Assembly: GCA_001804285.1 (NCBI GenBank) | Contig: MHFR01000053.1 | Span: forward strand, 79,857-143,856 | Length of the DNA stretch: 64,000 nucleotides | Direction: 5' to 3' | Origin: Candidatus Danuiimicrobium aquiferis | GTDB lineage: Bacteria; Omnitrophota; Omnitrophia; Omnitrophales; Danuiimicrobiaceae | In this document: one piece after another, positions 1 to 64,000 of the stretch | How positions within the stretch are numbered: position 1 is the stretch's first letter | Layout of the letters: every line of letters begins with the position of its first letter | The notes under the pieces: generated by a model | What the model was told of the DNA's origin: nothing | Seen by the model: only the letters and a program-made list of their open reading frames with translations | Databases searched by the model: none | Program-made: the position numbers and the translations under genes

Positions 1-100
1 CGGATATCAACCATCGCAAACATCACCGTCAGCACGCTTGTATAAATTCCAACGACAAGAAGTCCGAACATCGAAAAAATCGAAAAAACGAACGCACCAA
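1..100 (-). other. Hydrophobic (transmembrane-like) segment of the giant protein at the window edge
   Basis: Translation is KKLGLGAFVFSIFSMFGLLVVGIYTSVLTVMFAMVDI, and the ORF continues beyond position 1. Confidence 0.5.
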
Positions 101-3100
101 GACCTAATTTTTTGCTTGCCAACGCATCTTCCACGCCTTCAAGGTCATTCCGTTTCAATGCCTGCATGAACTTTTTGTTTCTTTTTAGTTTTTCATAGAA
201 TTTTACAATCTCGTCGGGCGTTTTCTCCTCATAGATCCTTTTTTCTGTTTCTTGCCGTAGCCACTCTTCTTCGCGTGTTTCCGATCGTGCATATGTTTGA
301 ATAGTTTCCCGGATTTTTTGGGTACTAAAATCGGGGAAAAGGTCTTTGTCTTTTTGATACTGACTAAATTTTTCGCGCCCAAGTAGCACATTTAAATATT
401 GAATTAAGATTGCTTTCGACCCTGATTCCGTCACACCTCTCAATAAAAGATCCGTGACTAACACCGATTCAACGGATTCTCCCTGTCGAATATCGTTCAG
501 TAATTCATTCAGGATGCCGCGAATATTTCGGTTCGGATCGAAATCCTTATCAACAAGATACCGTTTTTGAAGCGCAAGTTTTTCCGTATCACTCCAATCT
601 GTATATTCACTGTAAATTTGATCGTACGCAAACGGCGATGTAAACATGAGCTGCAGGAAATCATTGACCGTTTCAATAATCAAACCGGCCGTACCCTTAT
701 CGCGATCCGGCATTGCTTTTATTTCCTGCGAAAATGCATCATTTTCTAAAACATGAAACACCTCTTCCATTAACATCCGGTGCGGATGTTGCGCTTTTCT
801 CAATTGTGTGCTCAAAGCAATCATTTTTCCGGTGTCTTCCGGGATCCCCAACACTTCGCGCAATTTTGCGGCGGTGATTCCGGCTTCTTTTGCAATGGCT
901 TCAAAATAATCTTTTGAAACGGTCACGCCCGGCAGAATCACGCCGGCGGCGTTCTTCCAAAACTGCTGATCAGCAAAAGTCAGCGGGGTTTGCGACAATA
1001 ATTTTTCTAAATAGTCTTTCCAGCGCGCTTTCTCGACGCCGCTGATTAAATCGAGAGGAAGTGTTAAGGTCGGAGAAATTAAGATCAAGAATGCCGGGTC
1101 GCCGGGTTTCACATTCTCAACAAGGTAAACAGATTCATTCGCTAATATTGTTTTCAAATCGTTACGGGAAGGAATTCCTTCAATGTCTTTCGTCTCGCCC
1201 AAACCGAACCACGATCCCATTCCCCGCACTTCCGAACGAACCTGTAAAAGAATTTCATTCCGTCTGGCTCTGACAAGAATATCAATCACCCAGTTTTTCT
1301 GAGGTAAACTCCAGTCAACACCGCGCGCTCCTCTGTAAATTCCATCAGCGCGCCTTGCATAAAGAATATCTTCCCGGGCTCTTAGGCTCCTAAGCAGTTT
1401 TGTTAAATTTTCCCGGTCTTTTTCGGCCAAAGATCCGAATCTCAAAGTCCGAATCGCTTCTCGTCTCAATTCTTCGCCGGTCATATTGATTAATTCATAT
1501 CGATACGTTTTTAGGGCCGATCCTGAAAATTCTGCCCTCACTTCGGCCCGGGCAGCAACAGGCGTTTTGATTTCCTCCACAATCCAGCCAACACTTTTCA
1601 CCAAATCTTTGGCTCTTTTAAACAAATCGTGATCCTCGGTAAGTACATTTCTGCCCTCTAAGAAAACTCCAAGATCCCCAACTAACGTTTCAAATTTCAA
1701 TAACTGTTCCGAAAGTTTTTGATGTAATGCCGTGAAATTGATGAGTTTCTCTAAATACGCCGTTTCCTCCGGGCTTAAAGCTCTCAGCTTTTCTTTTTCC
1801 GATATTCCCAGCGTATTAAAAATAGAAAAAATTTTATTAAATTCACCGTATCGAGCTATCCAAATTCGGCGTTCTTTTAAAATCGGATCAAATTCCGAAA
1901 TAAAATCGCGGGCCAGTTGAATGTTTGTTTTGAGATTAGTTAAAAGCTTATTGTCATTATCGTGATTGCCAATACTATGACTGCGAATCAAAGCTAAAAT
2001 GCTGGTCTCCGCTCCATCTATTAAAGTCTTAAATTGATGCATGATGAGTCCCACCATCATCTTCCGGACTTCGGCCGGGGGCATGTCCTGAACCGGCGAC
2101 CGCGCTTCGGCCCTCGATACACGCACTTTGGACCGTATCGAGGACAGGTCGCCCGCTTTGATTGATTCCTGCCCTGGCATTCCAAATTCGAGGCGGGCTT
2201 CCGCACGACTACTTGCCGGTGAAAAAGCGGAGAGTTCCTTGTCATCCAGATACAAGTCATCGCCCTGCGGCGTGGGGGCAACCGACCGCGCCTCGGCCCT
2301 GAATTTTGTGTCATCCCCGTGTACGCGGGGATCCAGCAGCTGCCCGCCAAAGGCGGATCCGCCCTTGGCGGAGATTCCCGCCTTTCCGCCCATCAGGACG
2401 GCGGATTCGCCAGTTTGTTGGGTGGACGCGGGAATGACAGAATCTTCTTCCTCTTCAATTTCTCTGATTTCTTCGAGCGCGGCGAGAATATCATTTTCGT
2501 CTATCAGCTGTTCCGGCATCATTTCATTACCCGTCGCGGCTACCGCTTTCAATGGTTTCGCCCGAACCGGCAGACTGACGTTAGGATCAACGGGACTTCG
2601 GATAATCCCGTCTTCCATAATTTTGACATTGTGAATTTCTTCTACGAAGGCTTGAATCGTTGTTTTAATGTTCCTTGCGGTAAAGTTTTGATCATCCAGT
2701 TTCGCAAAACGGCCGAGAAGATTTTCGAAGTTTTGATCGCGAAGATCGGCCGGACTCATCGCGAGCATCCGCCAAACCAATTTGAATTTTTCGCCGGACG
2801 ATACCTTGACAAGGCCGGGATGAGAAAGCAACCGGTTTAAAAAGTTCTGAAATTCCGTGTGATTATAGCGACGGACAATTTGATCACGGTACTGGCTTGT
2901 GTTTTTCCCGATCTCTTCTTTGATTTTGCTTTGAATCTGTTCAAGTGCTCTTCTCTCAGTCCCTTGTATTTCTCTGATCGTGCCCGAATTCTGATGGACA
3001 AAGGGAATTGTGTATTGATGATTCGGATTTTCATCGGAAAAATATTCCGCAAAATCAACAGCTCCGGCAATTAACTGAAGCCAGCCTGAAAAAAGTGCCT

Positions 3101-6100
3101 TCCATCCGGCATTTTGAAGCGCCGGCTGTCCGGCTTTTACCTGCTTTTCAACTTCATCGCTCCACGCCCCGGAGCGGGACCCCAGTGCCCCGCCCGAAGG
3201 AGTACTTGCCGCAACCGGCGGCAAGTGCGCCTCGCTCGAACGCGGCCCCGGAAGAGGCCTCAGCGCCTCATCTGGCGCAGTGCTCGATTCAACCGGAATC
3301 GAGCGCATTTCGTTCCGTGTCCCGGCAACCGCGACAGGCCTTGAAACACCGCCTGTTAAACGAGCTTCATCAAACAATTCTGTCCGCGTCTGTGCGGCAG
3401 ACTTACGGAATTCCTCCGCTACACGATCCCATAAAATCTGATCGTCAACCGTTTCGGTATCAGAAAAACCAAACCACTGTTTCAAACCGCTTCTCACCGC
3501 TTCATACAATCGAGGGTTTGCTTTTTGGTTGATATCAAATAATTCCTGCAACAACCGGCTTTCCGCCGGACCTGCTTGCGATAATAAATAACCCAAAACA
3601 AGGCCGATATAATGATTTGCAAACCGTTGAAGTCTGACGGGATCATCTGTGTCATGGCGCAAATAAACGCCGTTTTCGATTTCGGTCCTGATATTTTCGA
3701 CTGCGAGTTCCCCGGGACGGTCAAATCCAAACTGAATGGCATGATCAATCTCGCTGTCTGAAAACCCCGGCCGGAACATTTCCCGGATTTCGCTTCGTGT
3801 TCTATCTGCAAGCACACCCAATTCTCCGAAACTTCGGGTACGCCCGATGATATGATAAACGTCGCGGCCCGGAAGAATTTGCGCCAGTCGTCTGACCGCC
3901 TGAATCGCCTGTCTGGCTCCGTCTTTCTGATCAGGCCGAACATAGCCCAGCGCGGTGTCCAAAGACGCATTTCCAAAATTTGTATCGACTGTTCCGTTGG
4001 CCCGCAAATTCATTCCGAAATAAGCTTGAAGTTCCTCAAGCCCGTTCATTTCATCAACATCAGGACGTTCGATAGAAGGCTGATCGGTTTTTCCGCCGGC
4101 ACGGTGATGAATTGATTCGTGGAACTCGGTTTTTTTCATCGGTCTTTCAATCCGGCCACCGGGATGATTAATATTTTGCGTCAAAAATGCGTATGAACCG
4201 ACCGCGCGAAAATAATTTTCCTGAGTCCCGTCTAATGTCTGAATCCGTAAAGGTCCGTATGTACCGGGATCGTTCATGAAACCTTGCGTCGAGCTTGTCT
4301 GGAAAACTCCGTTTTCCCGTAAATATAAAACTGCTTCTGCCGTCAGATGAATGTATCCCGCGTAATGATCGCGGATCCCGTTGGCTTTGAGAAAATCAGC
4401 GCCGATTTCCGGAAATTCGGAAAGTTTTTGGACTCCAATTTCGCATCCTTGGAATACATCGATTTCAGTCTCTGACGGTTCCCGATTTAACATCGTATGC
4501 GCAATAAGCCTGACTCGCTCGCGCGGAGTCATCCGGGAAAGTTGTTTCGAAGCGCGTAGACCGTCTTGATTGATTTTTTTCATCCGGGTCCGGACATTAA
4601 TGGCCTCGCGGACCGTAATTTGCTGGGAAGGAATTTGCGTAGCCGGTTTTGTCTGCAGGGTAGACGATGCCGAAGCTGATTTGGAAGAAGCAGGCGGTGC
4701 GAGGTCGGATGCGGTATGCGTTACGGGAGAAAGGCTCTTGATCGCTTGCGCGAGCGCGGCCGGATCGTTCTTCAGGGCCGGCGTCCGGGCCACAAGCGCC
4801 TGAGCCGCAATTAAAATATTCAAAAATCCATGAATCCGGTCAAGTTCAGCCTGTGTTTGTGCGGACAGAACGCCAAGAGCGCCCGCTTGATCCGAAGCAA
4901 TAATAATAACCAGTTCGCCTGTTTGCGGATGCCTGGCCAATTGATACCGGTAACCGCCCGCTCTCAATTCGTTCCCGGAAACACCATCGATAAAATCCAA
5001 ATCATCAATCATGTCAAATAAAATACCGGCCGCCGCTTGAAGTTCGGCCCTGACCATGTCGGCTCCCAACGGGCCCGCTCCCGGCATCGCCATAATCCGC
5101 GCTTCGGAGCGCTCATCAAGTGGTGTTTGAGCCGCTTGAGGACCAGTTTCCTGTACTTCTGTTAGAACTCTGGCCCGCATCCCAAGACTTACCGCACTTC
5201 CATCAGGAGCGAACTCAAATACGAAATGTCCTTGGCCATCTTTTACCGCTCGGCCTTCCGCTGACCGCTTAATGCCGTAGACAGACTTTACAGCAGAGTC
5301 TATCTTTCTTCCGTCGTCATCAAGCAAGATTAAATCTCTCCCATCAAACTCGTACCGATTACCACTTTCTCCGTCCTCTATTCGATCCCCTTTCTGCAAT
5401 CCTCGAAGCAATTCAATCCCCGATTGGCGGGCTTCTTCTATCGCTTGATTCGCTGCCTGCGTCTTTTTTACGCCTTGCGCAATCAGCTCATCCCTTCGTT
5501 TCGTTGTACGATCATCCCCGTCAAATTGCGCCCCCTGAAGAACGCGCGATGTTCCAGCGCCAGGCACTTCTGAACGACCGCCGGCATCCGCAGGAACCAT
5601 TTCACTATTTGGAAAAACTAAAATCTTGACTGCCTCACTTCCCCAATCCTGCCCTATGCGGGCCGGCATTAATGCCCCATCGGACGGATACCAATTATAA
5701 TAAGGCATAAAAAACATTTTCCCGATACTGAGTTTCCCCAGCACTTGAATATTTTCAGGATGAACTAAGTAATATCCCCCTGGCCGCCCTCTCATCCAAA
5801 CTTTAAATCTCCCGTCGGCTGTGCGTTCAAGTACATACTCTAAATCATGCGTAGAAGAACGAATCAACACCTGGTCACCCGGTTTCAAACTATCAAGATC
5901 AAGTTCGTTGACCTCTCGTCCTTTATTTTCATCAAGCTCGGGAGTTGGCTCCGTCAAACTTCCTCTCGGATGTAACGGATTCTCCGGCTCATCACGCATT
6001 TCCTTCTGAGCGGGCATCGCGGCTACCGAGGATGTCTTGACCGGTGCAACCACATCCGTTTTTGTGGAACCCGGTAAAGGCCCCGCCTTACTCTTGGCCT

Positions 6101-9100
6101 GATCCGCCAACTTTTTCACCAATTCACGCCGGATGGCTTCCAGTATTTTTCTTTGTTCCGCCATTGTTGTTCCAAAGGCTTTGGATGGTTCTGGATATTT
6201 TTCTAAGGCTTTTATTATCACCTGGAAAATTTTCGCCAACGTGCCCCATATCGTGAGATCCTGATGCTTCATAACGTATAGATAACCATCAAAATCGCTT
6301 AGCGAAATATCCTGAATATTACTCATGAGATCATCTGCGACCTTCGCTGCCAAATCGTTATATTCAGCCGAAATACTCTCCCCGGATGAAAATGCACTCA
6401 GAATTTCTTCGATCTTTTTCGCATAACGCCCGGCCACTCTGTTTGAAGCACTATGAAGTTGCTCTCGCACATCTGTTAAATCACCCCTGCTTTGCGCAAC
6501 ACGAATAAAATTAATAACGGCCCAGGCAAAAGCAACTTGCGGATCATTGGCTTCTATTGTTTGCTGCTGCAATTCGTTTAACAATTTTTCTATATCCCGG
6601 AGATCACCTTCCGAAACAGTTTTTCCCTGCAATGCCAGAGCTGCAGCCAATAGTCCCTCAAGCATTCTTTCCATCTTGCGGGCAGTTTCCGGATTAGATT
6701 GCGTCCTGTTTTGAGATGCTAACGGCAGCACAACTTCAGCAGTTTTTGTTGCTTCTGCGGTAGATGATTTTTCTTCCACTCCTCCATCTTTATTGCCAAG
6801 AGATTCCTTCTCCCACTCTCCGGCTTGATTTTTCCGATGCGCAACCAAATTACCATCCGAATCGATTTCAAGGAAGCCTCGTCCTCCCCCGTATCTTTCA
6901 TAAAGACCCACATCGACATTGACGCGCGATGCATTCGGGCTGGCAACAACGGGTGAATCCGCCTCTGGCGTGTGACCGAAAATTTGCCTCATTTTCCCTG
7001 CATCGACCGAGTCCATCACCCCGCGATTCCAAAAGATTCCATCCTCCCCAAAAATGGCGTGAGAGAAATTCTTGCCTGAAATCGCCTGCTTCAATATTTC
7101 ATTAATATGGTCAGCTATTTGTTTTTCGGTCACCTGCGAAGGATCAATGCCCAACTTTTGAGCAATCTCCTTAATCAACTGTTTCCTTATCTTCGATCTA
7201 GCTCCCGCATGCGTAAACACCTCTCCATGAAGCTGTTCGGCCGCTTTCAAATGATCATTCATAATGTCCTCTAACATTTGATCAACTATTTCTCCATAAA
7301 CTTCTCTAATGGCAGCCCGAAATCTTTGTGGATCGTCGCGAAATTCTTCAAACACGGCTCTTTGCTCCGTGGGCAAATTACGCCACCACATAAATAGCGC
7401 ATCATCGTCACCCAACATGCCCTCTAACAACATCAATTCATGATTCCCAATTAAACGCACAACATCCCCGCCGGCCTGTTGCGCTTGCCTTTTAAGACGC
7501 CTCAAGAATTCAATCGCCTCTTTTGATTTCGGCCCGCGATCAATCACATCTCCGACTTGCACAAAAACAGCGTCTCCGCCAATCCAATTTCCGTTTTCAT
7601 CAATCAATCCCGCCTGTCGCAAATCTTCTTTTAAGCCATCCAATTCTCCGTGAACATCGCCATGCACAACCATTCGAGGTTGTTTTTTGGGTATTTGTCT
7701 TTTTTCCGCAGGTTGTCGCGTGCCTTCTGCGAATTTTTCAGTTGAAGGAACTGCTATTTCTTCACCTGTCTTGCGCACTTCAGAACGCCTGCCTGCCGTC
7801 TGTGTGGCGGGGGCGGCGGGTAGCACTTCCCTAAACATTTCGCGCAATCTGTCCGACTGTTCTTGTAATGCCGCTTTCAAGTTCGGATCCTCGTCAGCCG
7901 GAATAAGTGACGGAAGCGCTTCATAACCGGCAATGAGCTGTCCAAACATATCCGCATTTTCAATTCCCATTTGTTCTAAATTAAGCCCCGCCGTTAACGC
8001 TGCATCGATTTCATCTCGCAGATTCCGGCCGACATCAACCGCTTCTTTTTGAACATTTTCACCGGCGGCTGCACGATCCTTCAACGCCTGCGCGCGTTTG
8101 GCATAATCAACAGCACAGGCGGAACATGAGGTCAAGATTGCTACAATCTCGGGCGCAATTTCATTCAACTGGCTTCCGAATTTCCGGAGAAGCGCTTCCA
8201 ATATTTTTGCCTTATAGTCATTCCGTTCAGCCCCGTGAAGCGGCCCGCCCTCGGAAACGAGCGCGCTCAGTTCCGCCCGCACTTCAGACCGGCTTAATTC
8301 ATCCGAATGTTCGATTTTACCAATGATGCCCTGCGTCGCTTGATCTGCTGTTTGATCCCCGACATAATCTTTCAATGCATTTAAATACATCGCCAAAAAC
8401 GAATCCATAATCTGACCCGGATCTTCGACAATCAGCTCTTCCAATTCTTGCGCATGCTCAAAAACACTTTCGGGAACGCCTTTCGTCAAAAATTGGCTTA
8501 GCGTCACTCCGGCCAAATGTGGCGCAAAACGATGCGGCCCAAAGTCTGTCGCCTTACGGAATTGGGCCAACCGCTCGGGAGTAAGCGTCCTGACCAAGAA
8601 CTCAGCCGCCAATCCGATCTCAAACAACCTTTTCATAATTCTGAGGTGAGCCAATCGTTGTGCTTTCATCCGCGCCTCTAACGCGGAAATCACTTGCTCG
8701 ATTTGCGTTTTACTCTCTTCATACAAGTCCGCATATTCGATCTTTAACTGCCGGTATTGAGCTAAAAGTGCTCCGTCTTTTTCTGACAACCGCGCCGAGA
8801 GAAATTTGCCGTACTCAATTAAAGCGGCACCCAACAAATCAAATAATTTTTTCAAGGCAAAATTTTGGGTGGAAATATTTTCAAAATAATCTTCGCCGAA
8901 TAATAGGACGCCCGAATGTTTTGCGGAAATCATCCGGTTCATCTCGTTGTTAAATTGCGCGGAAGGTTTGGCTTTGCCGGCCCCCATCACTTTGATTTCT
9001 AACTTGCCCGTTTGCCAATCAGAATCGCCAAAGATTTCCCGCTTTTCTTCATCGGTTAGATGGATATCAACACTTTCTTCAATATTGTCCTCTACAATAA

Positions 9101-12100
9101 TGAGGATATCCATATCTTGCGCATTATAATGATCAAACCCCGCAATGGTCCCGGGGCCCCAAATGTAACTGCCTTTAACGTTGATCGCGAGAATTTTGTG
9201 GCCGATCTTCTTCCTTAGAAAAGCCGGCAACCGCTCGCGGATAATTTCGATGCGGCCTCTTACTTCGTCTTTGGCTTCATCCGTCAGGCCGTGCCAATAC
9301 CAGTTCCGTTTTTCCAAATCTTGTTCAATGTCTTTCATCGGACGGCCGATTTCGCGCTCTTGCGGGCTTCTCCCTTTAAGGCGAGGCGCCATATACCGGT
9401 CGTGCTCCGGCATGTCTATCAATTGACTGAGTTGATCGTCCAACGCAGCGCGCAAAATAAAATCCTTATCTCCGTCCAACAAAGTCATGAGCGCTTGATA
9501 CCCTCGCTCAAGCTGTCCAAACATATTAAGATTCTGAATCCCCATCTGTGACAGCGTCAGGCCGGCTTTGAGCGCCGCCTCTATTTCCGTTTTTAAACTT
9601 TGAGCGATATCAAGAACTTCGCCGTGAACATCTTCCCCTTGGCCCGCCCGTTTGGCTAAATCCGATGCCCGGTTCGCATAATTCACGGCGCAGGAGGAGC
9701 ATGAGGTAAGAATTTCCGCAATCGCCGGCGCAACGTCAGTCAGTCGAGACCCAAACCGCTCGATCATTTCATTTAAAATTTGCGCTTTTAAATCATTATG
9801 CTTTTCACCGCGAAGTTCGCCTCTCGCCCCCACTAACAACCCCAACTCCGCTTCCAATTCCGGAAGATCCGATTCCTCTGCCTGCCTAATCCGTTCGAGC
9901 ATCTCCCTCGCAGCAATTTCGGCACTGAACACTTTTTCGAGCACCGCCTTGATTCGATTGGAATCACTCAATCCTCTTTCCGCGATTTTACGAACCATCT
10001 CGTCATAAGTTGCCTCGTCTTTATCTGCTTCCAATTCATTCAGTTCTTTTATGATTTCATTTTCCGCCATAAACCTTTCATAATCCCCTGAGGTTTGATA
10101 GCCGGAATCAAACTTAACTTCTTCTGCCTCAACCAAGTAAACTTTTTTTCCGTTTTTACGCGCATTTTCCATTCCGATGGCACCGATTTTTTTCAGCTCA
10201 TCCGCGCTCACTTCTCTCAGTTTAAGGTTCTTCAAACGGATGGCGTGTTCGTTTGTATGGACATTGACATAAATAGCATTCGGATCGGCTCCGATATGCT
10301 TCTCTGCGTCCGGATTGATCTCAAAAGAAAATACAATAATGTCACCGGTCGGCAATTGAAGACCTTCCCCCCCATCGTAAGAAAGAAGGGGCACTTGAGA
10401 CGCATAAACACCCTCACCAAAGGCGTTTGCAACCCCCGGGTAAATTACAATTTCTCCGCCTTCGACAATTTTCGACTTATCAATCCCGGAAACGTGATAG
10501 ACTGTTTTATTCCGACCGGATAAGAAATCGATTGCACGCATTAATTGATTTCTATACTCATCTTCCATGTTTGTTGCTATTTGAACCAAGGACTCCAGTT
10601 CCTTCGCTAATTCATCAACAGGCATTGTGTTATACGTATTAAGTAAAATTTCTAATTGCACGTGAGCGCGCAAACCCTTCAATTTTCGCTCAACCCGAGC
10701 CGCGTCTTCGCCTCGTCCCGTGCTTTGGTAGTATTCAATTAATTCCTTATATTTAGCCTCAGCCCCCGGCCAATCCCAGTTTTCGCCGCGCGTTTTCGTC
10801 GCCTGTCGATCCGCAATTTTTTCAATATTAGCGAAAATGCGCTCCAATTGCGCTGCCTTCTCTCTGGCCATTTGGGTTCGCAAAGCAGTTAGTTGCGTCT
10901 GCAATTCGGTTTTTAATTTTACATCCAACCCTTCGATTCCGTCGAGCGCAAGGTACCCTGCAATGAGCTGATCAAGCACGCCTGATGTTTCAATTCCCAT
11001 TTGAGGGAGTGACAATCCGGCTGCCAATGCCGCTCCGATTTCTGATTTTAAATTCTCCGCGACTTCGCGGGCTTCTGTCGCCACATTTTCGCCGGCGGCT
11101 GCACGATCCTTCAATTCCTGTGCGCGTTTGGCATAATCAACAGCACAAGATGAACAGGAAGTCAGAATATCTTCAATCGCCGGTGCAATTTCCGAAAGTT
11201 GATCTCCAAATTTTTCAACAAGCGCTCGCAAAATTTCCGCTTTTTGATCATTCGCTTCTTCGCCGCGAAGCGCACCGCCTTCTTTCACAAGCTCTCTGAG
11301 TTCCGCTTCAATGGATATAAGGTCCGCCTCATTTGCTTTTTTAATCCGATCGATCATCTGATCGGCAGCCACTTGCGCTACCGTCATTCGTTCTGCAAGG
11401 CGGCTGTCACTCATTGTTTTCAAAGCACCCTGAGAACCCGACTCTGCAGAAGATAGAGCCGCCATAATTGCCGGCGAAATCCCTGAAAGCGCCTGGCCGA
11501 ATTTTTCTTTGAGTGCATTTAAAATTTGTGCCCGGCGGTCGATTTGCTGACCACCAGAAAAATACGCCTTTAAAAAATAGTCTAATTTCTTTTGAAATTC
11601 GTCTAATCGATCTTGTTGTAATGTCTGGATTTCCTTGACGAGTTCCGCAACTTTTGCATCCAGCTCACGATCGGGATAGGAAATACCGTTCGCAATTTCT
11701 GTTCCGTTTGAGTCATAGAGCTGATATTCCACCTTCTTTGAGACATCGCGCTCCATCGGCCCGGTCGCTCGAACCACAAAGCCATTTTCGGAAAGAATTT
11801 GTCCCAACCTCGGAATGGCTTTCTTTGCGTCTTCCGCGGTATAATATTTTGTATAGATACCGTCAATCAGCACATTCGCCACAATAACCATATCGACTTT
11901 CCCCACAAGGTCGGCACGGCCGGCATTTTTCAAGCCTTCGTTCACATGAAATGCATCCGCAAGCGCGAATTCCATTTGAATTCCGGGCAAGGTTTCTTTC
12001 GATAATTGTTTGCGCGCAGAATCAATATATTGTCGGTTGTTATCAAATCCGATCATGACAACGTTCCCATATCCGGAATCCCGGAGAGAACGCGCAAGAT

Positions 12101-15100
12101 CAAAGGTCGTGGGCGCACCTTTTTTCCCGATTCCGTAATCGGCAATGACCAGTAAATCATTTTTGGACTTTCCCTGCTGCCGGCGCAGTTCCTCAACGCG
12201 AGCGATCATATCCCGATGAAGGGGCGACAAACGTCCCTGCCATGTCACCCCGGGTGTTTGATCAGAAAGCGAATCTTTTTCACCGACGAGCCGGACAAGT
12301 TCATCAAGACGGGCCCTTAACCGGCTTAATACATCCGCAGATTCAATTCCAAACAGTTGCGAATTTTTCAAAATCTGGTCATAAAGATCGCGGGCAGCCT
12401 CCAATTTTCCTTCTTCGGCCAATTGATTCGCTTGTGTCACATTTTGAATATTCAACGGGTAATCTGCCGGCACAGGTGCTTCAGTCTCACTCGCATTAAT
12501 GTCATCCCCACGAAAGTGGGGATCCAACTGGATTCCCGCCTTCGCGGGAATGACAGAATTCCGGACTTCGGCACGTTTGGCTAACATTTTGTCCGCCAAA
12601 GTACTCTCGCGCGTTCCGATTAATACCTGGTGAGAACCACTTTCAAGGTTACGCGCTTCGGAGCGAACAGCCTCAGTAGCCCTTGTTTCTGCTCCTTCCA
12701 CCAATTTAAACGGAGCAATCGCCGGAATTTTGACTGGAATACTGATCGCAAAGGTGGTGCTTTTTTCTTTTTTTCCTGTTTCCGGATTAATCACCTCACC
12801 CGAATCAATTTCAAGAACACCGTTATATTTCCCGATAACAGCGCGAACATTTTGAAGTCCCTGCCCCCTCCCCAAGGCCCCTTTCGTTGTCAGCGGAATC
12901 CCGCTCCGGATCTGCCGCAAAACATCCGCAGACATTCCTTTTCCGTTATCTTTCGCAACTAATCGAATCGATTGTTTTCCTTCTTCCGAAAGTTCGAATG
13001 TCGCTGAAATTTGAATTTCAAAATCGTCTTGTCCTGCCTTTTTTGCATCCCGTGCATTCTGAATTAAATTCGTCAGCAACACATCCAAATCCATCACGGC
13101 AAGCCCTGAATCCAACCCGATCTCCCAAGTCATTCTGACATACGGTTCTCGCCTTGCCCAATTAAGCAAAATGTTTAATTCCTCTTCTTGCGGCAATCTC
13201 TGACCTGTTTCCAGTCTTTCAAGCGTGTCCGCAAATCTTTTTGTTTCGTCGAGCGCACGCTCTGTCCAATCAATATATAGTTGGTCGTTCTCCTCGCTTT
13301 GAATCTGGTATTTTTTCATGAGCGTTAAAACAGCTTCGCCAAATTGCTCTGCTTCCCGGATTGCCTGCTTCGTCACCTCGATTAACACGATTAAATCGTC
13401 TATATATTCCGGCTGAAAATGGGTTTCTGTATTAACCGAACTGATCGTCTGCAACAGCATTCTTCCGTAATCAATCGCCTGAGCGCCTTTTGGTTTGAGC
13501 TCTTCATATCGGGCTCTGTCTTCCGGCGAAAGCGCCTTCTTCTCAAATCCGAAATAACGCATATTGGTAGCGGCCTTCCAAATATGACTTAAACGATGGG
13601 TAAAATCTCTTTGCGGCCAGCTCATATATTCGATAATTTCTCTCAACCGAACCTCATTTGCTCGAAGCGCTGCATTTTTATATTGATCCCGTTCGGTTTC
13701 GGGAACCAACGTATCAATCAATTGTTTAAACCGGTCTTTGGGTGTGACAATTATTGAAGGACTTTCAGCCACCGTTGTCCGGCTCTCCGATCTTGCTGTC
13801 TGCTGGACTTGACCTTCCCGCAGTTCCGAACGAGAAGTCTGTTTTTTCTGCCACTCATCAAGGTTAATCACCATTGTGTATAATTTTTTTCCATCCACCG
13901 TGTCTATTGAAGAAACTACCCGTGCAGTATGATAACGCCAAAGCTTGCGGCCCTGTTCTGTCACCGAATTAATTTGAACCTCCGTCAACCCCATGGTCAC
14001 GAACCGCTCAAGAAAACGGATTGCCAATTCATTTGCGACGGTTGTGCTTCTGCCCGCTAATTCGATGGGAAACGAACGTGCCGAATGAATTTGTCCTTTA
14101 GCAATGACGTGTTCTGGCTTTTTGGGATCAACCGCATATTCATAACGATGAGCGCCTACAAGTTCGCCCGAAGGTGTTTCAATATAGTCAACAAAAGTAT
14201 TCGGACGCAGACCTTTTAAACGGTCACGTTCGAAACCAAGAAAATCATTGACCCGATCAAAAAGAAATTGATTATCAACCTCTCCAATTTTCCAGCCACC
14301 TTGATCGCTCGTGCGCGCCTCCGTCCTTGGTTGAGCGGTCAGATCAGTCAAGGACGGAGCGCCGGTTGTTTTGATTAAATTCGCTTGGGAATTATTTTTT
14401 TCGAAGCGCTGCTCCGAACGGAATTCAGATCGCGGAAGTTTTTGGATGGCCCGGCAGTAAAAATTTTCTGCCGCGGGCGCCGCGGAAAAATTTCCATCGA
14501 CAATGTCAGAATTATGATCAATAAATTGAATTTCATTCGTATCGTTTTCAAACGCCGGTAAAAGGCTTAACGAGGCATCCTCTAAAATAAAGTGGACCTC
14601 ATTTAATATTTGAGCCGCCAGGACAGCGGCCGGATTGCTTTGTTTTTCTTCCTCCGCAAGGGCCGCTGCTATTTCGAGTCTTTTTAGAACACGGTTTTTG
14701 TTTTTGAGAATGCTTTGTCCGTTTACCGATAATGAAATTTGATCTCCGTCAATCTCGAGCAGGTTTAATTGATTGAACAGCAAATCATAAAGAGCTTGAA
14801 CGGTCTTTTCTTGTTTTAAAACTTGTTGGCCGGATTCGGTGAAAGAAAATGTCCGTCTGAGCAAATCTTCAGCTGTGTCGGGAGAAGACGCAAGCAACAT
14901 ATCTATCATCCTATTTTCTCCAGTTCCTATCGGATTTGCCGCGTCCGGAGCTTCAACAGCAACCATCTTGAGAATCTCCATACGCTCGGGAGTTTCCGGG
15001 GCAACCAATAATGTTTGGATCCCACGCGCAAAGGCGGCAAGGTCCGCTCTCGCCTCCGTGCGAGCGGCAATGGCAGCGGTTTTGGTATCAGCGGAAGCAG

Positions 15101-18100
15101 GTTCATAAATCCTGACGTATGATGATTCCTGTTGACTATCCATAATCGGAGGATCGAACGGGTTAAGATTCCGCAACTTTTCGAACTGATCGATCCTAAG
15201 CCCGCTGCCCATAAATGCTTCGTTGAAGACCATGACCAATTTCGTGTGTCCTGCAAATTCAATCATTTTATCCGTAAATTGGCGGCGGAATTGTTTGATC
15301 ATCCGTTTGGTCCTGGCCAAATTTTCCTCATCGCCAGGCTGAGTATAATAAAACATCACAAAATCTTTATCGCTCCATGGTACCTGAAACGCATCCTGAG
15401 GCGCTTCTGAGTAATGAAAACGCAAGGGGGCAATGATCCCTGCTTCCACAGCCCGGTCATAGAGGAATTGGCCATCACGATGAAATGCGGGATCGATCTC
15501 CACGGCTGTCACTTCCATGCCGAAAACCACGTGAGCCACCAAAGAAACAATTAAGTTCGGCCCCGAACCCATATCTAACAAATGTTTTCCGCTCAAGTTC
15601 CCGTACCGGTCGGATAATTGTTGAAATGCTTCCTGCAACATGTCAACGGAAGTCGACCCGTAACGGGTTTGATTTGCAGTCAACCGTCCATCTTCCACCA
15701 GCAAAGACATCTTTAAAAGACCTTCGACCGTCCGCATTCGATCTGCCAGCAGCGAATTGGGTGCAGTCACCGAATTTGCAACCTCTCCCACCCTGGGTTC
15801 AGCAGTTCCAGAAATCATCGCCTCTGCGCGGGCTTGAATGGCATCCCGAATCTTCGGCTGATTTAAGAAATGCCGCAGGGTCGGGCCGGCGTTGATATCA
15901 TCAAGCTGGGTAAGAAGCGATTGTTGCGGAACGAAAAAGATTTTCCAGATTTCGCCGCGGCCGGTCGTTTTCCCTGTTTCGTCGGTTTGCTGTTTGTCGA
16001 GACTTTGAAAATGGTTAACTTCACCTTCTGAAAGGGACGCATCCAACGTTTCTTTTGTTTTCTGAATCATGGCAACTTCTTCCGGCGTCGCATGGTAAAT
16101 ATAAATCGTCTTTTTTTCCTGATCCTTCGCTCGAGCTGCGGAAAATTCTCCATCATGACCGATACGTTCCCATTTCCCTTTTAATACGTAGCCCGCTGGG
16201 AAACCCAATTCTTCGACTAATTCTTTCTTGATCGCCTGGTCATAGCGGAAATCCTCGGATACGTGACCGCCATAAATATTTGCTGTGCGCTGCGCCGGAT
16301 CCTTATTTGTACGCTCCAACATGATAAAATTCCCGTCCGGCGTCCGGACAAACGCATTCGCCACCCGATGGAGAAGCTGTTTTCCTTCCGAACCGTCATT
16401 TTTTGCCTTCACCTGAACAACGCCGTTTGGCCCGTAATATAAATGTGCAAGGTTCCGGTCAAGAGAACCGAGAACTTCATCCGCTTGGGTGACGACATCA
16501 ATCATTTCGCCGCTCAATTTAACCTGCCCGGCTTGAATTAAATTCAAAACAGCGTCGACATGAGCCGCAGTCAACGGCGTGTCATTTTTCGGATTGGCTA
16601 TAATTGTTTCTAACTGAACCTTGACTTGTTTAGCCGTCACCCTCGCTTCCGCACGCCCAGCAAAAACAGAATCGGGGACAGGTTCTGGTTTCGTTGATGC
16701 AGAACCTGTCCCCATTATTGAGGCGAGGTTGCGCTGCTTCGCACGCTGGCGGGCAATTTTGAGAACTTCTTTAATTTGCTGATACGGAAGCCCTTTGGTT
16801 TCTGCTTCGATTTTTCGGATCACGGCATCATCCCCGACAAGTGTTTGACGTGCGTCGAGAAATTGTTCATACACGGCCAAACGGTCAAGCAATGTTTGAG
16901 CGGGAAGTTTCTCAAGCTCTTTTGCTTTCGCCTGAATTTCCTCAAATGAAAGCTCTGCGGGTTCCGCCGTTTGTTCGATCACACCTTGCATATCCGGCAC
17001 CAGCGCGAGCGCGGTGGCAAGGTTCGAATTGGAAACGCCGTTGACGCGGCTGACTAAGCTGCCGACGGATTCAGCGTCGATTTTGCCGCTTTTCCACATG
17101 TCTTTGAGGCCCTCTCCAAGGACTTCAATCTTTTTCGACATGAGCGCTTTCAGCTTACCGAAATAATTTGAATTGAAGGATTTGAGTTCCCGTTCGAGGG
17201 CTTGACGGAGGTCGTTGTCATTCCCGCGAAAGCGGGAATCCAGAGACTGTAGATCCCCGATTAAAGCATTCGGGGATGACAAAGAACCCTGCCCCGCGTC
17301 TCCTGCCCCTCCCTCCTGTTCCTTCCTCAATATCTGCACAAGCGCGTCCACATATCTTGTGTAAGAACCGGCTTCGGTCACTCGCCCTTCGGCGATGGAA
17401 TTCTGGATAATCCGGTCGCGCCAGCGTTTGAGGCTGGGTGTGAGTTCTTCGGTTTTAAGAGACGCGGCCATTTTCGCGGCATAATCTTTTGCGAGCGCGT
17501 CCCAGAGGCTTCCTTTGAAATATTTCATATAGGACATATTGCCGCGCATGACATTCATGTAATTCTCTTTCGTCCCGATCTCGCTGATTTTGGGCGCGAT
17601 GAGCGCGTAAGAAATACCGGCTGATTTCATTTTTTCTTTGATGCCTTCCGAATGGAAACCGCCGGTAACGATCACCGCGATCTTCGCGTTTTGACGGTCC
17701 ATGGTTTTAATAACGTTTTGGAAAAGCACTTCGTCACGCTCGAGCGCAAGTTCGTAGAAGCGGAAGTGCGGCTGGAAAAGAGTTACGAGGTCACTGGACA
17801 CTACGTCACTCGTCACTGGTGTAAAAAAAGGCGGGTGCTGTAACGCAAAAATAGTTTTGGGGTTTTTGTCATCCCCGTGCAAACGGGGATCCAGCCGGAT
17901 TCCCGCTTTCGCGGGAATGACAGAATAACCTCTTCGCAATGACGCACTATCTTTTTCCGGTGACTGGTGACCGGCGACTAGTGGCTTCACCTCTTTCCAC
18001 TGTTCATGCGTAATTTCCAGTTTCGCGAAATCGCGGAAAAGTTCCAAATCATAGAAACCGGAAACCAGTTCTTTCTCCTCTGCCGTTTTCGGAAGGAATT

Positions 18101-19778
18101 CTCTCAATTCTTTTTCGAGCGCTTCAAGTTCGTCAAACAACTTCGTCCCTTTAATCGAAGAAAGTGTCCGCGCATGTTTCGCCGTCGGTTTTAAAATATC
18201 CGGGATATACGCATCGAATCCGTATTTCCTCGATAGCTCCTCAACGCGGTCAACGAGCGCGCCTTGTTTGATCTGCCCGATTTTATACATTTGAATCATT
18301 TGGCCGGTCGTGATTTGTTCGGCTTTCGGAAGTTTCGGAAGGATTTTCGTCTCAAATCCGCGGATAAAATAATTCATCGCCACGTCAAAACCTTCGTCTT
18401 GAAAACGTTTTTCGTTTTCTTCGGCAGTCAGGATCTTGGAAAGTTCGGGATAGGCAGTAGAAAAACCCCTTACATCTCCTCCCCCTTTGTGGGGGAGTCC
18501 TCCTAACATCCGCCAAAATACGCGTCGGACTCGCCGCGCTGTTTGGCGAGAATTGGCGGATCCGCCATCCTGTTGGGCGGAGACTAAGGTGGGGGGTAAT
18601 GTCCTATTATCACCCCCATCCTTTCCTTCCCCCATCAAGGGAGAAGGAAACCTCAAAGAAAAGGGGACAGGTTCTGGTTCAATGGAGTCAAAACCTGTCC
18701 CCTTTTCTGCCTTCCATAACCGCTCCAGGCCTTTCGCATATGTCATCAAATCGATTTCGTCTGTTTTGAATTTTTTTTGGGAATGAATGAATTCCACAAT
18801 TGGGTTGGCCTGTAAAACCCCCTCACCCCAACCCTCTCCCCGAGGGAGAGGGTTAGGGTGAGGGTGAGGGCCTTTTCCCTTTTGATTTTTTTCTTCTAAT
18901 CTTTTCTCCAATTCCGCTTCCACCCTGTCCAGTTCCCTTAAAATCTCCGGCTCGTTCCTGGACGCTTCCAAGAACGCTTTCTTGTTTTCCTCGTATAGCT
19001 TCTTCTCCTCGATTCCGTAATAGCTCGAGTCAAATTCTTCATTAAGAATAGATGCCATTTCACCGCCGGAAAGTTCACCGCGCCCGACATATTCTTTCAC
19101 TACTTTCTGTTTTAATTCCTGATCGGGAAATGATTTGAAATAAAGGCTGTCCAATCGGCCGGCACCGCCTTCGAGGAGCGTAGGGGCGGGTTTGAAACCC
19201 GCCCCTACAAGCAGTTTCTGGATTTCCCGGATGATTTTCGAAATATTCGTTTCCGAATCATAATTCGTATGCGCATCCTGGAGGTAGAGGATGAGTTTTG
19301 GGGCATCGACAATAGACACTGGGACACTGGTCCCTGGTATGTCCCCGCTTGCTGTCATTCCCGCATGCTTCAGGTGGGAATCTATGCGTCTGGATGAAGA
19401 AAAGGGGACAGGTTCTGGTTCAATGGAGTCAGAACCTGTCCCCTTTTCTTTCTCTGATGACTGGTGACTGATGACTGACGACTTCTTTCCCGGCACAAAC
19501 GATTCCACAAGACTGCCGAGCTCTTCAGGAAGGCTGAGTGAATCAATGATTTCTCGAGGATTCACTTCCTTAATCCCGTGGCGAGGGTAGGCGCCTTCAA
19601 GAAGAGACTCGGCATAAACTGAACGACTCGGAGTAAATGTAAAATTGGTAAGGGTAAAGGTAATGACAAGAATAATGGCAATCAAGCGACGGCAAATCAG
19701 TATACTTTTATCTGATGTATTGGCCACGGGATTTCCTTTAAAACTGTTTACAACAGTTTGTAAAAGTATACATGGCAT
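1..19778 (-). CDS. Giant multidomain secreted/membrane-associated protein. The 5' start is in the window and the 3' end lies beyond position 1. About 6,590 codons are inside the window.
   Basis: Reverse-complement translation in the frame of ATG 19776-19778 shows no stop codon down to position 3. An alternative GTG start at 19725-19727 is preceded by AAGGAAA. The track has no minus-strand Met-ORF fragments in this frame. Recognisable catalytic motifs are spread over the whole length, all in this frame. The gene is absent from the ORF track because it runs off the window edge. Confidence 0.8.
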   Translation of the reverse strand, partial: MPCILLQTVVNSFKGNPVANTSDKSILICRRLIAIILVITFTLTNFTFTPSRSVYAESLLEGAYPRHGIKEVNPREIIDSLSLPEELGSLVESFVPGKKSSVISHQSSEKEKGTGSDSIEPEPVPFSSSRRIDSHLKHAGMTASGDIPGTSVPVSIVDAPKLILYLQDAHTNYDSETNISKIIREIQKLLVGAGFKPAPTLLEGGAGRLDSLYFKSFPDQELKQKVVKEYVGRGELSGGEMASILNEEFDSSYYGIEEKKLYEENKKAFLEASRNEPEILRELDRVEAELEKRLEEKNQKGKGPHPHPNPLPRGEGWGEGVLQANPIVEFIHSQKKFKTDEIDLMTYAKGLERLWKAEKGTGFDSIEPEPVPFSLRFPSPLMGEGKDGGDNRTLPPTLVSAQQDGGSANSRQTARRVRRVFWRMLGGLPHKGGGDVRGFSTAYPELSKILTAEENEKRFQDEGFDVAMNYFIRGFETKILPKLPKAEQITTGQMIQMYKIGQIKQGALVDRVEELSRKYGFDAYIPDILKPTAKHARTLSSIKGTKLFDELEALEKELREFLPKTAEEKELVSGFYDLELFRDFAKLEITHEQWKEVKPLVAGHQSPEKDSASLRRGYSVIPAKAGIRLDPRLHGDDKNPKTIFALQHPPFFTPVTSDVVSSDLVTLFQPHFRFYELALERDEVLFQNVIKTMDRQNAKIAVIVTGGFHSEGIKEKMKSAGISYALIAPKISEIGTKENYMNVMRGNMSYMKYFKGSLWDALAKDYAAKMAASLKTEELTPSLKRWRDRIIQNSIAEGRVTEAGSYTRYVDALVQILRKEQEGGAGDAGQGSLSSPNALIGDLQSLDSRFRGNDNDLRQALERELKSFNSNYFGKLKALMSKKIEVLGEGLKDMWKSGKIDAESVGSLVSRVNGVSNSNLATALALVPDMQGVIEQTAEPAELSFEEIQAKAKELEKLPAQTLLDRLAVYEQFLDARQTLVGDDAVIRKIEAETKGLPYQQIKEVLKIARQRAKQRNLASIMGTGSASTKPEPVPDSVFAGRAEARVTAKQVKVQLETIIANPKNDTPLTAAHVDAVLNLIQAGQVKLSGEMIDVVTQADEVLGSLDRNLAHLYYGPNGVVQVKAKNDGSEGKQLLHRVANAFVRTPDGNFIMLERTNKDPAQRTANIYGGHVSEDFRYDQAIKKELVEELGFPAGYVLKGKWERIGHDGEFSAARAKDQEKKTIYIYHATPEEVAMIQKTKETLDASLSEGEVNHFQSLDKQQTDETGKTTGRGEIWKIFFVPQQSLLTQLDDINAGPTLRHFLNQPKIRDAIQARAEAMISGTAEPRVGEVANSVTAPNSLLADRMRTVEGLLKMSLLVEDGRLTANQTRYGSTSVDMLQEAFQQLSDRYGNLSGKHLLDMGSGPNLIVSLVAHVVFGMEVTAVEIDPAFHRDGQFLYDRAVEAGIIAPLRFHYSEAPQDAFQVPWSDKDFVMFYYTQPGDEENLARTKRMIKQFRRQFTDKMIEFAGHTKLVMVFNEAFMGSGLRIDQFEKLRNLNPFDPPIMDSQQESSYVRIYEPASADTKTAAIAARTEARADLAAFARGIQTLLVAPETPERMEILKMVAVEAPDAANPIGTGENRMIDMLLASSPDTAEDLLRRTFSFTESGQQVLKQEKTVQALYDLLFNQLNLLEIDGDQISLSVNGQSILKNKNRVLKRLEIAAALAEEEKQSNPAAVLAAQILNEVHFILEDASLSLLPAFENDTNEIQFIDHNSDIVDGNFSAAPAAENFYCRAIQKLPRSEFRSEQRFEKNNSQANLIKTTGAPSLTDLTAQPRTEARTSDQGGWKIGEVDNQFLFDRVNDFLGFERDRLKGLRPNTFVDYIETPSGELVGAHRYEYAVDPKKPEHVIAKGQIHSARSFPIELAGRSTTVANELAIRFLERFVTMGLTEVQINSVTEQGRKLWRYHTARVVSSIDTVDGKKLYTMVINLDEWQKKQTSRSELREGQVQQTARSESRTTVAESPSIIVTPKDRFKQLIDTLVPETERDQYKNAALRANEVRLREIIEYMSWPQRDFTHRLSHIWKAATNMRYFGFEKKALSPEDRARYEELKPKGAQAIDYGRMLLQTISSVNTETHFQPEYIDDLIVLIEVTKQAIREAEQFGEAVLTLMKKYQIQSEENDQLYIDWTERALDETKRFADTLERLETGQRLPQEEELNILLNWARREPYVRMTWEIGLDSGLAVMDLDVLLTNLIQNARDAKKAGQDDFEIQISATFELSEEGKQSIRLVAKDNGKGMSADVLRQIRSGIPLTTKGALGRGQGLQNVRAVIGKYNGVLEIDSGEVINPETGKKEKSTTFAISIPVKIPAIAPFKLVEGAETRATEAVRSEARNLESGSHQVLIGTRESTLADKMLAKRAEVRNSVIPAKAGIQLDPHFRGDDINASETEAPVPADYPLNIQNVTQANQLAEEGKLEAARDLYDQILKNSQLFGIESADVLSRLRARLDELVRLVGEKDSLSDQTPGVTWQGRLSPLHRDMIARVEELRRQQGKSKNDLLVIADYGIGKKGAPTTFDLARSLRDSGYGNVVMIGFDNNRQYIDSARKQLSKETLPGIQMEFALADAFHVNEGLKNAGRADLVGKVDMVIVANVLIDGIYTKYYTAEDAKKAIPRLGQILSENGFVVRATGPMERDVSKKVEYQLYDSNGTEIANGISYPDRELDAKVAELVKEIQTLQQDRLDEFQKKLDYFLKAYFSGGQQIDRRAQILNALKEKFGQALSGISPAIMAALSSAESGSQGALKTMSDSRLAERMTVAQVAADQMIDRIKKANEADLISIEAELRELVKEGGALRGEEANDQKAEILRALVEKFGDQLSEIAPAIEDILTSCSSCAVDYAKRAQELKDRAAAGENVATEAREVAENLKSEIGAALAAGLSLPQMGIETSGVLDQLIAGYLALDGIEGLDVKLKTELQTQLTALRTQMAREKAAQLERIFANIEKIADRQATKTRGENWDWPGAEAKYKELIEYYQSTGRGEDAARVERKLKGLRAHVQLEILLNTYNTMPVDELAKELESLVQIATNMEDEYRNQLMRAIDFLSGRNKTVYHVSGIDKSKIVEGGEIVIYPGVANAFGEGVYASQVPLLSYDGGEGLQLPTGDIIVFSFEINPDAEKHIGADPNAIYVNVHTNEHAIRLKNLKLREVSADELKKIGAIGMENARKNGKKVYLVEAEEVKFDSGYQTSGDYERFMAENEIIKELNELEADKDEATYDEMVRKIAERGLSDSNRIKAVLEKVFSAEIAAREMLERIRQAEESDLPELEAELGLLVGARGELRGEKHNDLKAQILNEMIERFGSRLTDVAPAIAEILTSCSSCAVNYANRASDLAKRAGQGEDVHGEVLDIAQSLKTEIEAALKAGLTLSQMGIQNLNMFGQLERGYQALMTLLDGDKDFILRAALDDQLSQLIDMPEHDRYMAPRLKGRSPQEREIGRPMKDIEQDLEKRNWYWHGLTDEAKDEVRGRIEIIRERLPAFLRKKIGHKILAINVKGSYIWGPGTIAGFDHYNAQDMDILIIVEDNIEESVDIHLTDEEKREIFGDSDWQTGKLEIKVMGAGKAKPSAQFNNEMNRMISAKHSGVLLFGEDYFENISTQNFALKKLFDLLGAALIEYGKFLSARLSEKDGALLAQYRQLKIEYADLYEESKTQIEQVISALEARMKAQRLAHLRIMKRLFEIGLAAEFLVRTLTPERLAQFRKATDFGPHRFAPHLAGVTLSQFLTKGVPESVFEHAQELEELIVEDPGQIMDSFLAMYLNALKDYVGDQTADQATQGIIGKIEHSDELSRSEVRAELSALVSEGGPLHGAERNDYKAKILEALLRKFGSQLNEIAPEIVAILTSCSACAVDYAKRAQALKDRAAAGENVQKEAVDVGRNLRDEIDAALTAGLNLEQMGIENADMFGQLIAGYEALPSLIPADEDPNLKAALQEQSDRLREMFREVLPAAPATQTAGRRSEVRKTGEEIAVPSTEKFAEGTRQPAEKRQIPKKQPRMVVHGDVHGELDGLKEDLRQAGLIDENGNWIGGDAVFVQVGDVIDRGPKSKEAIEFLRRLKRQAQQAGGDVVRLIGNHELMLLEGMLGDDDALFMWWRNLPTEQRAVFEEFRDDPQRFRAAIREVYGEIVDQMLEDIMNDHLKAAEQLHGEVFTHAGARSKIRKQLIKEIAQKLGIDPSQVTEKQIADHINEILKQAISGKNFSHAIFGEDGIFWNRGVMDSVDAGKMRQIFGHTPEADSPVVASPNASRVNVDVGLYERYGGGRGFLEIDSDGNLVAHRKNQAGEWEKESLGNKDGGVEEKSSTAEATKTAEVVLPLASQNRTQSNPETARKMERMLEGLLAAALALQGKTVSEGDLRDIEKLLNELQQQTIEANDPQVAFAWAVINFIRVAQSRGDLTDVREQLHSASNRVAGRYAKKIEEILSAFSSGESISAEYNDLAAKVADDLMSNIQDISLSDFDGYLYVMKHQDLTIWGTLAKIFQVIIKALEKYPEPSKAFGTTMAEQRKILEAIRRELVKKLADQAKSKAGPLPGSTKTDVVAPVKTSSVAAMPAQKEMRDEPENPLHPRGSLTEPTPELDENKGREVNELDLDSLKPGDQVLIRSSTHDLEYVLERTADGRFKVWMRGRPGGYYLVHPENIQVLGKLSIGKMFFMPYYNWYPSDGALMPARIGQDWGSEAVKILVFPNSEMVPADAGGRSEVPGAGTSRVLQGAQFDGDDRTTKRRDELIAQGVKKTQAANQAIEEARQSGIELLRGLQKGDRIEDGESGNRYEFDGRDLILLDDDGRKIDSAVKSVYGIKRSAEGRAVKDGQGHFVFEFAPDGSAVSLGMRARVLTEVQETGPQAAQTPLDERSEARIMAMPGAGPLGADMVRAELQAAAGILFDMIDDLDFIDGVSGNELRAGGYRYQLARHPQTGELVIIIASDQAGALGVLSAQTQAELDRIHGFLNILIAAQALVARTPALKNDPAALAQAIKSLSPVTHTASDLAPPASSKSASASSTLQTKPATQIPSQQITVREAINVRTRMKKINQDGLRASKQLSRMTPRERVRLIAHTMLNREPSETEIDVFQGCEIGVQKLSEFPEIGADFLKANGIRDHYAGYIHLTAEAVLYLRENGVFQTSSTQGFMNDPGTYGPLRIQTLDGTQENYFRAVGSYAFLTQNINHPGGRIERPMKKTEFHESIHHRAGGKTDQPSIERPDVDEMNGLEELQAYFGMNLRANGTVDTNFGNASLDTALGYVRPDQKDGARQAIQAVRRLAQILPGRDVYHIIGRTRSFGELGVLADRTRSEIREMFRPGFSDSEIDHAIQFGFDRPGELAVENIRTEIENGVYLRHDTDDPVRLQRFANHYIGLVLGYLLSQAGPAESRLLQELFDINQKANPRLYEAVRSGLKQWFGFSDTETVDDQILWDRVAEEFRKSAAQTRTELFDEARLTGGVSRPVAVAGTRNEMRSIPVESSTAPDEALRPLPGPRSSEAHLPPVAASTPSGGALGSRSGAWSDEVEKQVKAGQPALQNAGWKALFSGWLQLIAGAVDFAEYFSDENPNHQYTIPFVHQNSGTIREIQGTERRALEQIQSKIKEEIGKNTSQYRDQIVRRYNHTEFQNFLNRLLSHPGLVKVSSGEKFKLVWRMLAMSPADLRDQNFENLLGRFAKLDDQNFTARNIKTTIQAFVEEIHNVKIMEDGIIRSPVDPNVSLPVRAKPLKAVAATGNEMMPEQLIDENDILAALEEIREIEEEEDSVIPASTQQTGESAVLMGGKAGISAKGGSAFGGQLLDPRVHGDDTKFRAEARSVAPTPQGDDLYLDDKELSAFSPASSRAEARLEFGMPGQESIKAGDLSSIRSKVRVSRAEARSPVQDMPPAEVRKMMVGLIMHQFKTLIDGAETSILALIRSHSIGNHDNDNKLLTNLKTNIQLARDFISEFDPILKERRIWIARYGEFNKIFSIFNTLGISEKEKLRALSPEETAYLEKLINFTALHQKLSEQLLKFETLVGDLGVFLEGRNVLTEDHDLFKRAKDLVKSVGWIVEEIKTPVAARAEVRAEFSGSALKTYRYELINMTGEELRREAIRTLRFGSLAEKDRENLTKLLRSLRAREDILYARRADGIYRGARGVDWSLPQKNWVIDILVRARRNEILLQVRSEVRGMGSWFGLGETKDIEGIPSRNDLKTILANESVYLVENVKPGDPAFLILISPTLTLPLDLISGVEKARWKDYLEKLLSQTPLTFADQQFWKNAAGVILPGVTVSKDYFEAIAKEAGITAAKLREVLGIPEDTGKMIALSTQLRKAQHPHRMLMEEVFHVLENDAFSQEIKAMPDRDKGTAGLIIETVNDFLQLMFTSPFAYDQIYSEYTDWSDTEKLALQKRYLVDKDFDPNRNIRGILNELLNDIRQGESVESVLVTDLLLRGVTESGSKAILIQYLNVLLGREKFSQYQKDKDLFPDFSTQKIRETIQTYARSETREEEWLRQETEKRIYEEKTPDEIVKFYEKLKRNKKFMQALKRNDLEGVEDALASKKLGLGAFVFSIFSMFGLLVVGIYTSVLTVMFAMVDI
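2309..2443. repeat. Composite MITE-like palindromic element inside the giant ORF (GTCATCCCCGTG..CGGGGATC + GGCGGATCCGCC...TTGTTGGGTGGA + CGCGGGAATGAC)
   Basis: Terminal inverted repeats GTCATCCCCG / CGGGAATGAC. It translates in-frame as ...DSVIPASTQQTGESAVLMGGKAGISAKGGSAFGGQLLDPRVHGDD. Confidence 0.75.
6850..7690 (-). other. PPP-family (calcineurin-like) Ser/Thr metallophosphatase domain (giant protein)
   Basis: MVVHGDVHGELDGL...VFVQVGDVIDRGPKS...VRLIGNHELMLL gives the GDxHG, GDxxDRG and GNHE signature triad. Later IFGHTP resembles the conserved His region. Confidence 0.75.
7925..8310 (-). repeat. Intragenic protein-module repeat, copy C (ELSALVSEGGPLHGAERNDYKAKILEALLRKFGSQLNEIAPEIVAILTSCSACAVDYAKRAQALKDRAAAGENV...MGIENADMFGQLIAGYEAL)
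   Basis: About 85 percent nucleotide identity to copies at 9497..9870 and 10950..11320. For example, 8058..8170 and 11088..11200 are nearly identical. Confidence 0.8.
8950..9300 (-). other. Pol-beta-like nucleotidyltransferase domain (giant protein)
   Basis: ILAINVKGSYIWGPGTIAGFDHYNAQDMDILIIVED matches the GS...[DE]xD minimal NTase motif, with a helical region after it. Confidence 0.5.
9497..9870 (-). repeat. Intragenic protein-module repeat, copy B (...KAQILNEMIERFGSRLTDVAPAIAEILTSCSSCAVNYANRA...)
   Basis: Same module with the conserved LTSCSSCAV and MGI..L..GY motifs. Confidence 0.8.
10950..11320 (-). repeat. Intragenic protein-module repeat, copy A (...KAEILRALVEKFGDQLSEIAPAIEDILTSCSSCAVDYAKRAQELKDRAAAGENV...)
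   Basis: Same module as copies B and C. Confidence 0.8.
11330..11560 (-). repeat. Partial, Cys-less copy of the same module (RRAQILNALKEKFGQALSGISPAIMAALSSAES...)
   Basis: Matches the first half of the module. TSCSSC is replaced by LSSAES. Confidence 0.5.
11750..12170 (-). other. Second Rossmann/MTase-like domain (giant protein)
   Basis: DLLVIADYGIGKKGAPTTFDLARSLRDSGYGNVVMIGFDNN...ADLVGKVDMVIVANVL resembles a glycine-rich loop, an acidic beta2 end and a hydrophobic beta4. Confidence 0.35.
12501..12556. repeat. MITE-like element (GTCATCCCCACGAAAGTGGGGATC-CAACTGG-ATTCCCGCCTTCGCGGGAATGAC) in-frame in the giant ORF
   Basis: Two hairpins flanked by GTCAT/ATGAC. It translates as SVIPAKAGIQLDPHFRGDD. 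Confidence 0.8.
12740..13100 (-). other. GHKL / HATPase_c (histidine-kinase-like ATPase) domain (giant protein)
   Basis: N-box LDVLLTNLIQNARDA, G1 box VAKDNGKGM, G2-like GALGRGQGLQNV, and a C-terminal TTFAISIPV strand. Confidence 0.65.
13450..13620 (-). other. Possible DHp/H-box-like segment upstream of the HATPase domain
   Basis: Segment REIIEYMSWPQRDFTHRLSHIWKAATNMRYF contains a His in a helical context about 150 aa before the N-box. It diverges from the canonical H-E-L-R-x-P-L. Confidence 0.25.
15200..15660 (-). other. Class I SAM-dependent methyltransferase-like domain (giant protein)
   Basis: Motif I-like HLLDMGSGPNLIVSLVAHVVFGMEVTAVEIDP is followed by an acidic residue at the end of beta2 and a hydrophobic beta4 region (DFVMFYY). 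Confidence 0.5.
16070..16400 (-). other. NUDIX hydrolase-like domain (giant protein)
   Basis: Translation is QLLHRVANAFVRTPDGNFIMLERT...GGHVSEDFRYDQAIKKELVEELGFPAGY. KELVEELGF fits the Nudix box REuxEExGu with R->K, and the spacing to the upstream G is near consensus. Confidence 0.5.
16660..16720. repeat. Degenerate copy of the GGGGACAGGTTCTG...CAGAACCTGTCCCC element in-frame in the giant ORF
   Basis: Sequence is cGGGGACAGGTTCTGGTTTCGTTGATGCAGAACCTGTCCCCa, translating as IMGTGSASTKPEPVPDS. Confidence 0.6.
17217..17280. repeat. MITE-like element (GTCATTCCCGCGAAAGCGGGAATCCAGAG...ATCCCCGATTAAAGCATTCGGGGATGAC) in-frame in the giant ORF
   Basis: Same family as 12501..12556. Confidence 0.8.
17868..17923. 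repeat. MITE-like element (GTCATCCCCGTGCAAACGGGGATCCAGCCGGATTCCCGCTTTCGCGGGAATGAC) in-frame in the giant ORF
   Basis: Same family. It translates as SVIPAKAGIRLDPRLHGDD. Confidence 0.8.
18470..18875. repeat. Cluster of at least five different palindromic elements, all in-frame inside the giant ORF: CCCCC-TTTGTGGGGG; GGCGGATCCGCC...TTGGGCGGAG; CCTTCCCCCATCAAGGGAGAAGG; GGGGACAGGTTCTGG...AAACCTGTCCCC at 18656..18708; CCTCACCCCAACCCTCTCCCCGAGGGAGAGGGTTAGGGTGAGGG at 18828..18870
   Basis: Each has a paralog elsewhere in the window (26735..26830, 21178..21350, 25056..25102, 25592..25686). The encoded peptide is low-complexity: ...GKGPHPHPNPLPRGEGWGEG...AEKGTGFDSIEPEPVPFSLRFPSPLMGEGKDGGDN... Confidence 0.8.
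19354..19447. repeat. GTCATTCCCGCATGCTTCAGGTGGGAATC element plus a GGGGACAGGTTCTGGTTCAATGGAGTCAGAACCTGTCCCC element, in-frame near the 5' end of the giant ORF
   Basis: It translates as ...SEKEKGTGSDSIEPEPVPFSSSRRIDSHLKHAGMTA. Confidence 0.75.
19600..19727 (-). other. N-terminal signal peptide or signal anchor of the giant protein
   Basis: From the GTG start the protein begins MANTSDKSILICRRLIAIILVITFTLTNFTFTPSRSVYA/ES. This is a basic n-region, a ~20-residue hydrophobic core and a VYA-E cleavage-like site. Confidence 0.5.
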
Positions 19779-19949
19779 ATAATTTTATATCAAACATCAC
19801 CCGTCTAAATTTCCGCAAGTTGTTTAATTTGAATAGTTTATGGATATTATTTTTGCTCGTTTTTTAGAGGAAAATTGGGGGCTGGCTTTGAGTCACAGAT
19901 TTTATTAAATCTATCAATAAATGGCGCGAAAAAAGCTCTTAAAACTTTC
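19779..19949 (-). promoter_or_regulatory. AT-rich intergenic region upstream of the giant ORF, and a putative promoter or leader
   Basis: It is the only non-coding stretch between queG and the giant gene. AAGGAAA and GGTGA Shine-Dalgarno-like sequences precede the candidate starts. Confidence 0.3.
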
Positions 19950-21155
19950 TTATTTCCTAAAGTTTTCTATCACGATAGAGGCGTTTCTTAAAAGCTGCCT
20001 GCGAGTTGCACGCGAAATAGCGGAGTCGGAAAACTTCTCTTTATATTCTCGATTGGTTTTGATGGCAAGTAACTCATTCAAATCAAGGCGGGAACCGGCA
20101 CCGGAAGTCGCTTTAAATTCTTTCCAGCGGGTTTCTTTCTGCTTCGACGTGTAAGGACAAACTTCCAAACACCGGTCGCACCCGAATATCCGGTCACCGA
20201 TCTTGGGCTTCAATTCTTCGGGAATCTCATTTTTATGCTCAATCGTAAGGTAAGCAATGCATTTACGCGCATCCATCGATTTATTTTCTCCGATAGCGCC
20301 TGTCGGGCATTGATCAATACATTTTCTGCACCGGCCGCAATTTCCTTCGATTGGCCGATCGGGTTCCAGCTGAAGATTCGTCACAATTTCCGCTAAAAAC
20401 AACCACGGCCCGAATTCCGGGGAAATAAGCTGAGACTGCCGTCCGATAAATCCAAGCCCGGCTTCGACGGCCAAGGAACGTTCGAGAAGCGGCTTTGTGT
20501 CTACGCATGTTTCCAAATGAATATTCTTGGTTTGCAGCGAACAGGCATGCCTGTTCGCTGCTACGACATTTTTAATTTTCCCAATCAATTTATTTAATTT
20601 TTCCGAAATGATTTTATGATAATCTTTTCCCCATGCGTAACGGGCGACACGGCCGGATGGCACCATGTTCGTAGGGGCAGACCCATGTGTCTGCCCTGTA
20701 CTGCTGTCATCAAAAAAAGGGGACAGGTTCTGGTATAGCGGCATCAGAACCTGTCCCCTTTTTTTGTCAGAACTCGGGCGAACACCTGCCTCGCCGGCAG
20801 GCGGGCGCGGGGTCGCCCCTACAGTCGCCCCCCCCGTCCAATAATTCACCCCGAGAACAATCACATTTTTTGCATCCGGAAACTCTTTGAAAAATTTTTT
20901 CTGCCGCTCCGGATATTCTTCAAGATAATGCATTCCACCGTGCTTCCCTTGGCGAATCCATTCTTTAAGATAAGATTCTTCCGCAACAAGCATCCCCTCA
21001 CCCCCCGCCTGCCCGCCTGCCGGCGAGGCAGGGAATTTCCCCTCTCCCTTAGGGAGAGGGTTAGGGTGAGGGGAAATATTAATATTTGTGATTCCGCAAG
21101 CGTCGAATCCGGTATCAAGTGCGAGAGATTTGATTTGACGGGAGGTGATACTCAT
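19950..21155 (-). CDS. queG: Epoxyqueuosine reductase QueG, carrying two in-frame MITE insertions
   Basis: GMHYLEEY and RYAWGKDYH signatures. CGRCRKCIDQCP and CDRCLEVCP [4Fe-4S] motifs. Insertions encode NISPHPNPLPKGEGKFPASPAGGQAGGEG and GGATVGATPRPPAGEAGVRPSSDKKRGQVLMPLYQNLSPFF. Confidence 0.85.
   Translation of the reverse strand: MSITSRQIKSLALDTGFDACGITNINISPHPNPLPKGEGKFPASPAGGQAGGEGMLVAEESYLKEWIRQGKHGGMHYLEEYPERQKKFFKEFPDAKNVIVLGVNYWTGGATVGATPRPPAGEAGVRPSSDKKRGQVLMPLYQNLSPFFDDSSTGQTHGSAPTNMVPSGRVARYAWGKDYHKIISEKLNKLIGKIKNVVAANRHACSLQTKNIHLETCVDTKPLLERSLAVEAGLGFIGRQSQLISPEFGPWLFLAEIVTNLQLEPDRPIEGNCGRCRKCIDQCPTGAIGENKSMDARKCIAYLTIEHKNEIPEELKPKIGDRIFGCDRCLEVCPYTSKQKETRWKEFKATSGAGSRLDLNELLAIKTNREYKEKFSDSAISRATRRQLLRNASIVIENFRK
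20712..20870. repeat. GGGGACAGGTTCTGGTATAGCGGCATCAGAACCTGTCCCC element plus a CCTGCCTCGCCGGCAGGCGGG palindrome, in-frame inside queG
   Basis: Palindromic repeat-family members. They encode about 50 extra residues between the QueG GVNYW and RYAWGKDYH motifs. Confidence 0.75.
20994..21072. repeat. CCTGCCCGCCTGCCGGCGAGGCAGGG palindrome plus CCTCTCCCTTAGGGAGAGGGTTAGGGTGAGGGG element, in-frame inside queG
   Basis: Same families as 18828..18870 and 25592..25686. Confidence 0.75.
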
Positions 21156-21177
21156 GAGTATAAATCCCAGTGACCAA

Positions 21178-21350
21178 ATCCTCCGCCAAAAAAAGTGGTC
21201 GGATCCGCCAACGCTTTAGTGGCGGACAATGACCAAGGAATTTTCAAATCACAAATCTCAAATATTGGGAGTTTGTGAATTAGGATTTCTTTGGACCTTG
21301 TCCGCCACAATGCACGGCGGATCCGCCATTTTGTTGGGTGGAGGATTTGG
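21178..21350. repeat. Intergenic repeat block (GGCGGATCCGCC...TTTAGTGGCGGACAATGACC ... GGCGGATCCGCCATTTTGTTGGGTGGAGG)
   Basis: The GGCGGATCCGCC(A)TTTTGTTGGGTGGA motif also occurs at 2345..2440, 18540..18600 and 34180..34240. Confidence 0.65.
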
Positions 21351-21357
21351 TAATTAA

Positions 21358-22011
21358 TCATTTTAACTTTACACCTTTTTTCGGGCACAGATCATTCACC
21401 ACACATCCCTCACATTTCGGCTTGCGGGCAACGCACGTTAAGCGGCCATGCCAAATGATGAGGTGGTTGACATCGACCCACTCTTTTTCAGGAATAATTT
21501 CATATAAATCAAATTCGATTTTTTCGGGATCGGTTTCTTCGGTGAATCCGAGGCGATACGAAAGCCGTATCATATGAGTATCTACTGCGATCCCGGGAAT
21601 TCCGTAGGCGTTCCCCAAAATCACGTTCGCAGTCTTACGGCCGACACCCGGAAGCGTCACCAGATATTCCATTCTATCGGGGACTTTCCCGTTGAATCGT
21701 TTGACTATTTCATTTGCGGCGCCGATAATATTTTTTGCCTTCGCTTTGTAAAATCCCGTCGAGCGAATTTCACTTTCAAACATTGCGGAATCCGCATCAG
21801 CATAATCACGCGCGGTTTTATATTTCTTAAACAAATCGGCCGTCACCATATTGACGCGCTTGTCGGTGCATTGAGCAGACAGGATCGTTGCTACTAAAAG
21901 TTCTGTCGGATTTTTAAAGACAAGTGCAATTTTCGCGTCTGGAATTTTTTTCTTAAGGCGCTTGATGATTTCATGCGCGCGTTTTCGTTTGGAGCGAATG
22001 GATTCAGGCAT
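21358..22011 (-). CDS. nth: Endonuclease III (DNA glycosylase/AP lyase)
   Basis: HhH-GPD region LPGVGRKTANVIL and C-terminal CVARKPKCEGCVVNDLC, a C-x6-C-x2-C-x5-C iron-sulfur loop. Confidence 0.85.
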   Translation of the reverse strand: MPESIRSKRKRAHEIIKRLKKKIPDAKIALVFKNPTELLVATILSAQCTDKRVNMVTADLFKKYKTARDYADADSAMFESEIRSTGFYKAKAKNIIGAANEIVKRFNGKVPDRMEYLVTLPGVGRKTANVILGNAYGIPGIAVDTHMIRLSYRLGFTEETDPEKIEFDLYEIIPEKEWVDVNHLIIWHGRLTCVARKPKCEGCVVNDLCPKKGVKLK

Positions 22012-22147
22012 TGTTCACCTTGGTTCTAAAATCCCAATGTCCAAGCACCCATGACCAAAGAAACCCCGAAGAATTAATGTCTCACGTTTGGATTTTGAAT
22101 TTGGTGTTTTTTGCGTCATTGCGATTTGGACATTGGACCTTTCTTCA

Positions 22148-23866
22148 TCATAATCTCCTCTTTCCCAGCCACTCTTCCACTTCCCCTGCCGTCATCGAAT
22201 TTAAAACATCTGATTTTTCGAGCCAGCCCTTGCGTGCGATCCCGACGCCATATTTCACGTCCTGCAATCCATGGACATCATGCGCATCCGGGTTGATACT
22301 CATCTTAAGCCCCATCGATTTTGCCAATTTCATATACCGCCAATCAAGATCAAGGCGGTGCGGATTGGCATTAATTTCGATGGCCACGTTATTCTTTTTT
22401 GCCACTTCAAATAATTTCTCATAATTGATCGCATACCCTTCGCGGGCAAGCAGCAATCGGCCCGTCGGGTGGCCCAAAAACGTCATCGCCGGATGTTCCA
22501 TCGCCCGGCAAATCCGGCGCGTCATTTCTTCTTCCGCTAAGTTCATCCGGCTATGAACGGACCCGATCACAAAATCAAGTTGCGCCAGCACCCGGTCCGG
22601 ATAATCAAGCGCACCGTCTCCGGAAATTTCGGATTCGATTCCCTGGAAAATTTTAATGTTTTCATATTTTTTTTGAAGCTTATCAATTTCTTTCCGCTGC
22701 GCTAAAATCCGGTCGGCAGAAAGCCCGTTTGCATAAAATGCGGATTTTGAATGCTCTGCGATTCCGATAAATTCGTATCCCATCTTTTCCGCCGCCGAAA
22801 TCATCTCTTCCAATGTCGACCGTCCGTCGCTGTAACTCGAGTGAACGTGAAAAATTCCGCGGATATCCTTCATTTCCAGGAGCTTCGGCAGTTTTCCTCC
22901 CCGCGCGATCCCGATTTCTCCCGTATTTTCCCTCAATTCGGGCGGAATGTATGAAAGGCCGAGAACTTTGAAAATATCTTCTTCATTTTTGCAAACTACG
23001 AGCTTTTCATTTTTAAAAATTCCGTATTCATTAATTTTATAATTCTGGCGTTTTGCAAGCGTTCGAACCGCAACATTGTGTTCTTTGCTGCCGGTAAAAT
23101 AATAAAGCGCGTACGGAAATTCCTGATCCGTCACCGTCCTGAGATCGGCCTGAACCCCGGACTTGAGAATCACGCTCGACTTGGTTTCCCCTTTGGCTAA
23201 AACTTGTTCTACTTCGCCGTAAGAAACAAATGCTTCGTGAACCGGTGCCGGATTTTTTGTACTCACTAAAACATCGATATCCCGGACCAATTCTTTTTTG
23301 CGCCTGAAACTGCCGGCCACTTCAATCCGGATAATTTCTTTCCGTTTTTTCAGGTAAGCGAGCAACTCACCGCTTTCTTCTTCGATTTGAGAAATCAGGA
23401 AATAACCTTTGTTCTTGTTGTAGTGTTTAATGGCCTCCAATATATTCGCTTGAGACTTTTCACCGAACCCTTCCAGCGCAAGCAAACGGTTTTCCTGGCA
23501 GGCATATTCAAGCTCTCCGATGCTTTTAATCCCCAGTTTGTCATATAATAGTTTGGCACGTTTGGAACCCAAACCCTGAATCTTCAGAAGATCCAAAAAA
23601 CCTTCAGGAAGCTCGCGGATTAATCCCTGATGATATTGACAAGAACCGGTATTAATAATTTCCGTAATTTTTTCAGAAAGGCCTTCGCCGATTCCTTTCA
23701 TTTCCCGCAATTTTCCGGCTCGCACCAACTCGCCAACGTCGCCGCCAATCCCGTCCACGACGCGTGCGCCGTTTTGATACGCCCGGACTTTAAAAGGATT
23801 TTCTCCTTTAATTTCAAGGAGAAGCGCGATTTCTTGGAGAATTTCTGAAATTTCTTTATTGGTCAT
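22148..23866 (-). CDS. polX: Family X DNA polymerase with C-terminal PHP phosphoesterase domain (PolX)
   Basis: N-terminus MTNKEISEILQEIALLLEIKGENPFKVRAYQNGARVV is typical of bacterial PolX. The PHP domain has GIFHVHSSYSDG. Confidence 0.8.
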   Translation of the reverse strand: MTNKEISEILQEIALLLEIKGENPFKVRAYQNGARVVDGIGGDVGELVRAGKLREMKGIGEGLSEKITEIINTGSCQYHQGLIRELPEGFLDLLKIQGLGSKRAKLLYDKLGIKSIGELEYACQENRLLALEGFGEKSQANILEAIKHYNKNKGYFLISQIEEESGELLAYLKKRKEIIRIEVAGSFRRKKELVRDIDVLVSTKNPAPVHEAFVSYGEVEQVLAKGETKSSVILKSGVQADLRTVTDQEFPYALYYFTGSKEHNVAVRTLAKRQNYKINEYGIFKNEKLVVCKNEEDIFKVLGLSYIPPELRENTGEIGIARGGKLPKLLEMKDIRGIFHVHSSYSDGRSTLEEMISAAEKMGYEFIGIAEHSKSAFYANGLSADRILAQRKEIDKLQKKYENIKIFQGIESEISGDGALDYPDRVLAQLDFVIGSVHSRMNLAEEEMTRRICRAMEHPAMTFLGHPTGRLLLAREGYAINYEKLFEVAKKNNVAIEINANPHRLDLDWRYMKLAKSMGLKMSINPDAHDVHGLQDVKYGVGIARKGWLEKSDVLNSMTAGEVEEWLGKRRL

Positions 23867-23907
23867 GTTGGGACTCTTGGATCATTACATTATTTGTTTC
23901 GCGTTTT

Positions 23908-23975
23908 GTCATTCCCGCGAAAGCGGGAATCCAGAGAAAATGCTGGATGCCCGCTTGAAGCGTGCGGGCATGACA
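23908..23975. repeat. MITE-like element GTCATTCCCGCGAAAGCGGGAATCCAGAG...GGATGCCCGCTTGAAGCGTGCGGGCATGACAC immediately upstream of polX
   Basis: Same family as 17217..17280. Confidence 0.75.
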
Positions 23976-24424
23976 CAAGTGAAAGTCAAAATATTAAACA
24001 GATACGATACATTTCTATCTGAAAACTGAGAACTGACAGCTATGTTTGAAATATAGTACTAAAAGTTGCCTGTGCTGACCACATAAAATATCCTTGCTTT
24101 CCTTTTTCGCAACATTATAATATATCACAGTTTGTGGATAAGTCTTGGCGTGTCATTTAGTCCGAGATAAAAAAATTCTGTACAATTTTTTTAAGATCTT
24201 TTTACCAACCAATTAACCCGACTTTCTCATCGATTTTGTAAATCGCCGAGAAAGTCGCTTTGGGCGCAATGAATTGCGACCAAAGTTTTGCGCCCTTATT
24301 GAATCAGGGCGCAAAAGATAAGCCCTGCGTCGCAAAGATACAAACCATCTTTGCACTGCAGCTCTTACGAGCAGAATTTCTTATTAACAATGAGAAAACC
24401 GGGCTAATCCTTGAGGAGGAAAAA

Positions 24425-24910
24425 ATGAAGAAGGTGTTGGCTTTAATCGTAATATGTTGTTTTATTCTTTCAATGTCACCAAACGTATATGCTAAAAGTC
24501 TTTGGGATATGGCCGCTTCACCTAAGTATGGTGAAAAAGCTTTGGGAATGTTCGGCCGCGGATTATTAAACGCTGCTTCCTGCTTTGTCGATATTCCAGT
24601 CGGAACAGTCAATGGAGCAAAAAGACAAAAACCTCAAATTTTTGGTGCTGTAGGCGGATTCGCAACCGGTTGTATGTGCGCAATTCTACGCGCGGCATCA
24701 GGCATCATTGACGTTGCCACATTCTGGGTCCCGGGATTTAACGGGATGCCGGTTTGCAGAACTTATGGCGATTGTCTTGAATGTTTTAATAAAGCGGAAG
24801 TGACTCCGATCGCTCAGCAAGCAATGCCTGCCTATCAGGGTGCAGCTCCTCAGGTTGTTTATCCGGACGCTTCGGTACCGGCAAACCGGATGAAATACGT
24901 TAAGAAATAA
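24425..24910 (+). CDS. Small secreted protein, tentatively exosortase-system-associated (TIGR04073-like) family
   Basis: GGAGG RBS precedes ATG 24425. Signal peptide MKKVLALIVICCFILSMSPNVYA. Pattern K.LG.FGRGLLN......IP...G....G...G...G is as I recall for that family. The track ORF 24260..24910 begins too far upstream. Confidence 0.5.
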   Translation: MKKVLALIVICCFILSMSPNVYAKSLWDMAASPKYGEKALGMFGRGLLNAASCFVDIPVGTVNGAKRQKPQIFGAVGGFATGCMCAILRAASGIIDVATFWVPGFNGMPVCRTYGDCLECFNKAEVTPIAQQAMPAYQGAAPQVVYPDASVPANRMKYVKK

Positions 24911-24938
24911 GAATCGGTTTTAAGAAGTTTCTAAAAAA

Positions 24939-24972
24939 GGACAAGCCGTTAATGGCTTGTCCTTTTTTATTT
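24939..24972 (+). terminator. Rho-independent terminator
   Basis: GGACAAGCC-GTTAAT-GGCTTGTCC hairpin followed by TTTTTTATTTT. Confidence 0.7.
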
Positions 24973-25055
24973 TACTCAGCTTTTTAAATACACAAGAGCA
25001 CAGGGACGCAAGAATTTCTTTACCCTGTGCGCTGGTGCCCATACGTGCTGAAAGG

Positions 25056-25102
25056 AAAAGGGGACAGGTTCTGGTTAATGGAGTCAGAACCTGTCCCCTT
25101 TT
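25056..25102. repeat. GGGGACAGGTTCTGGTTAATGGAGTCAGAACCTGTCCCC element, flanked upstream by GTGC(A/T)C(A/T)AG-type arms
   Basis: Near-identical to 19399..19447. Confidence 0.8.
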
Positions 25103-25108
25103 CTATTG

Positions 25109-25492
25109 TCACGCTGATGTTTGAATAAGTCGTGCGTTTTTATACTTGGAAATTAAAAAAGACAAATCTGCTTCCCCTGCCGCATTCGCCCTCGCAGCGG
25201 CATCATTTGGTCCTCGCCGCAACTGCGAGGACAGGTCGCCCGCATTGATTAATGCCTGCTTTGGCATTCTCAAATCGTTGCGGGCTTCCGCAAGGCTTGC
25301 CTGATGTTCTGAAGAATCCGCATTTAAAAGAAAATTTACCTGACCGGAGGGAATTTTAAGAAGGGTTCCCATATTAGGAATGGTTGCAAGCGTTGTCAAT
25401 GAATTGCTATCTTTTGAAGTCAGCATAGCAGAAAAAATCGTCAAACCGGCTATGATCACAAGAACCCTAAAAAAACGATTGCCCGTGCCCAT
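25109..25492 (-). CDS. Hypothetical membrane-anchored protein
   Basis: ORF with an N-terminal hydrophobic helix. No recognisable motif. Confidence 0.4.
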   Translation of the reverse strand: MGTGNRFFRVLVIIAGLTIFSAMLTSKDSNSLTTLATIPNMGTLLKIPSGQVNFLLNADSSEHQASLAEARNDLRMPKQALINAGDLSSQLRRGPNDAAARANAAGEADLSFLISKYKNARLIQTSA

Positions 25493-25591
25493 AACAAACT
25501 CTCCGGTTGTTATGCTTGGTCAATGAATCAATATGCTTGTTCAAATCTCAAAGGAAAAATATACCTGATTTAGCATTTTGAAGTTGACTAT

Positions 25592-25686
25592 AACCCCTCA
25601 CCCCTGCCCTCTCCGCTTCGCTACAAGGACTGCCTGTAAGAGTTTGGACTGCCCTCTCCCCGAAGGGAGAGGGTTAGGGTGAGGGA
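25592..25686. repeat. CCCCTCACCCCTGCCCTCTCC ... CCCTCTCCCCGAAGGGAGAGGGTTAGGGTGAGGG palindromic element
   Basis: Family shared with 18828..18870, 20994..21072 and 30614..30636. Confidence 0.75.
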
Positions 25687-25698
25687 AATTTAAGAAAC

Positions 25699-26076
25699 CT
25701 AAACTTCCGGAATCATTGTTTCGGGCGCGCAAAGAGGCTTCCAATCCCGCCCGGCCGGAGTATAAAACGTAAACAGATCAAAAAGCCCGGCAAAAAGTTG
25801 ACGGCCCGTGTCATACACTCCGGTCGCGAGCCCGACGGTCGGGCCTTTCCATGTCGCTAAATAAAAAGGCTCCGTTTCCGCACTGATTTGAATCACATCT
25901 TTAAAAACTTGGAACGGACTTCCGATCATATAGACAATCCCTCTGGAAAATTTATGAAGAGGACCTTTCGTCTCTGAAAGCTGATTTGAAAGTTGATCGG
26001 CATACGCACTGGACAGGAAAAAGAAAAACGTTAAAACAAGGACACCCACGAACCTCATGTTTTTCATCTGAATCAT
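25699..26076 (-). CDS. Small secreted protein, paralog-like to the 24425..24910 product (TIGR04073-like)
   Basis: Signal peptide followed by HKFSRGIVYMI...G....G...G.....G..DL.TF.TP. Confidence 0.45.
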   Translation of the reverse strand: MIQMKNMRFVGVLVLTFFFFLSSAYADQLSNQLSETKGPLHKFSRGIVYMIGSPFQVFKDVIQISAETEPFYLATWKGPTVGLATGVYDTGRQLFAGLFDLFTFYTPAGRDWKPLCAPETMIPEV

Positions 26077-26105
26077 AATGATCTCCTTTGTTAAAATGTC
26101 GGCGC

Positions 26106-26576
26106 TTATCTTGAAATCTTTAAAATTTTATATTTGATCACTCCGGCAGGTACCCTCGCTTCGGCGACCTCCCCTAACTGCCGCCCCAATAACGCGCGCG
26201 CGATCGGAGATTGAATTGAAATTTTTCCCTGTGCAATATCGGCTTCGTCTTCGGCCACCAACGTAAATTTGAGCGTATCGCCCGTATTTTCATTTTTCAC
26301 TTCGACAATTGTGCCGAAATAAACTTTGTCGGTTGGAGCATCCTGCGTATCGACCACTTTGGCACGGCCGAGCTTATCCTCAAGCATTTGAATTCTGGCT
26401 TCAAGCTGCTGCTTGGCCAATTTTGCGGCATCATATTCGGCATTTTCGCGCAAATCACCGTGCGCTCGCGCTTTTTCAAGCGCATTTGCCGCTTCTTTTC
26501 GCTTTGTTGATTTAAGAAAGCCAAGCTCCTCGCTTAGCTTTTGGAAACCTTCTTTCGTCAAAATGACCTGATCCAT
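26106..26576 (-). CDS. greA: Transcription elongation factor GreA
   Basis: N-terminal coiled coil with DLRENAEYDAAK, and a C-terminal FKBP-like domain with SIQSPIARALLGRQLGE. Confidence 0.9.
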   Translation of the reverse strand: MDQVILTKEGFQKLSEELGFLKSTKRKEAANALEKARAHGDLRENAEYDAAKLAKQQLEARIQMLEDKLGRAKVVDTQDAPTDKVYFGTIVEVKNENTGDTLKFTLVAEDEADIAQGKISIQSPIARALLGRQLGEVAEARVPAGVIKYKILKISR

Positions 26577-26734
26577 TAGTCGATCCTTCCTTCTCTAATT
26601 TTAATAAAATAAAACACTCTGATTTGTCTTGTCAGCTATAATCATCGGTCAATAAATCTATTATATGAATCCCTTTTTTCGATTGCAACCTTTCTGATAG
26701 AAGGAGAAAAACATCCGATGAGTGTTAGGCATTT

Positions 26735-26893
26735 TCCCTCCCCTTCGATGGGGGAGGTGAAGGTGGGGGTGATATTTAAGAATTCTCCCCCCATCCTCAC
26801 CTTCCCCCCTTGTGGGGGAAGGAAATTCGCGCATTCAACTTACGCTTCTCCGCCTTAGGCGGACAAGCGTAAGTTGAGCGCTCATTTGACTTT
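26735..26893. repeat. Two palindromic elements in the greA/queF divergent intergenic region: CCCCTTCGATGGGGGAGG...CCCCCCTTGTGGGGGAAGG, and TTCGCGCATTCAACTTACG...CGTAAGTTGAGCGCTCATTTGACTTT
   Basis: The second element recurs at 34236..34285. The first family recurs at 18470..18500 and 32215..32250. Confidence 0.7.
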
Positions 26894-26919
26894 CACATTA
26901 AAACCTTTACAATACCGCC

Positions 26920-27294
26920 ATGTCAACAAAACCCAATAAAAATCTCGAAGTTTTTCAGAACCCTTATTCACAAAGAAATTATGTCATCAATTTCGAATGT
27001 CCGGAATTCACCTGCCTGTGTCCCAAAACCGGCCAGCCCGATTTTGCGACGATCCGGATTGAATACATTCCGAATAAATTTTGCGTCGAATTAAAATCTC
27101 TTAAACTTTACCTTTGGTCCTACCGGAATGAAGGCACATTTCACGAAGCCGTGACGAATCAAATTCTCGATGATTTGGTCAAAGCCACAAAACCTCGCCG
27201 GATGAAAGTCGTCGGTGATTTCTATGTACGGGGAGGAATTCATACGGTGGTGACGGCGGAGTATTCGAAAAAAGCAGTAAGCACTCCGCAATAA
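26920..27294 (+). CDS. queF: NADPH-dependent 7-cyano-7-deazaguanine reductase QueF (type I)
   Basis: [24 protein letters not shown] contains the E-x-T-x-LCP-x-T-x-QPD motif. Confidence 0.9.
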
Positions 27295-27325
27295 GCAGTC
27301 CTATTTTATTTTTCCTGCCAACTGT

Positions 27326-28492
27326 TTACTGCCTTCTGCCTACCGGTTCCCGGTTTTCCCGATACGAACTATCCACCTTCACCGGTTTAAAGCCGGCGCG
27401 TTCGATCGATGAAATCAATTTTTTCTCATTTAAATCCAGTGGAACTTGACTTCCGGCTTCATGCATCACTTTCTCGTTCAAATTTGTTCCTCCGAAATCA
27501 TCAGCTCCGAATGCAAGTGCGACTTCAGCAAGTTTTAAATTAAACGCCGGCCAGTGAACTTTGATGTGAGGAATATTGTCGAAAAGAAGCCGCGAAACGG
27601 CAAATACTTTTAAATCCGTAAATCCGCCCGGTGTATCAATTTCTCCGAGCCGCGAATTTTTCGGATTGTATGGCATGGGAATAAACGCCTGAAACCCTTT
27701 TGTTTCGTCCTGAAGTTTCCGCAATCTTAAAATATGATCCACTCGATCCTTGGCCGATTCCAGATGCCCATAAAGCATCGCGCAGTTTGAAGGGATGCCG
27801 ATTCTGTGTGCGGTTTTATGAATCTCGAGCCATCGGGTGCTATTTGTTTTATGAGCGCAAATTTTTTGTCTGATCGCTTCATCAAATATTTCCGCCCCGC
27901 CGCCCGGGAGCGCGCCAAGCCCTGCGGACCGGAGCCGGACGAGAACTTCTTTGCAGGTTAAATCGGACCGCCGCGATAAATCATCAATTTCAACAGCGGT
28001 GAGCGCTTTAATCAAAACGGCCGGAGCGGCTTCGTGAATCGTACGAAACATTTCCAAGAAATAGTCAAAGTTTAAATCCGGATTCAATCCGCCGACAATA
28101 TGGACTTCATTAATTCGATATTTCTCATACGCTTGTTTTACCCGGTCCCTAATTTCCGGGATCGAAAACTGGTAGCCGCCCGCTTCACCGGGTTTGCGGG
28201 AAAACGCACAAAAGGAACAATGGGCCGTACAAATATTGGTGTAATTTAAATGTAAGTTAATCGAATAATAAACTCTCTTGCCGTGCAACCGCTCACGAAC
28301 GCGGTTGGCGAGAAAACCGAGAGAGTTGAGGTCGTTTGATTGAAATAGCCGGACGCCGTCCTCGAATGTCAGGCGCTCGTTGTTTTCGAGCCGGATTTGA
28401 ATGTCGTGAAGGTCTGCACCAAAAAAGGGGACAGGTTCTGCTTCAACGGAGTCAGAGCCTGTCCCCTTTTTTGCCCCTGTGCTCTTATGCAC
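27326..28492 (-). CDS. Radical SAM enzyme of the MqnC/MqnE family (futalosine-pathway menaquinone biosynthesis). The true start is uncertain.
   Basis: NYTNICTAHCSFCAF gives the CxxxCxFC cluster motif, and the overall length fits. The N-terminal 20-25 residues of the track ORF (KKGTGSDSVEAEPVPFF) are encoded by a MITE at 28421..28471. Confidence 0.7.
   Translation of the reverse strand: MHKSTGAKKGTGSDSVEAEPVPFFGADLHDIQIRLENNERLTFEDGVRLFQSNDLNSLGFLANRVRERLHGKRVYYSINLHLNYTNICTAHCSFCAFSRKPGEAGGYQFSIPEIRDRVKQAYEKYRINEVHIVGGLNPDLNFDYFLEMFRTIHEAAPAVLIKALTAVEIDDLSRRSDLTCKEVLVRLRSAGLGALPGGGAEIFDEAIRQKICAHKTNSTRWLEIHKTAHRIGIPSNCAMLYGHLESAKDRVDHILRLRKLQDETKGFQAFIPMPYNPKNSRLGEIDTPGGFTDLKVFAVSRLLFDNIPHIKVHWPAFNLKLAEVALAFGADDFGGTNLNEKVMHEAGSQVPLDLNEKKLISSIERAGFKPVKVDSSYRENREPVGRRQ
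28421..28471. repeat. GGGGACAGGTTCTGCTTCAACGGAGTCAGAGCCTGTCCCC element, followed by a GTGCTCTTATGCACTTGTGCTCCTGTGC arm
   Basis: Same family as 19399..19447. Confidence 0.8.
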
Positions 28493-28507
28493 TTGTGCTC
28501 CTGTGCT

Positions 28508-29575
28508 TTATTCTTTCCGTTTCTCTATTTCCTTAAACAACTCGTCGACCAATTCACTTTCCGGCACCACTCGCGCCTGTTTGCCGTGAACATAAATCAT
28601 TCCTTTGCCTTTTCCGCCGGTAATGCCGAAATCCGACTCCATCGCTTCGCCGGGGCCGTTGACCGCGCAGCCCATCACGGAAATCCGGACCGGTTCTTTG
28701 AGTTTGAGCGCGCGCGATTCCACTTCATTCGCAAGTTTAAACACGTCAATTTCCGCGCGGCCGCAGCGAGGGCACGCAATCACTTGCGCCCCGAATTTCC
28801 GGAGATTGAGGGATTCTAAAATAAAACGCGCCGCTTTAATTTCTTCAGTGGGTTCAGCCGACAGCGAAACGCGAATGGTATCGCCGATTCCTTCCTGAAG
28901 CAGCGTCCCCACTCCGATCGCATTCGCGACGGCACCTTTAAGAAGCGTTCCCGCTTCCGTGACGCCAACGTGAAGCGGATAATCAAATGTTTTTGAAGCA
29001 AGCCGGTAAGCTTCAATCGTAGTCAACACATCGCTTGATTTCATTGAAATGACAATATCGCTAAATCCATATTCTTCCAGAATCTCGACATGGCCTTTTG
29101 CGCTTTCAACAAGCGCTTTCGGCGTCGGGTGTTTATATTTCTCGAGAATTTCTTTCTCAAGCGATCCGCCGTTCACTCCGATCCGGATCGGAATGCCCCG
29201 TTCTTTTGCTTTTTTCACGATGACTTTCACGCGATTCCGCGCGCCAATATTTCCGGGATTGAGCCGAAGCTTATCGATTCCTTCTTCAAGCGCGATCAAC
29301 GCGTTTTCAAAATGGTATTGAATGTCAGCCACAAGCGGAATTTTGATTCTTGCCCGGATCTTACCGATCACCCTCGCATCTTCTTCCGTCAAACACGCAA
29401 CTCGCGCAATTTCACATCCGAGCTCCGTCATCTGCTGAATTTGATCAACCGTTTGAGCCACATCACGTGTCGGCGTGGTGCACATGGATTGAATGCGGAT
29501 GGGCGCACCGCCACCGATAGTCACAACCCCGACTTTTACCTGTTTCGTTTTTTTTCGCACCGTCATCCTCCGCAC
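28508..29575 (-). CDS. ispG: 4-hydroxy-3-methylbut-2-enyl diphosphate synthase IspG (GcpE)
   Basis: Full-length match to the IspG pattern, including C-terminal CPRCGR and GCAVNGPGE. Confidence 0.9.
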   Translation of the reverse strand: MRRMTVRKKTKQVKVGVVTIGGGAPIRIQSMCTTPTRDVAQTVDQIQQMTELGCEIARVACLTEEDARVIGKIRARIKIPLVADIQYHFENALIALEEGIDKLRLNPGNIGARNRVKVIVKKAKERGIPIRIGVNGGSLEKEILEKYKHPTPKALVESAKGHVEILEEYGFSDIVISMKSSDVLTTIEAYRLASKTFDYPLHVGVTEAGTLLKGAVANAIGVGTLLQEGIGDTIRVSLSAEPTEEIKAARFILESLNLRKFGAQVIACPRCGRAEIDVFKLANEVESRALKLKEPVRISVMGCAVNGPGEAMESDFGITGGKGKGMIYVHGKQARVVPESELVDELFKEIEKRKE

Positions 29576-30504
29576 ACCTCGAGCATCCGTTCGATCGGCG
29601 TGATCGCCCGCTTTTGGATTTCGGCCGATACTCTGATTTCATATTTCATATTCTCAAGCGACCACACAAGACTTTCGAGTGTATTTTGCTTCATATAATT
29701 ACAAAACGCCGTATCCGTCGCGGGAATAAATATTTTATCGGGGTGATCTTTTCTCAATTTATGAAGGAGTCCCGTTTCGGTGGCGATAATAAATTCGCTC
29801 GCCGTCGACTGATCAACGTACTTAATCATTCCGGCCGTCGATAAAATTTGATCGGCATATTTCATCGATTTCGTCAGGCACCCGCATTCCGGATGCATCA
29901 GAATTTCTGCCTTGGGATATTTTTTCTTGAGTGCCTCTAATTCTTCCGGCTGGATCATGACGTGGATATGACAATATCCGTTCCAAATCGTCATGTTCTC
30001 GCGCCCTGTTCTGATTTTGACATACGTCCCCAAATAATAATCCGGTATAAACAGAATATCCTTATCCTTCGGAAGTTTCTCTACCAATTTGACCGCATTC
30101 GCGGACGTGCAGCAGTAATCGGACTCAGCTTTAACATCGGCGGTCGAATTGACATAGGCAACCACAAGCCCGTCCGGGTGCGATTTCCGCCACACACGGA
30201 CTTCTTCCGGGTGAACCATGCTCGAAAGCGAGCAACCGGCCTCGAGGGAAGGAATTAAAACTGTTTTATCCGGACAAAGAATACTGGCCGTCTCGGCCAT
30301 AAAAAGAACACCGGAAAAAAGAATAACTTTCGCTTTTACCTTTTTCGCCTGCTGCGAGAGCGCCAGCGAATCGCCGACGAAATCCGCAACGTCCTGAATC
30401 CCGCCCACTTGATAATTATGGGCAAGAATCACCGCATCACGTTCTTTCTTGAGCGCCTGGATTTCTTCTTGAATGCTCCTATATATTTTTTTCGCCATAA
30501 ACAT
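29563..30504 (-). CDS. nadA: Quinolinate synthase NadA
   Basis: ILAHNYQ, FMAETA and HPEC motifs. Confidence 0.85.
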   Translation of the reverse strand: MFMAKKIYRSIQEEIQALKKERDAVILAHNYQVGGIQDVADFVGDSLALSQQAKKVKAKVILFSGVLFMAETASILCPDKTVLIPSLEAGCSLSSMVHPEEVRVWRKSHPDGLVVAYVNSTADVKAESDYCCTSANAVKLVEKLPKDKDILFIPDYYLGTYVKIRTGRENMTIWNGYCHIHVMIQPEELEALKKKYPKAEILMHPECGCLTKSMKYADQILSTAGMIKYVDQSTASEFIIATETGLLHKLRKDHPDKIFIPATDTAFCNYMKQNTLESLVWSLENMKYEIRVSAEIQKRAITPIERMLEVCGG

Positions 30505-30542
30505 TACCCCTTATGCCGTCATTGCGTACAACTTCACATTTT

Positions 30543-32065
<1,523 letters not shown>

Positions 32066-32254
32066 TTAATTTCGGGACGGTTCAATCGTAACCTCATTGA
32101 TCGCAATGGGTTATGGAAAATCATCCCCGCATTTGAAGATGTTCCTTGTTTTGAAAGTGTACTAAATCGTGCGGAATCTGTCTATCTTTTCCTAATGTAT
32201 GTAGGAATTGAGGATCAAATTTTCTTCCCCCCTCTGTGGGGGAAGAATAGTATC

Positions 32255-32392
32255 TGTTTAGCGTTCTGAAGTGGCGAACACGCCAAGTTCGTGTCATGCC
32301 CGCATGCTTAAAGCGGGCATCCACAGTTTCTGGAAAAAGGGGACAGGTTCTGATCCTATTAAGTCAGAACCTGTCCCCTTTTTATATCGGGT
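32255..32392. repeat. 75-nt repeat TTTAGCGTTCTGAAGTGGCGAACACGCCAAGTTCGTGTCATGCCCGCATGCTTAAAGCGGGCATCCACAGTTTCTGGA, plus a GGGGACAGGTTCTGATCCTATTAAGTCAGAACCTGTCCCC element
   Basis: The 75-nt unit is almost identical to 53596..53675. Confidence 0.8.
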
Positions 32393-32397
32393 TAGGG

Positions 32398-34092
32398 TTA
32401 GCTCGCTTTTACAAAACGCATCCGGTATTCTTCGTACCGCTTGGAATCAACATTGTCTTCAATTAGTTGTTTTGTAAACGAAAAAAAAGTGGGTTCGATT
32501 TCTTTTAAACTTTTTGCCAGATTTTTTTCAAGCAGCGCTTTTTCGGCTTTCACATCATATTCCGGCCCTTGTTTTCGAATTTCACGGATAAAATTAAGAA
32601 ATCGATCCCGATATTCGCTATGCAACAGAAAATAAATAAATACCCAGCTTTCCGCATACGTCAAATTGGCATACTTCGGATCAAGTTCATGGAGGCCGAT
32701 GCCCCGGTCAAAATTCATAATGTACTCAAGCGGAAGCAATTCACTCTTTTCAAGCTCATACTTGAGCTGAATCAAACGTTCTTCATGCGGATCTCCGATC
32801 GGATCCGTTTCGCAGTAAACGGCAAGTCCCTCAATGAGCCAGCCGCCTTGGTAAATTTCGAAAGGGGTAATTCCGAATAAATGGAATAGCTGATGAGCCC
32901 CTTCATGACGGATGACCTTCCCGGTCCGGTTCCGTGCTTCGCTCAAAATCCGGAGTTCAGTCTTCTCTGCCTGAGTAGCCGCGCGATCCACTTCGCCCAT
33001 TTGGCTCCCCGCTGTCAGATTTTTCATCATGCCGGCCATTTGCACCTGAAACCCTTTGTTTTGAGATAAAGCCGCCATAATATCCCGGTCCGTCTTTGCA
33101 TTATAAAACACAAGTTTTTTTGCCTTAAACTCATAAAAACCAATCGGGTTACTTCTAATATGAATGTTCAGCTCGGTCAGCATATCGTCAAATTCTTTAC
33201 GGGTACCGAAAATAATAACATCCAGCGCCTCCGGCTGTTTTGTCAAGTCAATCAGGTCAAAAAAATTGCGGACGAAATCCTGATAAAATAAATCCAGGGA
33301 TTTTAAATATAATTTGAGTTCAACCGGATCTTTTTCAGACGCGAGAATCTGATAAAGCCCTTTGTGCCTGAACTCAAAACCCGGGTGACTTTCCTGGAAA
33401 ACTTTTAAACTTTCCCGAATCTCAGAAGCCGGCTTCCACAGAAAAAATTTTTCGATCCGGTCCATATCCAGCGTCAGAACCACCGAACCGCCTTCTTCAA
33501 GCTTTTGACGAACCTCAATTGAATCTCCCTCTTTTTTCACGATATGCCCGCCGATTTTTTCTCCGTTCTTCAAAACCAAAACCTGTTCCGCGCCCGTCGG
33601 CCAATCGTCGTCAGCTTCCTTTTCACGATTGGGGAGATAAATTCCGCTTTTCTCGGCGACAACGTTTCCCTGCAAAATATTCCTCTCGATATCTTGAATC
33701 TCAGATTTTGAAAAGCCGACAATTCCGTCTTTTAATTGCATCCTGATTTTTCCCCGATACTCCTCAACAAGTTTCCCCTCAACGATTCCTCCATTTTTGA
33801 GTGTCAGCCTGTCTACAACGAGCGGGGTGACTGGAACCGGAGATGTTGGTGTTTCGGCGGTAACTGTTTTGGGTGCACTTTTCTGTAAGTTTTTATTTAG
33901 AAATGGAATCCGGTCGCAACCGGAAAGGGTAAAGAGCACAAAGGTGCACAAGAGCACAAGTCGGAAAAAGGGGACAGGTTCTGACTTAACGGAATCAGAA
34001 CCTGTCCCCTTTTTCCGCAGTATATCGTATGCCGTGTTACTCATTTGCATATTCCCTTTTTTTTGCCGCCTTTGTTCCCAACACCATGTCAT
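32398..34092 (-). CDS. Putative lipoprotein with an HExxH motif (candidate zinc metallopeptidase). The start is uncertain.
   Basis: Lipobox-like LFTLSGC after a hydrophobic stretch, and VIRHEGAHQLFH. The N-terminal KKGTGSDSVKSEPVPFF is MITE-encoded (33965..34013). Confidence 0.5.
   Translation of the reverse strand: MTWCWEQRRQKKGNMQMSNTAYDILRKKGTGSDSVKSEPVPFFRLVLLCTFVLFTLSGCDRIPFLNKNLQKSAPKTVTAETPTSPVPVTPLVVDRLTLKNGGIVEGKLVEEYRGKIRMQLKDGIVGFSKSEIQDIERNILQGNVVAEKSGIYLPNREKEADDDWPTGAEQVLVLKNGEKIGGHIVKKEGDSIEVRQKLEEGGSVVLTLDMDRIEKFFLWKPASEIRESLKVFQESHPGFEFRHKGLYQILASEKDPVELKLYLKSLDLFYQDFVRNFFDLIDLTKQPEALDVIIFGTRKEFDDMLTELNIHIRSNPIGFYEFKAKKLVFYNAKTDRDIMAALSQNKGFQVQMAGMMKNLTAGSQMGEVDRAATQAEKTELRILSEARNRTGKVIRHEGAHQLFHLFGITPFEIYQGGWLIEGLAVYCETDPIGDPHEERLIQLKYELEKSELLPLEYIMNFDRGIGLHELDPKYANLTYAESWVFIYFLLHSEYRDRFLNFIREIRKQGPEYDVKAEKALLEKNLAKSLKEIEPTFFSFTKQLIEDNVDSKRYEEYRMRFVKAS
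33965..34013. repeat. GGGGACAGGTTCTGACTTAACGGAATCAGAACCTGTCCCC element, with upstream arm GAGCACAAAGGTGCACAAGAGCACAAG
   Basis: Same family as 19399..19447. Confidence 0.8.
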
Positions 34093-34285
34093 TCCCGCAT
34101 GCTTTCCCTCGGTAAATCGAGGGCCGGCCCTGTATTTCCAGGGAGGCGGGAATCTCTATTTATAAATCCCCGCCAAGAACATGCAGGGATCTCCGCCACA
34201 AATCATTGGCGGATCCGTCCGCGCTGTATGGCGGAAAATTCGCGCATTCAACTTACGTTCCATAAGTTGAGCGCTCATTTGACTT
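34088..34285. repeat. Block of GTCATTCCCGCATGC...GCGGGAATC, GGCGGATCCG, and TTCGCGCATTCAACTTACG...ATAAGTTGAGCGCTCATTTGACTTT elements
   Basis: Matches 26824..26893 and the other family members. Confidence 0.7.
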
Positions 34286-34672
34286 TTTCATCATCCTTTA
34301 ATCACACCGATTGGCCGCATCCGGACGACACGTTTTGCAATACCGGCCTCATTTACAACTTCGACCACATCGCTGACATCTTTATAGGCCAGCATTTTGA
34401 TTCAGATCAAATTGACTTGAATTAAATCTTACCATAGCCGAATCGTTGACTCATAATAGACCTTGCCGAAACCCGGAGGGAGTTTTACATGCGTCCAACT
34501 TCAAAAAATACAGTAATGCCTTAATTAAGTATTGTGTCCCAAGTATCATACATTACACAACTAATGACTGATAAGATTTCTCTTTCAATGCTATCGGTAG
34601 AATAATAGAATGTGAATTGTAAATTAAAAGATTGCTTTAATATCCCATAAAGAAAATTAGCCTTAGGAATCA

Positions 34673-36463
34673 ATGCAAAGAAAATTCTTTTCGGTTTTAA
34701 AGCGCCTGAATCATTTTGCAAAACAGATGGATTTAAAGATCTGGGCCTTTACCTTGCCTGCGCTTTTTGCCTTGGGCGCCGCTTTCTTCGAAGGGGCTAG
34801 TTTCGGCTTGATGGTTCCTCTGATCAATGGCATCATCCAAAGAAATTTCAGCTCTATCACTGACAATCAGTTTTTTGTTTTCATTTTTTCCAGGTTTTCA
34901 TCGATTACCAATAATCCAAACCTGTCTATATTTATATCGCTTGTCGGCTTAATCTTCATTTCCGCGCTAATCAAAAACCTACTGCAATACGGATCAACGA
35001 GAAGCATCAATCATCAGGTCAGAAAATTTGCTAATGCACTACGAAAAGCCTTGTTTGACACTTACTTATCCCTCGGCAAGCCTTTCTTTGACAAAAACGA
35101 TTCCGGTTATCTTAACAACGTATTAATGGATTTTACAAACTCCATTTCTTATCAAATCATTAACCTGAATCAGATGCTAATCAGTTTTTTCATGATTATC
35201 ATTTATCTCGTACTCATGCTGAAAATTTCTTACGAAATCACTCTTTTGACAATTGCCATTTTCCCCGCAATGTATTTTTCGTCAAACTGGCTTACAGAAA
35301 AAATCAAACGGACATCAAATGAATACGCACAAAAAAGAAGCGCCTTAAGCAAAAAAACTCAAAACATTCTTTCCTGTATCCCTCTCGTTTATTTTTACTC
35401 GCAGGAAGAAGCGGAAAAAAAGAAATTTGCCAAAATCAGCGATGAAACTCAAACGCTGGAATCAAGCATGGACAACAAATACTCTCTCATTCCTTCTCTT
35501 CAGGAAATCGTTTCTCTTTTGTTTTTACTTATCCTAATTTCTGTCATGGCTCTTATGTTGAAAAATTTCCAACATAAAGCCATCGGAAGCTTCCTGGTTT
35601 TCTTTTTAATCCTACGGCGCGCCACGATATCTTTCACAACCTTAAATGCCATCAAAGCACAAATCGCAACAATCAGCGGACATTTGAATAGCGTGCTCGC
35701 AATTCTGGATCAAAAAGGAAAGGCTTTTATTACTGGAGGCTCTAAAAAATTTGACGGCCTCAAAGAAAACATTGAATTCTGCCAATTGAATTTTGCTTAC
35801 CAAAAAGAAAATCCAATCCTCCAAAATATTAACTTTGTTATCGAAAAAGGAAAAAGGACAGCAATCGTTGGCCCGACCGGTTCCGGGAAAACAACTCTTA
35901 TAAATTTACTTCTCCGTTTTTACGATACCCCTCAGGGCTCACTAAAAATCGATGGCACAGATATTCGAGAATTCACATTAAAATCGCTGCGTTCAAGAAT
36001 GGCATTAGTCAGCCAAGACATATGGCTTCTAAACGATACCATCGAAGCAAACATAACCTACGGCCTTACGGATATTTCTGACGAACAAATCATTGAAACA
36101 TCAAAGAAAGCGCGGATTTACGACTTCATCGTGCAGTTACCAAATCAATTCGAAACCATTGTGGGAGACCGGGGAGTCACGCTATCCGGAGGAGAAAAAC
36201 AAAGACTTTCGATTGCTCGTGCTATTCTCAAGAACGCAGAGATCTTAATTCTTGATGAAGCCACAAGTGCCCTTGATTCCACCACGGAAAATTTAATTCA
36301 AGAAGCGCTGCGTGAATTAACAAAAGACAAAACTTGCATTGTTATCGCTCACCGTTTATCAACCATCAAAAATTCCGACAAAATAGTCATTATTGAAAAT
36401 GGGGAAGTAATTGAGCAAGGAACTTTTGTTCAATTACTTAAATTAAACGGCTTTTTTTCTTAG
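34673..36463 (+). CDS. ABC transporter, fused permease/ATPase exporter (MsbA-like)
   Basis: Six N-terminal TM helices, then Walker A GPTGSGKTT, signature LSGGEKQRLSIARA, and Walker B ILILDEATSALD. Confidence 0.85.
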   Translation: MQRKFFSVLKRLNHFAKQMDLKIWAFTLPALFALGAAFFEGASFGLMVPLINGIIQRNFSSITDNQFFVFIFSRFSSITNNPNLSIFISLVGLIFISALIKNLLQYGSTRSINHQVRKFANALRKALFDTYLSLGKPFFDKNDSGYLNNVLMDFTNSISYQIINLNQMLISFFMIIIYLVLMLKISYEITLLTIAIFPAMYFSSNWLTEKIKRTSNEYAQKRSALSKKTQNILSCIPLVYFYSQEEAEKKKFAKISDETQTLESSMDNKYSLIPSLQEIVSLLFLLILISVMALMLKNFQHKAIGSFLVFFLILRRATISFTTLNAIKAQIATISGHLNSVLAILDQKGKAFITGGSKKFDGLKENIEFCQLNFAYQKENPILQNINFVIEKGKRTAIVGPTGSGKTTLINLLLRFYDTPQGSLKIDGTDIREFTLKSLRSRMALVSQDIWLLNDTIEANITYGLTDISDEQIIETSKKARIYDFIVQLPNQFETIVGDRGVTLSGGEKQRLSIARAILKNAEILILDEATSALDSTTENLIQEALRELTKDKTCIVIAHRLSTIKNSDKIVIIENGEVIEQGTFVQLLKLNGFFS

Positions 36464-36524
36464 CAATGGCATTCCGAAGAAAATTATAACTTTGAATAGA
36501 CTCTCTCCATGAAAAGGAATTCTT

Positions 36525-37652
36525 TTGAAAAAAGCGTTGATTATTTCATTCAATTATGAAGAAATGGCAAGAGACCCAAGGGTCCTCCGACAAATTGAGT
36601 GCTGCAAAAATCACTTTGCTCTTACGGCTATCGGGATAGAAGACCCTAAGCTTAGTTTTCTCCGGTTCATTAGATTGCTGCCTCCTGAAAGAACCCTCTT
36701 GAAGAAAATTGTTTGGAAATTTCGAGCATATGAACAACAACTGTGGTGGAAATATGGGTTTCAAAAAGCTTATGATATTTTGCGTAGCGAAGAGTTCGAT
36801 TTGATCATCGCAAACGAAATTGAAAGCTTGCCACTATCTTTCGCTTTAAGAAAAAAAGCAAAAATAATCTTCGATGCCCACGAATATTATCCAAAAGAAT
36901 TTGAAGAGTCTTTTCTTTGGCGATTCTTTTGCCGAGAATATTATGAACATCTATGCAGAACTTATATCCCGCTGGTTGATAGCATGACAACGATTTGTAA
37001 AAGCATTGCTGATTCTTACCAAATAAATTATAAGAAATCGTGTGAGATAATTATGAATACTGCAAAATTTCATGAACTTAAGCCGTCGGCCATCGACATT
37101 AGCAACATTAAACTTATTCACCATGGGGCCGCAATCAAATCACGCCATATTGAAACCATGATTTATATGCAAGATTACCTTGATGACAAGTATCATCTCT
37201 ATCTTATGTTAGTAGGGCCCAAGAAGAGCTATTATAATTATCTGCAACATATAGCTAGCAAACGACGGAACGTTCATTTTCTTGATCCTGTTGGGATCGA
37301 ACAAATTATTCCAACATTGAATCAATTTGATGTGGGCCTATACTTATTGCCAGATCACAACTTTAATCATAAACATGCTTTGCCAAACAAGTTTTTTGAA
37401 TTCGTTCAAGCCAGAATAGCTATAGCGATAGGTCCTTCTTTGGAAATGGCTGCATTGGTTCGTGAATACGATTTAGGAATTATCGCAAAAGATTTTTCAC
37501 CGCAAGCAATGGCAAATGAGATAAAAACCTTGAATCAAAAACGAATTGAATATTACAAAAAGCAATCTAATCTAGCAGCACAGTCTTTAAATGACACACA
37601 AAATATAAAAAAACTCCATTCGCTAATCAAATTGATTTTAGAAAATAAATGA
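36525..37652 (+). CDS. Putative glycosyltransferase (GT-B fold)
   Basis: The C-terminal half has a GT4-like pattern (LPNKFFEFVQARIAIAIGPSLE). No other motifs. Sits in a glycan-biosynthesis context. Confidence 0.45.
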   Translation: MKKALIISFNYEEMARDPRVLRQIECCKNHFALTAIGIEDPKLSFLRFIRLLPPERTLLKKIVWKFRAYEQQLWWKYGFQKAYDILRSEEFDLIIANEIESLPLSFALRKKAKIIFDAHEYYPKEFEESFLWRFFCREYYEHLCRTYIPLVDSMTTICKSIADSYQINYKKSCEIIMNTAKFHELKPSAIDISNIKLIHHGAAIKSRHIETMIYMQDYLDDKYHLYLMLVGPKKSYYNYLQHIASKRRNVHFLDPVGIEQIIPTLNQFDVGLYLLPDHNFNHKHALPNKFFEFVQARIAIAIGPSLEMAALVREYDLGIIAKDFSPQAMANEIKTLNQKRIEYYKKQSNLAAQSLNDTQNIKKLHSLIKLILENK

Positions 37653-37708
37653 TTTCCAATTGGCATTAAGTATAACTGTTAAATTTAACGATAAAATATT
37701 TTAGAATT

Positions 37709-39673
37709 ATGTGCGGCATTGCAGGAATAATAGCATTGAAAGAAAAGACATTACCACCCTCTTTCATCATCTCCATGACGAATACATTAAAAAACAGGGG
37801 ACCAGACGATGAGGGATTCCTCGCGGTAAATTTCAGAGAAAAAACATCGTATTCTTTGGCCGGCGATGATACCAAAATTTCATTACCCCATATCAGTAAA
37901 CTCCAAAAGGAGGCTACTTTGTATTTTGGTCATCGAAGGCTTTCAATCATTGATCTCTCCGTAGCGGGACATCAACCAATGTCAAGCAGAGATGGTTCTC
38001 TTTGGATTATTTATAATGGTGAAATTTATAACTATTGTGAATTGAGAGATGAACTAATCCAATTGGGGTATGGATTTAAGAGCGCAACAGACACCGAAGT
38101 TGTCCTGGCCGCTTATGAGTTTTGGGGGAAAGATTGTGTTAATAAATTCAACGGCATGTGGTCTTTTGTAATTTATGATTCCAATAAAAGCATTCTGTTT
38201 GGTTCTCGCGATCGTTTTGGGGTGAAACCGTTTTATTATTATTTTGATAATACTCTATTTGTGTTTGCGTCTGAAATAAAAGCTATTTTACAAATTCCTA
38301 CCATTAAAAAACAAGCCAATGATAAAGCTATCTTTGATTACTTGGTCCTGCAGTTGGACGATCCCGCGGAAGAATCTATGTTTAAGAATATTTTTGAATT
38401 GCTCCCTTCTCATTGTTTCGAATTTAGCTTAAACGACAAACAATTAAAGATATGGAAATATTATGATTTGTCTTGGAATCATAAATGGGAAAATGTCAAC
38501 CAACCACAAATGGAAGAATACGTACAAAATATCGGCTCCTTAATAAAAAACGCTGTTCAATTGAGACTACAATCTGATGTGCCTGTCGGAACATGTTTAA
38601 GTGGAGGAATCGACAGCTCAAGTATTGTTTCTGTTATTAATAAGTTTCGTTTAGACGGGAAAGCTCCGTCTATCGGCCTTGTTCAGAAAACTTTTACTGC
38701 TTGTTATGAAAATCTAGAAATCGATGAACGTAAGTGGGCCCAAATTATAATTCAAAAATCCAATACCTCATGGCATAGGGTTTTCCCTGACGCTAAAAGC
38801 TTGTTACACGATTTAGAAGATATGATTTACACCCAAGATGTGCCTTTTGGATCAACCAGCATTTACGCGCAATATCGCGTAATGAAACTTGCCAAAGAAA
38901 ATGGAATAAAGGTTTTGCTTGATGGACAAGGCGGAGATGAGCTTTTCGCCGGATACACTGCATATTATCGCATTTTCTTTGCGGAAATAATCGCGCAATC
39001 AGACTTCCACCGATTAATTACGGAGATGAGCAACTTAAAAAACTCCCCCATAAAACCAATCTCATTATTAAGTTCGCTTTTTCGCATGTATGCTTCAAAA
39101 ATCTTCCCCAATTGTGGAAGAAAAACCCTCTTTCATCAAAATGTTCTTCGGGGGATACAACCAACATTTTTCAAGAAACATAATGAACGATTAAATACAT
39201 TAAAAGAGTTCCTTTCCGCATCCCTCAATCAAAACTTGGCTAAATTAATGTTTAGCGCTTCTCTTAAACAATTATTACGATACGAAGATCGGAACTCCAT
39301 GCGCTTTTCAATTGAAGCTCGAACACCATTTGCCGATGATGTCAATTTAATTGAATATGTATTTAATGTTCCTTCTAGTTATAAAATCTATAATGGTTGG
39401 AGCAAGTATCTATTGAGAATGGCCATGGCAGGCTTTTTGCCAGAAGAAATTCGTTGGCGCAAAGATAAAATAGGCTTTGCAACGCCGGAACATAATTGGC
39501 TTTATTCCATCAAAAACGAACTTAGCTATTACATCACGGATAACCTTAATGACTACATTGATACGAAAACTATTCTTTCAAATTGGGATCGTATTTTAGA
39601 TCAGCAGAAAAGTTGCGATATTACATGGCGAATCATTAACCTGGCGATATGGAAAAAAATCTGGAATATTTAA
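37709..39673 (+). CDS. asnB: Asparagine synthetase (glutamine-hydrolysing) family protein
   Basis: N-terminal MCGIAGI (Cys2 nucleophile) and PP-loop CLSGGIDSS. Confidence 0.85.
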   Translation: MCGIAGIIALKEKTLPPSFIISMTNTLKNRGPDDEGFLAVNFREKTSYSLAGDDTKISLPHISKLQKEATLYFGHRRLSIIDLSVAGHQPMSSRDGSLWIIYNGEIYNYCELRDELIQLGYGFKSATDTEVVLAAYEFWGKDCVNKFNGMWSFVIYDSNKSILFGSRDRFGVKPFYYYFDNTLFVFASEIKAILQIPTIKKQANDKAIFDYLVLQLDDPAEESMFKNIFELLPSHCFEFSLNDKQLKIWKYYDLSWNHKWENVNQPQMEEYVQNIGSLIKNAVQLRLQSDVPVGTCLSGGIDSSSIVSVINKFRLDGKAPSIGLVQKTFTACYENLEIDERKWAQIIIQKSNTSWHRVFPDAKSLLHDLEDMIYTQDVPFGSTSIYAQYRVMKLAKENGIKVLLDGQGGDELFAGYTAYYRIFFAEIIAQSDFHRLITEMSNLKNSPIKPISLLSSLFRMYASKIFPNCGRKTLFHQNVLRGIQPTFFKKHNERLNTLKEFLSASLNQNLAKLMFSASLKQLLRYEDRNSMRFSIEARTPFADDVNLIEYVFNVPSSYKIYNGWSKYLLRMAMAGFLPEEIRWRKDKIGFATPEHNWLYSIKNELSYYITDNLNDYIDTKTILSNWDRILDQQKSCDITWRIINLAIWKKIWNI

Positions 39674-39742
39674 TTTTGGTTTGGTGAAACAAATTGGCTT
39701 GTTCTAAAGCATTTTTTTTGTATTAATTAAAAGGAAAACACC

Positions 39743-41134
39743 ATGAAAACAATATTAATGATTTGTCATGCCTATCCTCCCGTCCCTGGGGTAGGCTCTC
39801 TTCGCAACCTTGGATTTAGCAGACATTTACCGTCATTCGGTTGGCAACCGACAGTTTTAACGACTCAAGTTCCTCCCACGCAAACGCTCGAAGAACAGGC
39901 CTTACTTAATTTTATCCCGGAAACAATAAAAATAATTCGTACGCCGAATGGATTCCAACTAAATCCCAAGAATGTAATTATTAAAATTTTGTATTTTCTG
40001 GGCATCATTTCGAAAGACAATGCTTCACAAATCGCATCCGGACATTCAATTTATTCTGGTTTGCCATCGTTCTTGAGTCGGACGATTCCTTTATTCCGTC
40101 TGATTTTCTGGCCTGAAGGAGAAACGATTTGGACTTTTACTACTCTCCTAAAAGCACTTTCTATCGTAAAAGATTTTGACTGCATTTACTCAAGCTCTCC
40201 TCCGGCTGCATGCCATGTTGTAGCTTCCTTGTTAAAAAAAATCACAAAAAAACCTTGGATCGCTGATATGCGAGATCCTTTAGTAAAACATCACTATTAC
40301 TCTACTGATCTTTCAAGTCCCATCAATGACGCTTATAAATCTATTCGCCGCTTTTACAAAGCGCAACATGCCGCAATAGAACGGGATATTGTCACCCATG
40401 CAGATAAAGTCATTGTGGTATCTCCTGAGTTTAAAGACATGCTGTCCACGTCTTACCCGGAGGTGCCCCCCGATAAATTCATTTCTATTACAAACGGATA
40501 TGACGAAGATATCGTCTCCCATCTAAAGAATACTTTCTTAAAGCAATATCCCAATAATCAATTAAGCAAACTCAAAATAACATTAACAGGAACTATTTAT
40601 GCCCCACACTCGTATTTACCCTTATTAAGAACCATTAAAGCAATGAAAAACAGTCAAACAATCACCACCACAAACTTTGAGCTAAAATTTGTAGGCCACG
40701 ATTTTGCGAATCTACATCAAATCATAAGGAATGATGGAATTGATGATGTCATAAAGATCGTTCCGAGAGTTTCTTTTGCTAAGGCTTACGAATTTATGTT
40801 CGAAGCAGATATTTTGCTTGTTGTCGTTGAAAAACAGCTTACCAATGTTTATTTTCATGCAAAATTATTTCCTTATATGATTATCGGAAAACCTATACTT
40901 TGCTTATCAGCCGGAAACAATCCGGTTACCGAAATTATCAAATCGTGCCGATTAGGAAACGTTGTCCCCTGCGATAATGAACTTGCTATCCAAAGTACAA
41001 TTGCTCAATATATCGATAAGTTTTCATCGGGGCGGCTTGAAAAAATATCGCCAACGAGTCAAATTATGAACTTTGATAGAAAAACTCTTACTAAGAATCT
41101 CGCCGAATTGCTCGACGACGAGTCAATTCTTTAG
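39743..41134 (+). CDS. Glycosyltransferase, GT4-like
   Basis: N-terminus MKTILMICHAYPPVPGVGSLRNLGFSRHL is typical of GT-B/GT4 enzymes. Confidence 0.6.
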   Translation: MKTILMICHAYPPVPGVGSLRNLGFSRHLPSFGWQPTVLTTQVPPTQTLEEQALLNFIPETIKIIRTPNGFQLNPKNVIIKILYFLGIISKDNASQIASGHSIYSGLPSFLSRTIPLFRLIFWPEGETIWTFTTLLKALSIVKDFDCIYSSSPPAACHVVASLLKKITKKPWIADMRDPLVKHHYYSTDLSSPINDAYKSIRRFYKAQHAAIERDIVTHADKVIVVSPEFKDMLSTSYPEVPPDKFISITNGYDEDIVSHLKNTFLKQYPNNQLSKLKITLTGTIYAPHSYLPLLRTIKAMKNSQTITTTNFELKFVGHDFANLHQIIRNDGIDDVIKIVPRVSFAKAYEFMFEADILLVVVEKQLTNVYFHAKLFPYMIIGKPILCLSAGNNPVTEIIKSCRLGNVVPCDNELAIQSTIAQYIDKFSSGRLEKISPTSQIMNFDRKTLTKNLAELLDDESIL

Positions 41135-41139
41135 GCAAC

Positions 41140-42060
41140 ATGGGCCAAAAAATGATTATTTCTGCGATTATTTGCACCCATAACCGAAGCGATTATCTTT
41201 CACGATCAATTAATAGTTTAGTTCATCAGTCGTATCCGGCTTCTGATTATGAAATACTGGTCATCGATAATCATTCCTCTGATGACACAAAAAAGATCGT
41301 TACCCATGGATTTCAGCATGTTAAGAATTTACGTTATATTTATGAGGGAGCTATCGGCCTTTCACACGCGAGAAATACCGGATGGAAAGAAGCAAACGGT
41401 AAATATGTCGCATATCTTGACGATGATGCAATCGTGGAAAAAGATTGGCTTGAAAAAATTGTCAGTGCGTTTGAAACCATCAAGCCGATGCCTGGATGTG
41501 TTGGCGGCAAAACCGAACCCATTTTTGAAACGCCTCGCCCTCGTTGGTTAACAAACACTCTCTTGCCTTATCTTTCTATCATTAATTGGTCAAACACACC
41601 AATCATCCTTAGTTGCGGCCAATGGCTCATCGGAACAAATATGGCATTCCCGAAAAAACTTTTAGCAGATATGAATGGCTTCCCGTTAAATCTGGGAAGG
41701 ATTGGCAACAAACTTTTATCGGGAGAAGAACGGCTACTTCAGTTACATCTGCAAGCCCAAGGAATGACTTCTTATTATGACCCAAGAATTTCCGTAAGCC
41801 ACCATATTCCCATTTCAAGGTTAACTCGATCTTGGTTCGTATCACGATCGTTTTGGAGCGGCGTTTCAAAATCTGTGATTATAGAAAATCTAAGCGTATG
41901 TTCTAAAATCCCGATAAAAAATTTAAAAGGGTCTTCTCTAATAAAACCATTTCGGCAAAGGTTGGGAGCACTCAAAGAACTACTTAGCCCATTTACCGTA
42001 TTGTGTTATCTCGCAAGTCTTATGGGGCGAATATCGGCTCAACTCAAAATTGTCAAATAG
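41140..42060 (+). CDS. Glycosyltransferase family 2
   Basis: ISAIICTHNRSDYLSRSINSLVHQ, YEILVIDNHSSDDT and AYLDDDA (DxD). Confidence 0.8.
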   Translation: MGQKMIISAIICTHNRSDYLSRSINSLVHQSYPASDYEILVIDNHSSDDTKKIVTHGFQHVKNLRYIYEGAIGLSHARNTGWKEANGKYVAYLDDDAIVEKDWLEKIVSAFETIKPMPGCVGGKTEPIFETPRPRWLTNTLLPYLSIINWSNTPIILSCGQWLIGTNMAFPKKLLADMNGFPLNLGRIGNKLLSGEERLLQLHLQAQGMTSYYDPRISVSHHIPISRLTRSWFVSRSFWSGVSKSVIIENLSVCSKIPIKNLKGSSLIKPFRQRLGALKELLSPFTVLCYLASLMGRISAQLKIVK

Positions 42061-42104
42061 CTATACCCTTTTCCTCTATCCTCTCAATATTTGCTGCAAG
42101 TTTT

Positions 42105-43142
42105 TTATATATCGTCATGAGCCTCCACAATCTGCGCACAAATAAAATTTGTTCCATTAATTGATTCTTTTTGAATTTTTTCGCCGATTCCCTTCCAATG
42201 GATAACATCCTTTGCTTTAAGAATTTCTTCGGCGCAAACGACGGCTTTTGTCAGCTCATCCAGCGTATACCAATGAACGATTTCCCATTTTTCGCTTTGT
42301 TCCTTTGTATAACCGCGCTTAATTCTTGGATAAACAAAAACACTGGGAACGCCTAAAACAGCCGCTTCGGAACACATCGTGCTGCTTTCGCCAAAAACCA
42401 AAGACGCAAATGCGATTGCATCATGAACACGAAAATATGGTAGCGGAAATTTGTATTGCCTGATACCGTCGACTAAACCGCTTTCATCGGTAACAAAAAC
42501 CTTGCCGTATTTTAAAAGCGTCTGAATGACTTGCCTTTTTTGCGCGGCGGTCAACCCATGATAGCCCCAATCATGCCCAGCGCCCCATTTCACAAAACGG
42601 ACAATGCTGTATTTCTCGTCCGGCCTGACACCAAGTTCTTCCCGCACTTTTGAATCAGCACTGAACAAGTCCCTGTGCAAATAAGCCAGCGAATGATACC
42701 CCGCATATCTCACTTCTCTCTCAACCGGCTTGCTGAGATAACAATCGGGAACGCAAATTCTGGTCGCGAAGGGATACGTCAACATATTGGATAAGCTGTC
42801 GTTTTCCGTATCATAAAAAACCACCGTCGGCACATTCATTAATTTCCCCAGTAACGCAATAAACGGGCCCGCGCACGCCGTCATGACGTCAGGCTTAAAT
42901 TCGCGCACAATATGATATAACCAGATTTTCCGTTTTAGAAGAAGCGCTATCTTGCCAAGCAAACTTTCAGGAAATGCGCCGAAGAATTTCATGTCAATTT
43001 TATATTCCAACGCCAAATTCCGTAAAATATCCTTGTCGCGCCCCGTAATGCAAAGTACATGGCCTGCTTTTGAAAGTTTGGTTATCACATGCCTGTAGAA
43101 ATGAAGATATGCAGGATGGGTAATGTCAATGAGGATTCGCAT
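42105..43142 (-). CDS. DUF354-family protein (GT-B-like, polysaccharide-cluster associated)
   Basis: N-terminus MRILIDITHPAYLHFYRHVITKLSKAGHVLCITGRD matches the conserved DUF354 start as I recall it. Confidence 0.55.
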   Translation of the reverse strand: MRILIDITHPAYLHFYRHVITKLSKAGHVLCITGRDKDILRNLALEYKIDMKFFGAFPESLLGKIALLLKRKIWLYHIVREFKPDVMTACAGPFIALLGKLMNVPTVVFYDTENDSLSNMLTYPFATRICVPDCYLSKPVEREVRYAGYHSLAYLHRDLFSADSKVREELGVRPDEKYSIVRFVKWGAGHDWGYHGLTAAQKRQVIQTLLKYGKVFVTDESGLVDGIRQYKFPLPYFRVHDAIAFASLVFGESSTMCSEAAVLGVPSVFVYPRIKRGYTKEQSEKWEIVHWYTLDELTKAVVCAEEILKAKDVIHWKGIGEKIQKESINGTNFICAQIVEAHDDI

Positions 43143-44146
43143 CAGGGCTGTTCGTAATCACGATTATTTTTCTCTATCGAATCTTTGCGAAGCAAATAAA
43201 GAATCCGTTCGTTCATAATCCGTTGCCGGTGCATCATGTCGGCCGACAATCCAATCGTAAAAATAATTAGGCCGCATCCCAGCAAAAATCCACCCGAAAA
43301 GCCGGCCCATTTATGCGGTGAAAAATCACCTACTTTTAGATAGTGTATGAACAAAAACATTAAGAGCGCAAGTCCAACCGAAAAACAACCAAACGCTAAC
43401 GTCCCAAAAACGGTTAACGGCTGGTAATCCCGAAATGTTCTGATAATAAAGCCTCCTGTCCGCATCGCATATCTAAAAACACTGGAAGCCATCCGGCTAT
43501 CCCCGAATTCTCTCACGCCTCGTACTTTTAGAGGAACTTCCAAAATTCGAAATCCTTTAAACGCTAAGTCTAAAAATGTTTCCTGCGTATATGTAAAATT
43601 TCCAATGAGATTCAAATTTAACAAAGCTTCTCGCGAGTAAGCACGAAAACCGCACGATACATCTCTAAATTTTTTCCCGGTTAAGAATCCGAGAATTTGT
43701 GCAACCCGTCGATTCCCCCATTTTTTGACAAGCGGCATCTGCGGCGTCAGTGCCGGATCCAAAAACCGGGAAGCCGTTACGCAATCAGCTTCATTTCTAA
43801 GAATCGGCTCAACCAATCTGGAAATATCTTCAGAATTAAATTGCCCGTCTCCGTCAATATTCACAACTATATCAGCCCCCATTTGAAGGGCGTAATCAAT
43901 TCCAAGGGCAAACGCCCTTCCCAACCCGCGATTCGTCGAATTTCTCAAAACTACCGCTCCGGCATCGCGCGCGCACCCGGCAGTGTGATCTGTTGATCCA
44001 TCATCAACAACAAGAACCTTAATTTCTGATATTTTTTCGATTTGGGACGGAATGGCCGAAATAACCTTTTGAATAGTCGCTTCTTCATTCAAACACGGGA
44101 TTATGACAACTAATTTTGAAAATGTTGCATTCATCGCTTCGTCCAC
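43142..44146 (-). CDS. GT2 polyprenol-phosphate glycosyltransferase (DPM1/ArnC-like) with C-terminal TM helices
   Basis: LVVIIPCLNEEATI, VDDGSTD and VNIDGDGQF (DxD), plus two C-terminal TM helices. Confidence 0.8.
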   Translation of the reverse strand: MDEAMNATFSKLVVIIPCLNEEATIQKVISAIPSQIEKISEIKVLVVDDGSTDHTAGCARDAGAVVLRNSTNRGLGRAFALGIDYALQMGADIVVNIDGDGQFNSEDISRLVEPILRNEADCVTASRFLDPALTPQMPLVKKWGNRRVAQILGFLTGKKFRDVSCGFRAYSREALLNLNLIGNFTYTQETFLDLAFKGFRILEVPLKVRGVREFGDSRMASSVFRYAMRTGGFIIRTFRDYQPLTVFGTLAFGCFSVGLALLMFLFIHYLKVGDFSPHKWAGFSGGFLLGCGLIIFTIGLSADMMHRQRIMNERILYLLRKDSIEKNNRDYEQP

Positions 44147-44263
44147 GGTTTAGCATCCATAAAAAAATACTGAAAAGAACATACAAAAGTGTTTTTTGTC
44201 GACAAAATTAAATATATAATCTTCCAAGAAACGGCACATAAGTCTTTATGTATTTGAGTGCAT

Positions 44264-44354
44264 GTCATTCCCGCAAGCTTCTAGCGGGAATCTAAGAACC
44301 ATTTTCGCCACCATTCGTGGCTGAGATTCCCGACAAAGGCATTCGGGAATGACA
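44264..44354. repeat. MITE-like element GTCATTCCCGCAAGCTTCTAGCGGGAATC...GAGATTCCCGACAAAGGCATTCGGGAATGACAG
   Basis: Family with GTCAT/ATGAC termini. This is the first repeat copy after about 10 kb of repeat-free sequence. Confidence 0.75.
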
Positions 44355-44383
44355 GCAAAGCGAAATATCAAAAGGCTTTTGAA

Positions 44384-46411
44384 TTGCTACTTTTCAGCTT
44401 TCCTGATTTTAGATTATTATATCAACAAAACAGGATCGATATGTCAAGAAAACTTAATTGGTTGTCCGATAAATTTTTGTACATCATAAATACTTACTCC
44501 CCTTTAATTATCGGCTTTTCAATTCTTCTTGCTTATCAAAATTCTTTTTTTGTACCATTTATCTTCGATGATGATAAATGTATTATCAATAATCCCCATA
44601 TCCGGCACCTATGGCCTCTATGGGAAGCCCTGTCGCGGCCCTTCTGGTTTAACGAAACACGCGTCCAAGTTATGGCAGAACGGCCTATTATCAGTTTGAC
44701 GCTTGCGGTCAATTATGCCTTTGGCAAACTGAATCCTTGGGGATACCACTTACTTAATTTATTGATTCATACAACAGCGGGGTTATTGATGTATGGGAGC
44801 GTTTGGCGCACATTAATTCTGCCGATATTTAAAAATAAATTTGAAGGCTATGAAAAATTGATCGCTTTTTCTATCGCTTTATTATGGAGCTTGCATCCTC
44901 TCCAAACGCAAAGTGTCATTTACATTATTCAACGTTGTGAATCTCTAATGGGGCTTTTTTATATCGCGACAGTCTATTTTTTAATCAAAGGATTTCAATT
45001 AAACAACCGGATTTATTACTTTTTATCCATTTGCTCTTGTTATTTGGGAATGGGAAGTAAAGAAGTCATGGTGACAGCCCCTCTGATGGCAGTAATATAT
45101 GACAAATCTTTCCTTTCATCTACATGGAAAGGACTAATTAAAAAAAGATGGTTATATTATCTCGGGCTCTGTTCAGCTTGGATTTTGTTATATTTCGTAT
45201 CAGTTAAAAGATTTTTCATTCAGCCTTTTCTTGAATATAATTTCGTATCCAGAGCCCCCGATCCAATCTCTCCCATCTCTTATGCGCTCACCCAAACACA
45301 AGTCATCCTTCATTACATCCGTCTTTCTATTTTCCCCCGCGGCTTGACTTTTGATTATCATTGGCCGGTTGTCAAGTCAGCATGGGAGGCCTTCCCTCAT
45401 ATAATTATTATTATTTCTTTACTCATGCTCTGTTTATGGCTTTTATTAATCCGTTCCAAATTAGCTTTCTTGGTTATTTGGTTTTTTCTGATTCTTGGGC
45501 CGACATCAAGCTTCCGGCCAATCTCATCAACCGCATTTGAACACCGCATGTATTTGCCTTTATTTAGCATTGTTGCTTTTTTTGCGCTATTGCTAAATAT
45601 ATTCTGCAAACGTATTTCACTTAAATACCAAAATCGCAAGGAGATAAAACTTCTCCTTTTTTTCGCTATCACGACTATACTCGCATTGTCATTAGGGATG
45701 TTGACGTACAATCGGAATGAAATTTATTCCAGCGAATTTTTGCTGTGGAAAGACGCCACGGAAAAAAGCCCAAACAACTCTCGCGCCTTATATAATGCCG
45801 GATACTTTTTTTATCAGAAAACAGGCGATACAGATAAAGCTATTGGATATGCCGAAAAAGCAATAGCGATTGAACCTTTCTATGTCGAAGCTATGAATTT
45901 TCTTGGATCTATTTATACTTTATTGGGCGACTTTAGCAAGGCCGAATCCCATTTACAAAAAGCATTGGAAATAGAACCGTTAAATTCCCAAATCATGATC
46001 AATCTGGGAATATTAAAACAAAAACAAAGCAAGCCGGAAGACGCCCTGATGCTTTTCCAAAATGCTGCAAAAGTGAGTCCTTACTTGCCCGTCGCACGAA
46101 TTTATTTAGGAAGGGCCTATGAAATGAAAAATGATGATGTTGGCGCTCGTGAGCAATACGAAACAGCGAGCCGCCTTGATCCGGAATCAGATATCCCGCA
46201 CATCTATCTTGGTATGCTATTTGAAAAACAAAACAAGATAAAAGAGGCTATTGATGAACATACTAAAGCCCTTGAAATAAACCCTAAAGGCGACATGGCG
46301 CATGAAAAACTTGGAATGTTATTTTTAAACGCCGATCAAACCGAAAAAAACAGCTTGAATAACACCTTAAAACGATCAACCCAAAAAACCGATTCGTCAG
46401 AAATACTATAA
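44384..46411 (+). CDS. Polytopic membrane protein with C-terminal TPR repeats (TMTC/PMT-like GT-C glycosyltransferase candidate)
   Basis: About 12 TM helices with a luminal FIFDDD motif, and a C-terminal 200 aa of TPR units. An alternative start is M at 44441. Confidence 0.6.
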   Translation: MLLFSFPDFRLLYQQNRIDMSRKLNWLSDKFLYIINTYSPLIIGFSILLAYQNSFFVPFIFDDDKCIINNPHIRHLWPLWEALSRPFWFNETRVQVMAERPIISLTLAVNYAFGKLNPWGYHLLNLLIHTTAGLLMYGSVWRTLILPIFKNKFEGYEKLIAFSIALLWSLHPLQTQSVIYIIQRCESLMGLFYIATVYFLIKGFQLNNRIYYFLSICSCYLGMGSKEVMVTAPLMAVIYDKSFLSSTWKGLIKKRWLYYLGLCSAWILLYFVSVKRFFIQPFLEYNFVSRAPDPISPISYALTQTQVILHYIRLSIFPRGLTFDYHWPVVKSAWEAFPHIIIIISLLMLCLWLLLIRSKLAFLVIWFFLILGPTSSFRPISSTAFEHRMYLPLFSIVAFFALLLNIFCKRISLKYQNRKEIKLLLFFAITTILALSLGMLTYNRNEIYSSEFLLWKDATEKSPNNSRALYNAGYFFYQKTGDTDKAIGYAEKAIAIEPFYVEAMNFLGSIYTLLGDFSKAESHLQKALEIEPLNSQIMINLGILKQKQSKPEDALMLFQNAAKVSPYLPVARIYLGRAYEMKNDDVGAREQYETASRLDPESDIPHIYLGMLFEKQNKIKEAIDEHTKALEINPKGDMAHEKLGMLFLNADQTEKNSLNNTLKRSTQKTDSSEIL

Positions 46412-46420
46412 AGCTTTATT

Positions 46421-46460
46421 TATAAAAAAACAGGCGCGGGATTTTCTCCCGCGCCTGTCT
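46421..46460. terminator. Bidirectional rho-independent terminator between convergent genes
   Basis: AAAAAAA-CAGGCGCGGGA-TTTTC-TCCCGCGCCTG is a perfect 11-bp stem. A T-run follows on the minus strand (the pilin side) and an A-run precedes on the plus strand. Confidence 0.7.
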
Positions 46461-46494
46461 GCTTCAAAAAACCTATTCTCTATCCACTCTAATA

Positions 46495-47004
46495 TCAAAC
46501 AGGAATGCACTGGGCCGGCGTATTGCTTGACCTTAAGTATTTCGTACCGTCACAATCAAAGGTTCCACTATTTAATCCTAGCTGAACCTTGGCATCATTA
46601 TAAATTCCGCCAGCTGGATCTACTCTTGTTGCTTCACAATAGTTTTCAGCACTTGCCTGTCCTGTAAACGTACGTGTACCAACAGGACATAAATAACTAA
46701 ATCTTGCACTGCTAGGCAATCCTTGCAAACCCAATGTTCTCCATTGGGTAGGGATAGCGCCACCAGTCCCACCAGGTGCAACAGCTCCTGCCCATGTTGC
46801 ATAGGCACCACCACTCTGAGAATCCGCAAATGTTTGTTGCGCACGTCGAAGAACCCCTAGATATTGAACCCCTTCCGCAACAATTGCTTTCTCAGGTTGC
46901 GACATTAGACGAGGTAAAATTAGAGCTGCTAAAATACCGATGATCACTACGACAATCAAGATTTCAACGAGTGTGAAACCTTTTTTGTTTTTGAATGATT
47001 TCAT
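46495..47004 (-). CDS. Type IV pilin / pseudopilin (prepilin-type N-terminal methylation domain)
   Basis: MKSFKNKKGFTLVEILIVVVIIGILAALILP has the class III signal with a G-F cleavage site and E+5. AGGAGGA RBS. Confidence 0.85.
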   Translation of the reverse strand: MKSFKNKKGFTLVEILIVVVIIGILAALILPRLMSQPEKAIVAEGVQYLGVLRRAQQTFADSQSGGAYATWAGAVAPGGTGGAIPTQWRTLGLQGLPSSARFSYLCPVGTRTFTGQASAENYCEATRVDPAGGIYNDAKVQLGLNSGTFDCDGTKYLRSSNTPAQCIPV

Positions 47005-47081
47005 TTTATTTTCCTCCTGAGTTATAAGTTAAGTAATGAAGGTTATGAAATAGAAAGTGCGTTTTGGGGGGATATACCACT

Positions 47082-47151
47082 GTCATCCCCGCACGTTTTA
47101 AGTGAGAATCCACGATCAATAGATTCCCGCCTAAAGCTTGCGGGAATGACA
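47082..47151. repeat. MITE-like element GTCATCCCCGCACG...GAGAATCC...AGATTCCCGCCTAAAGCTTGCGGGAATGACAG in the pilin promoter region
   Basis: Same family. Confidence 0.75.
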
Positions 47152-47417
47152 GCTTAGTGAGCCCAAAACGGAGGATTTGATTAGATTAAGAGTAAAATGC
47201 CTTTTCCAATCCATCCTTAAACCGAAAGCCGGCTTCTCCTCCATCTTTCAAAGAACTTCATCGCTTACTGATTTTGCGGTTACGAAGGAAATAAATATTT
47301 ATAAAATCCTCCGAACCACGTTAATAAACTAACTCCAATTTACATCAAAGTCAAATATTAGAAAAACATATTTAGGCTTATTTTACTGTTTAAATATGTC
47401 TTCCCACTTCTTAAATC

Positions 47418-48776
47418 TTAACGCCCGCCCGTAGAAAGATCTAAAATGGGCATAAACATTGAAACGACAATGACTCCAATAATTGCCCCCATAATGACCA
47501 GCATAACAGGTTCTACGGCTGTCGCCAACCTTTGTAATAATGTATCGACTCTTTCTTCATAATATTTAGCGACCACCTCCAGGAAGCGGTCCATTTCTCC
47601 CGCCTCTTCACCGATACTAATGAGCTGCGTCATAAAAACAGGAAAAGTTCTTTTTGATTCCAATTGCCCGCCCAAACCATGCCCGCCCCGGACTCCTTCT
47701 CTTGCAGATAAAATCAAAGCTTCAAGCACGGAATTTTCGACCAATTTCCCTCCGATTGTAAGAGACTGAAGAATCGGGACTCCGGAACGGATCAGCGTTG
47801 TAAATCCCCTGCAAAACCGCGCGACTGCAACTTCAAGATTTAAAGCCCCCACAATTGGTATTCTCAATTTAATTAAATCAAGAATAAATTTTCCTTTAGA
47901 CGTTTTTCCCACCATAACAAAAGAAGCAATAATCGAGGCAACTCCTAACGCAACCGCAACCGTATACTTTCTGAGTATCTCGCTCGCCAAAACCACAAAT
48001 TGAGTAAGCGGTGGCAACACCATGTTTTGAGATTTAAAAATATCCGCAAATTTCGGAACGATCTTAAGCAGCAGAAAAGATAAAGCCGCAGTTGCTAAAA
48101 CGCTTAAAACAATCGGATAAAAAAACGCGGAAATCACCCGACTTTTAAGTTTTGCTGCAGATTCCTGATACCCAGCAATTTCAGAAAGAACTTGCGGAAG
48201 ATTTCCGCCCATTTCACCCACTTCAATCAAATTCTGCCAAATCGGAGGGAACACTTTCGGATATTCACTTAACGCATAGCTTAAACTTAACCCCATGCTT
48301 AAATTTTTAATACACGCCTTAAGGATGTCTTTAAGATAAAGATTGTTAGATCCTTTTTGGATAATTTCAATTGAACGAATAAGCGGAATACCGGCTTTTA
48401 AGAGCGCTGAAAGCTGGACGGCAAATGAAATAAGGTCACGCGTAGATACGTGATAAAATAATGGGGTTAAAAAATTGCTTTTCTTTTTTTTGGTCTTGCC
48501 AAAAGCCGATTGTTCGTTTGATTCAGAATCACCTTTTTCAAGCTCATCAACCTGCGATCTATTTCCAAAACCAAAATAACTAAAAGAGGCTTTACTTTCC
48601 TCCACCGAAACAATCAAATATCCGTCTGCCTGAAGTTTCGCGATCGCATCTTCTTTACTGTTTGCATCAACGGTTATATTCTTAACTTGGGTGGAATTAT
48701 CGCGATCACGCACACGGCACTCGAATTGCTTTTTGTGAGGGCTGCCGTCTGGAAATTTGGGAAATGGAACAGCCAT
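47418..48776 (-). CDS. pilC: Type IV pilus inner-membrane platform protein PilC (GspF family)
   Basis: Two GspF repeats and three TM helices. Confidence 0.8.
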   Translation of the reverse strand: MAVPFPKFPDGSPHKKQFECRVRDRDNSTQVKNITVDANSKEDAIAKLQADGYLIVSVEESKASFSYFGFGNRSQVDELEKGDSESNEQSAFGKTKKKKSNFLTPLFYHVSTRDLISFAVQLSALLKAGIPLIRSIEIIQKGSNNLYLKDILKACIKNLSMGLSLSYALSEYPKVFPPIWQNLIEVGEMGGNLPQVLSEIAGYQESAAKLKSRVISAFFYPIVLSVLATAALSFLLLKIVPKFADIFKSQNMVLPPLTQFVVLASEILRKYTVAVALGVASIIASFVMVGKTSKGKFILDLIKLRIPIVGALNLEVAVARFCRGFTTLIRSGVPILQSLTIGGKLVENSVLEALILSAREGVRGGHGLGGQLESKRTFPVFMTQLISIGEEAGEMDRFLEVVAKYYEERVDTLLQRLATAVEPVMLVIMGAIIGVIVVSMFMPILDLSTGGR

Positions 48777-48808
48777 GGTTTTATTCCTTTATTTCTTATG
48801 CCTAATAA

Positions 48809-50518
48809 TCAATCCACCGCAATACTCAATATTTCCTCAAGCGATGTCACGCCTTCTTCAACCTTCTTAAGGCCGCTCGTAAGCAAAGTAGCGTATCCTT
48901 TTTTGCGCTGTATTTTCCGGATATCATCGGCGCTCGCATTACTTGCAATCATTCTTCTAAACTCTTCGTCTATAGGCAACAGCTCATAGATCGCAACGCG
49001 GCCCCAAAAACCGATATTGCGGCATTCTTTGCAGCCTTTCGCCTGATAAATTCTGTCGACCTTAAACCCATATTCCTTACGCATATAATCGTTCACCGGA
49101 ACGGGCTCTTTACAGGATTCGCATAACATTCTGACAAGCCGCTGGGCCACGAGCAGCACAAGACTGCCGGCTAAAAGATAAGGTTTGATTCCGATATCTA
49201 CCAACCGGTTAATGGCCGTCGGCGCATCATTCGTATGAAGGGTGCTGAACACAAGATGTCCGGTCAGGGAAGCTCGAATACAAATCTCGGCCGTTTCCTG
49301 ATCACGCACTTCTCCCACCAGAATAATATCCGGGTCCTGCCGCAAAAACGCTCTCAGTCCGGTCGCGAAAGTAAGCCCGATATCGGGCTTGACCGGCACC
49401 TGATTAATCCCTCCCATTTGATATTCAACCGGGTCTTCAATGGTCATAATATTCACTTTTGTCGATTTCCGCTTACAAATGGAAGCGTACAACGTGGTAG
49501 ACTTTCCGCTTCCGGTCGGGCCCGTCACAAACACAAGGCCGTAAGGTCTTTTGATGCAATCATTGAAAATCTGGAGTTGATCCTTCTCAAATCCGAGCGC
49601 CTCCAAATCCAGCAGTTCAACACGTTTATCTAAAAGGCGCATGACAATTTTTTCGCCATTAACGGTCGGTACCGTTGAAACGCGAACATCAATTTTCCGC
49701 CCTTTATACCGGAGCTCAAATGATCCGTCCTGGGGGATTCGTTTCTCCGCAATATCGAGTTTGGAAAGAATTTTAATGCGCGACACAATGGCCAAATGAA
49801 ATTGTTTGGGCGGCGGCGGAAGCGCATATAAAATTCCGTCAATCCGGTAACGGATCGCTATTTTTTCTTGAAAAGGCTCAATATGAATATCACTTGCTCG
49901 ATCATCCGCCGCTTTTTTGAGAAGCACATCCACAAGTTTCACCACGGGCGCCTGATCCGCTGCAACCACGAGTGACTCAAGGTCAACAATTTCGCGGTCG
50001 TCTTCCTGAAAATATAACGCCTTCGCCGCATCCAATTCAGAAGAGCTCACCACTTCTTCAAGGCCCGTTGATCCGTAAAATTTTTCAATTGCAGCTCTGA
50101 CGCCATCTTCCGTCGCAAGAACCGGTGTAATGTCACATCCGGTAATCGCACGCAAATTATCGAGCAAAATAATGTCCGGTGGTTTTGCTATCGCAAGTTT
50201 CAGTTGATCGCCCCGCCGCTCGAGCGGAAGAATTAAATGTTCAAGCGCCACATCCCTCGGAACCAGCTCTTTCAGCCGTTGATCCATTTTAGGTTTGAGC
50301 ATTTCAGAAGGCACGAATGCCGCATCGAGCTGCGACGCAAGCGCGAGTTTGAGCTGTACCTCGTTTTGGACAAAACCGAGGCTGAGCAGAAGGCGGCCAA
50401 GCGGTTCTCTGGTTTCTTTTTGTTTTTCAAGCGCGGTTTCAAGCTGGTATTTCGAGATTAACCCCTTGGCAACGAGGAGATTTCCGATCTGAATACTTTT
50501 TTTCATAATTTCATACAC
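48809..50518 (-). CDS. pilB: Type IV pilus assembly ATPase PilB (GspE family)
   Basis: N-terminal GSPII_E_N-like domain, Walker A GPTGSGKSTT, Asp and His boxes, and a CxxC...CxxC tetracysteine. Confidence 0.85.
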   Translation of the reverse strand: MYEIMKKSIQIGNLLVAKGLISKYQLETALEKQKETREPLGRLLLSLGFVQNEVQLKLALASQLDAAFVPSEMLKPKMDQRLKELVPRDVALEHLILPLERRGDQLKLAIAKPPDIILLDNLRAITGCDITPVLATEDGVRAAIEKFYGSTGLEEVVSSSELDAAKALYFQEDDREIVDLESLVVAADQAPVVKLVDVLLKKAADDRASDIHIEPFQEKIAIRYRIDGILYALPPPPKQFHLAIVSRIKILSKLDIAEKRIPQDGSFELRYKGRKIDVRVSTVPTVNGEKIVMRLLDKRVELLDLEALGFEKDQLQIFNDCIKRPYGLVFVTGPTGSGKSTTLYASICKRKSTKVNIMTIEDPVEYQMGGINQVPVKPDIGLTFATGLRAFLRQDPDIILVGEVRDQETAEICIRASLTGHLVFSTLHTNDAPTAINRLVDIGIKPYLLAGSLVLLVAQRLVRMLCESCKEPVPVNDYMRKEYGFKVDRIYQAKGCKECRNIGFWGRVAIYELLPIDEEFRRMIASNASADDIRKIQRKKGYATLLTSGLKKVEEGVTSLEEILSIAVD

Positions 50519-50558
50519 TATTTTTTATGAAGTATGATGTAAGAGGCATGAAATAAGA

Positions 50559-50930
50559 TCAGGAATAATTGCGCCAAGCGCTGTGCAATTTGAACAGTTT
50601 GGCGCCTAACTCCTCATAGCCTCTTAAAAAGCTATCATGCTTCTCTTGTGTTAAGTAATGACAGTCCAATGAAAATAATAACCATGCTTTCGTCTCTTCA
50701 AGTGATCCGATCGCATCGACCAAATGCCGTTTGAAAAGACTTACATATTTTCGTTTTCCCCAGCCTTCGGCTATATTAACAGCAACAGAACGGGATGCCC
50801 GAAGAATTTGATCAACCAAAGAATATTTTTCTTCTTTAGGAAAGATTTTGCTTATTTCAAATATTTTCATCGCTAAATTATGAGCCAGTTGATATACTTC
50901 CAAATCCAAAAATGTTTTAATCGTTTTCAT
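50559..50930 (-). CDS. Four-helix-bundle protein (TIGR02436 / 23S rRNA intervening-sequence protein family)
   Basis: MKTIKTFLDLEVYQLAHNLAMKIFEISKIFPKEEKYSLVDQILRASRSVAVNIAEGWGK matches the characteristic family pattern. Confidence 0.75.
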   Translation of the reverse strand: MKTIKTFLDLEVYQLAHNLAMKIFEISKIFPKEEKYSLVDQILRASRSVAVNIAEGWGKRKYVSLFKRHLVDAIGSLEETKAWLLFSLDCHYLTQEKHDSFLRGYEELGAKLFKLHSAWRNYS

Positions 50931-51195
50931 TATTATTCTAACAGTTATTTTGGACTTTCTGCTTCCTGTTTCTTACTCCTGATTAAAAAGATACATGATG
51001 TTCTTAAGAATTGCTACAGTACGGTTAAAAAAATACAACAATCGTTTTTCTCCGGCGCCTGCTTTCTTCTTTTTAAATATCTTAACCAAGTCTTGAAATA
51101 AAAGGGAACATGCACTCTAAGCACATGTCCCCGCTTTTCTTACTTCATACATCCTGCTTCTTACTTCTATTCAGCCTTTAAGCTTGTACCCCCCC

Positions 51196-53034
51196 CTACC
51201 GCGTCACCGCCCCCGCTTTTGCATTAATCACAATCGGCCGCCCGTCACTTTCAATAATCGAATCGGGGCCCAATGCGCTTTCCGGTTGCTGTAATCCGGC
51301 TTCAATTTCCTGCGCCGCAAGATCCATCAAAAGATCTCTCTCTTTTGTATTTCCTTCTTGTCCGGCAAGTTCTTGATTTTTTTCTTTGGTTAAATTCTTA
51401 TACCATTCTTTCTTTTTAACCTTCCAAATCGGCGCGGAAACATCTTCTTGTCGTTCTTTTTTATCCGGCACTGAAACAACACGCAAATCTGACGGATCCT
51501 TAATAATATGAGGCGTAATAAATACAACCAACTCCCTATCATTCATTTGTTTAGTACCCCGCTTAAACGCTCTTCCAATCACCGGAATATCGCCCAATCC
51601 GGGAACCTTGTGCTGCGCATTGGTTTGCGAACTCACAATCATTCCGCCAAAACATACGGTTTGACCGTTATTCACCATTAGATCCGTTACCACATTTCGC
51701 GCAGTCGGGTCTTTTCGGGTCGACACCAAATCAGATACAGCGGTTGTAATATGCGCTACCTCAACATGTAGCGTAATTCTGTTCTCCGTGTTGATCATAG
51801 GAATGACATAAAGCAGTGTTCCCGTTAACTGCCTTTCGGCTGTTGTTGCTTGACTAGTTGCTTGTGTGCCCACAGTCACAGTCACATTTTGCTCTCCAAT
51901 CGTTTCGGAATTTGCAACAGCAATCAGGGCATAATTATTGTCGCGAACCAAAACTTTAGGCTTCGCAATAATCTTAAGTTTGGACGCCACTTGCAAAGCT
52001 TTCAAAGTTGCCGTCAGATTTGTAAAGGATAACGATCCGGGAGTATACGTATTTGAAACTGCCGTTTCGGTCTTCGTTCCAAACCATTCATCTTTCCCTA
52101 AAAACTGCGGGCCTTTAATATTAAATGGAAACCGTTCCGTTGAGGTTCCCCCCGTTAATATGCCCCATGTGCCTTGTGTTGTCGACTTAGTCCATTCAAT
52201 ACCAAAATAATCTTCAAGAGCAGAAAGAGTTTCAACAATCACTGCTTCCATATAAATTTGTTCGACCGGTTGATCTAACGAAACGATTGCCTCTTCAATC
52301 ATTTTTAATCTTTCTTCTGTATCTGTGATGACCAAGCTATTGGATCGATTGTCCACTTGAAGTTTTCCCCGATCAGATAAAATATTTTTAACGATTTTGA
52401 AAAGGGGCATTTCGTCCACTCTTGTATGTTCGATGGTACTTAATAATGACTTGCCGCTACTGCCGCCTCCTGTAATTTCAAATTTATCTAAACGTTCCGG
52501 TTCAGAAACAAGAATATAGTAAAGTTTAAATACTTTTGTGATCAGCGACGGCTGATCTTCTGTTATAACAGAACCACGGAAAACATAAAGGTTCCGATCG
52601 GGATAAAAATCATAAATGACATTCGCACCGCGTGAAATTGCATCGAGCGCATCTTCGAGCGTAACTTTATCAAGTACCATGTTCAATCTGCGCTCAGCCA
52701 CTTCTTTCCCGGCGATAAAATTAATACCGGTTAACTGTGAAAGGGAATGAACTACATTTAAAAGTGTTGCACCTCTAGATTCCACGCCGACTTTCCCTTC
52801 CGCCATGGGAACGGCAGTCACTTCATCTTGAAAAGAATCTATTTGAGACTTTTCGGACTTCTGTGACACGGATGATGCTGCCTCGAGAGGAGCTGGCACG
52901 GGTGGCTCTACCGGAGCAGATTGGATCTCTTGAGGGGGTTGTTCTTCTGTCAAAACGGATTCAGCAGACAGAGAATCAGACAAACAAAATAAAACCAGAA
53001 AAAAACTCAACACTACAATTATTTTTATCCGCAT
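51196..53034 (-). CDS. pilQ: Type IV pilus secretin PilQ
   Basis: Signal peptide, N-domains, and a C-terminal secretin domain ending ...ELVVFITPHIIKDP. Confidence 0.85.
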   Translation of the reverse strand: MRIKIIVVLSFFLVLFCLSDSLSAESVLTEEQPPQEIQSAPVEPPVPAPLEAASSVSQKSEKSQIDSFQDEVTAVPMAEGKVGVESRGATLLNVVHSLSQLTGINFIAGKEVAERRLNMVLDKVTLEDALDAISRGANVIYDFYPDRNLYVFRGSVITEDQPSLITKVFKLYYILVSEPERLDKFEITGGGSSGKSLLSTIEHTRVDEMPLFKIVKNILSDRGKLQVDNRSNSLVITDTEERLKMIEEAIVSLDQPVEQIYMEAVIVETLSALEDYFGIEWTKSTTQGTWGILTGGTSTERFPFNIKGPQFLGKDEWFGTKTETAVSNTYTPGSLSFTNLTATLKALQVASKLKIIAKPKVLVRDNNYALIAVANSETIGEQNVTVTVGTQATSQATTAERQLTGTLLYVIPMINTENRITLHVEVAHITTAVSDLVSTRKDPTARNVVTDLMVNNGQTVCFGGMIVSSQTNAQHKVPGLGDIPVIGRAFKRGTKQMNDRELVVFITPHIIKDPSDLRVVSVPDKKERQEDVSAPIWKVKKKEWYKNLTKEKNQELAGQEGNTKERDLLMDLAAQEIEAGLQQPESALGPDSIIESDGRPIVINAKAGAVTR

Positions 53035-53076
53035 AATGATTCCTTTTATCGTACCCTTTCTTGCTCCTTTACTTCA

Positions 53077-53637
53077 TCACTTTGTTACCTTCGCAGTCGC
53101 CGCATCCAATTCAAAAAGGCGAAGGGTTTCGCTTACTCCATTTATTATAATATCGACTTCATTCTTACGAATTTGAGTAACAATAATGCCATTCTTTTCT
53201 TCATTCTTACTGTAAATTTCTCCGTTAATAATCGCCTTCGCCCCTTTGTTGGACATGCTGACGCCCTCAAGAACTGCGCTGGATGCGGATTTTACTCTTT
53301 TCTCGCTTTTCACCTCAACCGGAATGGGAGCCGTTGGTAGGTTCGATTCAAAAGGATCGCGAATTTGATCCAATTGATCTGCCGGTTGATTTGGAACTGC
53401 CGTTTTTTCTTTAGATTCGGGTGAAAGCAGAGGTTTCGCGATTGATGTTTGTTCCGATAGCGGCGGTTGTTCCAATGTTTCCGGAAGCTTTGTTTCGTCA
53501 GAAGATTGACTATAGAGAAGGGGCGCAAAAAGGAAGAAAAAAAGAATAGCGTAGAGTGTGTAGCGTATAGCGCAGAGCGTAGAGCCTTTGTGTCTATTTA
53601 GCGTTTTGAAGTGGCGAACACGCCATGTTCGTGTCAT
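53077..53637 (-). CDS. PilP-like pilus assembly lipoprotein. The start is uncertain.
   Basis: C-terminal beta domain NKGAKAIINGEIYSKNEEKNGIIVTQI...ETLRLFEL. The track ORF 53077..53808 extends through MITE sequence, and the first plausible Met is at 53637. Confidence 0.45.
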   Translation of the reverse strand: MTRTWRVRHFKTLNRHKGSTLCAIRYTLYAILFFFLFAPLLYSQSSDETKLPETLEQPPLSEQTSIAKPLLSPESKEKTAVPNQPADQLDQIRDPFESNLPTAPIPVEVKSEKRVKSASSAVLEGVSMSNKGAKAIINGEIYSKNEEKNGIIVTQIRKNEVDIIINGVSETLRLFELDAATAKVTK

Positions 53638-53697
53638 GCCCGCATGCTTAAAGCGGGCATCCACAGTTTCTGGATTCCCGCTTTCGCGGGAATGACA
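53596..53697. repeat. 75-nt repeat (TTTAGCGTTTTGAAGTGGCGAACACGCCATGTTCGTGTCATGCCCGCATGCTTAAAGCGGGCATCCACAGTTTCTGGA) plus ATTCCCGCTTTCGCGGGAATGAC
   Basis: Near-identical to 32255..32328. Confidence 0.8.
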
Positions 53698-53821
53698 AAA
53701 AAACAGATGCTCTTTTACAGATAATCGCTTCAAAGCGCTAAACAAATACGAGCGTTTAGCGTGTAGCGTATATTGAATTTTATTGGTCATGTAAATATTT
53801 TTTGCCATTGAGAAGGTTGCG

Positions 53822-54364
53822 TTAGCCCTTTTTCAGGTATGTCTGCACCGCAATTTTTACCTGCGGCAGAACCTCGCTATCAGAATTCTCTCGAGTTCTG
53901 ATAGCACTAAAATTCATAATAAAAGAATTCACAGAAATATCCGGGCGTTCTTTTTCCAAAATCGAAAAGAATTTCAAGATATTGCGAAATTCGCTTTTCG
54001 CATTTATCTCCATTGATAAAACATCATATTGTTCTTCCGATCTGATCGACGGAGTTAAAGAATCCATATCGATTCCGCTCTGATTGACGTATTTCGTCAC
54101 TTCTCCCATAATCGCATGCCGATCCGCCTTGCCGGATAATTGTTTTGCAAGAATTTCCCGCTGTTTTTTTATTTGGTTAATTTCGAAAATAAGATCGGAT
54201 CTTTCTTTCGCTGTTTTTGCGGTATATTTATAGGATTGGATTTGAATAAGCGCCGGCTGAACGAAGCCCAAATAGCCCACGATCACTAACCCTGCCGCCA
54301 AGCCGGCATAAATTGCTTTTACTTTTTGCGATTCTTTAAGATTATTTAAATCTGTCAGCTGCAT
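53822..54364 (-). CDS. pilO: Pilus assembly protein PilO
   Basis: N-terminal TM helix, coiled coil and a periplasmic domain, in the operon position after pilN. Confidence 0.65.
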   Translation of the reverse strand: MQLTDLNNLKESQKVKAIYAGLAAGLVIVGYLGFVQPALIQIQSYKYTAKTAKERSDLIFEINQIKKQREILAKQLSGKADRHAIMGEVTKYVNQSGIDMDSLTPSIRSEEQYDVLSMEINAKSEFRNILKFFSILEKERPDISVNSFIMNFSAIRTRENSDSEVLPQVKIAVQTYLKKG

Positions 54365-55911
54365 AAAATATAAAATTGTGAGGCATCCCGCCCCATTAAT
54401 TTCTGTCGCTTCACTTCTTCGAGCGAAATCGATTTAAAACTTGCAGAAAATCTTTTCATGGCATTCAGATCTTTAACCCATTGATTAATTTCCTGAACTT
54501 CTTTTTCCGCATCTGCAAGATAACAATAACCGCGAATTTCAAATTTCAATTTTCCTCCTTCATTCTGTCTTTCGCCCCCCATCCGAGAAAACCGCTGTCC
54601 GTCGCGTCCCGTCCCATATGAAACATCTTCAATCCAGACGGATTTGGGCATCGCACTGACAAGTTCAAAAAGAATCTCTTTCATTGACACGCTTTTTCCG
54701 GACACCTGTTTAAGCTGATTGAGCCCGGTTTCAAGTTCGGATTTGAGCGCACTCAACGCAGCCGGCGCTTTTTGAGCGAGCTCCATATCTGCGCGCGCTT
54801 CAGGACTCAATTGGTTGACCGCTTCCTGCTTGGCACGATTTAAATAAGGCTGGAGTCCCACGAAATAGACCGCAAGAAAGAACAGAACAATTCCAAATAG
54901 TTCCGATAGTACCACTTTTTTTATTTTCGCGGGATCAATCTGGCGATCGGCAACGGGAAGCAATTGAAAATCACCCAAGGGGGATTCGTAACCAAGATTG
55001 AGCAAAGCAAGCCCGATCGGGACAATTAAGGCGCCTAATACATTTTTGGGAATATTTTGTTCGGCGGGAAAACCAGCCAACAAAATTTCGGCTTGTTTTC
55101 CAAATACACCGGTTAGAAAATTATTCCAAAAAATGAGGTCGCCGTTCCCGACTAAAAATATTTGATCAATTTTCGCTTGGCCCGATTTATTAAATAAGAA
55201 ATCAAGGGATGCTTTCACTTCCTGAAAAAACCGGGTTTCATTCGCCACTTGGTCATCCGAAAGGAAAAAATCCCGGCAAAGGAAAACGGTCCCTTGGGAC
55301 GCAAGTGTAATATTCACGCTTCCATCCGCATCGATCAGAATAAAACCGTATGTCTTATTCTTCAAATCCTTTTCAACAACCCCGAGAGTCCGCGCAATCG
55401 AACAAAAAACAGGCTCTACCATGTAAACACCGGCTGTTCCTTTCCGCAGGTGCCCAAGATGAGAATAAAGCACCTCTTGCTTGACCGCCGTATAAGTCAC
55501 CCAGAGAGATTTTCCCTCATTCGGAAGATCGTGATATTCAACATGAAAGTCAGAAAACGATTCATCCAGCTTGTATGGCACATAACGGCGAGCTTCGAAC
55601 CGGATCGCTTCATCCCACTCACGGCGTGGAATGACGGGCATTTTAAAAAATCGGGTGGCAAAATGTCCGGAACTGATTGAAGCATTTAAATAGGCGTGAC
55701 GGATTCCCATTTTAAGAAGGGCTCGTTCAACCGCTTGAGATTCGGGAGTCGTCTGCCTCTTTGCGGCTGGCCTTGCGTGCTGTCCTTCGCTCTCATCAAT
55801 AATGATGGGCTCTATTGCAAACTGTTTAAGCTGAAGCGCTCCTTTAAGACGCACAACACAAGCGGCAATAACTTCTTTCCGCCCGATGTAAATTCCAACA
55901 CCTTTTTCCAT
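54355..55911 (-). CDS. Fused PilM (actin-like ATPase) and PilN protein
   Basis: The N-terminal ~340 aa has the PilM pattern. A TM helix VVLSELFGIVLFFLAVYFVGL and a PilN-like periplasmic domain follow. The likely start is MEKGVGIYIG at 55911 rather than the track's 55983. Confidence 0.7.
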   Translation of the reverse strand: MEKGVGIYIGRKEVIAACVVRLKGALQLKQFAIEPIIIDESEGQHARPAAKRQTTPESQAVERALLKMGIRHAYLNASISSGHFATRFFKMPVIPRREWDEAIRFEARRYVPYKLDESFSDFHVEYHDLPNEGKSLWVTYTAVKQEVLYSHLGHLRKGTAGVYMVEPVFCSIARTLGVVEKDLKNKTYGFILIDADGSVNITLASQGTVFLCRDFFLSDDQVANETRFFQEVKASLDFLFNKSGQAKIDQIFLVGNGDLIFWNNFLTGVFGKQAEILLAGFPAEQNIPKNVLGALIVPIGLALLNLGYESPLGDFQLLPVADRQIDPAKIKKVVLSELFGIVLFFLAVYFVGLQPYLNRAKQEAVNQLSPEARADMELAQKAPAALSALKSELETGLNQLKQVSGKSVSMKEILFELVSAMPKSVWIEDVSYGTGRDGQRFSRMGGERQNEGGKLKFEIRGYCYLADAEKEVQEINQWVKDLNAMKRFSASFKSISLEEVKRQKLMGRDASQFYILCS

Positions 55912-56027
55912 TATTCGACTCCTTAATCCCGGGCTAAGAACATAAGAGCACAAGCGCACAGGAACACAAGTTTGAAATTTCATCTCTTGTGCACATGTGC
56001 ACTTGTGCTCTTGTGCACTTTATGAAT

Positions 56028-57515
56028 TTATAAACCCAGATAAATGGCGTCTCCGGAATTCACCCGTTCTAAAACATCTTCACTGATGATCGAAGCGGCT
56101 GATAGTGTTTGATAAACCCGCTCAATTTTTCCGGTTCCGAGCAACTTTCCATTCTGATAAATTTCCACTGTCCGGCCGATTTGAGCACCGTTACTCGGCC
56201 CGATATTGACGATCACAAACCGATGCCAACGGTTCACAAGCATCACTTTTCCGTCCGAAACGCCTGTTTTAACAGAAGCTTTTATGGCCGAAACTTCTCG
56301 CCTTGTGCTGCCACTCGCTGTCGCTATGGGTTCGACCCGTTTCTGATCGACCGGCACCTGACTGGCCAAAGGCTGAGTTTTTGAATATCCGCGCGTTTGA
56401 GAGATTCCACCCTCAAGCAACTTCCGGATCGACTCAAGATTGGATTCAAATGTCTTAATCAAATCATCCCTCATGGCAATCACATTTCTCATCGATGCCA
56501 CTTGATCCTCATACACTTTGGCGACGCGTGCGAGCTCTTGCCGATGACCGTCCTGAATCGTATCGATCATGTCTCCCCTTGCTTTAGCCACCTCAAGATC
56601 GGTGAGCAGACGGTTCATTTCAATTTTGTTTTGATCAAGTTCCTTTTTGAAATTCCCGATTTCCATTTCAAGATCGCTTTTCGCTTGCCTGAATTCACTC
56701 AGTTGCGCTCTATCCTGCTTCCTTAAAGTCATCTCCCGATAAAACAACTGTCCTAGCGCCAGAGCAATCACGGCTACAAAGACTAAAAAAACGATTGTTA
56801 AATTTGGAATTTTTGCTTTTCCTAAAGTTTCTATTGGTTTCATAAAAACACTCGATAATTTCGCTGCCGGTTGCCCAACATCCGGTTGTGGAACCGATTC
56901 TGTTGGTTGAATGATTTCTTTATAGATTGATTCGTTTTGTGATTTTTTAAAAATGTTTGGAATGCCAAATTGAATCTTAGGCAAACCAAAATTGATCTTT
57001 GGCATATTAAACTTTATCTTCGGTAAAATCGGCATCTTGAATTTTATTTTGGGAACATGAAAACGAACCGCCGGAAGATGCAGCTTGAAAGTCGGAATAG
57101 CAAACGCAAATCTCGGGAAATTAAACTTAAGCACAGGAACATTAAACGTAAATTTCGGAAAGCTAAACTTAATTTTCGGCAGCACAAAACGGATCTTTGG
57201 GAAACTAAACCGGATTCTAATCCTTGTCCACCCTTTAAGGCCTTCCCAAACCCGCTCAACCGACTCACTGATATTCCGAACCAATCTACTTCCGTCAAAA
57301 TCCAAATCAAACCTGCGAATCGCATAAATCTGTTTCTCAACCCACTTCATTTCTTTCGAGCTTTTTAAACGCGCAGGCAAAATCAATATTTTTTCGGCAA
57401 AATACGGCGCCCTTTTAACCGGTTTGGCTTCCTCTTTTTCCACGATCTTAATCGGGGAAATGTCCGGATCTTTAATCTCAAGTTCTGGCCATGCTGTTTC
57501 AGCTAACTGTACCAT
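56028..57515 (-). CDS. Hypothetical protein with about 14 tandem P-K-(I/F)-K-F hexapeptide-like repeats, a TM helix, a coiled coil and a C-terminal beta-barrel-like domain
   Basis: Translation is FSFPKIRFVLPKIKFSFPKFTFNVPVLKFNFPRFAFAIPTFKLHLPAVRFHVPKIKFKMPILPKIKFNMPKINFGLPKIQFGIPNIF, then TM helix IVFLVFVAVIALALGQLF, then a coiled coil. Confidence 0.6.
   Translation of the reverse strand: MVQLAETAWPELEIKDPDISPIKIVEKEEAKPVKRAPYFAEKILILPARLKSSKEMKWVEKQIYAIRRFDLDFDGSRLVRNISESVERVWEGLKGWTRIRIRFSFPKIRFVLPKIKFSFPKFTFNVPVLKFNFPRFAFAIPTFKLHLPAVRFHVPKIKFKMPILPKIKFNMPKINFGLPKIQFGIPNIFKKSQNESIYKEIIQPTESVPQPDVGQPAAKLSSVFMKPIETLGKAKIPNLTIVFLVFVAVIALALGQLFYREMTLRKQDRAQLSEFRQAKSDLEMEIGNFKKELDQNKIEMNRLLTDLEVAKARGDMIDTIQDGHRQELARVAKVYEDQVASMRNVIAMRDDLIKTFESNLESIRKLLEGGISQTRGYSKTQPLASQVPVDQKRVEPIATASGSTRREVSAIKASVKTGVSDGKVMLVNRWHRFVIVNIGPSNGAQIGRTVEIYQNGKLLGTGKIERVYQTLSAASIISEDVLERVNSGDAIYLGL
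56945..57230. repeat. Nucleotide tandem repeats encoding the PK(I/F)KF units
   Basis: Reiterated aaa(t/c)tt..gg(c/a)a..aaaa motifs on the plus strand. Confidence 0.6.
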
Positions 57516-57518
57516 GGG

Positions 57519-58286
57519 TTACTCCGTTTCGCTTGCAATCGTCGTAATTTGGTTTTTACCTGATTTTCTGGCTTTCTCCAAGGCGCGATCAAGAGAACTC
57601 AGTACATCTTCTTTTCGGCGATGGATTGCAGAATCAAAACCAACCAGGCCTATACTAACGGTAATCTTAATTTCCCTTCCTTCGATCCGGAAGATTTTCT
57701 TTTCAATCGAATAACGAATCCGTTCCGCCACCACGCGCGCGGAATTCACAGCTGTCTCAGGTAAAATAGCAACCAGCTGATCATCGCCTTTACGGATAAT
57801 AATATCGACTCCCCGCATGCTTTCCTTTAAGAATTGATTCATTTCCTGCGCCAAAACTTCTGATGTAATCTCACCGTATTCTTTCTTGACATCCGAAAAA
57901 CCATCGATTCCCGCGAGCAGAAATGAAAGCGGCCTTCGATAACGCCGGGAACGATCGCATTCCTCCGTAAGCCGTGAACAAAGAAGTCTCTCATTATAAA
58001 CATGTGTTTGCGAATCAATGGCAAGGCATGAATCAAGGGCTTCTTTCGCTTTCTTGAGCTCGTAAGACTGCATAAACACTTCCCGATTCAATCGATCCCG
58101 TTCGCCAATGAGATTGCTCGCGTAAAACCCTCCCCATCCACAAATAGAGATCCCGATCACAAAAATCAATTGATGAAAAGGAGTGTGAATAAAAAATGGC
58201 AGTATCACCACCGGTGAAAATATCACGGCTGAAAACAATATTCCCCTGCTAATTTTTTTAATATCCATAGAAGATGACCCTATCAA
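57519..58286 (-). CDS. Membrane-anchored GGDEF-domain protein with a degenerate active-site motif (RKGDDQL instead of RxGGEEF)
   Basis: GGDEF fold pattern (LFLLAGIDGF...YGE..S.EVL...VDIIIRKGDDQLVAILPET...ITVSIGL...ALEKARKSGKNQ). The signature has G-D-D-Q-L. Confidence 0.7.
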   Translation of the reverse strand: MIGSSSMDIKKISRGILFSAVIFSPVVILPFFIHTPFHQLIFVIGISICGWGGFYASNLIGERDRLNREVFMQSYELKKAKEALDSCLAIDSQTHVYNERLLCSRLTEECDRSRRYRRPLSFLLAGIDGFSDVKKEYGEITSEVLAQEMNQFLKESMRGVDIIIRKGDDQLVAILPETAVNSARVVAERIRYSIEKKIFRIEGREIKITVSIGLVGFDSAIHRRKEDVLSSLDRALEKARKSGKNQITTIASETE

Positions 58287-59416
58287 GGTATCGGCGGAAG
58301 ATTAAATTTTATTGAGCAGATTAATTTCGGCCCAGAAGTTCCGCGAATTGGCTCACGATCCAGCCTTAATTGCCCGCACGCGGCGTTAATATCGCGGCCG
58401 GCAGTTTGGCGGACAGTGACGCGAACACCTTTTTTCTCGAGTAAAGCGCAGAAGGTTTTAACTTGCGCAGGCGTCGGGCTTTGATAATCTGCTTCACGCA
58501 CAGGATTATAAGGGATGATATTGACCTTGGCGTGAATCCGGTTGGCCAGCCGGGCAAGTCCGGAAGCAGCCTCCGGGGAATTATTCATCCCTTGAATTAA
58601 CGTATACTCAAAGGTAATTTCCCTTTTTAATTTTCTATACAACTGCTCCAAAGCACTCATTAAATCATCAAGATTATATCTTTTATTGATGGGAACTAAT
58701 TCGTTGCGCACGGTTTGCTGACTCGAGTGAAGAGATATCGAAAGCCGGACCCGACCGTCAACGTCTTTTACAAATTGTTCGATTTTTGGAATAATGCCGC
58801 AGGTTGAAACGGTAATCCGCCTACCGCCCAGGCCAAAGCCCCAGTCTGCCATTAAAATTTTAATGGCGCGAAGCGTTGCATCATAGTTATCAAGCGGCTC
58901 TCCCATCCCCATAAATACCACGTTGGTAATGGCCTGTAGGGAACGGTCGCGACCGTTCCCTACTTCCAATGGCGACAATGTCCGCGCCACCCGGGATACC
59001 TGCTCGATGATCTCGCCCGCCGTCAAATTTCTCACAAATTTTCCCATTCCGCTGGCGCAGAAACTACATTTCATCTTACAACCGAGTTGCGTAGAAACAC
59101 AAACCGTATTCCTCCCGCCCTGAACAATTAAAACGCTCTCGAGAAAATGTCCGTCCTGCGTCTCAAAAAGATATTTTTGCGAACTTTGATCGTTCGATTT
59201 GGGAGTTTCGCGAAGTTTGAGAACACTCACAAGGGAAGATTCTGACAACTTTCCGAGTAACTTTTTCGGAAGATTTTTCATCTCTCCAAACTCTGTTATA
59301 TGCTTTTGATGGAGCCAATTCAAAATTTGGCGGGCCCTGTAGGTAGGAAAACTCCACGATTTAAGAAGTGTTTCGAGCTCAGTTAGATTGATTGACCGGA
59401 GTTGGGATTGCATCAC
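58283..59416 (-). CDS. rlmN: 23S rRNA/tRNA m2A methyltransferase RlmN (radical SAM)
   Basis: CVSTQLGCKMKCSFCASG, plus C-terminal Cys residues typical of RlmN/Cfr. Confidence 0.85.
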   Translation of the reverse strand: MMQSQLRSINLTELETLLKSWSFPTYRARQILNWLHQKHITEFGEMKNLPKKLLGKLSESSLVSVLKLRETPKSNDQSSQKYLFETQDGHFLESVLIVQGGRNTVCVSTQLGCKMKCSFCASGMGKFVRNLTAGEIIEQVSRVARTLSPLEVGNGRDRSLQAITNVVFMGMGEPLDNYDATLRAIKILMADWGFGLGGRRITVSTCGIIPKIEQFVKDVDGRVRLSISLHSSQQTVRNELVPINKRYNLDDLMSALEQLYRKLKREITFEYTLIQGMNNSPEAASGLARLANRIHAKVNIIPYNPVREADYQSPTPAQVKTFCALLEKKGVRVTVRQTAGRDINAACGQLRLDREPIRGTSGPKLICSIKFNLPPIP

Positions 59417-59511
59417 TGTCTTGAGTAAGATAAGTTAAGTAGGCAGTATGCAGAAAGCGGTAGGCTTTCTTTGCTTCACTGCTTACTGCCATCTGCCGAC
59501 GGCTTACCTGG

Positions 59512-60477
59512 TTAATACCATTTCTTGATTTTCATCCAAATCATCAGAATCGCGGATATCGCTATCATAAGTCCGATGGAAAAATGAAAACCATATTTCC
59601 ATTCGAGATGGGGAATATATTTAAAATTCATCCCGTAAACACTTGCGATGGCAACACTTGGAATAGAAACCGTGGCGATGACCGTCATGGTTTTGATCGC
59701 TTTATTGAGTTGATAAGAAACATGCGAAAAGTAGACCTGAAGAATTCCATTTAAAAGCCCGTTCAATTCTTCAGCCATTTGATAATATTTGAACAAGTGA
59801 TCATAAATATCGCGATAATAAGCCAGATTTTGCGGCCTCACAAATGTCCACGCACTTCGTGAAAGTTGTGCCATTTTATCCCGTTGCGGACCAATAATGC
59901 GCTTCAGATAAAGGACTCCTTTTTGAATATCCAATATTTGCTGAAGCACTTGTTCTCCCGCCCCTTTAAAAATGGTATCTTCGATCTCGTCAAGCCTTCG
60001 ATCTTGTTCTGTAATAACCGGGAGATATTTATCCACCAGCCGGTCGAGAATCGCATGGACAAGCATATCAAGCCCTTCCGACATCGGACCTCCGGCTTTT
60101 TTCTCAACCAAATTTCTGACTTCTGCGACACTTGCAATCGGATTCTTATGAAATGTCACCACGTAATTCTTATTAATAAAAACGTTCAATTCCTTCGTCT
60201 TGAGTTCTGCCGATGAACCCACATCAATCGCGTGAACCACCATAAATAAATATTCATCATATTCATCAATTTTGGGTTCACTGTGGTCGTTAATGCAATC
60301 TTCGATCGAAAGCGGATGGAAATTAAAAAGTTCGATGAGTATTTCAGTCTCAAACTCAGTAGGGTCTTCAAGATCAACCCAGATAAAAGAATCTTTTTCC
60401 CACAATGTTTTGGCGAGGTCTTGCCGTGAAATATTTTGAAGTAATTTATCCTGGCGGTAAACAAAATTTGTAATCAT
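59512..60477 (-). CDS. corA: Magnesium/cobalt transporter CorA
   Basis: Two C-terminal TM helices with the YGMNF motif. Confidence 0.85.
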   Translation of the reverse strand: MITNFVYRQDKLLQNISRQDLAKTLWEKDSFIWVDLEDPTEFETEILIELFNFHPLSIEDCINDHSEPKIDEYDEYLFMVVHAIDVGSSAELKTKELNVFINKNYVVTFHKNPIASVAEVRNLVEKKAGGPMSEGLDMLVHAILDRLVDKYLPVITEQDRRLDEIEDTIFKGAGEQVLQQILDIQKGVLYLKRIIGPQRDKMAQLSRSAWTFVRPQNLAYYRDIYDHLFKYYQMAEELNGLLNGILQVYFSHVSYQLNKAIKTMTVIATVSIPSVAIASVYGMNFKYIPHLEWKYGFHFSIGLMIAISAILMIWMKIKKWY

Positions 60478-60669
60478 AAAATTTTTTTCTTTCCCTCTTA
60501 AAAAATATTTTTTACCCCTGTTACCATTGCGACCTCAAAACGCTTCTTGAAATTGTTGGCCACTCGATATGCTTTCGAGCTGTGCTTTATAGGAAACGGA
60601 AAAATTTGAAAATAACGGGTTTTTTCATCATTTACCTTATGATACTTTAATTAACTCAAAAATGATTTT

Positions 60670-62535
60670 TTAAATTCTTCCGGAGTCGCGATTAATTTTC
60701 AAAACGGTTGGATTAACAGGAGATATTAACAAATCTTCAAGCGACGCCGGAATGACCATGGTCCAATTTCGGTCACTCATCGTTCCCGGAAAATTAATCC
60801 GGAATTCCCAGAGATCAGAAATGCCTAAATCCGCAAGCGAAAGCCAATCTTGCAAAAGCTGAATGCTGAATATGGAACTTGCTTCATGTGCTCGCTCAAA
60901 TGCCCTTCTCACAAGTTCCGGATAATCTTTCTTCTTCGGCATAGTCGGAATTCCAAGAAATTTTAAGAATTTTTCTTTTTCATCAACCGTTCCTTTATAA
61001 ATATCGGCCAAGTTCCAAACTTGATCGTAACTTTTCCCCAAGACCTCAAGCAAACGATCAACACTATTAATTTCTTTGCGCCAACGAAGTCTGCCATGTT
61101 TTGATTTTTTTATATCAAAAAGCGCTTCTTTGATTTGATCAAAGGGAATCCCTTTTTCACTGCATTTCCGTCTGAATAAAATTTCATCCGCCGTTCCGGC
61201 TTCGAATTCCCACCACCCGAGAAACGAACTCATATCATGTGTCGAAATCGTCGCGATAGAGTGTTTGCGATATAATTCCGGCGCCTTAAAATCGTAAGTC
61301 TTATTCCAGTCTCGACTCCAGCGTTGGACATCCATTCCCGGAATTCCGTATTCTTCAAGCGTTTGAAATGAACACATCGGAATCGTCCCCAAATCCTCGC
61401 CGCAGGGAAGCATTTTAGAATTTCCAATCATCACGGATATAATGTTCCGGCCGTGATCATTCCATACGCATTCTTCCGGTGGGTCAAAAAAGCCTCTCAT
61501 CCCTTCATGCTCCGGAGGCTCTGAAATTGAAATGGCCCATACCCGAAATAAACCCACAAAATGATCGATCCGATACAGATCAAAAAAACGATCCGCATAT
61601 TGTAATTTTTTAACGAGATACGCATATCCGTCTCTCTCAATTTCTTCCCATCGATAGGGCGGCATCCCCCAACGCTGGCCGTTCGCATAATAAGGATCCG
61701 GCGGCGCACCGGAAGCAAGGTCCAACTTAAAATAATTCTGATGTGCCCAAACATCCGCACTATTTCGCGATACCAGAAATGGAAAATCCCCCATTAAAAA
61801 CACTTTTTGTTTTTCCGCATACTGTTTGACGCTTGAAAATTGTTCATAAATTTGCCATTGCAGCCATTCTTGAAAATTAATTTGCTGATAATGTCCTTCC
61901 ATATATTTATCAATCGCATGTTCGTCCCGGTATTTAAACTCATCCGGCCACGAATCCCAACCGCTGTAATCGAATTCTTCCTGGATCGATTTGAAAAGAG
62001 CATAGTCCTTCAGCCAATTCCGATTGGCTTGAACATAGGCTTCAAACCGGGAACTTTTCTTGCTTCCGCAATGAGTAAATATAATTCGTAATAATTCGAG
62101 TTTTGCTTTTTTAATCCGGTAATTGACTTTTTTTCTATCGGCGGGAAAATTCTTGCGGAGAGCGTTGATTTGATCCTGATAACTTCTGATGTCGACTTCA
62201 ACCAATTGCTCAAGCGATAAATACATGGGATCGAAAGCAATTGTACTTTGGGCATCATACGGCCGGAAATCGAACCCGACATCATTCAGCGGCAACATTT
62301 GAATAATGCTCAGTCCGACAGATTTCGACCAATCGATGATCAATTTCAGATCCGGGAATTCACCGATACCGATGCTTTCCTTCGAATAAACGGAAAAAAG
62401 CGGCAATGCAACACCGGCGCGTTTTTTGACGCCAATTCGTTTCCATTGTTTACCGGTGAGGCAGGAAAGAAAATGTTGATAAGCTTCATCCATAGCAAGA
62501 CGCTTCGCCTGTGCTTCCATCTTTAGGTTTTGCAT
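60670..62535 (-). CDS. malQ: 4-alpha-glucanotransferase (amylomaltase, GH77)
   Basis: GH77 pattern, including the ...DHFVGLFRVW... catalytic region. Confidence 0.75.
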   Translation of the reverse strand: MQNLKMEAQAKRLAMDEAYQHFLSCLTGKQWKRIGVKKRAGVALPLFSVYSKESIGIGEFPDLKLIIDWSKSVGLSIIQMLPLNDVGFDFRPYDAQSTIAFDPMYLSLEQLVEVDIRSYQDQINALRKNFPADRKKVNYRIKKAKLELLRIIFTHCGSKKSSRFEAYVQANRNWLKDYALFKSIQEEFDYSGWDSWPDEFKYRDEHAIDKYMEGHYQQINFQEWLQWQIYEQFSSVKQYAEKQKVFLMGDFPFLVSRNSADVWAHQNYFKLDLASGAPPDPYYANGQRWGMPPYRWEEIERDGYAYLVKKLQYADRFFDLYRIDHFVGLFRVWAISISEPPEHEGMRGFFDPPEECVWNDHGRNIISVMIGNSKMLPCGEDLGTIPMCSFQTLEEYGIPGMDVQRWSRDWNKTYDFKAPELYRKHSIATISTHDMSSFLGWWEFEAGTADEILFRRKCSEKGIPFDQIKEALFDIKKSKHGRLRWRKEINSVDRLLEVLGKSYDQVWNLADIYKGTVDEKEKFLKFLGIPTMPKKKDYPELVRRAFERAHEASSIFSIQLLQDWLSLADLGISDLWEFRINFPGTMSDRNWTMVIPASLEDLLISPVNPTVLKINRDSGRI

Positions 62536-62565
62536 GATCTACGATTGGTTAGAATTGTTCCCGAA

Positions 62566-62976
62566 TTACTCAACACCAAATTCAAATTCTCGCAAACACT
62601 CAAGTGTTTTTTCGGGATTCTCAGTTTTGATAACAATACAACCGGTACTTTGACTGCTGCCGGCAGTACAATACGCATATGAAATATTAATATCCGCCCG
62701 CGCAAGTTTTTCTGCAATGCGGGAAAGCGTTCCCGGTTTATTGTCAACTTGAAGGACAACGACATCTTGTTCCATCAAATAAAAATCTTCTTGTTCAATG
62801 AGAAGAAGAGCTTTGGTTGGATTATCTACTAAAAGCCGGACAACAGCATTATCAACGGTATCGTGAACCGAAAGTGCCTGGATATTAATACTGGCTTCAC
62901 AAAGAACATTACAGATACGCGCTAATAAACCCGGCCGGTTTTCCAAAAAAACAGAAATTTGCTTTTGAATTGGCAT
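62566..62976 (-). CDS. ACT-domain protein (tandem ACT)
   Basis: Two beta-alpha-beta-beta-alpha-beta units: VFLENRPGLLARICNVL..., VLQVDNKPGTLSRIAEKL. Confidence 0.6.
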   Translation of the reverse strand: MPIQKQISVFLENRPGLLARICNVLCEASINIQALSVHDTVDNAVVRLLVDNPTKALLLIEQEDFYLMEQDVVVLQVDNKPGTLSRIAEKLARADINISYAYCTAGSSQSTGCIVIKTENPEKTLECLREFEFGVE

Positions 62977-63103
62977 ATTAAAACCCTCGCTTACGGCGAC
63001 AAAAATTCACGCTTGTTAAGAATTTATCCTTGTAAAGCGATTATGATACCACTTCACTTATAAAATTGCATTCATTTTTCGCAAACGCACTGGATTTTAT
63101 GCT

Positions 63104-63283
63104 TTATCCGAATAGCGCCTCACCTTTTGCCCAATTTTCTCCATTCACTTCATCAAAAACAATATAGGTCTGATTCTTTGCTTTTCTGGCGTGTGATAGG
63201 AGCGAATTTGAAATATCAGCCGCAATATTTTTCTTTTGCTTTTTTGAAAGTTTTCCGACCACTTTCACATTTACATACGGCAT
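63104..63283 (-). CDS. 4-oxalocrotonate tautomerase family protein (59 aa). It is absent from the ORF track, probably because it is under 60 aa.
   Basis: Translation is MPYVNVKVVGKLSKKQKKNIAADISNSLLSHARKAKNQTYIVFDEVNGENWAKGEALFG*, with Pro1 after Met and GGAGA RBS. Confidence 0.7.
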   Translation of the reverse strand: MPYVNVKVVGKLSKKQKKNIAADISNSLLSHARKAKNQTYIVFDEVNGENWAKGEALFG

Positions 63284-63365
63284 TGATCATTCTCCTTATT
63301 TTTAAAAATTTTTTATGTTGATCATGGTTCTTAATTTACGGTTTTCCCCAGCCGATAATGAATCC

Positions 63366-64000
63366 ATGAACAACAAAAAGCAAGTGATTATTACAACTAT
63401 CATTATATTAGTGATCACAGCTGCTTTATTCAAACTCTTTTGGAAACCAACGCAAACTCCTCCATTAAAAACCTCCCAAACCATTTCGATTGCAGCCGTC
63501 GCTGACAAAATCGAACTATCCCCAGCACCGGTACAAGAAAAGAAAACTTTCCGGAAAAAATTGCTTAGAATTATTTTCCCGTTCCGAAGACAACAATCGT
63601 CAAAACCGCAATCTACTTTTTCCCAAGCGGCAAGAAGCTTGGTCCCTCCTCTTGAACTTTTTTATCAATATTTTGATTTTAACCAAAAAAATGCGCTTCG
63701 AAACTGGGAGGAAAAAATATTTTCAAACAGGGTAAAATATGACGTCGATTTCCAAGGACCCGACGGGTTTGTTCACGGCACAAGCCTTAAGGCAGCCTCG
63801 GCAATTTACTGCCGTATCAAATATGACTTGTCGGATTATCCTTATCTGTCGTGGAAATGGCGCGTTGTAAAATTTCCGGATAAAACAGCCGTTAGTGATC
63901 CGAAGCAACGCGACGATTATGCCGGCCGAGTTTACGTCATTTTTATGTCACGATTCTTTACCAATTTGAAATGTATCGAATATGTATGGGATCAATTTCT
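63366..64000 (+). CDS. DUF3047-like secreted protein. It is 3'-partial and runs off the window end.
   Basis: Signal-anchor MNNKKQVIITTIIILVITAALF. Later it has YLSWKWRVVKFPDK...DDYAGRVYVIFMS, resembling the DUF3047 core. Confidence 0.45.
   Translation, partial: MNNKKQVIITTIIILVITAALFKLFWKPTQTPPLKTSQTISIAAVADKIELSPAPVQEKKTFRKKLLRIIFPFRRQQSSKPQSTFSQAARSLVPPLELFYQYFDFNQKNALRNWEEKIFSNRVKYDVDFQGPDGFVHGTSLKAASAIYCRIKYDLSDYPYLSWKWRVVKFPDKTAVSDPKQRDDYAGRVYVIFMSRFFTNLKCIEYVWDQF

Follow-up and report, generated by a model that had tools for sequence, protein, structure and literature searches.

Several families of short hairpin repeats are, on well-supported evidence, inserted in-frame in a giant gene of an Omnitrophota bacterium and in the neighbouring queG, apparently in tolerant loops, within the window (the 64,000-nucleotide stretch of Candidatus Danuiimicrobium aquiferis DNA analysed here). 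In the giant open reading frame (ORF) an ATG stands at 19778 and gene calling places the start at 19727; the same gene is called at 9,320 aa on a near-identical ENA contig. Its N-terminus is signal- or anchor-like and is followed by a conserved leader domain of approximately 930 aa and, downstream, by NUDIX, HATPase, methyltransferase and metallophosphatase modules. Along the frame lie at least 12 palindromic repeat units, which belong to six or more families and are read through, bearing out the earlier note's claim that the elements are crossed without a stop. Within the ORF, 18 hairpins are perfect over a stem of ≥8 bp, far above the approximately 3.6 expected by chance (analytic estimate). 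The ORF and its elements (the latter without assigned strand) are as follows.

3–19784, minus strand: giant ORF, 6,594 codons without a stop, cut off by the left end of the window
2305–2440: family B doublet with nested family D, adjoining RAEAR; peptide SVIPASTQQ...LLDPRVHGDD
3204–3226 and 3282–3304: additional hairpins
12500–12559: family B1 head-to-head doublet, directly after an RAEVR module junction; peptide SVIPAKAGIQLDPHFRGDD
16667–16719: diverged family A copy (14-bp stem), just upstream of an RAEAR module junction; peptide MGTGSASTKPEPVPD
17215–17281: family B1 + B2 head-to-head doublet, loop L5; peptide ..ALIGDLQSLDSRFRGND
17867–17926: family B1 head-to-head REP doublet, loop L4; peptide SVIPAKAGIRLDPRLHGDD
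18476–18655: composite of F hairpin, D palindrome and E1 and E2 hairpins, loop L3; peptide SLRFPSPLMGEGKDGG..LPHKGGGD
18656–18708: family A hairpin (14-bp stem), matching the copy at 19397 at 98% identity, loop L3; peptide KGTGFDSIEPEPVPF
18709–18815, minus strand: host coding sequence (..NPIVEFIHSQKKFKTDEIDLMTYAKGLERLWKAE)
18816–18872: family C long palindrome, CCCTCACCC..CCCTCTCCC-CGA-GGGAGAGGG..GGGTGAGGG, loop L2; peptide GPHPHPNPLPRGEGWGEG
19180–19208: perfect 13-bp hairpin with GTAG...CTAC ends, loop L1b; peptide VGAGFKPAPT
19353–19384: single family B2 unit (TGTC tag, 8-bp stem, 9-nt loop), loop L1; peptide IDSHLKHAGMT
19397–19449: family A hairpin with 14-bp stem, AAAAGGGGACAGGTTCTG-N12-CAGAACCTGTCCCCTTTT, leader-domain loop L1; peptide KGTGSDSIEPEPVPF

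Every interval listed in the earlier note proved to contain a palindromic repeat with other copies in the window, although that list had overlooked 19180–19208, 3204–3226 and 3282–3304, and one of its peptides, SVIPAKAGIQLDPRLHGDD, is a blend of two real copies, SVIPAKAGIRLDPRLHGDD and SVIPAKAGIQLDPHFRGDD. The GTAG hairpin is only a probable repeat, as it occurs as a single copy among the sequences compared.

When the leader domain was aligned with the N-terminal leader domains of 150 homologs, every element peptide in it proved to be inserted, in each case at one of six variable loops. At five of them the window has a longer loop than any homolog, and at the sixth its loop clearly exceeds the median (e.g., L1b, 18 aa versus 13 aa in the homologs; L2, 42 aa versus a median of 17; L3, 98 aa versus a median of 22), and the same loops in other Omnitrophota hold other elements. 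AlphaFold modelled five of the six sites, and with them seven of eight element intervals, as low-confidence stretches linking secondary-structure elements of high confidence, whereas the sixth, that of the GTAG hairpin, sits in a confident region. Loop lengths and most of the modelled sites thus support the suggestion that the insertion sites are tolerant loops.

The proposed single cluster of five families at 18470–18875 consists of real elements but resolves into two sites, 18476–18708 and 18816–18872, with 107 nt of non-repeat host coding sequence between them, alignable with all homologs. The seeming co-insertion likewise comes down in part to one composite (18476–18655) and a second, separate site. 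A whole copy of this composite, 84% identical, lies between genes on another metagenome contig, and F+E1+E2 was found in-frame in a homolog from another species. An intergenic copy of F+E1+E2 lacks D (26734–26828, below), which shows that D is nested in the intra-ORF copy. Family D is also nested at 2305–2440, where it occupies the second hairpin loop of the B doublet (2385–2426; inner palindrome 2344–2371). The family A copy at 16667–16719 retains a perfect stem, with altered loop and flanks.

Outside the giant ORF, elements, including copies of the same families, lie as follows.

19950–21155, minus strand: queG (epoxyqueuosine reductase), a conserved enzyme gene with in-frame element inserts
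20534–20561: queG insert, 12-bp hairpin
20675–20815: queG insert, GC-rich repeat, family A in its second open frame and a small hairpin
20994–21075: queG insert, family C and neighbours
21170–21347: long family D palindrome (~178 nt), intergenic, queG/nth gap
23906–23975: family B doublet, intergenic
25052–25104: family A hairpin, intergenic, terminator position
25594–25692 and 32250–32384: further clearly intergenic copies
26734–26828: F+E1+E2 element without D, intergenic
28420–28472, 32332–32384 and 33963–34015: further family A copies
30540–30573, 32292–32323, 34087–34118, 44263–44354, 47081–47153 and 53632–53700: further family B copies, intergenic or 5'-end

Clearly intergenic are 21170–21347, 23906–23975, 25052–25104, 26734–26828, 30540–30573, 44263–44354 and 47081–47153, together with the two so labelled above. 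As the earlier note proposed, families of the ORF elements therefore recur in intergenic DNA across the window, and the elements are not gene-specific linkers: they are shared with unrelated genes and other genomes, and are insertions relative to homologs. They are dispersed palindromic repeats, for which "MITE-like" is a loose term, its strict sense implying terminal inverted repeats, a target-site duplication and a parent IS. Approximately 60% of the elements' reading frames contain no stop in any case, so that in-frame survival needs only purifying selection and no special design.

The likeness to Rickettsia palindromic elements also holds. CGTC-tagged REPs are defined by a TGTC tag, an 8-bp stem beginning A-T/T-A, a 4-nt loop, a CCA tail and head-to-head dimers, and their superfamily includes RPE-4 and RPE-6 of R. 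conorii (PMC3733652). Family B units fit this definition in sequence and structure, placing them close to membership in that superfamily. Tagged family B hairpins number 17, versus 0–2 across 20 shuffles, and an exact family B 28-mer turns up in genomes whose names place them in many bacterial groups only distantly related to each other. In-frame palindromic elements are already known from Rickettsia; what is new here is the example of an Omnitrophota giant gene and queG.

The giant ORF runs on the minus strand from 19784 to 3, through 6,594 codons without a stop, and continues past the left end of the window. Aligned to the window, a near-identical ENA contig (L007) shows 6 mismatches and no gaps in 21,206 nt (99.97% identical), and its gene call for the giant gene is 9,320 aa long, with a start equivalent to window position 19727. 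The predicted protein opens with a hydrophobic signal- or anchor-like stretch, followed by a leader domain of ~930 aa and then by NUDIX, GHKL-ATPase, methyltransferase and metallophosphatase modules. Its closest named homologs belong to Candidatus Omnitrophica MAGs, and the architecture fits the multi-enzyme giant proteins described in Omnitrophota; the terms "palindrom" and "MITE" are absent from the text of two papers on Omnitrophota giant genes. When 1.84 billion representative proteins were searched with a profile, the leader domain came up in 7,839 of them, mostly thousands of residues long, including 1,614 at E ≤1e-30 in the representative library. The domain (16985-19784, ~800-930 aa, with the motifs DAHxNxDSE ... 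GGFH ... WRD) had no matches in Pfam, and a Foldseek search of its model against the PDB returned no significant fold matches. It is an uncharacterised N-terminal domain of giant proteins; an impression of a TraB/Tiki/ChaN-like fold found support in neither search.

Repeat finding and BLAST of each interval against the window verified all of the intervals in which the earlier note had placed palindromic elements. The repeats are real and dispersed: the same families lie in intergenic DNA of the window, which bears out the view that they are not gene-specific linkers. Their reading frame is likewise open over all copies in the giant ORF, as had been claimed.

Palindromic repeat families (window coordinates)
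Family A: AAAAGGGGACAGGTTCTG-N12-CAGAACCTGTCCCCTTTT, with a stem of 14 bp plus A and T tails, built like a bidirectional intrinsic terminator
Family A copies in the giant ORF (n = 3): 16667, 18656 and 19397
Family A copies outside the giant ORF (n = 5): 20712, 25052, 28420, 32332 and 33963
Family B: TGTC-ATTCCCGC-loop-GCGGGAAT-CCA, with a loop of 4 nt (B1) or 9 nt (B2), mostly as head-to-head doublets
Family C: long GC palindrome, 18816-18872; also 20994-21075, 25594-25692 and 30615
Family D: GGCGGATCCGCC..TTGGGCGGAG palindrome; the longest copy, 178 nt and intergenic, at 21170-21347
F/E element: three-hairpin unit, 26734-26828
GTAG hairpin: perfect 13-bp hairpin with GTAG...CTAC ends, single copy, 19180-19208

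Family B is represented by 20 units in the 64 kb, and 17 intact units were counted vs 0-2 in shuffled sequence. When units were picked by their 5' half only, 17 of the 20 were intact, one was split by a nested family D copy, which lies at 2385-2426 inside the loop of the family B hairpin, and two were decayed. Long inverted arms are present in family D (21170-21347) and in a composite running from F to E2. The strict family A pattern had no exact match in 185,579 GTDB species genomes; it was found at six JGI metagenome loci, one of them the window itself, and a relaxed pattern added one viral contig. The host range of family A appears narrow. No Rfam family matched anywhere in the window at gathering thresholds.

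Other features of the repeat landscape were also observed. An 85-nt composite of a GTGGCGAACACGCCA hairpin and a B2 unit occurs at 32250-32334 and 53590-53674 (95% identical) and again upstream of a giant-gene homolog on a JGI contig (L001, 5430-5560), where another insert is nested in the B2 loop. At three ORFs, the annotated 5' end is overlapped by elements, namely 53632-53700 (ORF 53077-53808), 28420-28472 (ORF 27326-28492) and 33963-34118 (ORF 32398-34092). The true starts of these ORFs may lie downstream of the annotated ones, and in ORF 53077-53808 the ATGACA of the REP tag could provide a start codon just ahead of a hydrophobic segment. The interval 34250-44260, which codes for an ABC exporter, asparagine synthase and glycosyltransferases, holds no elements of any family and has a low GC content (0.36-0.39 vs 0.44-0.50 elsewhere); this stretch is possibly an island that was acquired more recently. 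The interval 46495-55983 holds a cluster of type IV pilus or type II secretion-like genes, whose products comprise a pilin bearing an N-methylation motif, T2SSF, a T2SSE ATPase, a secretin and a PilM-like protein; a gene for a 23S rRNA-intervening-sequence protein lies within it at 50559-50930.

The densest region, 18470-18875, had been described as a cluster of five different elements inserted at one locus. The elements themselves were confirmed, but the single cluster was not: they occupy two sites, with host coding sequence in between.

Anatomy of 18470-18875
18476-18655: single composite, running from the F hairpin through the family D palindrome and E1 to E2
18656-18708: family A
18709-18815: host coding sequence, which aligns with all homologs
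18816-18872: family C

The composite recurs in the same order, 84% identical, in intergenic DNA of another metagenome contig (L005), where it is flanked by two ORFs whose translations look PIN-like and nitroreductase-like, respectively. The intergenic copy in the window (26734-26828), by comparison, consists of F, E1 and E2 without D. Because F/E1/E2 occurs without D in the one place and the entire composite recurs in the other, family D is a nested insertion that has since been carried along with its host element.

Alignment of the giant protein with nine homologs (25-45% identity) showed that all of the peptides encoded by elements are window-specific blocks between conserved segments, and the elements are thus insertions relative to homologs. 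To measure the six leader-domain loops that bear them, the first 1,300 residues of the best 150 of the 7,839 profile hits, together with the earlier homologs, were aligned to the domain HMM; lengths were measurable in 100-152 homologs, depending on the loop.

Lengths of leader-domain loops in the window protein and in homologs
Loop L1: window 77 aa, homolog median 20
Loop L1b: window 18 aa, homolog median 13
Loop L2: window 42 aa, homolog median 17
Loop L3: window 98 aa, homolog median 22
Loop L4: window 90 aa, homolog median 39
Loop L5: window 54 aa, homolog median 31

In five of the six loops, the window protein has the longest loop of all, and the surplus sums to ~237 residues; ~24% of the first 1,000 residues of the giant protein are element-derived. 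The loops are variable, and lineages differ in the elements that each loop carries. Peptides of repeat type occur in the same loops elsewhere (VIPAEAGIH..HFRGND, VILSEAKDL, EIAS..PRND and FPSPLVGEG). For example, FPSPLVGEGQDGG in loop L1 of a homolog from MAG GCA_016177155.1 (L008) is encoded by an in-frame three-hairpin F/E element that is 79% identical to 26734-26828, and the homolog on L001 has an in-frame family A copy in loop L4. On L005, a giant ORF has a further family A copy close to its C-terminal end. Since other lineages carry other elements at these positions, the leader-domain loops have been struck repeatedly and independently.

An AlphaFold2 model of residues 1-1000 (alignment of 21 sequences, mean pLDDT 67, pTM 0.57, hence of moderate quality) has confident cores at approximately residues 160-300, 330-360, 440-600 and 660-820. 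Seven of the eight mapped element intervals, representing five of the six insertion sites, coincide at least in part with its low-confidence segments (102-159, 311-325, 364-437, 607-653 and 828-860), and mean block pLDDT was 43 over element residues vs 74 elsewhere. The exception is the GTAG hairpin at 19180-19208, which is confidently modelled (block pLDDT ~87). The earlier suggestion of a tolerant surface loop is thus upheld by loop lengths relative to homologs and by low pLDDT at all sites but that one, and the model fits loops that are tolerated and probably disordered.

The best explanation, and one that we regard as highly probable, is that non-autonomous palindromic repeats of several families inserted into tolerant loops and linkers. 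Such repeats would have spread through the Omnitrophota genome, settling mostly between genes, and an intragenic copy would persist only where its net length leaves the frame intact, no stop occurs in the frame used and the site is a tolerant loop or linker. The survivors would be translated as Gly/Pro/Ser-rich, probably disordered peptides that are presumably near-neutral to selection. Movement may have relied on an enzyme acting in trans, or on recombination or gene conversion. It is extremely improbable that we are instead dealing with repeats mis-assembled into the gene, or with a decaying pseudogene whose frame is open by chance. The sequence does derive from a metagenome, and a JGI contig (L004) shows that chimeric assemblies exist for this organism. 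Nonetheless, a stop-free frame of 19.8 kb cannot be due to chance, the invariant residues of the leader domain are all retained, the sequence is the same in the ENA assembly across 21.2 kb, and homologs in other assemblies bear comparable in-frame inserts. L004 (Ga0209343_10086791) is 100% identical to window 31941-33369 (1,429 nt) and unrelated from 33369/33370 onwards, inside the gene for a DUF1570 lipoprotein. It was considered as a presence/absence variant and set aside: a contig that is identical and then unrelated is most likely chimeric, or else reflects a strain-level rearrangement. L007, the sole close relative and possibly from the same population, has every element present and no empty insertion site.

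In-frame elements are not peculiar to the giant gene. Beside it on the minus strand lies queG (19950-21155), whose product matches PDB 5D08 (E=3e-45) and the Pfam families QueG_DUF1730 and Fer4_16, which identify it as a bona fide epoxyqueuosine reductase. QueG has gathered ~90 extra residues, and three in-frame additions emerged when 16 sequences were aligned.

In-frame additions to QueG
Addition 1: window-specific, 27 aa (SPHPNPLPKGEGKFPASPAGGQAGGEG), supplied by family C with its neighbours
Addition 2: loop of ~60 aa (8-13 aa in the shortest QueGs), including family A read in its other open frame (KKRGQVLMPLYQNLSPFF)
Addition 3: small extra segment encoded by a hairpin

Placement of the QueG N-terminus by sequence alignment with the PDB entry was defeated by the inserts and was resolved by the homolog alignment. 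The second loop is hypervariable and REP-laden across Omnitrophota, with peptides such as CHSERSEES, VIPAKAA, RHCEP.. and SFPHVLGGNP. All six differences between the window and L007 fall within 42 bp (20771-20812), in a GC-rich repeat of the second queG insert; possible causes of this clustering include gene conversion between repeat copies, relaxed constraint and cross-mapping of reads during assembly.

How the frames stay open calls for no special design of the elements. Because 108 of the 180 reading frames of 30 element copies are stop-free, about half of random insertions would introduce no stop, and in a third the frame would be preserved; if the gene is essential or useful, purifying selection on it suffices to account for only compatible copies being seen. 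Testing whether intragenic copies are multiples of 3 in length, as the earlier note had proposed, proved uninformative: the cores inside the ORF (family B doublets of 56, 56 and 66 nt; a family A hairpin of 40 nt) are mostly not multiples, and with homologs at 40% identity the exact insertion borders are out of reach. A multiple of 3 is required of the net insertion alone; the frame is kept by the net insertion and not by the design of the element. Reading across the elements predicts peptides such as GTGSDSIEPEPVPF and FPSPLMGEGK.

We also considered whether such peptides are selected parts of the protein, serving as flexible linkers or as surface decoration or variation, and not tolerated passengers. 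This would agree with the pile-up of inserts in the leader domain, the giant protein being probably exposed at the surface, and with the use of the hydrophilic frame GTGS..EPVP in six of the seven coding contexts of family A, two other genomes included. However, a frame bias of this kind would be expected if selection disfavours the more hydrophobic frame, the inserts are specific to lineages and mostly of low pLDDT, and the confinement of all six L007 SNPs to one insert suggests relaxed constraint. Hence, a selected role for the peptides seems quite unlikely.

Family B closely resembles a published class of repeats. CGTC-tagged REPs have a terminal CGTC (often TGTC), a stem of 8-9 bp starting with A-T pairs, a loop of 4-5 nt, a CCA tail and an arrangement in head-to-head dimers (Di Nocera et al. 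2013, PMC3733652); other loop lengths are allowed in some families (PMC3733652). In the window, all 17 intact family B units start with TGTC. The stem is 8 bp long, with A-U at columns 5/29 and U-A at columns 6/28 in each of 14 distinct rows. All 112 stem cells are paired, with compensatory changes at three of the eight pairs, a result that is partly circular since pairing was a selection criterion; the covariation score was reached by none of 500 shuffles. Loops are 4 nt in the eight B1 units (GAAA, GAAG, GCAA or GTAC) and 9 nt in the nine B2 units, the 3' tail is CCA or CCG in 11 of the 17 units and CTA or CTC in the others, and seven head-to-head doublets are present. Judged by sequence and predicted structure, B1 would therefore be classed with the CGTC-tagged REPs on every feature, and B2 departs in loop length. 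An exact 28-nt B1 unit (TGTCATTCCCGCGAAAGCGGGAATCCAG) was found in at least 119 stretches of species-representative genomes (L009-L127), with an estimated chance expectation of ~2e-5 in that set. Among the matches listed, the records include Bacteroidetes, Planctomycetota, candidate-phyla-radiation lineages, Nitrospirota, Chloroflexi-type lineages, Actinomycetes, Alphaproteobacteria (including a Rickettsia endosymbiont), Omnitrophota and others. The unit is also present on 12 predicted viral contigs (among L128-L140).

The earlier comparison with the Rickettsia palindromic elements (RPEs) was correct: RPE-4 and RPE-6 of R. conorii have been assigned to the CGTC-tagged REP superfamily (PMC3733652), to which family B corresponds in sequence and structure, with both in-frame and intergenic copies. 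The probable link of family B to RPEs rests on that assignment and on the exact 28-mer in the Rickettsia endosymbiont genome. RPEs (Ogata et al. 2000, 2002, cited in PMC10969869 and PMC3733652) share with the present elements a multi-family, palindromic make-up, an occurrence both between genes and in frame within unrelated genes, and the encoding of peptides at seemingly permissive sites. They differ in their Rickettsia hosts, as opposed to the free-living or episymbiotic Omnitrophota here, and in form, with RPE-1 being one unit of ~150 bp, whereas the elements here are mostly hairpins or doublets of 30-70 bp plus one composite of ~180 bp. In addition, families here are stacked in one loop, and the main target is a giant multi-module gene. 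In-frame intragenic REPs are already known from Opitutus terrae, Thauera and also R. conorii, including clusters that code for 43-82 aa (PMC3733652). Compared with the CGTC- and GTAG-tagged REPs of that survey, family B has in common the TGTC tag, the 8-bp stem starting with AT, the 4-nt loop of B1, the CCA tail and the head-to-head dimers; what differs is the 9-nt loop of B2, the unusually high density in one domain, and a host phylum, Omnitrophota, outside those surveyed.

Other known systems match less closely. Bacterial MITEs such as ERIC, Nezha and those of Anabaena (reviewed in PMC10969869) are likewise small non-autonomous repeats able to fuse in frame with ORFs, but the elements here are mostly simple hairpins that are not bounded by terminal inverted repeats, and no parent IS was found in the window; an unsystematic look at the element sequences noticed no flanking direct duplication of a target site. 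The label of MITE in its strict sense, which calls for target-site duplications and a parent IS, would be tentative for them. SPRITE of Streptococcus pneumoniae, named in PMC10969869, shares with family A its dispersal, its intrinsic-terminator anatomy and its position just downstream of genes; family A differs in lying also inside genes, in reading frame, and in its seemingly narrow range. According to PMC3733652, CGTC REPs have no known transposase of their own. In the window, Pfam scans of the giant ORF and 30 other long ORFs returned no domains of a transposase (RAYT, IS200/605 or other).

Bertels and Rainey reportedly described, in 2011, REPINs as inverted doublets of REP hairpins that behave as a replicating unit and are mobilised by RAYT tyrosine transposases. 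Family B doublets resemble REPINs in being inverted doublets of a REP hairpin that would likewise replicate as one unit, but no RAYT gene was seen in the window, and in place of GTAG doublets with a RAYT flanked by them there is one GTAG..CTAC hairpin.

The anatomy of the hairpins raises the possibility that they are retained for a function in nucleic acid, as internal attenuators or terminators, as stabilising or processing signals of the mRNA, or as pause sites that aid folding during translation of the ~28-kb message. Family A has the form of a bidirectional intrinsic terminator and occupies terminator positions between genes, stems inside the ORF are intact, both decayed family B units lie outside confirmed coding sequence, and the family B stem covaries. 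Intact stems are, however, equally explained by recent insertion from a family that is constrained elsewhere. Moreover, the sites differ among lineages and are missing in most homologs, the T-tracts are shorter in the ORF-internal copies, and Rfam offers no match. A nucleic-acid function for the intragenic copies is accordingly very doubtful.

Beyond the leader domain, three insertion sites (16667, 12500 and 2305-2440) invite another reading, in which REPs of former spacers were captured as adjacent genes or cassettes merged into a single frame. All three sites lie directly beside a motif, R-[STA]-E-[VALT]-R, and BLAST homology blocks to other giant proteins begin or end at those motifs, with a module order that is not conserved. 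REPs are, in addition, usually located just downstream of genes (PMC3733652), as are family A copies 25052, 28420 and 32332 in the window. Against this, capture cannot account for the at least eight copies in the leader domain or for those in QueG, where the flanks are homologous and contiguous in relatives, and neither a stop codon nor a spacer turned up at these junctions in any homolog. Giant proteins are non-collinear past approximately residue 930, and because the three sites have no collinear homolog, insertion and capture are indistinguishable there. Capture during gene fusion is, on balance, an unlikely account, and insertion into tolerant loops and linkers remains the preferred one.

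The junction motif was observed 15 times in the giant protein vs 0.135 expected (residue shuffles; maximum of 2 in 1,000). It always falls between recognisable modules (e.g., 16655, 12575, 8291, 7787, 2300, 2207 and 2114) and is also found in homologs, and it is a candidate inter-module processing or cleavage site. Cleavage points in giant proteins are unknown, according to a 2023 preprint on giant genes. A 72-nt repeat (83% identity) is common to the giant ORF (2139-2210, RAEARLEFGMPGQESIKAGDLSS) and a small minus-strand ORF at 25109-25492 (25226-25297, AEARNDLRMPKQALINAGDLSS), and the junction motif is therefore also present in a small, separate protein.

The elements beside three junction motifs, the unconserved module order and the homology blocks that end at motifs also bear on a broader and rather improbable scenario, in which REP-type repeats would be one route by which Omnitrophota giant genes grow and reshuffle. 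Repeats at junctions would then act as portable recombination sites or captured spacers through which enzyme modules fuse and are exchanged, and those within domains would become new disordered linkers.

The elements described here add a new host to a known phenomenon, of which they are a dense example with several families, and do not amount to a new kind of system. With them, palindromes that code for protein, so far known from Rickettsia and a few other bacteria, reach Omnitrophota as well, including a housekeeping enzyme, and do so at high density, with approximately a quarter of residues in a conserved, 1,000-aa leader domain. Before the domains or structures of Omnitrophota giant proteins are analysed, their low-complexity stretches should be treated as repeat-derived and masked. 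The presence of identical, cosmopolitan REP units raises the question of what moves them, and independent hits on the same loops in many lineages provide a natural map of permissive sites in these proteins.

Follow-up and report, generated by a model that had tools for sequence, protein, structure and literature searches.

Small palindromic repeats in three loops of an Omnitrophota queG gene that most likely remains functional

Does a queG gene whose reading frame carries several palindromic repeats still encode a working tRNA epoxyqueuosine(34) reductase, or is it being lost? The gene in question lies in a 64,000-nucleotide stretch of the genome of Candidatus Danuiimicrobium aquiferis (Omnitrophota), an uncultivated bacterium of groundwater; the stretch is here called the window, and a preliminary description had proposed that either a housekeeping enzyme tolerates MITE insertion in its loops or queG is being inactivated. 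The product is identical to GenBank OGW96102.1 (Ca. Danuiimicrobium aquiferis / Omnitrophica MAG), scores 286 bits against TIGR00276 (curated cut-off 200) and matches PDB 5d08 (E=3e-45) as well as 5d6s. Its AF2 model (pTM 0.77) has a confident core with the QueG fold, and the best 10 Foldseek matches to this model are all QueG (5d0b, 5d08, 5d6s; E ~1e-19). The catalytic hallmarks are kept, as had been noted from the sequence. Specifically, D134, H106 and R141 of the B. subtilis enzyme correspond to D219 (VDT), H180 (DYH) and R226 (ER) in the 5d08 alignment, and the 4Fe-4S cysteine ligands C273/276/279/283 and C326/329/333 are invariant in a 50-sequence alignment; the roles of Asp134, His106 and Arg141 and of the cysteine ligands of the two 4Fe-4S clusters have been described for B. 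subtilis QueG (PMC5175355). queF is present near queG and provides pathway context. No insertion-free close relative of this queG lineage was found, the next homologue being 50% identical.

Compared with 73 Omnitrophota homologues, the protein is enlarged between CGI and HG.M.YL (49 aa against a median of 21) and between GVNY[YW] and R.ARYAWG (62 aa; homologue median 24, minimum 11). The first excess, 28 aa encoded by repeat copies, agrees with the roughly 30 extra residues reported earlier between the N-terminal GI and the GMHYL motif. The second, of about 48 aa, agrees with the roughly 50 reported between GVNYW and RYAWGKDYH, although insertion 2 reaches beyond the coordinates given for it, leftwards to 20671 and rightwards to 20822. 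Nor are these the only two in-frame insertions, as had been supposed: a third in-frame perfect palindrome, at site 3, had been missed, and the segment that contains it measures 37 aa against a median of 27 in orthologues; the palindrome itself has a predicted fold of -23.4 kcal/mol. The coordinates of all elements are collected in Table 1.

Table 1. Positions of queG and of the repeat elements within it, in window coordinates
Feature	Position	Strand	Sequence and content	Evidence or remark
queG CDS	19950..21155	-	401 aa, tRNA epoxyqueuosine(34) reductase	TIGR00276, PDB matches, Foldseek, exact database match
Insertion 1 (site 1)	20994..21073	-	SPHPNPLPKGEGKFPASPAGGQAGGEG; +28 aa, residues ~27-54	Repeat matches, RNA fold, AF2
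Piece D, copy 1	21011..21032	+	GCCCGCCTGCCGGCGAGGCAGG; nested within family-C palindrome of insertion 1	
Insertion 2 (site 2)	20671..20822	-	152-nt GTAG...CTAC composite; ~48-51 aa, residues ~112-162	Repeat matches, fold, AF2
REP B unit 1	20671..20696	+	GTAGGGGCAGACCCATGTGTCTGCCC; gene strand encodes GQTHGSAPT	26/26 identical to L002:3613-3638
Hairpin A	20711..20766	.	CAAAAAAAGGGGACAGGTTCTG-12 nt-CAGAACCTGTCCCCTTTTTTTG; 22-bp perfect stem, encodes KKRGQVLMPLYQNLSPFF	Fold, window copies
REP B unit 2	20776..20822	-	Gene strand GTAGGGGCGA(C/A)CCCGCG[D]TGTTCGCCC; 21-nt piece D in loop	
Piece D, copy 2	20785..20806	+	CCTGCCTCGCCGGCAGGCGGGC; nested within loop of REP B unit 2	
Site 3	20534..20561	.	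GCAGCGAACAGGCATGCCTGTTCGCTGC; perfect 28-nt palindrome, encodes AANRHACSL, +10 aa	Unique in window

The extra residues fall beyond the aligned secondary structure of 5d08, and pLDDT values below 50 are confined to residues 28-49, in insertion 1, which follows strand β1, and to residues 110-159, in insertion 2. In the 5d08 alignment site 3 corresponds to the loop around Glu125 of the B. subtilis enzyme, and site 2 is the 'Cbl-insert' extended loop, the equivalent of Tyr77-Asp104; crystals of B. subtilis QueG show the latter loop as extended and Glu125 as disordered (PMC5175355). The structural alignment and the low model confidence thus bear out the earlier suggestion that the insertions sit in loops. 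The site-2 loop supports the tRNA-binding domain and is a near neighbour, in the sequence, of the His106 equivalent; a disordered insert of about 50 aa there could disturb the enzyme.

Insertion 2 is a head-to-head REP dimer of REPIN-like layout, with hairpin A in its spacer and piece D in one REP loop. The preliminary description had rightly seen a copy of a window repeat here and had missed the two GTAG-tagged REPs. These family-B units are short imperfect palindromes with a terminal GTAG, as REPs are; they are the only REP B copies within the 64-kb window, and the tag is borne by neither A, C, D nor the site-3 palindrome. With 20785-20805 removed, the common allele of unit 2 is 26/26 identical to L002:3655-3680, and the clean dimer at that locus (L002:3613-3680), which contains neither A nor D, has the same arrangement and equals the queG dimer minus these two elements. 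The GTAG-REP family to which B belongs spans several phyla and more than 120 GTDB loci; stem covariation was seen in 149/157. Insertion 2 as a whole is predicted to form one nested RNA structure with long-range pairing (-97 kcal/mol, z=-6.1), and the one coding-strand frame out of three in which it is open is the frame used. Neither the genes called on L001 nor 20 scanned window ORFs yielded a RAYT or another transposase, and what lies between REP pairs about 600 bp apart, in L014 and in L034, is a gene for a response regulator and one for a Dps-like protein, not a RAYT. Mobilisation of the GTAG REPs was probably of the RAYT/ssDNA type.

Hairpin A, whose core GGGGACAGGTTCTG-12 nt-CAGAACCTGTCCCC lies at 20719-20758, belongs to a family with eight canonical copies and one variant in the window, where 16 arm matches were counted and 0.19 expected. 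Its GC-rich stem (-37.2 kcal/mol) is followed directly by U7 on both strands, so that it looks like a bidirectional intrinsic terminator, with activity that is predicted from structure. The copies at 25060, 28427, 30644 and 32339 lie just past stop codons or between convergent genes, and those at 16674, 18663, 19404 and 20719 lie within ORFs; in all, 4/9 sit in long ORFs that continue through them in-frame. At codons 131-148 of queG the hairpin could truncate most transcripts unless translation suppresses termination. A model in which family A serves as a DNA-uptake sequence was rejected because the 16 arm matches form 8 pairs, with zero single arms. The exact hairpin has no match in GTDB species-representative genomes, which places the window genome and its close kin outside that collection, and it was found at only six loci in a JGI metagenome scan.

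Insertion 1 is an 80-nt composite palindrome of family C (CCCTCACCCC..CCCTCTCCC-tta-GGGAGAGGGTTAGGGTGAGGG) with 39 extra nt between two left half-sites and a strong predicted RNA fold (-63.5 kcal/mol, z=-5.9). It is built on a 45-nt palindrome, of which a canonical 45-nt copy lies at 18820-18864, and element C (GGGAGAGGGTTAGGGTGAGG), located at 21052-21071, recurs exactly at two other loci (five matches against 0.01 expected). The window has exactly two copies of the CCTGCC palindrome CCTGCCTCGCCGGCAGG, which lie within queG in opposite orientation. It belongs to piece D, a 21-nt CCTGCC..GGCAGG element whose two known copies are both in queG and are reverse complements at 22/22 positions (20785-20806 and 21011-21032); a search of the window and of 10 loci gave no further copy. 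The palindrome does accompany insertions 1 and 2, as had been claimed, but it is nested inside other palindromes rather than joined to them.

Repeats of this kind are not peculiar to queG, for in-frame copies also occur in other genes of the genome, namely a giant gene and rlmN. The window holds 19 perfectly paired hairpins with a stem of 10 bp or longer, against 0-1 in shuffled sequences; a repeat census at k=13 was noisy and serves qualitatively, without quantifying genic against intergenic load. At the gathering threshold Rfam gives zero matches in the whole window, so the elements do not belong to any described RNA family, and at a relaxed threshold it gives generic hairpin look-alikes (miRNA precursors) only. 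The insert lengths are inferred to be 45, 39, 21 and 30 nt, each divisible by 3, and a rough estimate puts the chance of all three blocks staying open at about 1%. The peptides encoded by the inserts include GQVLMPLYQNLSPFFDDSSTGQTHGSAPTNMVPSGR. Flanking direct repeats were not seen at 20670/20823, 20993/21074 or 20533/20562, and the elements are palindromic over their entire length, in place of the terminal inverted repeats and target-site duplication of a MITE. Of the earlier phrase 'a housekeeping enzyme tolerates MITE insertion in loops', the tolerance in loops therefore stands, and the MITEs give way to REP/REPIN-like and terminator-like hairpins.

Other Omnitrophota QueG sequences place the locus in a wider setting. 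The site-2 loop ranges from 11 to 98 aa among the 73 orthologues; the inserts found there in L009, L008, L010 and L137 copy either local repeats or family-A hairpins, and P0049 and P0032 carry C-type inserts. The preliminary description had called for insertion-free alleles in related genomes, and elsewhere in the phylum a near-identical empty-site pair was found: the loop has 98 aa in P0019 and 13 aa in P0014, with cores that share 97% amino-acid and 93% nucleotide identity. Site 2 has therefore been filled recurrently and independently among the orthologues, with empty sites in close relatives.

Four queG alleles were recovered from at least 11 contigs of different samples; each of them retains the ORF and the invariant residues, and every difference among them is confined to the inserts. 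One re-assembly shows six differences within 42 bp (20771-20812), 5/6 of them in the region of piece D copy 2. The window has an Avd-like gene at 50559..50930. A diversity-generating retroelement as the source of this cluster was rejected because the changes are not adenine-specific, because there was no sign of a reverse transcriptase and because the site does not resemble a typical variable region. Translational bypass is known from T4 gene 60 and from the mitochondrial 'byps'. Bypass of the queG inserts, or their removal at the RNA level, was likewise rejected, since the inserts are in-frame and stop-free in the frame used, which bypass would not require.

Several readings of these data have to be weighed. 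That repeat-bearing reads were mis-joined into queG might be suspected of a short-read metagenome, the more so as the only differences between assemblies lie within the GC-rich palindromes, a typical place for errors or collapsed repeats. Such an artefact is very improbable, however, given that the same architecture, 1-6 SNPs apart, recurs in at least seven assemblies from different samples and assemblers, that the inserts are in-frame and that analogous inserts occur in many unrelated Omnitrophota assemblies. There is hardly any chance that the segments are ordinary lineage-specific loops with an accidental likeness to intergenic repeats: QueG homologues do vary naturally in loop length, but exact 20-, 40- and 26-nt matches to other loci (0.01-0.2 expected) and perfectly palindromic stretches contradict the absence of nucleotide similarity that, according to the preliminary description, would have overturned its proposal. 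A further alternative is that queG is being inactivated. On this view the insertions, above all the in-ORF terminator-like hairpin and the large one in the Cbl-insert loop, would already have put an end to expression or activity, and the recency of the events would be the sole reason for the ORF still being open. Hairpin A shows all the features of a strong intrinsic terminator, with intergenic copies at gene 3' ends; E. coli can dispense with QueG under normal growth (PMC5175355); and polymorphism that lies entirely within inserts is what recent neutral decay starting at hotspots would give. Set against this, several nested events have all preserved the frame, insertion 2 using its single open one, and both the ORF and the invariant residues are intact in every assembly recovered. 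In addition, the core dN/dS between two insert-bearing orthologues, from lineages other than that of the window allele, is 0.078, which indicates strong purifying selection, and the giant gene is open over 9320 aa despite three family-A hairpins within its first 3 kb, so that these hairpins are unlikely to be efficient terminators in a translated context; intrinsic terminators are indeed repressed by the translating ribosome (PMC4824070). Inactivation, one of the two outcomes first envisaged, is accordingly less favoured and appears unlikely.

The elements might also have been co-opted, the in-ORF hairpins acting as translation-dependent attenuators that end transcripts early when ribosomes fall behind, or the peptides or RNA structures regulating QueG, under selection across Omnitrophota. 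Stems of hairpin A are near-invariant (2/224 positions vary), and its loops, that of the queG copy included, are about 50% different in pairwise comparison; family-A hairpins are found in the site-2 loop of QueG in P0050 and P0079 as well as in the window, three lineages distant from one another; and insertion 2 folds as one nested structure (z=-6). Yet most orthologues have no hairpin of any kind at site 2, close relatives have empty sites and the repeat families that fill the loop vary by lineage. The three family-A copies, moreover, differ in distal stem, position and entry frame, which fits independent gains, and stem conservation is explained as well by recent copying or hairpin-dependent mobility. 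Co-option is thus quite unlikely. Most likely, queG is functional and small non-autonomous palindromic repeats have settled in three permissive surface loops of its product; judging from the sequence, the enzyme would retain its activity, the inserts would be translated and coupled translation would suppress termination at the in-ORF hairpin.

Earlier work has described intragenic GTAG/CGTC REPs as well as RPEs (PMC3733652, PMC10969869), and the queG inserts are most likely tolerated in-frame REP/RPE-like insertions of this known kind in a new phylum. As in the GTAG REPs and REPINs described by Di Nocera et al. 2013 (PMC3733652) and by Bertels & Rainey (PMC3116915), the unit is a 26-nt imperfect GTAG palindrome, and dimers are arranged head-to-head around a spacer without target-site duplication. 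Like queG, genes with intragenic GTAG REPs can hold them wholly within ORFs of known proteins, adding 20-80 aa, with several inserts per gene and clusters; known hosts include RNA-modification genes such as tRNA pseudouridine synthases, and nesting in other small palindromes is reported for T. roseum GTAG-23 (PMC3733652). The present case differs in its host phylum, Omnitrophota, for which there was no earlier description, in that no RAYT was found within the 64-kb window, in the terminator-like hairpin of another family held by the dimer spacer and in the repeated targeting of one loop in orthologues across the phylum. RPEs (Ogata et al. 2000, as outlined in PMC10969869) are likewise palindromic selfish DNA inserted in-frame and translated in housekeeping genes, at fold-compatible surface sites and in many unrelated genes per genome, and the queG inserts also lie in-frame in a protein gene at fold-compatible sites. 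In that outline, however, RPEs are single Rickettsia-specific elements of about 100-150 bp in an obligate intracellular alphaproteobacterium, whereas the queG units measure 21-56 nt, belong to several unrelated, nested families and reside in a free-living or episymbiotic host; with no apparent sequence relationship, and given their unit sizes and host lineage, they are taken as analogues of RPEs and not as members. Family A resembles Rho-independent terminator-like repeat families such as SPRITE of S. pneumoniae (listed in PMC10969869) in its repeated GC-rich stem, its flanking runs of A and T and the location of most of its copies between genes, at 3' ends, but 4/9 of its copies are read in-frame inside long ORFs, its stems are invariant and its loops free, and it has no apparent sequence relationship to SPRITE. 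Classical MITEs are similarly small, non-autonomous, repeated, palindromic and able to make in-frame fusions, but they typically measure 70-300 bp and have TIRs and a TSD, in contrast to queG units of 21-56 nt with no TIRs around an internal region and no TSD. What is new is modest, namely the recurrent QueG loop hotspot and the in-ORF terminator-like hairpins.

In this most likely reading, site 2 would first have taken a head-to-head GTAG REP dimer, after which the 56-nt family-A hairpin would have entered the dimer spacer and the 21-nt GC hairpin D one REP loop. Site 1, in the loop after β1, would have received a 45-nt family-C palindrome that also bears D, and site 3, in the loop round B. 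subtilis Glu125, a 28-nt palindrome. All of the insert DNA would be translated as Pro/Gly-rich disordered peptide, and purifying selection on QueG would filter the insertions, so that nothing but in-frame, stop-free copies in tolerant loops survives, a filtering that would give the site its hotspot look across the phylum.

These findings extend the occurrence of selfish DNA inside coding genes, known from Rickettsia RPEs and intragenic REPs, to Omnitrophota, a phylum for which nearly all knowledge comes from metagenomes. They explain odd Pro/Gly-rich, low-confidence segments such as PHPNPLPKGEG, GQTHGSAPT and KRGQV..LSPF, and should help to avoid mis-annotation where homology searches break at inserts. 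Because one QueG loop has been filled repeatedly and independently, it provides a natural map of tolerance to large insertions, with near-identical empty-site alleles for comparison. A bolder and rather doubtful extension is that the Cbl-insert loop is a phylum-wide landing pad which captures palindromic elements time and again, and that the hairpins read through in queG and the giant gene are latent terminators that enforce transcription-translation coupling; if true, they would cut transcripts when ribosomes lag, a regulatory layer made of mobile terminators. Translated in-ORF terminator-like hairpins raise the testable question of how strict transcription-translation coupling is in these bacteria.

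The new analysis indicates that the extra segments of the queG product are real and that they are copies of local repeats at the DNA level. Inter-motif distances were measured at three sites in 73 homologues: between CGI and HG.M.YL (site 1) the window protein has 49 aa against a median of 21, the longest of all 73; between GVNY[YW] and R.ARYAWG (site 2) 62 aa against 24 (range 11-98); and between WG.DYH and VDTKP (site 3) 37 aa against 27, with one other homologue longer (53). Both in-frame repeat insertions proposed in the preliminary description, at sites 1 and 2, stand; a third, at site 3, had been missed. Alignment to structures places the inserts in loops between QueG core elements. Site 1 follows β1 and precedes the first long helix. 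Site 2 aligns with the 'Cbl-insert' (B. subtilis Tyr77-Asp104), an extended loop (PMC5175355), and site 3 with the loop containing B. subtilis Glu125, which is disordered in all crystal forms (PMC5175355). The AlphaFold2 model computed from 50 homologues is confident in its core (pTM 0.77) and finds only QueG among its best structural matches; pLDDT falls below 50 precisely over residues 28-49 and 110-159, two stretches without secondary structure.

The repeats described from the sequence are confirmed in the window: 16 copies of the hairpin arm GGGGACAGGTTCTG (0.19 expected) pair into 8 hairpins, GGGAGAGGGTTAGGGTGAGG is found at 4 loci (0.01 expected), and CCTGCCTCGCCGGCAGG occurs exactly twice, both times in queG and in opposite orientation, with identity reaching 22 nt. 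The window holds 19 perfect hairpins whose stems reach 10 bp or more, versus 0-1 in shuffled sequence. A clean dimer of GTAG-tagged REPs (family B), GTAGGGGCAGACCCATGTGTCTGCCC-16 nt-GGGCGAACACGCGGGTTCGCCCCTAC, exists in a metagenome contig of another species (L002:3613-3680); queG REP unit 1 is identical to it at 26/26 positions, as is the common allele of unit 2 once the 21-nt CCTGCC..GGCAGG piece (D) is removed. Insertion 2 is therefore nested, a REP dimer with a terminator-like hairpin (A) in its spacer and D in a REP loop, and as RNA it adopts one nested fold (-97 kcal/mol, z=-6.1). In insertion 1 (-63.5 kcal/mol, z=-5.9), the extra nucleotides lie between half-sites CCCTCACCCC and CCCTCTCCC and include the reverse complement of D. 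None of the insert boundaries at the three queG sites shows flanking direct repeats.

Coordinates of queG, its inserts and related features in the window
Feature	Position	Strand	Remarks
queG CDS	19950..21155	-	ORF, 401 aa
Insertion 1	20994-21073		family-C palindrome (45 nt) + 39 extra nt
Insertion 2	20671-20822		152 nt; starts GTAG, finishes CTAC
REP unit 1 (insertion 2)	20671-20696		GTAGGGGCAGACCCATGTGTCTGCCC
Hairpin A (insertion 2 spacer)	20711-20766		56 nt
REP unit 2 (insertion 2)	20776-20822		inverted relative to unit 1
Piece D (REP unit 2 loop)	20785-20805		21 nt, CCTGCCTCGCCGGCAGGCGGG
Site 3 palindrome	20534-20561		perfect, 28 nt; unique in window
Giant gene	1..19784	-	single open frame, at least 6594 codons, runs off left end of window; 9320 aa in L001 (public re-assembly)
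Family A in giant gene	16674, 18663, 19404		in-frame, three copies
Family C in giant gene	18820-18869		in-frame; canonical 45-nt copy 18820-18864
GTAG..CTAC palindrome in giant gene	19180-19208		in-frame
rlmN (radical-SAM methyltransferase RlmN)	58283..59416	-
Palindrome in rlmN	58936-58963		GTAGGGAACGGTcgcgACCGTTCCCTAC; perfect, in-frame GTAG..CTAC
Hairpin A copies in window	16674, 18663, 19404, 20719, 25060, 28427, 32339, 33970		variant 30644
TGTCATTCCCGC..GCGGGAATGACA family	17215-17283, 17865-17946, 23900-23976, 30539-30600, 34085-34156, 44261-44358, 47134-47153, 53607-53731
MITE-like spacer elements	21168..21356, 22034..22136, 34192..34286		first between queG and nth
bAvd-like gene	50559..50930	-
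Type IV pilus cluster	48809..50518, 47418..48776, 51196..53034, 53822..55983		PilB-like, PilC-like, secretin, PilM/O-like

The queG product scores 286 bits against the QueG equivalog TIGR00276 (cut-off 200) and matches the solved QueG structures 5d08 and 5d6s; interruptions in the N-terminal half keep the HMMER alignments from starting before residue 166. It is a 100% match to GenBank OGW96102.1 (Omnitrophica MAG; UniRef name Candidatus Danuiimicrobium aquiferis), and its next-closest homologues are Omnitrophota QueGs at about 50% identity. When B. subtilis numbering (PMC5175355) is transferred through the structure-hit alignment, Asp134, His106 and Arg141 align with conserved D219 (VDT), H180 (DYH) and R226, and the Fe-S cysteines are also conserved. 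At the C-terminus (19950..20000) the protein reaches no further than the first part of the tRNA-binding domain; it and about half of the Omnitrophota orthologues are without the terminal HEAT-repeat extension (PF13646) found in the remainder and in B. subtilis QueG.

The preliminary description had left it between insertions tolerated in loops and a queG undergoing inactivation. Judged from sequence, queG probably remains functional. Only one of the three coding-strand frames of insertion 2 is free of stops, and it is the frame that the gene reads; insertion 1 offers two open frames out of three, and each inferred unit (45, 39, 21 or 30 nt) has a length divisible by three. A rough estimate that takes the three sites as independent blocks puts the chance of an uninterrupted ORF at ~1%, (1/9)(2/9)(1/3). 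Four protein alleles, recovered on at least 11 contigs that come from different samples, all retain the 401-aa ORF. In two loci from other genomes (L008, L009) the polX-nth-queG synteny is conserved and core dN/dS is 0.078, even with long, unrelated site-2 inserts, and queF lies 6 kb from queG. Against a live gene counts the textbook intrinsic-terminator shape of hairpin A, a 22-bp stem (-37.2 kcal/mol) followed by U7 on both strands. However, the giant gene beside queG is open throughout although its first 3.1 kb include three hairpins of this kind, and they therefore cannot terminate efficiently in a translated context; in E. coli, an intrinsic terminator is repressed by a closely following ribosome (PMC4824070).

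Across Omnitrophota, site-2 inserts are again copies of local repeats: an 80-nt stretch in L009 matches an intergenic copy lying 900 bp upstream at 100% identity, and a 30-nt stretch in L008 matches an intergenic copy at 97%. Loci L010 and L137 carry family-A-type hairpins (AAAAAGGGGACAGG..CCTGTCCCCTTTTT) with differing distal stems, and several other orthologues encode C-type peptides (PHPNPLP..GEG) at this site. Among close relatives, filled sites have empty or short counterparts: P0019 (loop 98 aa) pairs with P0014 (13 aa) at 97% core aa identity, and P0015 (64 aa) with P0051 (15 aa) at 91%. P0019 and P0014 are 93% identical in DNA, the former having 255 additional nt bounded by TGTCATTC...GGATGACA, ends of the same type as those of the TGTCATTCCCGC..GCGGGAATGACA family. 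Repeat-copy inserts and empty sites together make the site-2 loop a recurrent hotspot, which by sequence is filled independently and recently in many lineages.

The phenomenon extends to other parts of this genome. The first ~1100 codons of the giant gene hold in-frame copies of several repeat families, including several TGTCATTCCCGC..GGGAATGACA elements, and alignment to the orthologous L002 region shows that element positions differ between these species. In rlmN, the palindrome coincides with 9 additional aa versus PDB 6fz6. The arms of hairpin A are always paired, never single, and its stems are nearly invariant (2 mismatches/224 positions) while the 10-12-nt loops differ by ~50% pairwise, a pattern that would not be expected if transposed copies simply decayed neutrally. 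Larger palindromic, MITE-like elements with ends CCAAATCCTCCGCC ... GGTGGAGGATTTGG and inner GGCGGATCCGCC motifs fill intergenic spacers, one being called as a 69-aa ORF in public annotation. The abundant TGTCATTCCCGC..GCGGGAATGACA family is both intergenic and coding (peptides VIPAKAGI / SRFRGNDN). A 23S-rRNA-intervening-sequence-protein / bAvd-like four-helix gene sits within the type IV pilus cluster, with no reverse transcriptase seen nearby.

All sequences come from short-read metagenome assemblies. Across the polX-nth-queG region, seven assemblies agree over about 6 kb (21 kb in the case of L001) except at positions that all fall inside palindromic elements (window 20771..20812, 21034, 19191); in L001, 6 differences cluster in a 42-bp stretch of REP unit 2 / piece D, and the window base at 20812 is unlike all six other assemblies. 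Such clustering may reflect hypermutability (hairpin-associated mutagenesis) or gene conversion between REP copies; errors of Illumina sequencing or of assembly in GC-rich hairpins could equally be the cause.

Housekeeping genes that carry palindromic DNA in-frame are known from the RPEs of Rickettsia (reviewed in PMC10969869). Intragenic GTAG/CGTC REPs have been described from several species, the PVC bacterium O. terrae among them; they form dimers and clusters that encode 20-82 aa, have tRNA-modification genes among their hosts and can be nested in other small palindromes (PMC3733652). The queG inserts therefore belong to a known phenomenon, the family-B units being likewise GTAG-tagged, dimeric, nested and located in a tRNA-modification gene. 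Two Omnitrophota genome papers make no mention of such elements, and Rfam holds no matching family. Modestly new are the host phylum, the multi-family nesting, terminator-like hairpins that appear, from the open frame, to be translated, and the phylum-wide site-2 hotspot with empty-site alleles.

Family-B units show the defining REP features (GTAG tag, imperfect palindrome, inverted dimer). A scan of GTDB representative genomes with GTAGGGGCRNACCCNNGTGTNYGCCC returned at least 120 loci (L011-L130) in many phyla, those listed including Chloroflexota, Acidobacteriota, Bacteroidota, Firmicutes, Planctomycetota, Cyanobacteria and Omnitrophota, with the peptide signature VGA.PCV.P / GQTHGSAPT; variable stem positions are complementary in 149/157 matches listed (1/8 expected), a compensatory variation. 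By analogy, a RAYT-type single-strand transposase would mobilise these units, a step we infer since no RAYT was found in the window or beside two candidate REP pairs. D sits inside two other palindromes, in a loop or an arm, and A inside the dimer spacer; this nesting suggests that hairpin DNA itself draws further insertions; such attraction would add to the hotspot effect of selection for tolerant loops.

Follow-up and report, generated by a model that had tools for sequence, protein, structure and literature searches.

A composite repeat between thiC and a lipoprotein gene

Positions 32255-32392 of the window, by which we mean the whole 64,000-nucleotide (64-kb) stretch of Omnitrophota DNA analyzed here, had been singled out as a gathering of short palindromic repeats that create false open reading frame (ORF) starts. 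The site raises the question of what kind of element these repeats are and how they relate to the genes around and under them. It is a composite of a 75-nt unit containing an element of a family called B and a hairpin of a family called A, and it occupies part of the 344 nt that separate thiC (start at 32053) from a minus-strand DUF1570 lipoprotein gene (stop at 32398). The 75-nt unit (32257..32331) holds a single B unit at 32293-32320. Its duplication had been placed at 32255 and 53596, and self-BLAST returned copies at 32257 and 53597 (the second spanning 53597-53671); the unit also has 92-97% identity with L112:32-93 of another genome. Directly after it comes the A hairpin (32334..32383; AAAAAGGGGACAGGTTCTGA-N10-TCAGAACCTGTCCCCTTTTT), which is intergenic, begins 15 nt past the stop of the DUF1570 gene, and is terminator-shaped, with A5 and T5 tracts. 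An F-like hairpin (32222-32247) adjoins the site upstream.

Discrete palindromic families in the window

Self-BLAST of the 64-kb window gave 33 repeat intervals with 1,627 nt in total, and a tolerant hairpin search found 33 strong hairpins (score of at least 10), compared with 1 to 5 in each of five shuffled sequences. Every motif listed in the original prediction was recovered by motif search. The prediction spoke of six or more co-resident palindromic families, and self-BLAST, alignments, and the hairpin excess agree that the families are discrete and real, with copies clustering around conserved termini; only family F is marginal, being weak as a family because it has just 1 to 2 copies.

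At least 9 copies had been claimed for family A, and nine were found, one of them a variant, at 16674, 18657, 19397, 20711, 25055, 28420, 30639 (the variant), 32334, and 33962. Their alignment shows sharp termini, near-invariant 14-bp stems, and variable loops. For family B, where at least 12 copies were expected, there are 19 clean units and one degenerate unit (47082) spread over 12 loci, 7 or 8 of which are TGTCAT..ATGACA head-to-head dimers. In each of the 19 clean units the first four bases are TGTC and the stem, 8 bp long, opens with AT; it is fully paired in 17 of them, and the six stem variants are all compensatory. The loop has 4 nt (GAAA type) in 8 units and 9 nt in 9 and carries nested inserts in 2, and 10 of the 19 tails read CCA or CCG and the remainder CT-N. 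Family C has three full and two half copies, family D has two copies, and family E has about 6 to 8 TCCGCC..GGCGGA hairpins. The concatenated elements described at 30543-30691 and 34088-34285 are present as predicted.

Several units had escaped the original list. Four GTAG-tagged palindromes lie at 19180, 20671, 20776-20822, and 58936, with differing stems of 8-9 bp (9-13 bp with the paired tag counted). There are also a 28-nt palindrome at 20534, a 22-nt unit at 20785 and 21011, and a 67-nt unit at 2139 and 25226. Folded as single-stranded DNA, families A to D and the GTAG palindromes have z scores between -5 and -10, and the E double hairpin folds weakly (z = -1.4). Searches against Rfam at the gathering threshold and at permissive E values returned chance matches to microRNA hairpin models and no known RNA family, and the window has no tRNAs. 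A 65-nt repeat at 8053 and 11083 was rejected as an element, as it reflects the duplication of a protein domain within the giant gene described below. The A copies whose loops can be oriented, 4 or 5 in number, all have the plus orientation, as do the four single B units (4/4), in a small sample that is confounded with gene strand.

REP-type elements and a candidate transposase family

The elements had been likened to MITEs. A MITE is 70-300 bp long, has terminal inverted repeats, and generates a target-site duplication. The units in the window are 23-56 nt long, and no target-site duplications were seen in the flanks of nine aligned A copies, a comparison among filled sites; the flanks diverge at once, and the A and T tracts belong to the palindrome. 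The features match REP-type families instead. We think it likely that several co-resident REP-type palindromic families colonize this Omnitrophota genome, with many copies in frame in genes.

In the survey of GTAG and CGTC REPs by Di Nocera, De Gregorio, and Rocco (2013; PMC3733652), a CGTC-type REP has a CGTC tag at one end (often TGTC or CCTC), an 8-9 bp stem with complementary A/T in the first two positions, a 4-5 nt loop, and a short unpaired tail near CCA, and mostly occurs in head-to-head dimers. Family B shows the tag, the stem, and the dimer arrangement, with loop and tail fitting in about half of the units, and we classify it as a predicted CGTC-type REP. Its pairing into dimers is shared with REPINs, Neisseria dRS3, and Rickettsia RPE-6. 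Such CGTC elements have been equated with Neisseria dRS3 and Rickettsia RPE-4 and RPE-6, and no dedicated transposase is known for them (PMC3733652). The GTAG palindromes, with only four copies in 64 kb, appear to fit the GTAG REP superfamily. No partner is known for the stem-loop families C, D, and E.

For family A, a candidate mobilizer comes from the tyrosine transposases. TIRYT (RayT-like) genes are flanked by inverted repeats with the motif GGGGWSAS (PMC3733652). The A core GGGGACAG, found in nine of nine copies, fits this motif; the inverted-repeat core is given as GGGGACAGGTTC, and the arm sequence is GGGGACAGGTTCTG. When one genome per species was scanned, the A core turned up as multicopy hairpins in Clostridia, Bacilli, Bacteroidota, Saganbacteria, proteobacterial metagenome-assembled genomes (MAGs), and Planctomycetia, always in the middle of a longer, genome-specific stem. 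Y1_Tnp genes, of a family annotated as RayT, were flanked by or embedded in A-type inverted repeats at all six loci examined (L076, L074, L014, L116, L118, and L119). Three of these loci came from the A-core scan and the other three, from Pelosinus, an Actinobacteria MAG, and a JGI metagenome, were reached from the protein side, with the gene lying between two arms. Because all six show this embedding, the multicopy A hairpin can be read as the transposase-flanking arms joined by a short loop, and family A is accordingly named here as a predicted "gene-less" hairpin of the inverted repeats of a RayT/TIRYT-type HUH tyrosine transposase. This would tie the hairpin to a RayT-type clade with a 12-bp recognition core that Firmicutes, Bacteroidota, Actinobacteria, and others have in common, and it makes a RayT-type enzyme a concrete candidate to look for in complete Omnitrophota genomes.

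A search of the window and five related metagenome loci yielded no transposase of any kind, and three RayT proteins used as tblastn queries had no match in the window or in L111 to L115. In a profile search of the RayT clade, none of the best 120 of ~7,900 proteins was named Omnitrophica, and those 120 were Firmicutes-type. That RayT mobilizes the elements of this genome is accordingly extrapolated from other phyla. The Omnitrophota-type A variant, with A and T tracts and a TCTG..CAGA extension, was found at 5 loci in the metagenome scan. A literature search with the A core as a text string gave only unrelated primers.

Intergenic copies, nesting, and terminator shape

An intrinsic (Rho-independent) terminator consists of a G+C-rich stem and a T tract after a stop codon. 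Eight of the nine A copies have A and T tracts in the arrangement of a bidirectional intrinsic terminator, and a terminator scan flags only some of them because its loop limit is 8 nt. The three clearly intergenic A copies lie at 0-15 nt from a stop codon: one is the copy at the composite site, one (25055..25103) sits between convergent genes 6 nt past the stop of ORF 25109..25492, and the variant (GGGGACAGGCACTT; 30639..30691) overlaps the thiC stop codon and is preceded by half a C element and a B unit (30543-30570). The copy at 28420..28473, possibly coding, lies 35 nt past the ispG stop. Five or six A copies are inside genes or at their starts. The intergenic A copies may thus serve as terminators, and REPs are known to favor the position after stop codons (PMC3733652).

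Copies of other families also lie in spacers. B dimers lie 42 nt upstream of the polX start (23908..23974), between divergent genes (44264..44353), and, with a degenerate left unit, between a pilin gene and a T2SS-F gene (47082..47150); another (53633..53696) falls in the N-terminal part of ORF 53077..53808, where its CATGAC gives a possible ATG start. A C element (25652..25685) lies 14 nt past the stop of ORF 25699..26076, and E-type TCCGCC..GGCGGA hairpins lie in the nth-queG spacer (21204..21342), with further copies at 2358, 2385, 18561, 26849, and 34192.

Elements also lie inside one another. E is nested in B at 2374-2438. A plus-strand B unit at 34088..34153 has a 47-nt, hairpin-bearing insertion nested in its loop and is followed by an E-type hairpin (34192-34213) and a D copy (34236-34286). 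That D copy is un-nested, and the other one (26823..26893, plus strand) holds an E-type hairpin in its loop (26835-26877). Ga0156235 metagenome contigs have only repeat families in common with the window at the DNA level.

We propose that the elements would move as single-stranded hairpins, mobilized by a Y1 (IS200-like/RayT) transposase whose gene would lie outside the window, and that gene-breaking insertions would be purged by selection. The survivors would be frame-preserving copies in loops and interdomain linkers, translated as extra segments of 9-80 residues, and intergenic copies would be best retained just after stop codons, probably as terminators or 3'-end stabilizers.

Mobile repeats might be expected to rearrange their surroundings, as had been suggested, and we found no support for this. 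Positions 9950-31155 are colinear with ENA scaffold_141 (ERZ28563660) and 99.97% identical to it without gaps or indels over 21.2 kb, so that the two show no presence/absence polymorphism; the sister assembly is a separately deposited record, though not necessarily one from independent reads. The six differences all fall within 42 nt, five in the GTAG element at 20776..20822 and the sixth 5 nt outside it, at 20771; such clustering would fit gene conversion between copies or population heterogeneity.

That cluster bears on a different explanation, namely, that the palindromes are signals selected by the host (terminators, stabilizers of mRNA 3' ends, or protein-binding sites) that were multiplied by selection or gene conversion, with the intragenic copies as by-products. 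Six differences clustered in and beside one element are what gene conversion would give, the A hairpin is shaped like a bidirectional terminator with its intergenic copies near stop codons, and the A stems are conserved while the loops drift. Selection on a host signal, however, does not explain the nested insertions or the copies within enzymes, nor the occurrence of the same families in an otherwise dissimilar genome, nor the RayT genes embedded in A-type hairpins elsewhere. As a replacement for transposition we consider this explanation improbable; the two are not exclusive, and both can hold.

In-frame copies in a giant gene and two enzymes

On the minus strand, a single open frame extends from 19784 to the left edge of the window (19.8 kb). 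It contains the 5' part of a giant gene (1..19727, minus strand) that has 9,320 codons in the sister assembly and belongs to a large giant-protein family, and it remains one open frame across at least 13 inserted elements: three A, B at five loci, a C element, a GTAG palindrome, and three E, none of which brings a stop. The A hairpins are read as MGTGSASTKPEPVPD (16674..16713), as EKGTGFDSIEPEPVPFS within an ~80-residue insert of several elements (18657..18708), and as EKGTGSDSIEPEPVPFS (19397..19450; DNA fold of -23.9 kcal/mol, z = -8.9). Among the B loci, a dimer at 2310..2438, with E-type hairpins nested in the B loop and in the spacer, is read as SVIPA[..]AGIS[..]LLDPRVHGDD; a head-to-head dimer at 12500..12555 as SVIPAKAGIQLDPHFRGDD; a dimer in the opposite orientation at 17217..17281 as LSSPNALIGDLQSLDSRFRGNDND; a dimer at 17867..17922 as SVIPAKAGIRLDPRLHGDD; and a single plus-strand unit at 19354..19381 as SHLKHAGMT. 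The C palindrome (18820..18864), read as PHPHPNPLPRGEGWGEG, makes a 25-residue insert missing from 10 orthologues, and the GTAG-tagged palindrome (19180..19208) is read as VGAGFKPAPT. When the first ~1,000 residues were compared with ten orthologues, each element there proved to be an insertion missing from them, and the orthologues have other repeat-like peptides at those linkers.

The queG gene (TIGR00276; 19950..21155, minus strand) encodes a 401-residue enzyme with six elements at three insertion sites and all family-invariant residues kept. Its homologues bear the name Candidatus Omnitrophica. None of the inserts occurs in 17 orthologues or in the solved structures 5d08 and 5d6s. Near the N terminus, a C element (21035..21077) and the 22-nt unit are found, the C element forming part of a 28-residue insert missing from the 17 orthologues. 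After the conserved GVNYY motif come a GTAG-tagged hairpin (20671..20701, plus strand; read as STGQTHGSAPT, with a 28-nt stretch identical in L111), an A hairpin with A7 and T7 tracts (20711..20766), read in a different frame as KKRGQVLMPLYQNLSPFF, and a second GTAG-tagged hairpin with a nested inner hairpin (20776..20822, minus strand). At the third site, a perfect 28-nt palindrome (20534..20561) adds ~9 residues (AANRHACSLQ). The junction peptide predicted for the QueG insert is DKKRGQVLMPLYQNLSPFFDD. In a structure model the inserts have a pLDDT of ~30 and lie between secondary-structure elements; the model, which is of low confidence (mean pLDDT of 55), hints at a placement in surface loops. 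A terminator role for family A sits awkwardly with the perfect terminator-shaped hairpin found midway through queG; possibly, terminator-shaped intragenic A copies could act as translation-dependent attenuators.

Another Omnitrophota MAG has an independent A-type hairpin at this QueG loop, differing in its stem extension and reading frame, and in a third orthologue the loop contains B-like palindromes. The two species whose QueG loop bears an A-type hairpin are only ~45% identical (~52% in the multiple alignment). A broader idea is that Omnitrophota proteomes are systematically remodeled by REP-type hairpins, with giant-protein linkers and particular loops of housekeeping enzymes being struck repeatedly, in independent lineages, by members of the same families. 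We hold this generalization to be unlikely; if true, it would mean structure-targeted insertion, or selfish hairpins that really help to build the linkers of giant genes.

In the RlmN gene, a perfect 28-nt GTAG..CTAC palindrome (58936..58963) adds 9 residues relative to the solved RlmN 6fz6, with PLEVGNGRDRSLQAI as the predicted junction peptide. About half of all copies in the window lie within genuine genes. The interior copies, ~20 in number, are all in frame and all stop-free, and wherever intragenic copies could be compared with orthologues or a structure (the first ~1,000 residues of the giant protein, QueG, and RlmN), each is an insertion.

Gene starts and the handling of repeats in annotation

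The peptide KKGTGSDS..EPVPFF had been noticed at the N termini of several ORFs and attributed purely to the stop-free frame of the A element. More generally, the repeats might be intergenic MITE-like elements whose stop-free frames just lengthen ORF calls, so that their coding appearance is an annotation artifact. Some clearly spurious ORFs do arise in this way, as the prediction held, an example being 33797..34165 (plus strand), which overlaps the DUF1570 gene on the opposite strand, and hairpins are ~8-fold denser in non-coding DNA (7.5% of the window). The DUF1570 gene itself has a GTG start directly after the element and before its lipoprotein signal peptide, which leaves its N terminus ambiguous: the A hairpin at 33962..34017, just upstream of the signal peptide, is either n-region or 5' leader. 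The artifact account fails, however, for elements thousands of codons into the 19.8-kb frame and for those well inside QueG and RlmN, flanked as they are by conserved sequence in the same frame; the A element in particular lies three times deep in the giant frame and once in QueG, in frame and between conserved flanks. Nor does the MITE label suit units shorter than MITEs without visible target-site duplications.

The MqnE gene (27326..28492) is a further exception to the artifact account. Its profile (TIGR03700) begins at ORF residue 31-34, and there is no ATG, GTG, or TTG between the A element, at codons 8-24, and the start of the profile. The element-bearing start is for this reason the only canonical one, and the N terminus called false may be real. 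That coding appearance is an artifact throughout is, in our judgment, quite improbable, and of the claimed false N termini one thus lacks a later canonical start and one is ambiguous.

Masking the repeats before gene calling had been recommended. It would be harmful, because real genes hold elements in frame and would be split. Gene callers and repeat maskers will mishandle such genomes, since masking fragments real genes, including the giant ones that Omnitrophota are known for, and unrecognized repeats lead to spurious small ORFs and to "hypothetical proteins" made of VIPAKAGIQ, GTGSDS..EPVPF, and GFKPAPT peptides. The elements should be recognized and kept unmasked in coding sequence.

Probable translation of the intragenic elements

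The simplest reading of the kept frames and missing stops is that the in-frame intragenic elements would be translated and that disruptive insertions would have been purged. Family A is read as KGTGSDS..EPVPF or, in another frame, as KRGQVLM..LSPFF, and family B as SVIPAKAGIQLDP..GDD or, in the reverse orientation, as ..LQSLDSRFRGNDND. Since frame and orientation vary between copies of one element, what is repeated is the DNA and not the peptide.

Strong hairpins are the kind of structure used in ribosome bypassing, and the intragenic elements could in principle be left untranslated, by excision from the mRNA in an intron-like manner or by a bypass of the type of phage T4 gene 60. A skipped element, however, needs neither a preserved frame nor freedom from stops, and both are kept in ~20 of 20 interior copies. 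A given element can occur in two or three open frames, and no intron or ribozyme family was matched in Rfam, which makes such skipping very improbable. There is next to no chance that the repeats are protein-level linker motifs or assembly chimeras, despite the inserts in linkers of a multidomain giant protein and the ability of short repeats to mislead assemblers: at the DNA level the units are perfectly palindromic, they also turn up in non-coding spacers, either orientation and several frames are used, with unrelated peptides as the product (SVIPAKAGIQ.. versus ..SRFRGNDND; KGTGSDS.. versus KRGQVLM..), and the separately deposited assembly agrees, gap-free, over 21.2 kb.

Relation to known repeat systems

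In-frame palindromic insertions are already known, first from the RPEs of Rickettsia and later from catalogs of GTAG and CGTC REPs, and the translated-insertion reading makes the window a dense new example, in Omnitrophota, of the same element classes and mode. It stands out for how dense the elements are, for having several families stacked in a single enzyme loop, and for their occurrence in giant Omnitrophota genes. A literature search combining Omnitrophota with palindromic repeats found no relevant report, and the dedicated Omnitrophota giant-gene papers that were compared do not mention palindromes or hairpins.

Opitutus terrae is a PVC bacterium, in the same grouping as Omnitrophota. 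In the GTAG and CGTC REP survey, a minority of copies lie in ORFs, adding 9-80 residues, and the intragenic counts are highest in Opitutus terrae and Rickettsia conorii (PMC3733652). The elements in the window resemble those REPs in being short, tagged stem-loops of several co-resident families, with head-to-head dimers and a preference for the 3' side of genes. Omnitrophota, however, are outside that survey (PMC3733652), and the local density here is very high, the 64-kb window having ~20 intragenic copies and QueG, at 401 residues, six elements. A 9-nt loop stands in place of one of 4-5 nt in half of the B units, and the GTAG palindromes hold the tag within the stem (GTAG..CTAC).

Family A resembles the repeats of TIRtrons, which comprise RayT-like TIRYT genes with their flanking inverted repeats and the related repeat families (PMC3733652): it fits their motif, and in six genomes two A-type arms enclose a Y1_Tnp gene. 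Unlike them, the window shows no such gene, and the A variant found here is rare elsewhere. In REPINs, two inverted REPs form the mobile unit and a single-copy tyrosine transposase is the presumed mobilizer (Bertels and Rainey 2011, PMC3116915). The REPIN-RAYT systems of Pseudomonas and enterobacteria share with the B dimers the inverted pairing of units, but those REPINs are essentially extragenic and GTAG-tagged, whereas the dimers here are of the CGTC type.

The intragenic mode itself has its closest parallel in rickettsiae. Palindromic repeats inserted in frame in housekeeping genes, presumed to be translated and tolerated in surface loops, are known there as Rickettsia palindromic elements (RPEs), a set reportedly described as RPE-1 to RPE-8 by Ogata et al. 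in 2000. The elements of the window are likewise in frame in protein genes without disrupting them, family B being linked to RPEs indirectly, through the CGTC class equated with RPE-4 and RPE-6. RPE-1, in contrast, is about 100-150 nt long and its host is an intracellular alphaproteobacterium, whereas here many families are involved, and they are also stacked and nested.

A conserved hairpin core in other genomes

The family A repeats, which are hairpins with RayT-type inverted repeats, share their centre with elements found far outside this genome. In different phyla, hairpins with a stem of about 30 bp (loci L002 to L110 and L116 to L119 from other genomes and metagenomes) have a conserved 12-bp core (GGGGACAGGTTC / GAACCTGTCCCC) at their centre. 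The outer and inner parts of the stem are genome specific and similar to each other. In six genomes, genes for Y1 transposases annotated as RayT are placed between both A-type arms.

In the window, the orientable A loops (four to five) and all four single units of family B, the CGTC-type REP, point in the same direction, but these copies are few and their direction is confounded with that of the genes. The GC skew is negative over the whole window, and the minus strand holds nearly all genes. A common orientation of A and B would suit a single-strand transposase inserting strand specifically, although the numbers are too small and gene orientation confounds the comparison.

Sequence differences at the queG hairpin

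The window and ENA scaffold_141, from a sister assembly, are 99.97% identical over 21,206 nt, with six nucleotide differences. All six are confined to 42 nt (20771 to 20812), in and beside a GTAG-tagged hairpin of queG (19950 to 21155, minus strand). They change four residues, all in the queG insert and none elsewhere. This clustering could have arisen by gene conversion between repeat copies or from strain heterogeneity.

Repeats in and near a giant gene

The 5' two-thirds of a giant minus-strand gene occupy positions 1 to 19727; its full-length product in the sister assembly has 9,320 residues. The product has a signal/TM segment at the N terminus and many enzyme-like modules. The N-terminal approximately 1,000 residues belong to a family with more than 400 strong representative-protein matches (E values up to 1e-30), and the relatives reach about 7,900 residues among the matches listed. 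A 65-nt repeat, 94% identical, has both copies within this gene (8053 to 8117 and 11083 to 11147). Because the protein has a recurring module (..ILTSCSSCAVDYAKRAQ..), the repeat looks less like a mobile element than like a domain duplicated recently within the protein.

A 67-nt unit (85% identical; arms GCCCGC..GCGGGC) lies on the coding strand at both of its sites, one within the giant gene (2139 to 2205) and one (25226 to 25292) within a small open reading frame (25109 to 25492), and it may represent another intragenic element family. Nearby, the genes of a convergent pair have one hairpin each: a terminator-shaped TAAAAAAGGACAAGCC-gttaat-GGCTTGTCCTTTTTTA (24932 to 24969), 22 nt past the plus-strand gene's stop codon at 24910, and an A copy at 25055.

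Neighboring gene clusters

The region from 34000 to 46000 has a G+C content of 36 to 39% versus 44 to 50% in the flanks and is a possible acquired polysaccharide island; its gene cluster encodes an ABC exporter, asparagine synthase, and several glycosyltransferases. The region is nearly free of repeat elements, the exception being a B dimer at 44264 to 44353.

Between the secretion ATPase and secretin genes of a type IV pilus/T2SS-like cluster, the minus strand encodes a "23S rRNA intervening sequence protein" (50559 to 50930; 123 residues, four-helix bundle, bAvd-like).
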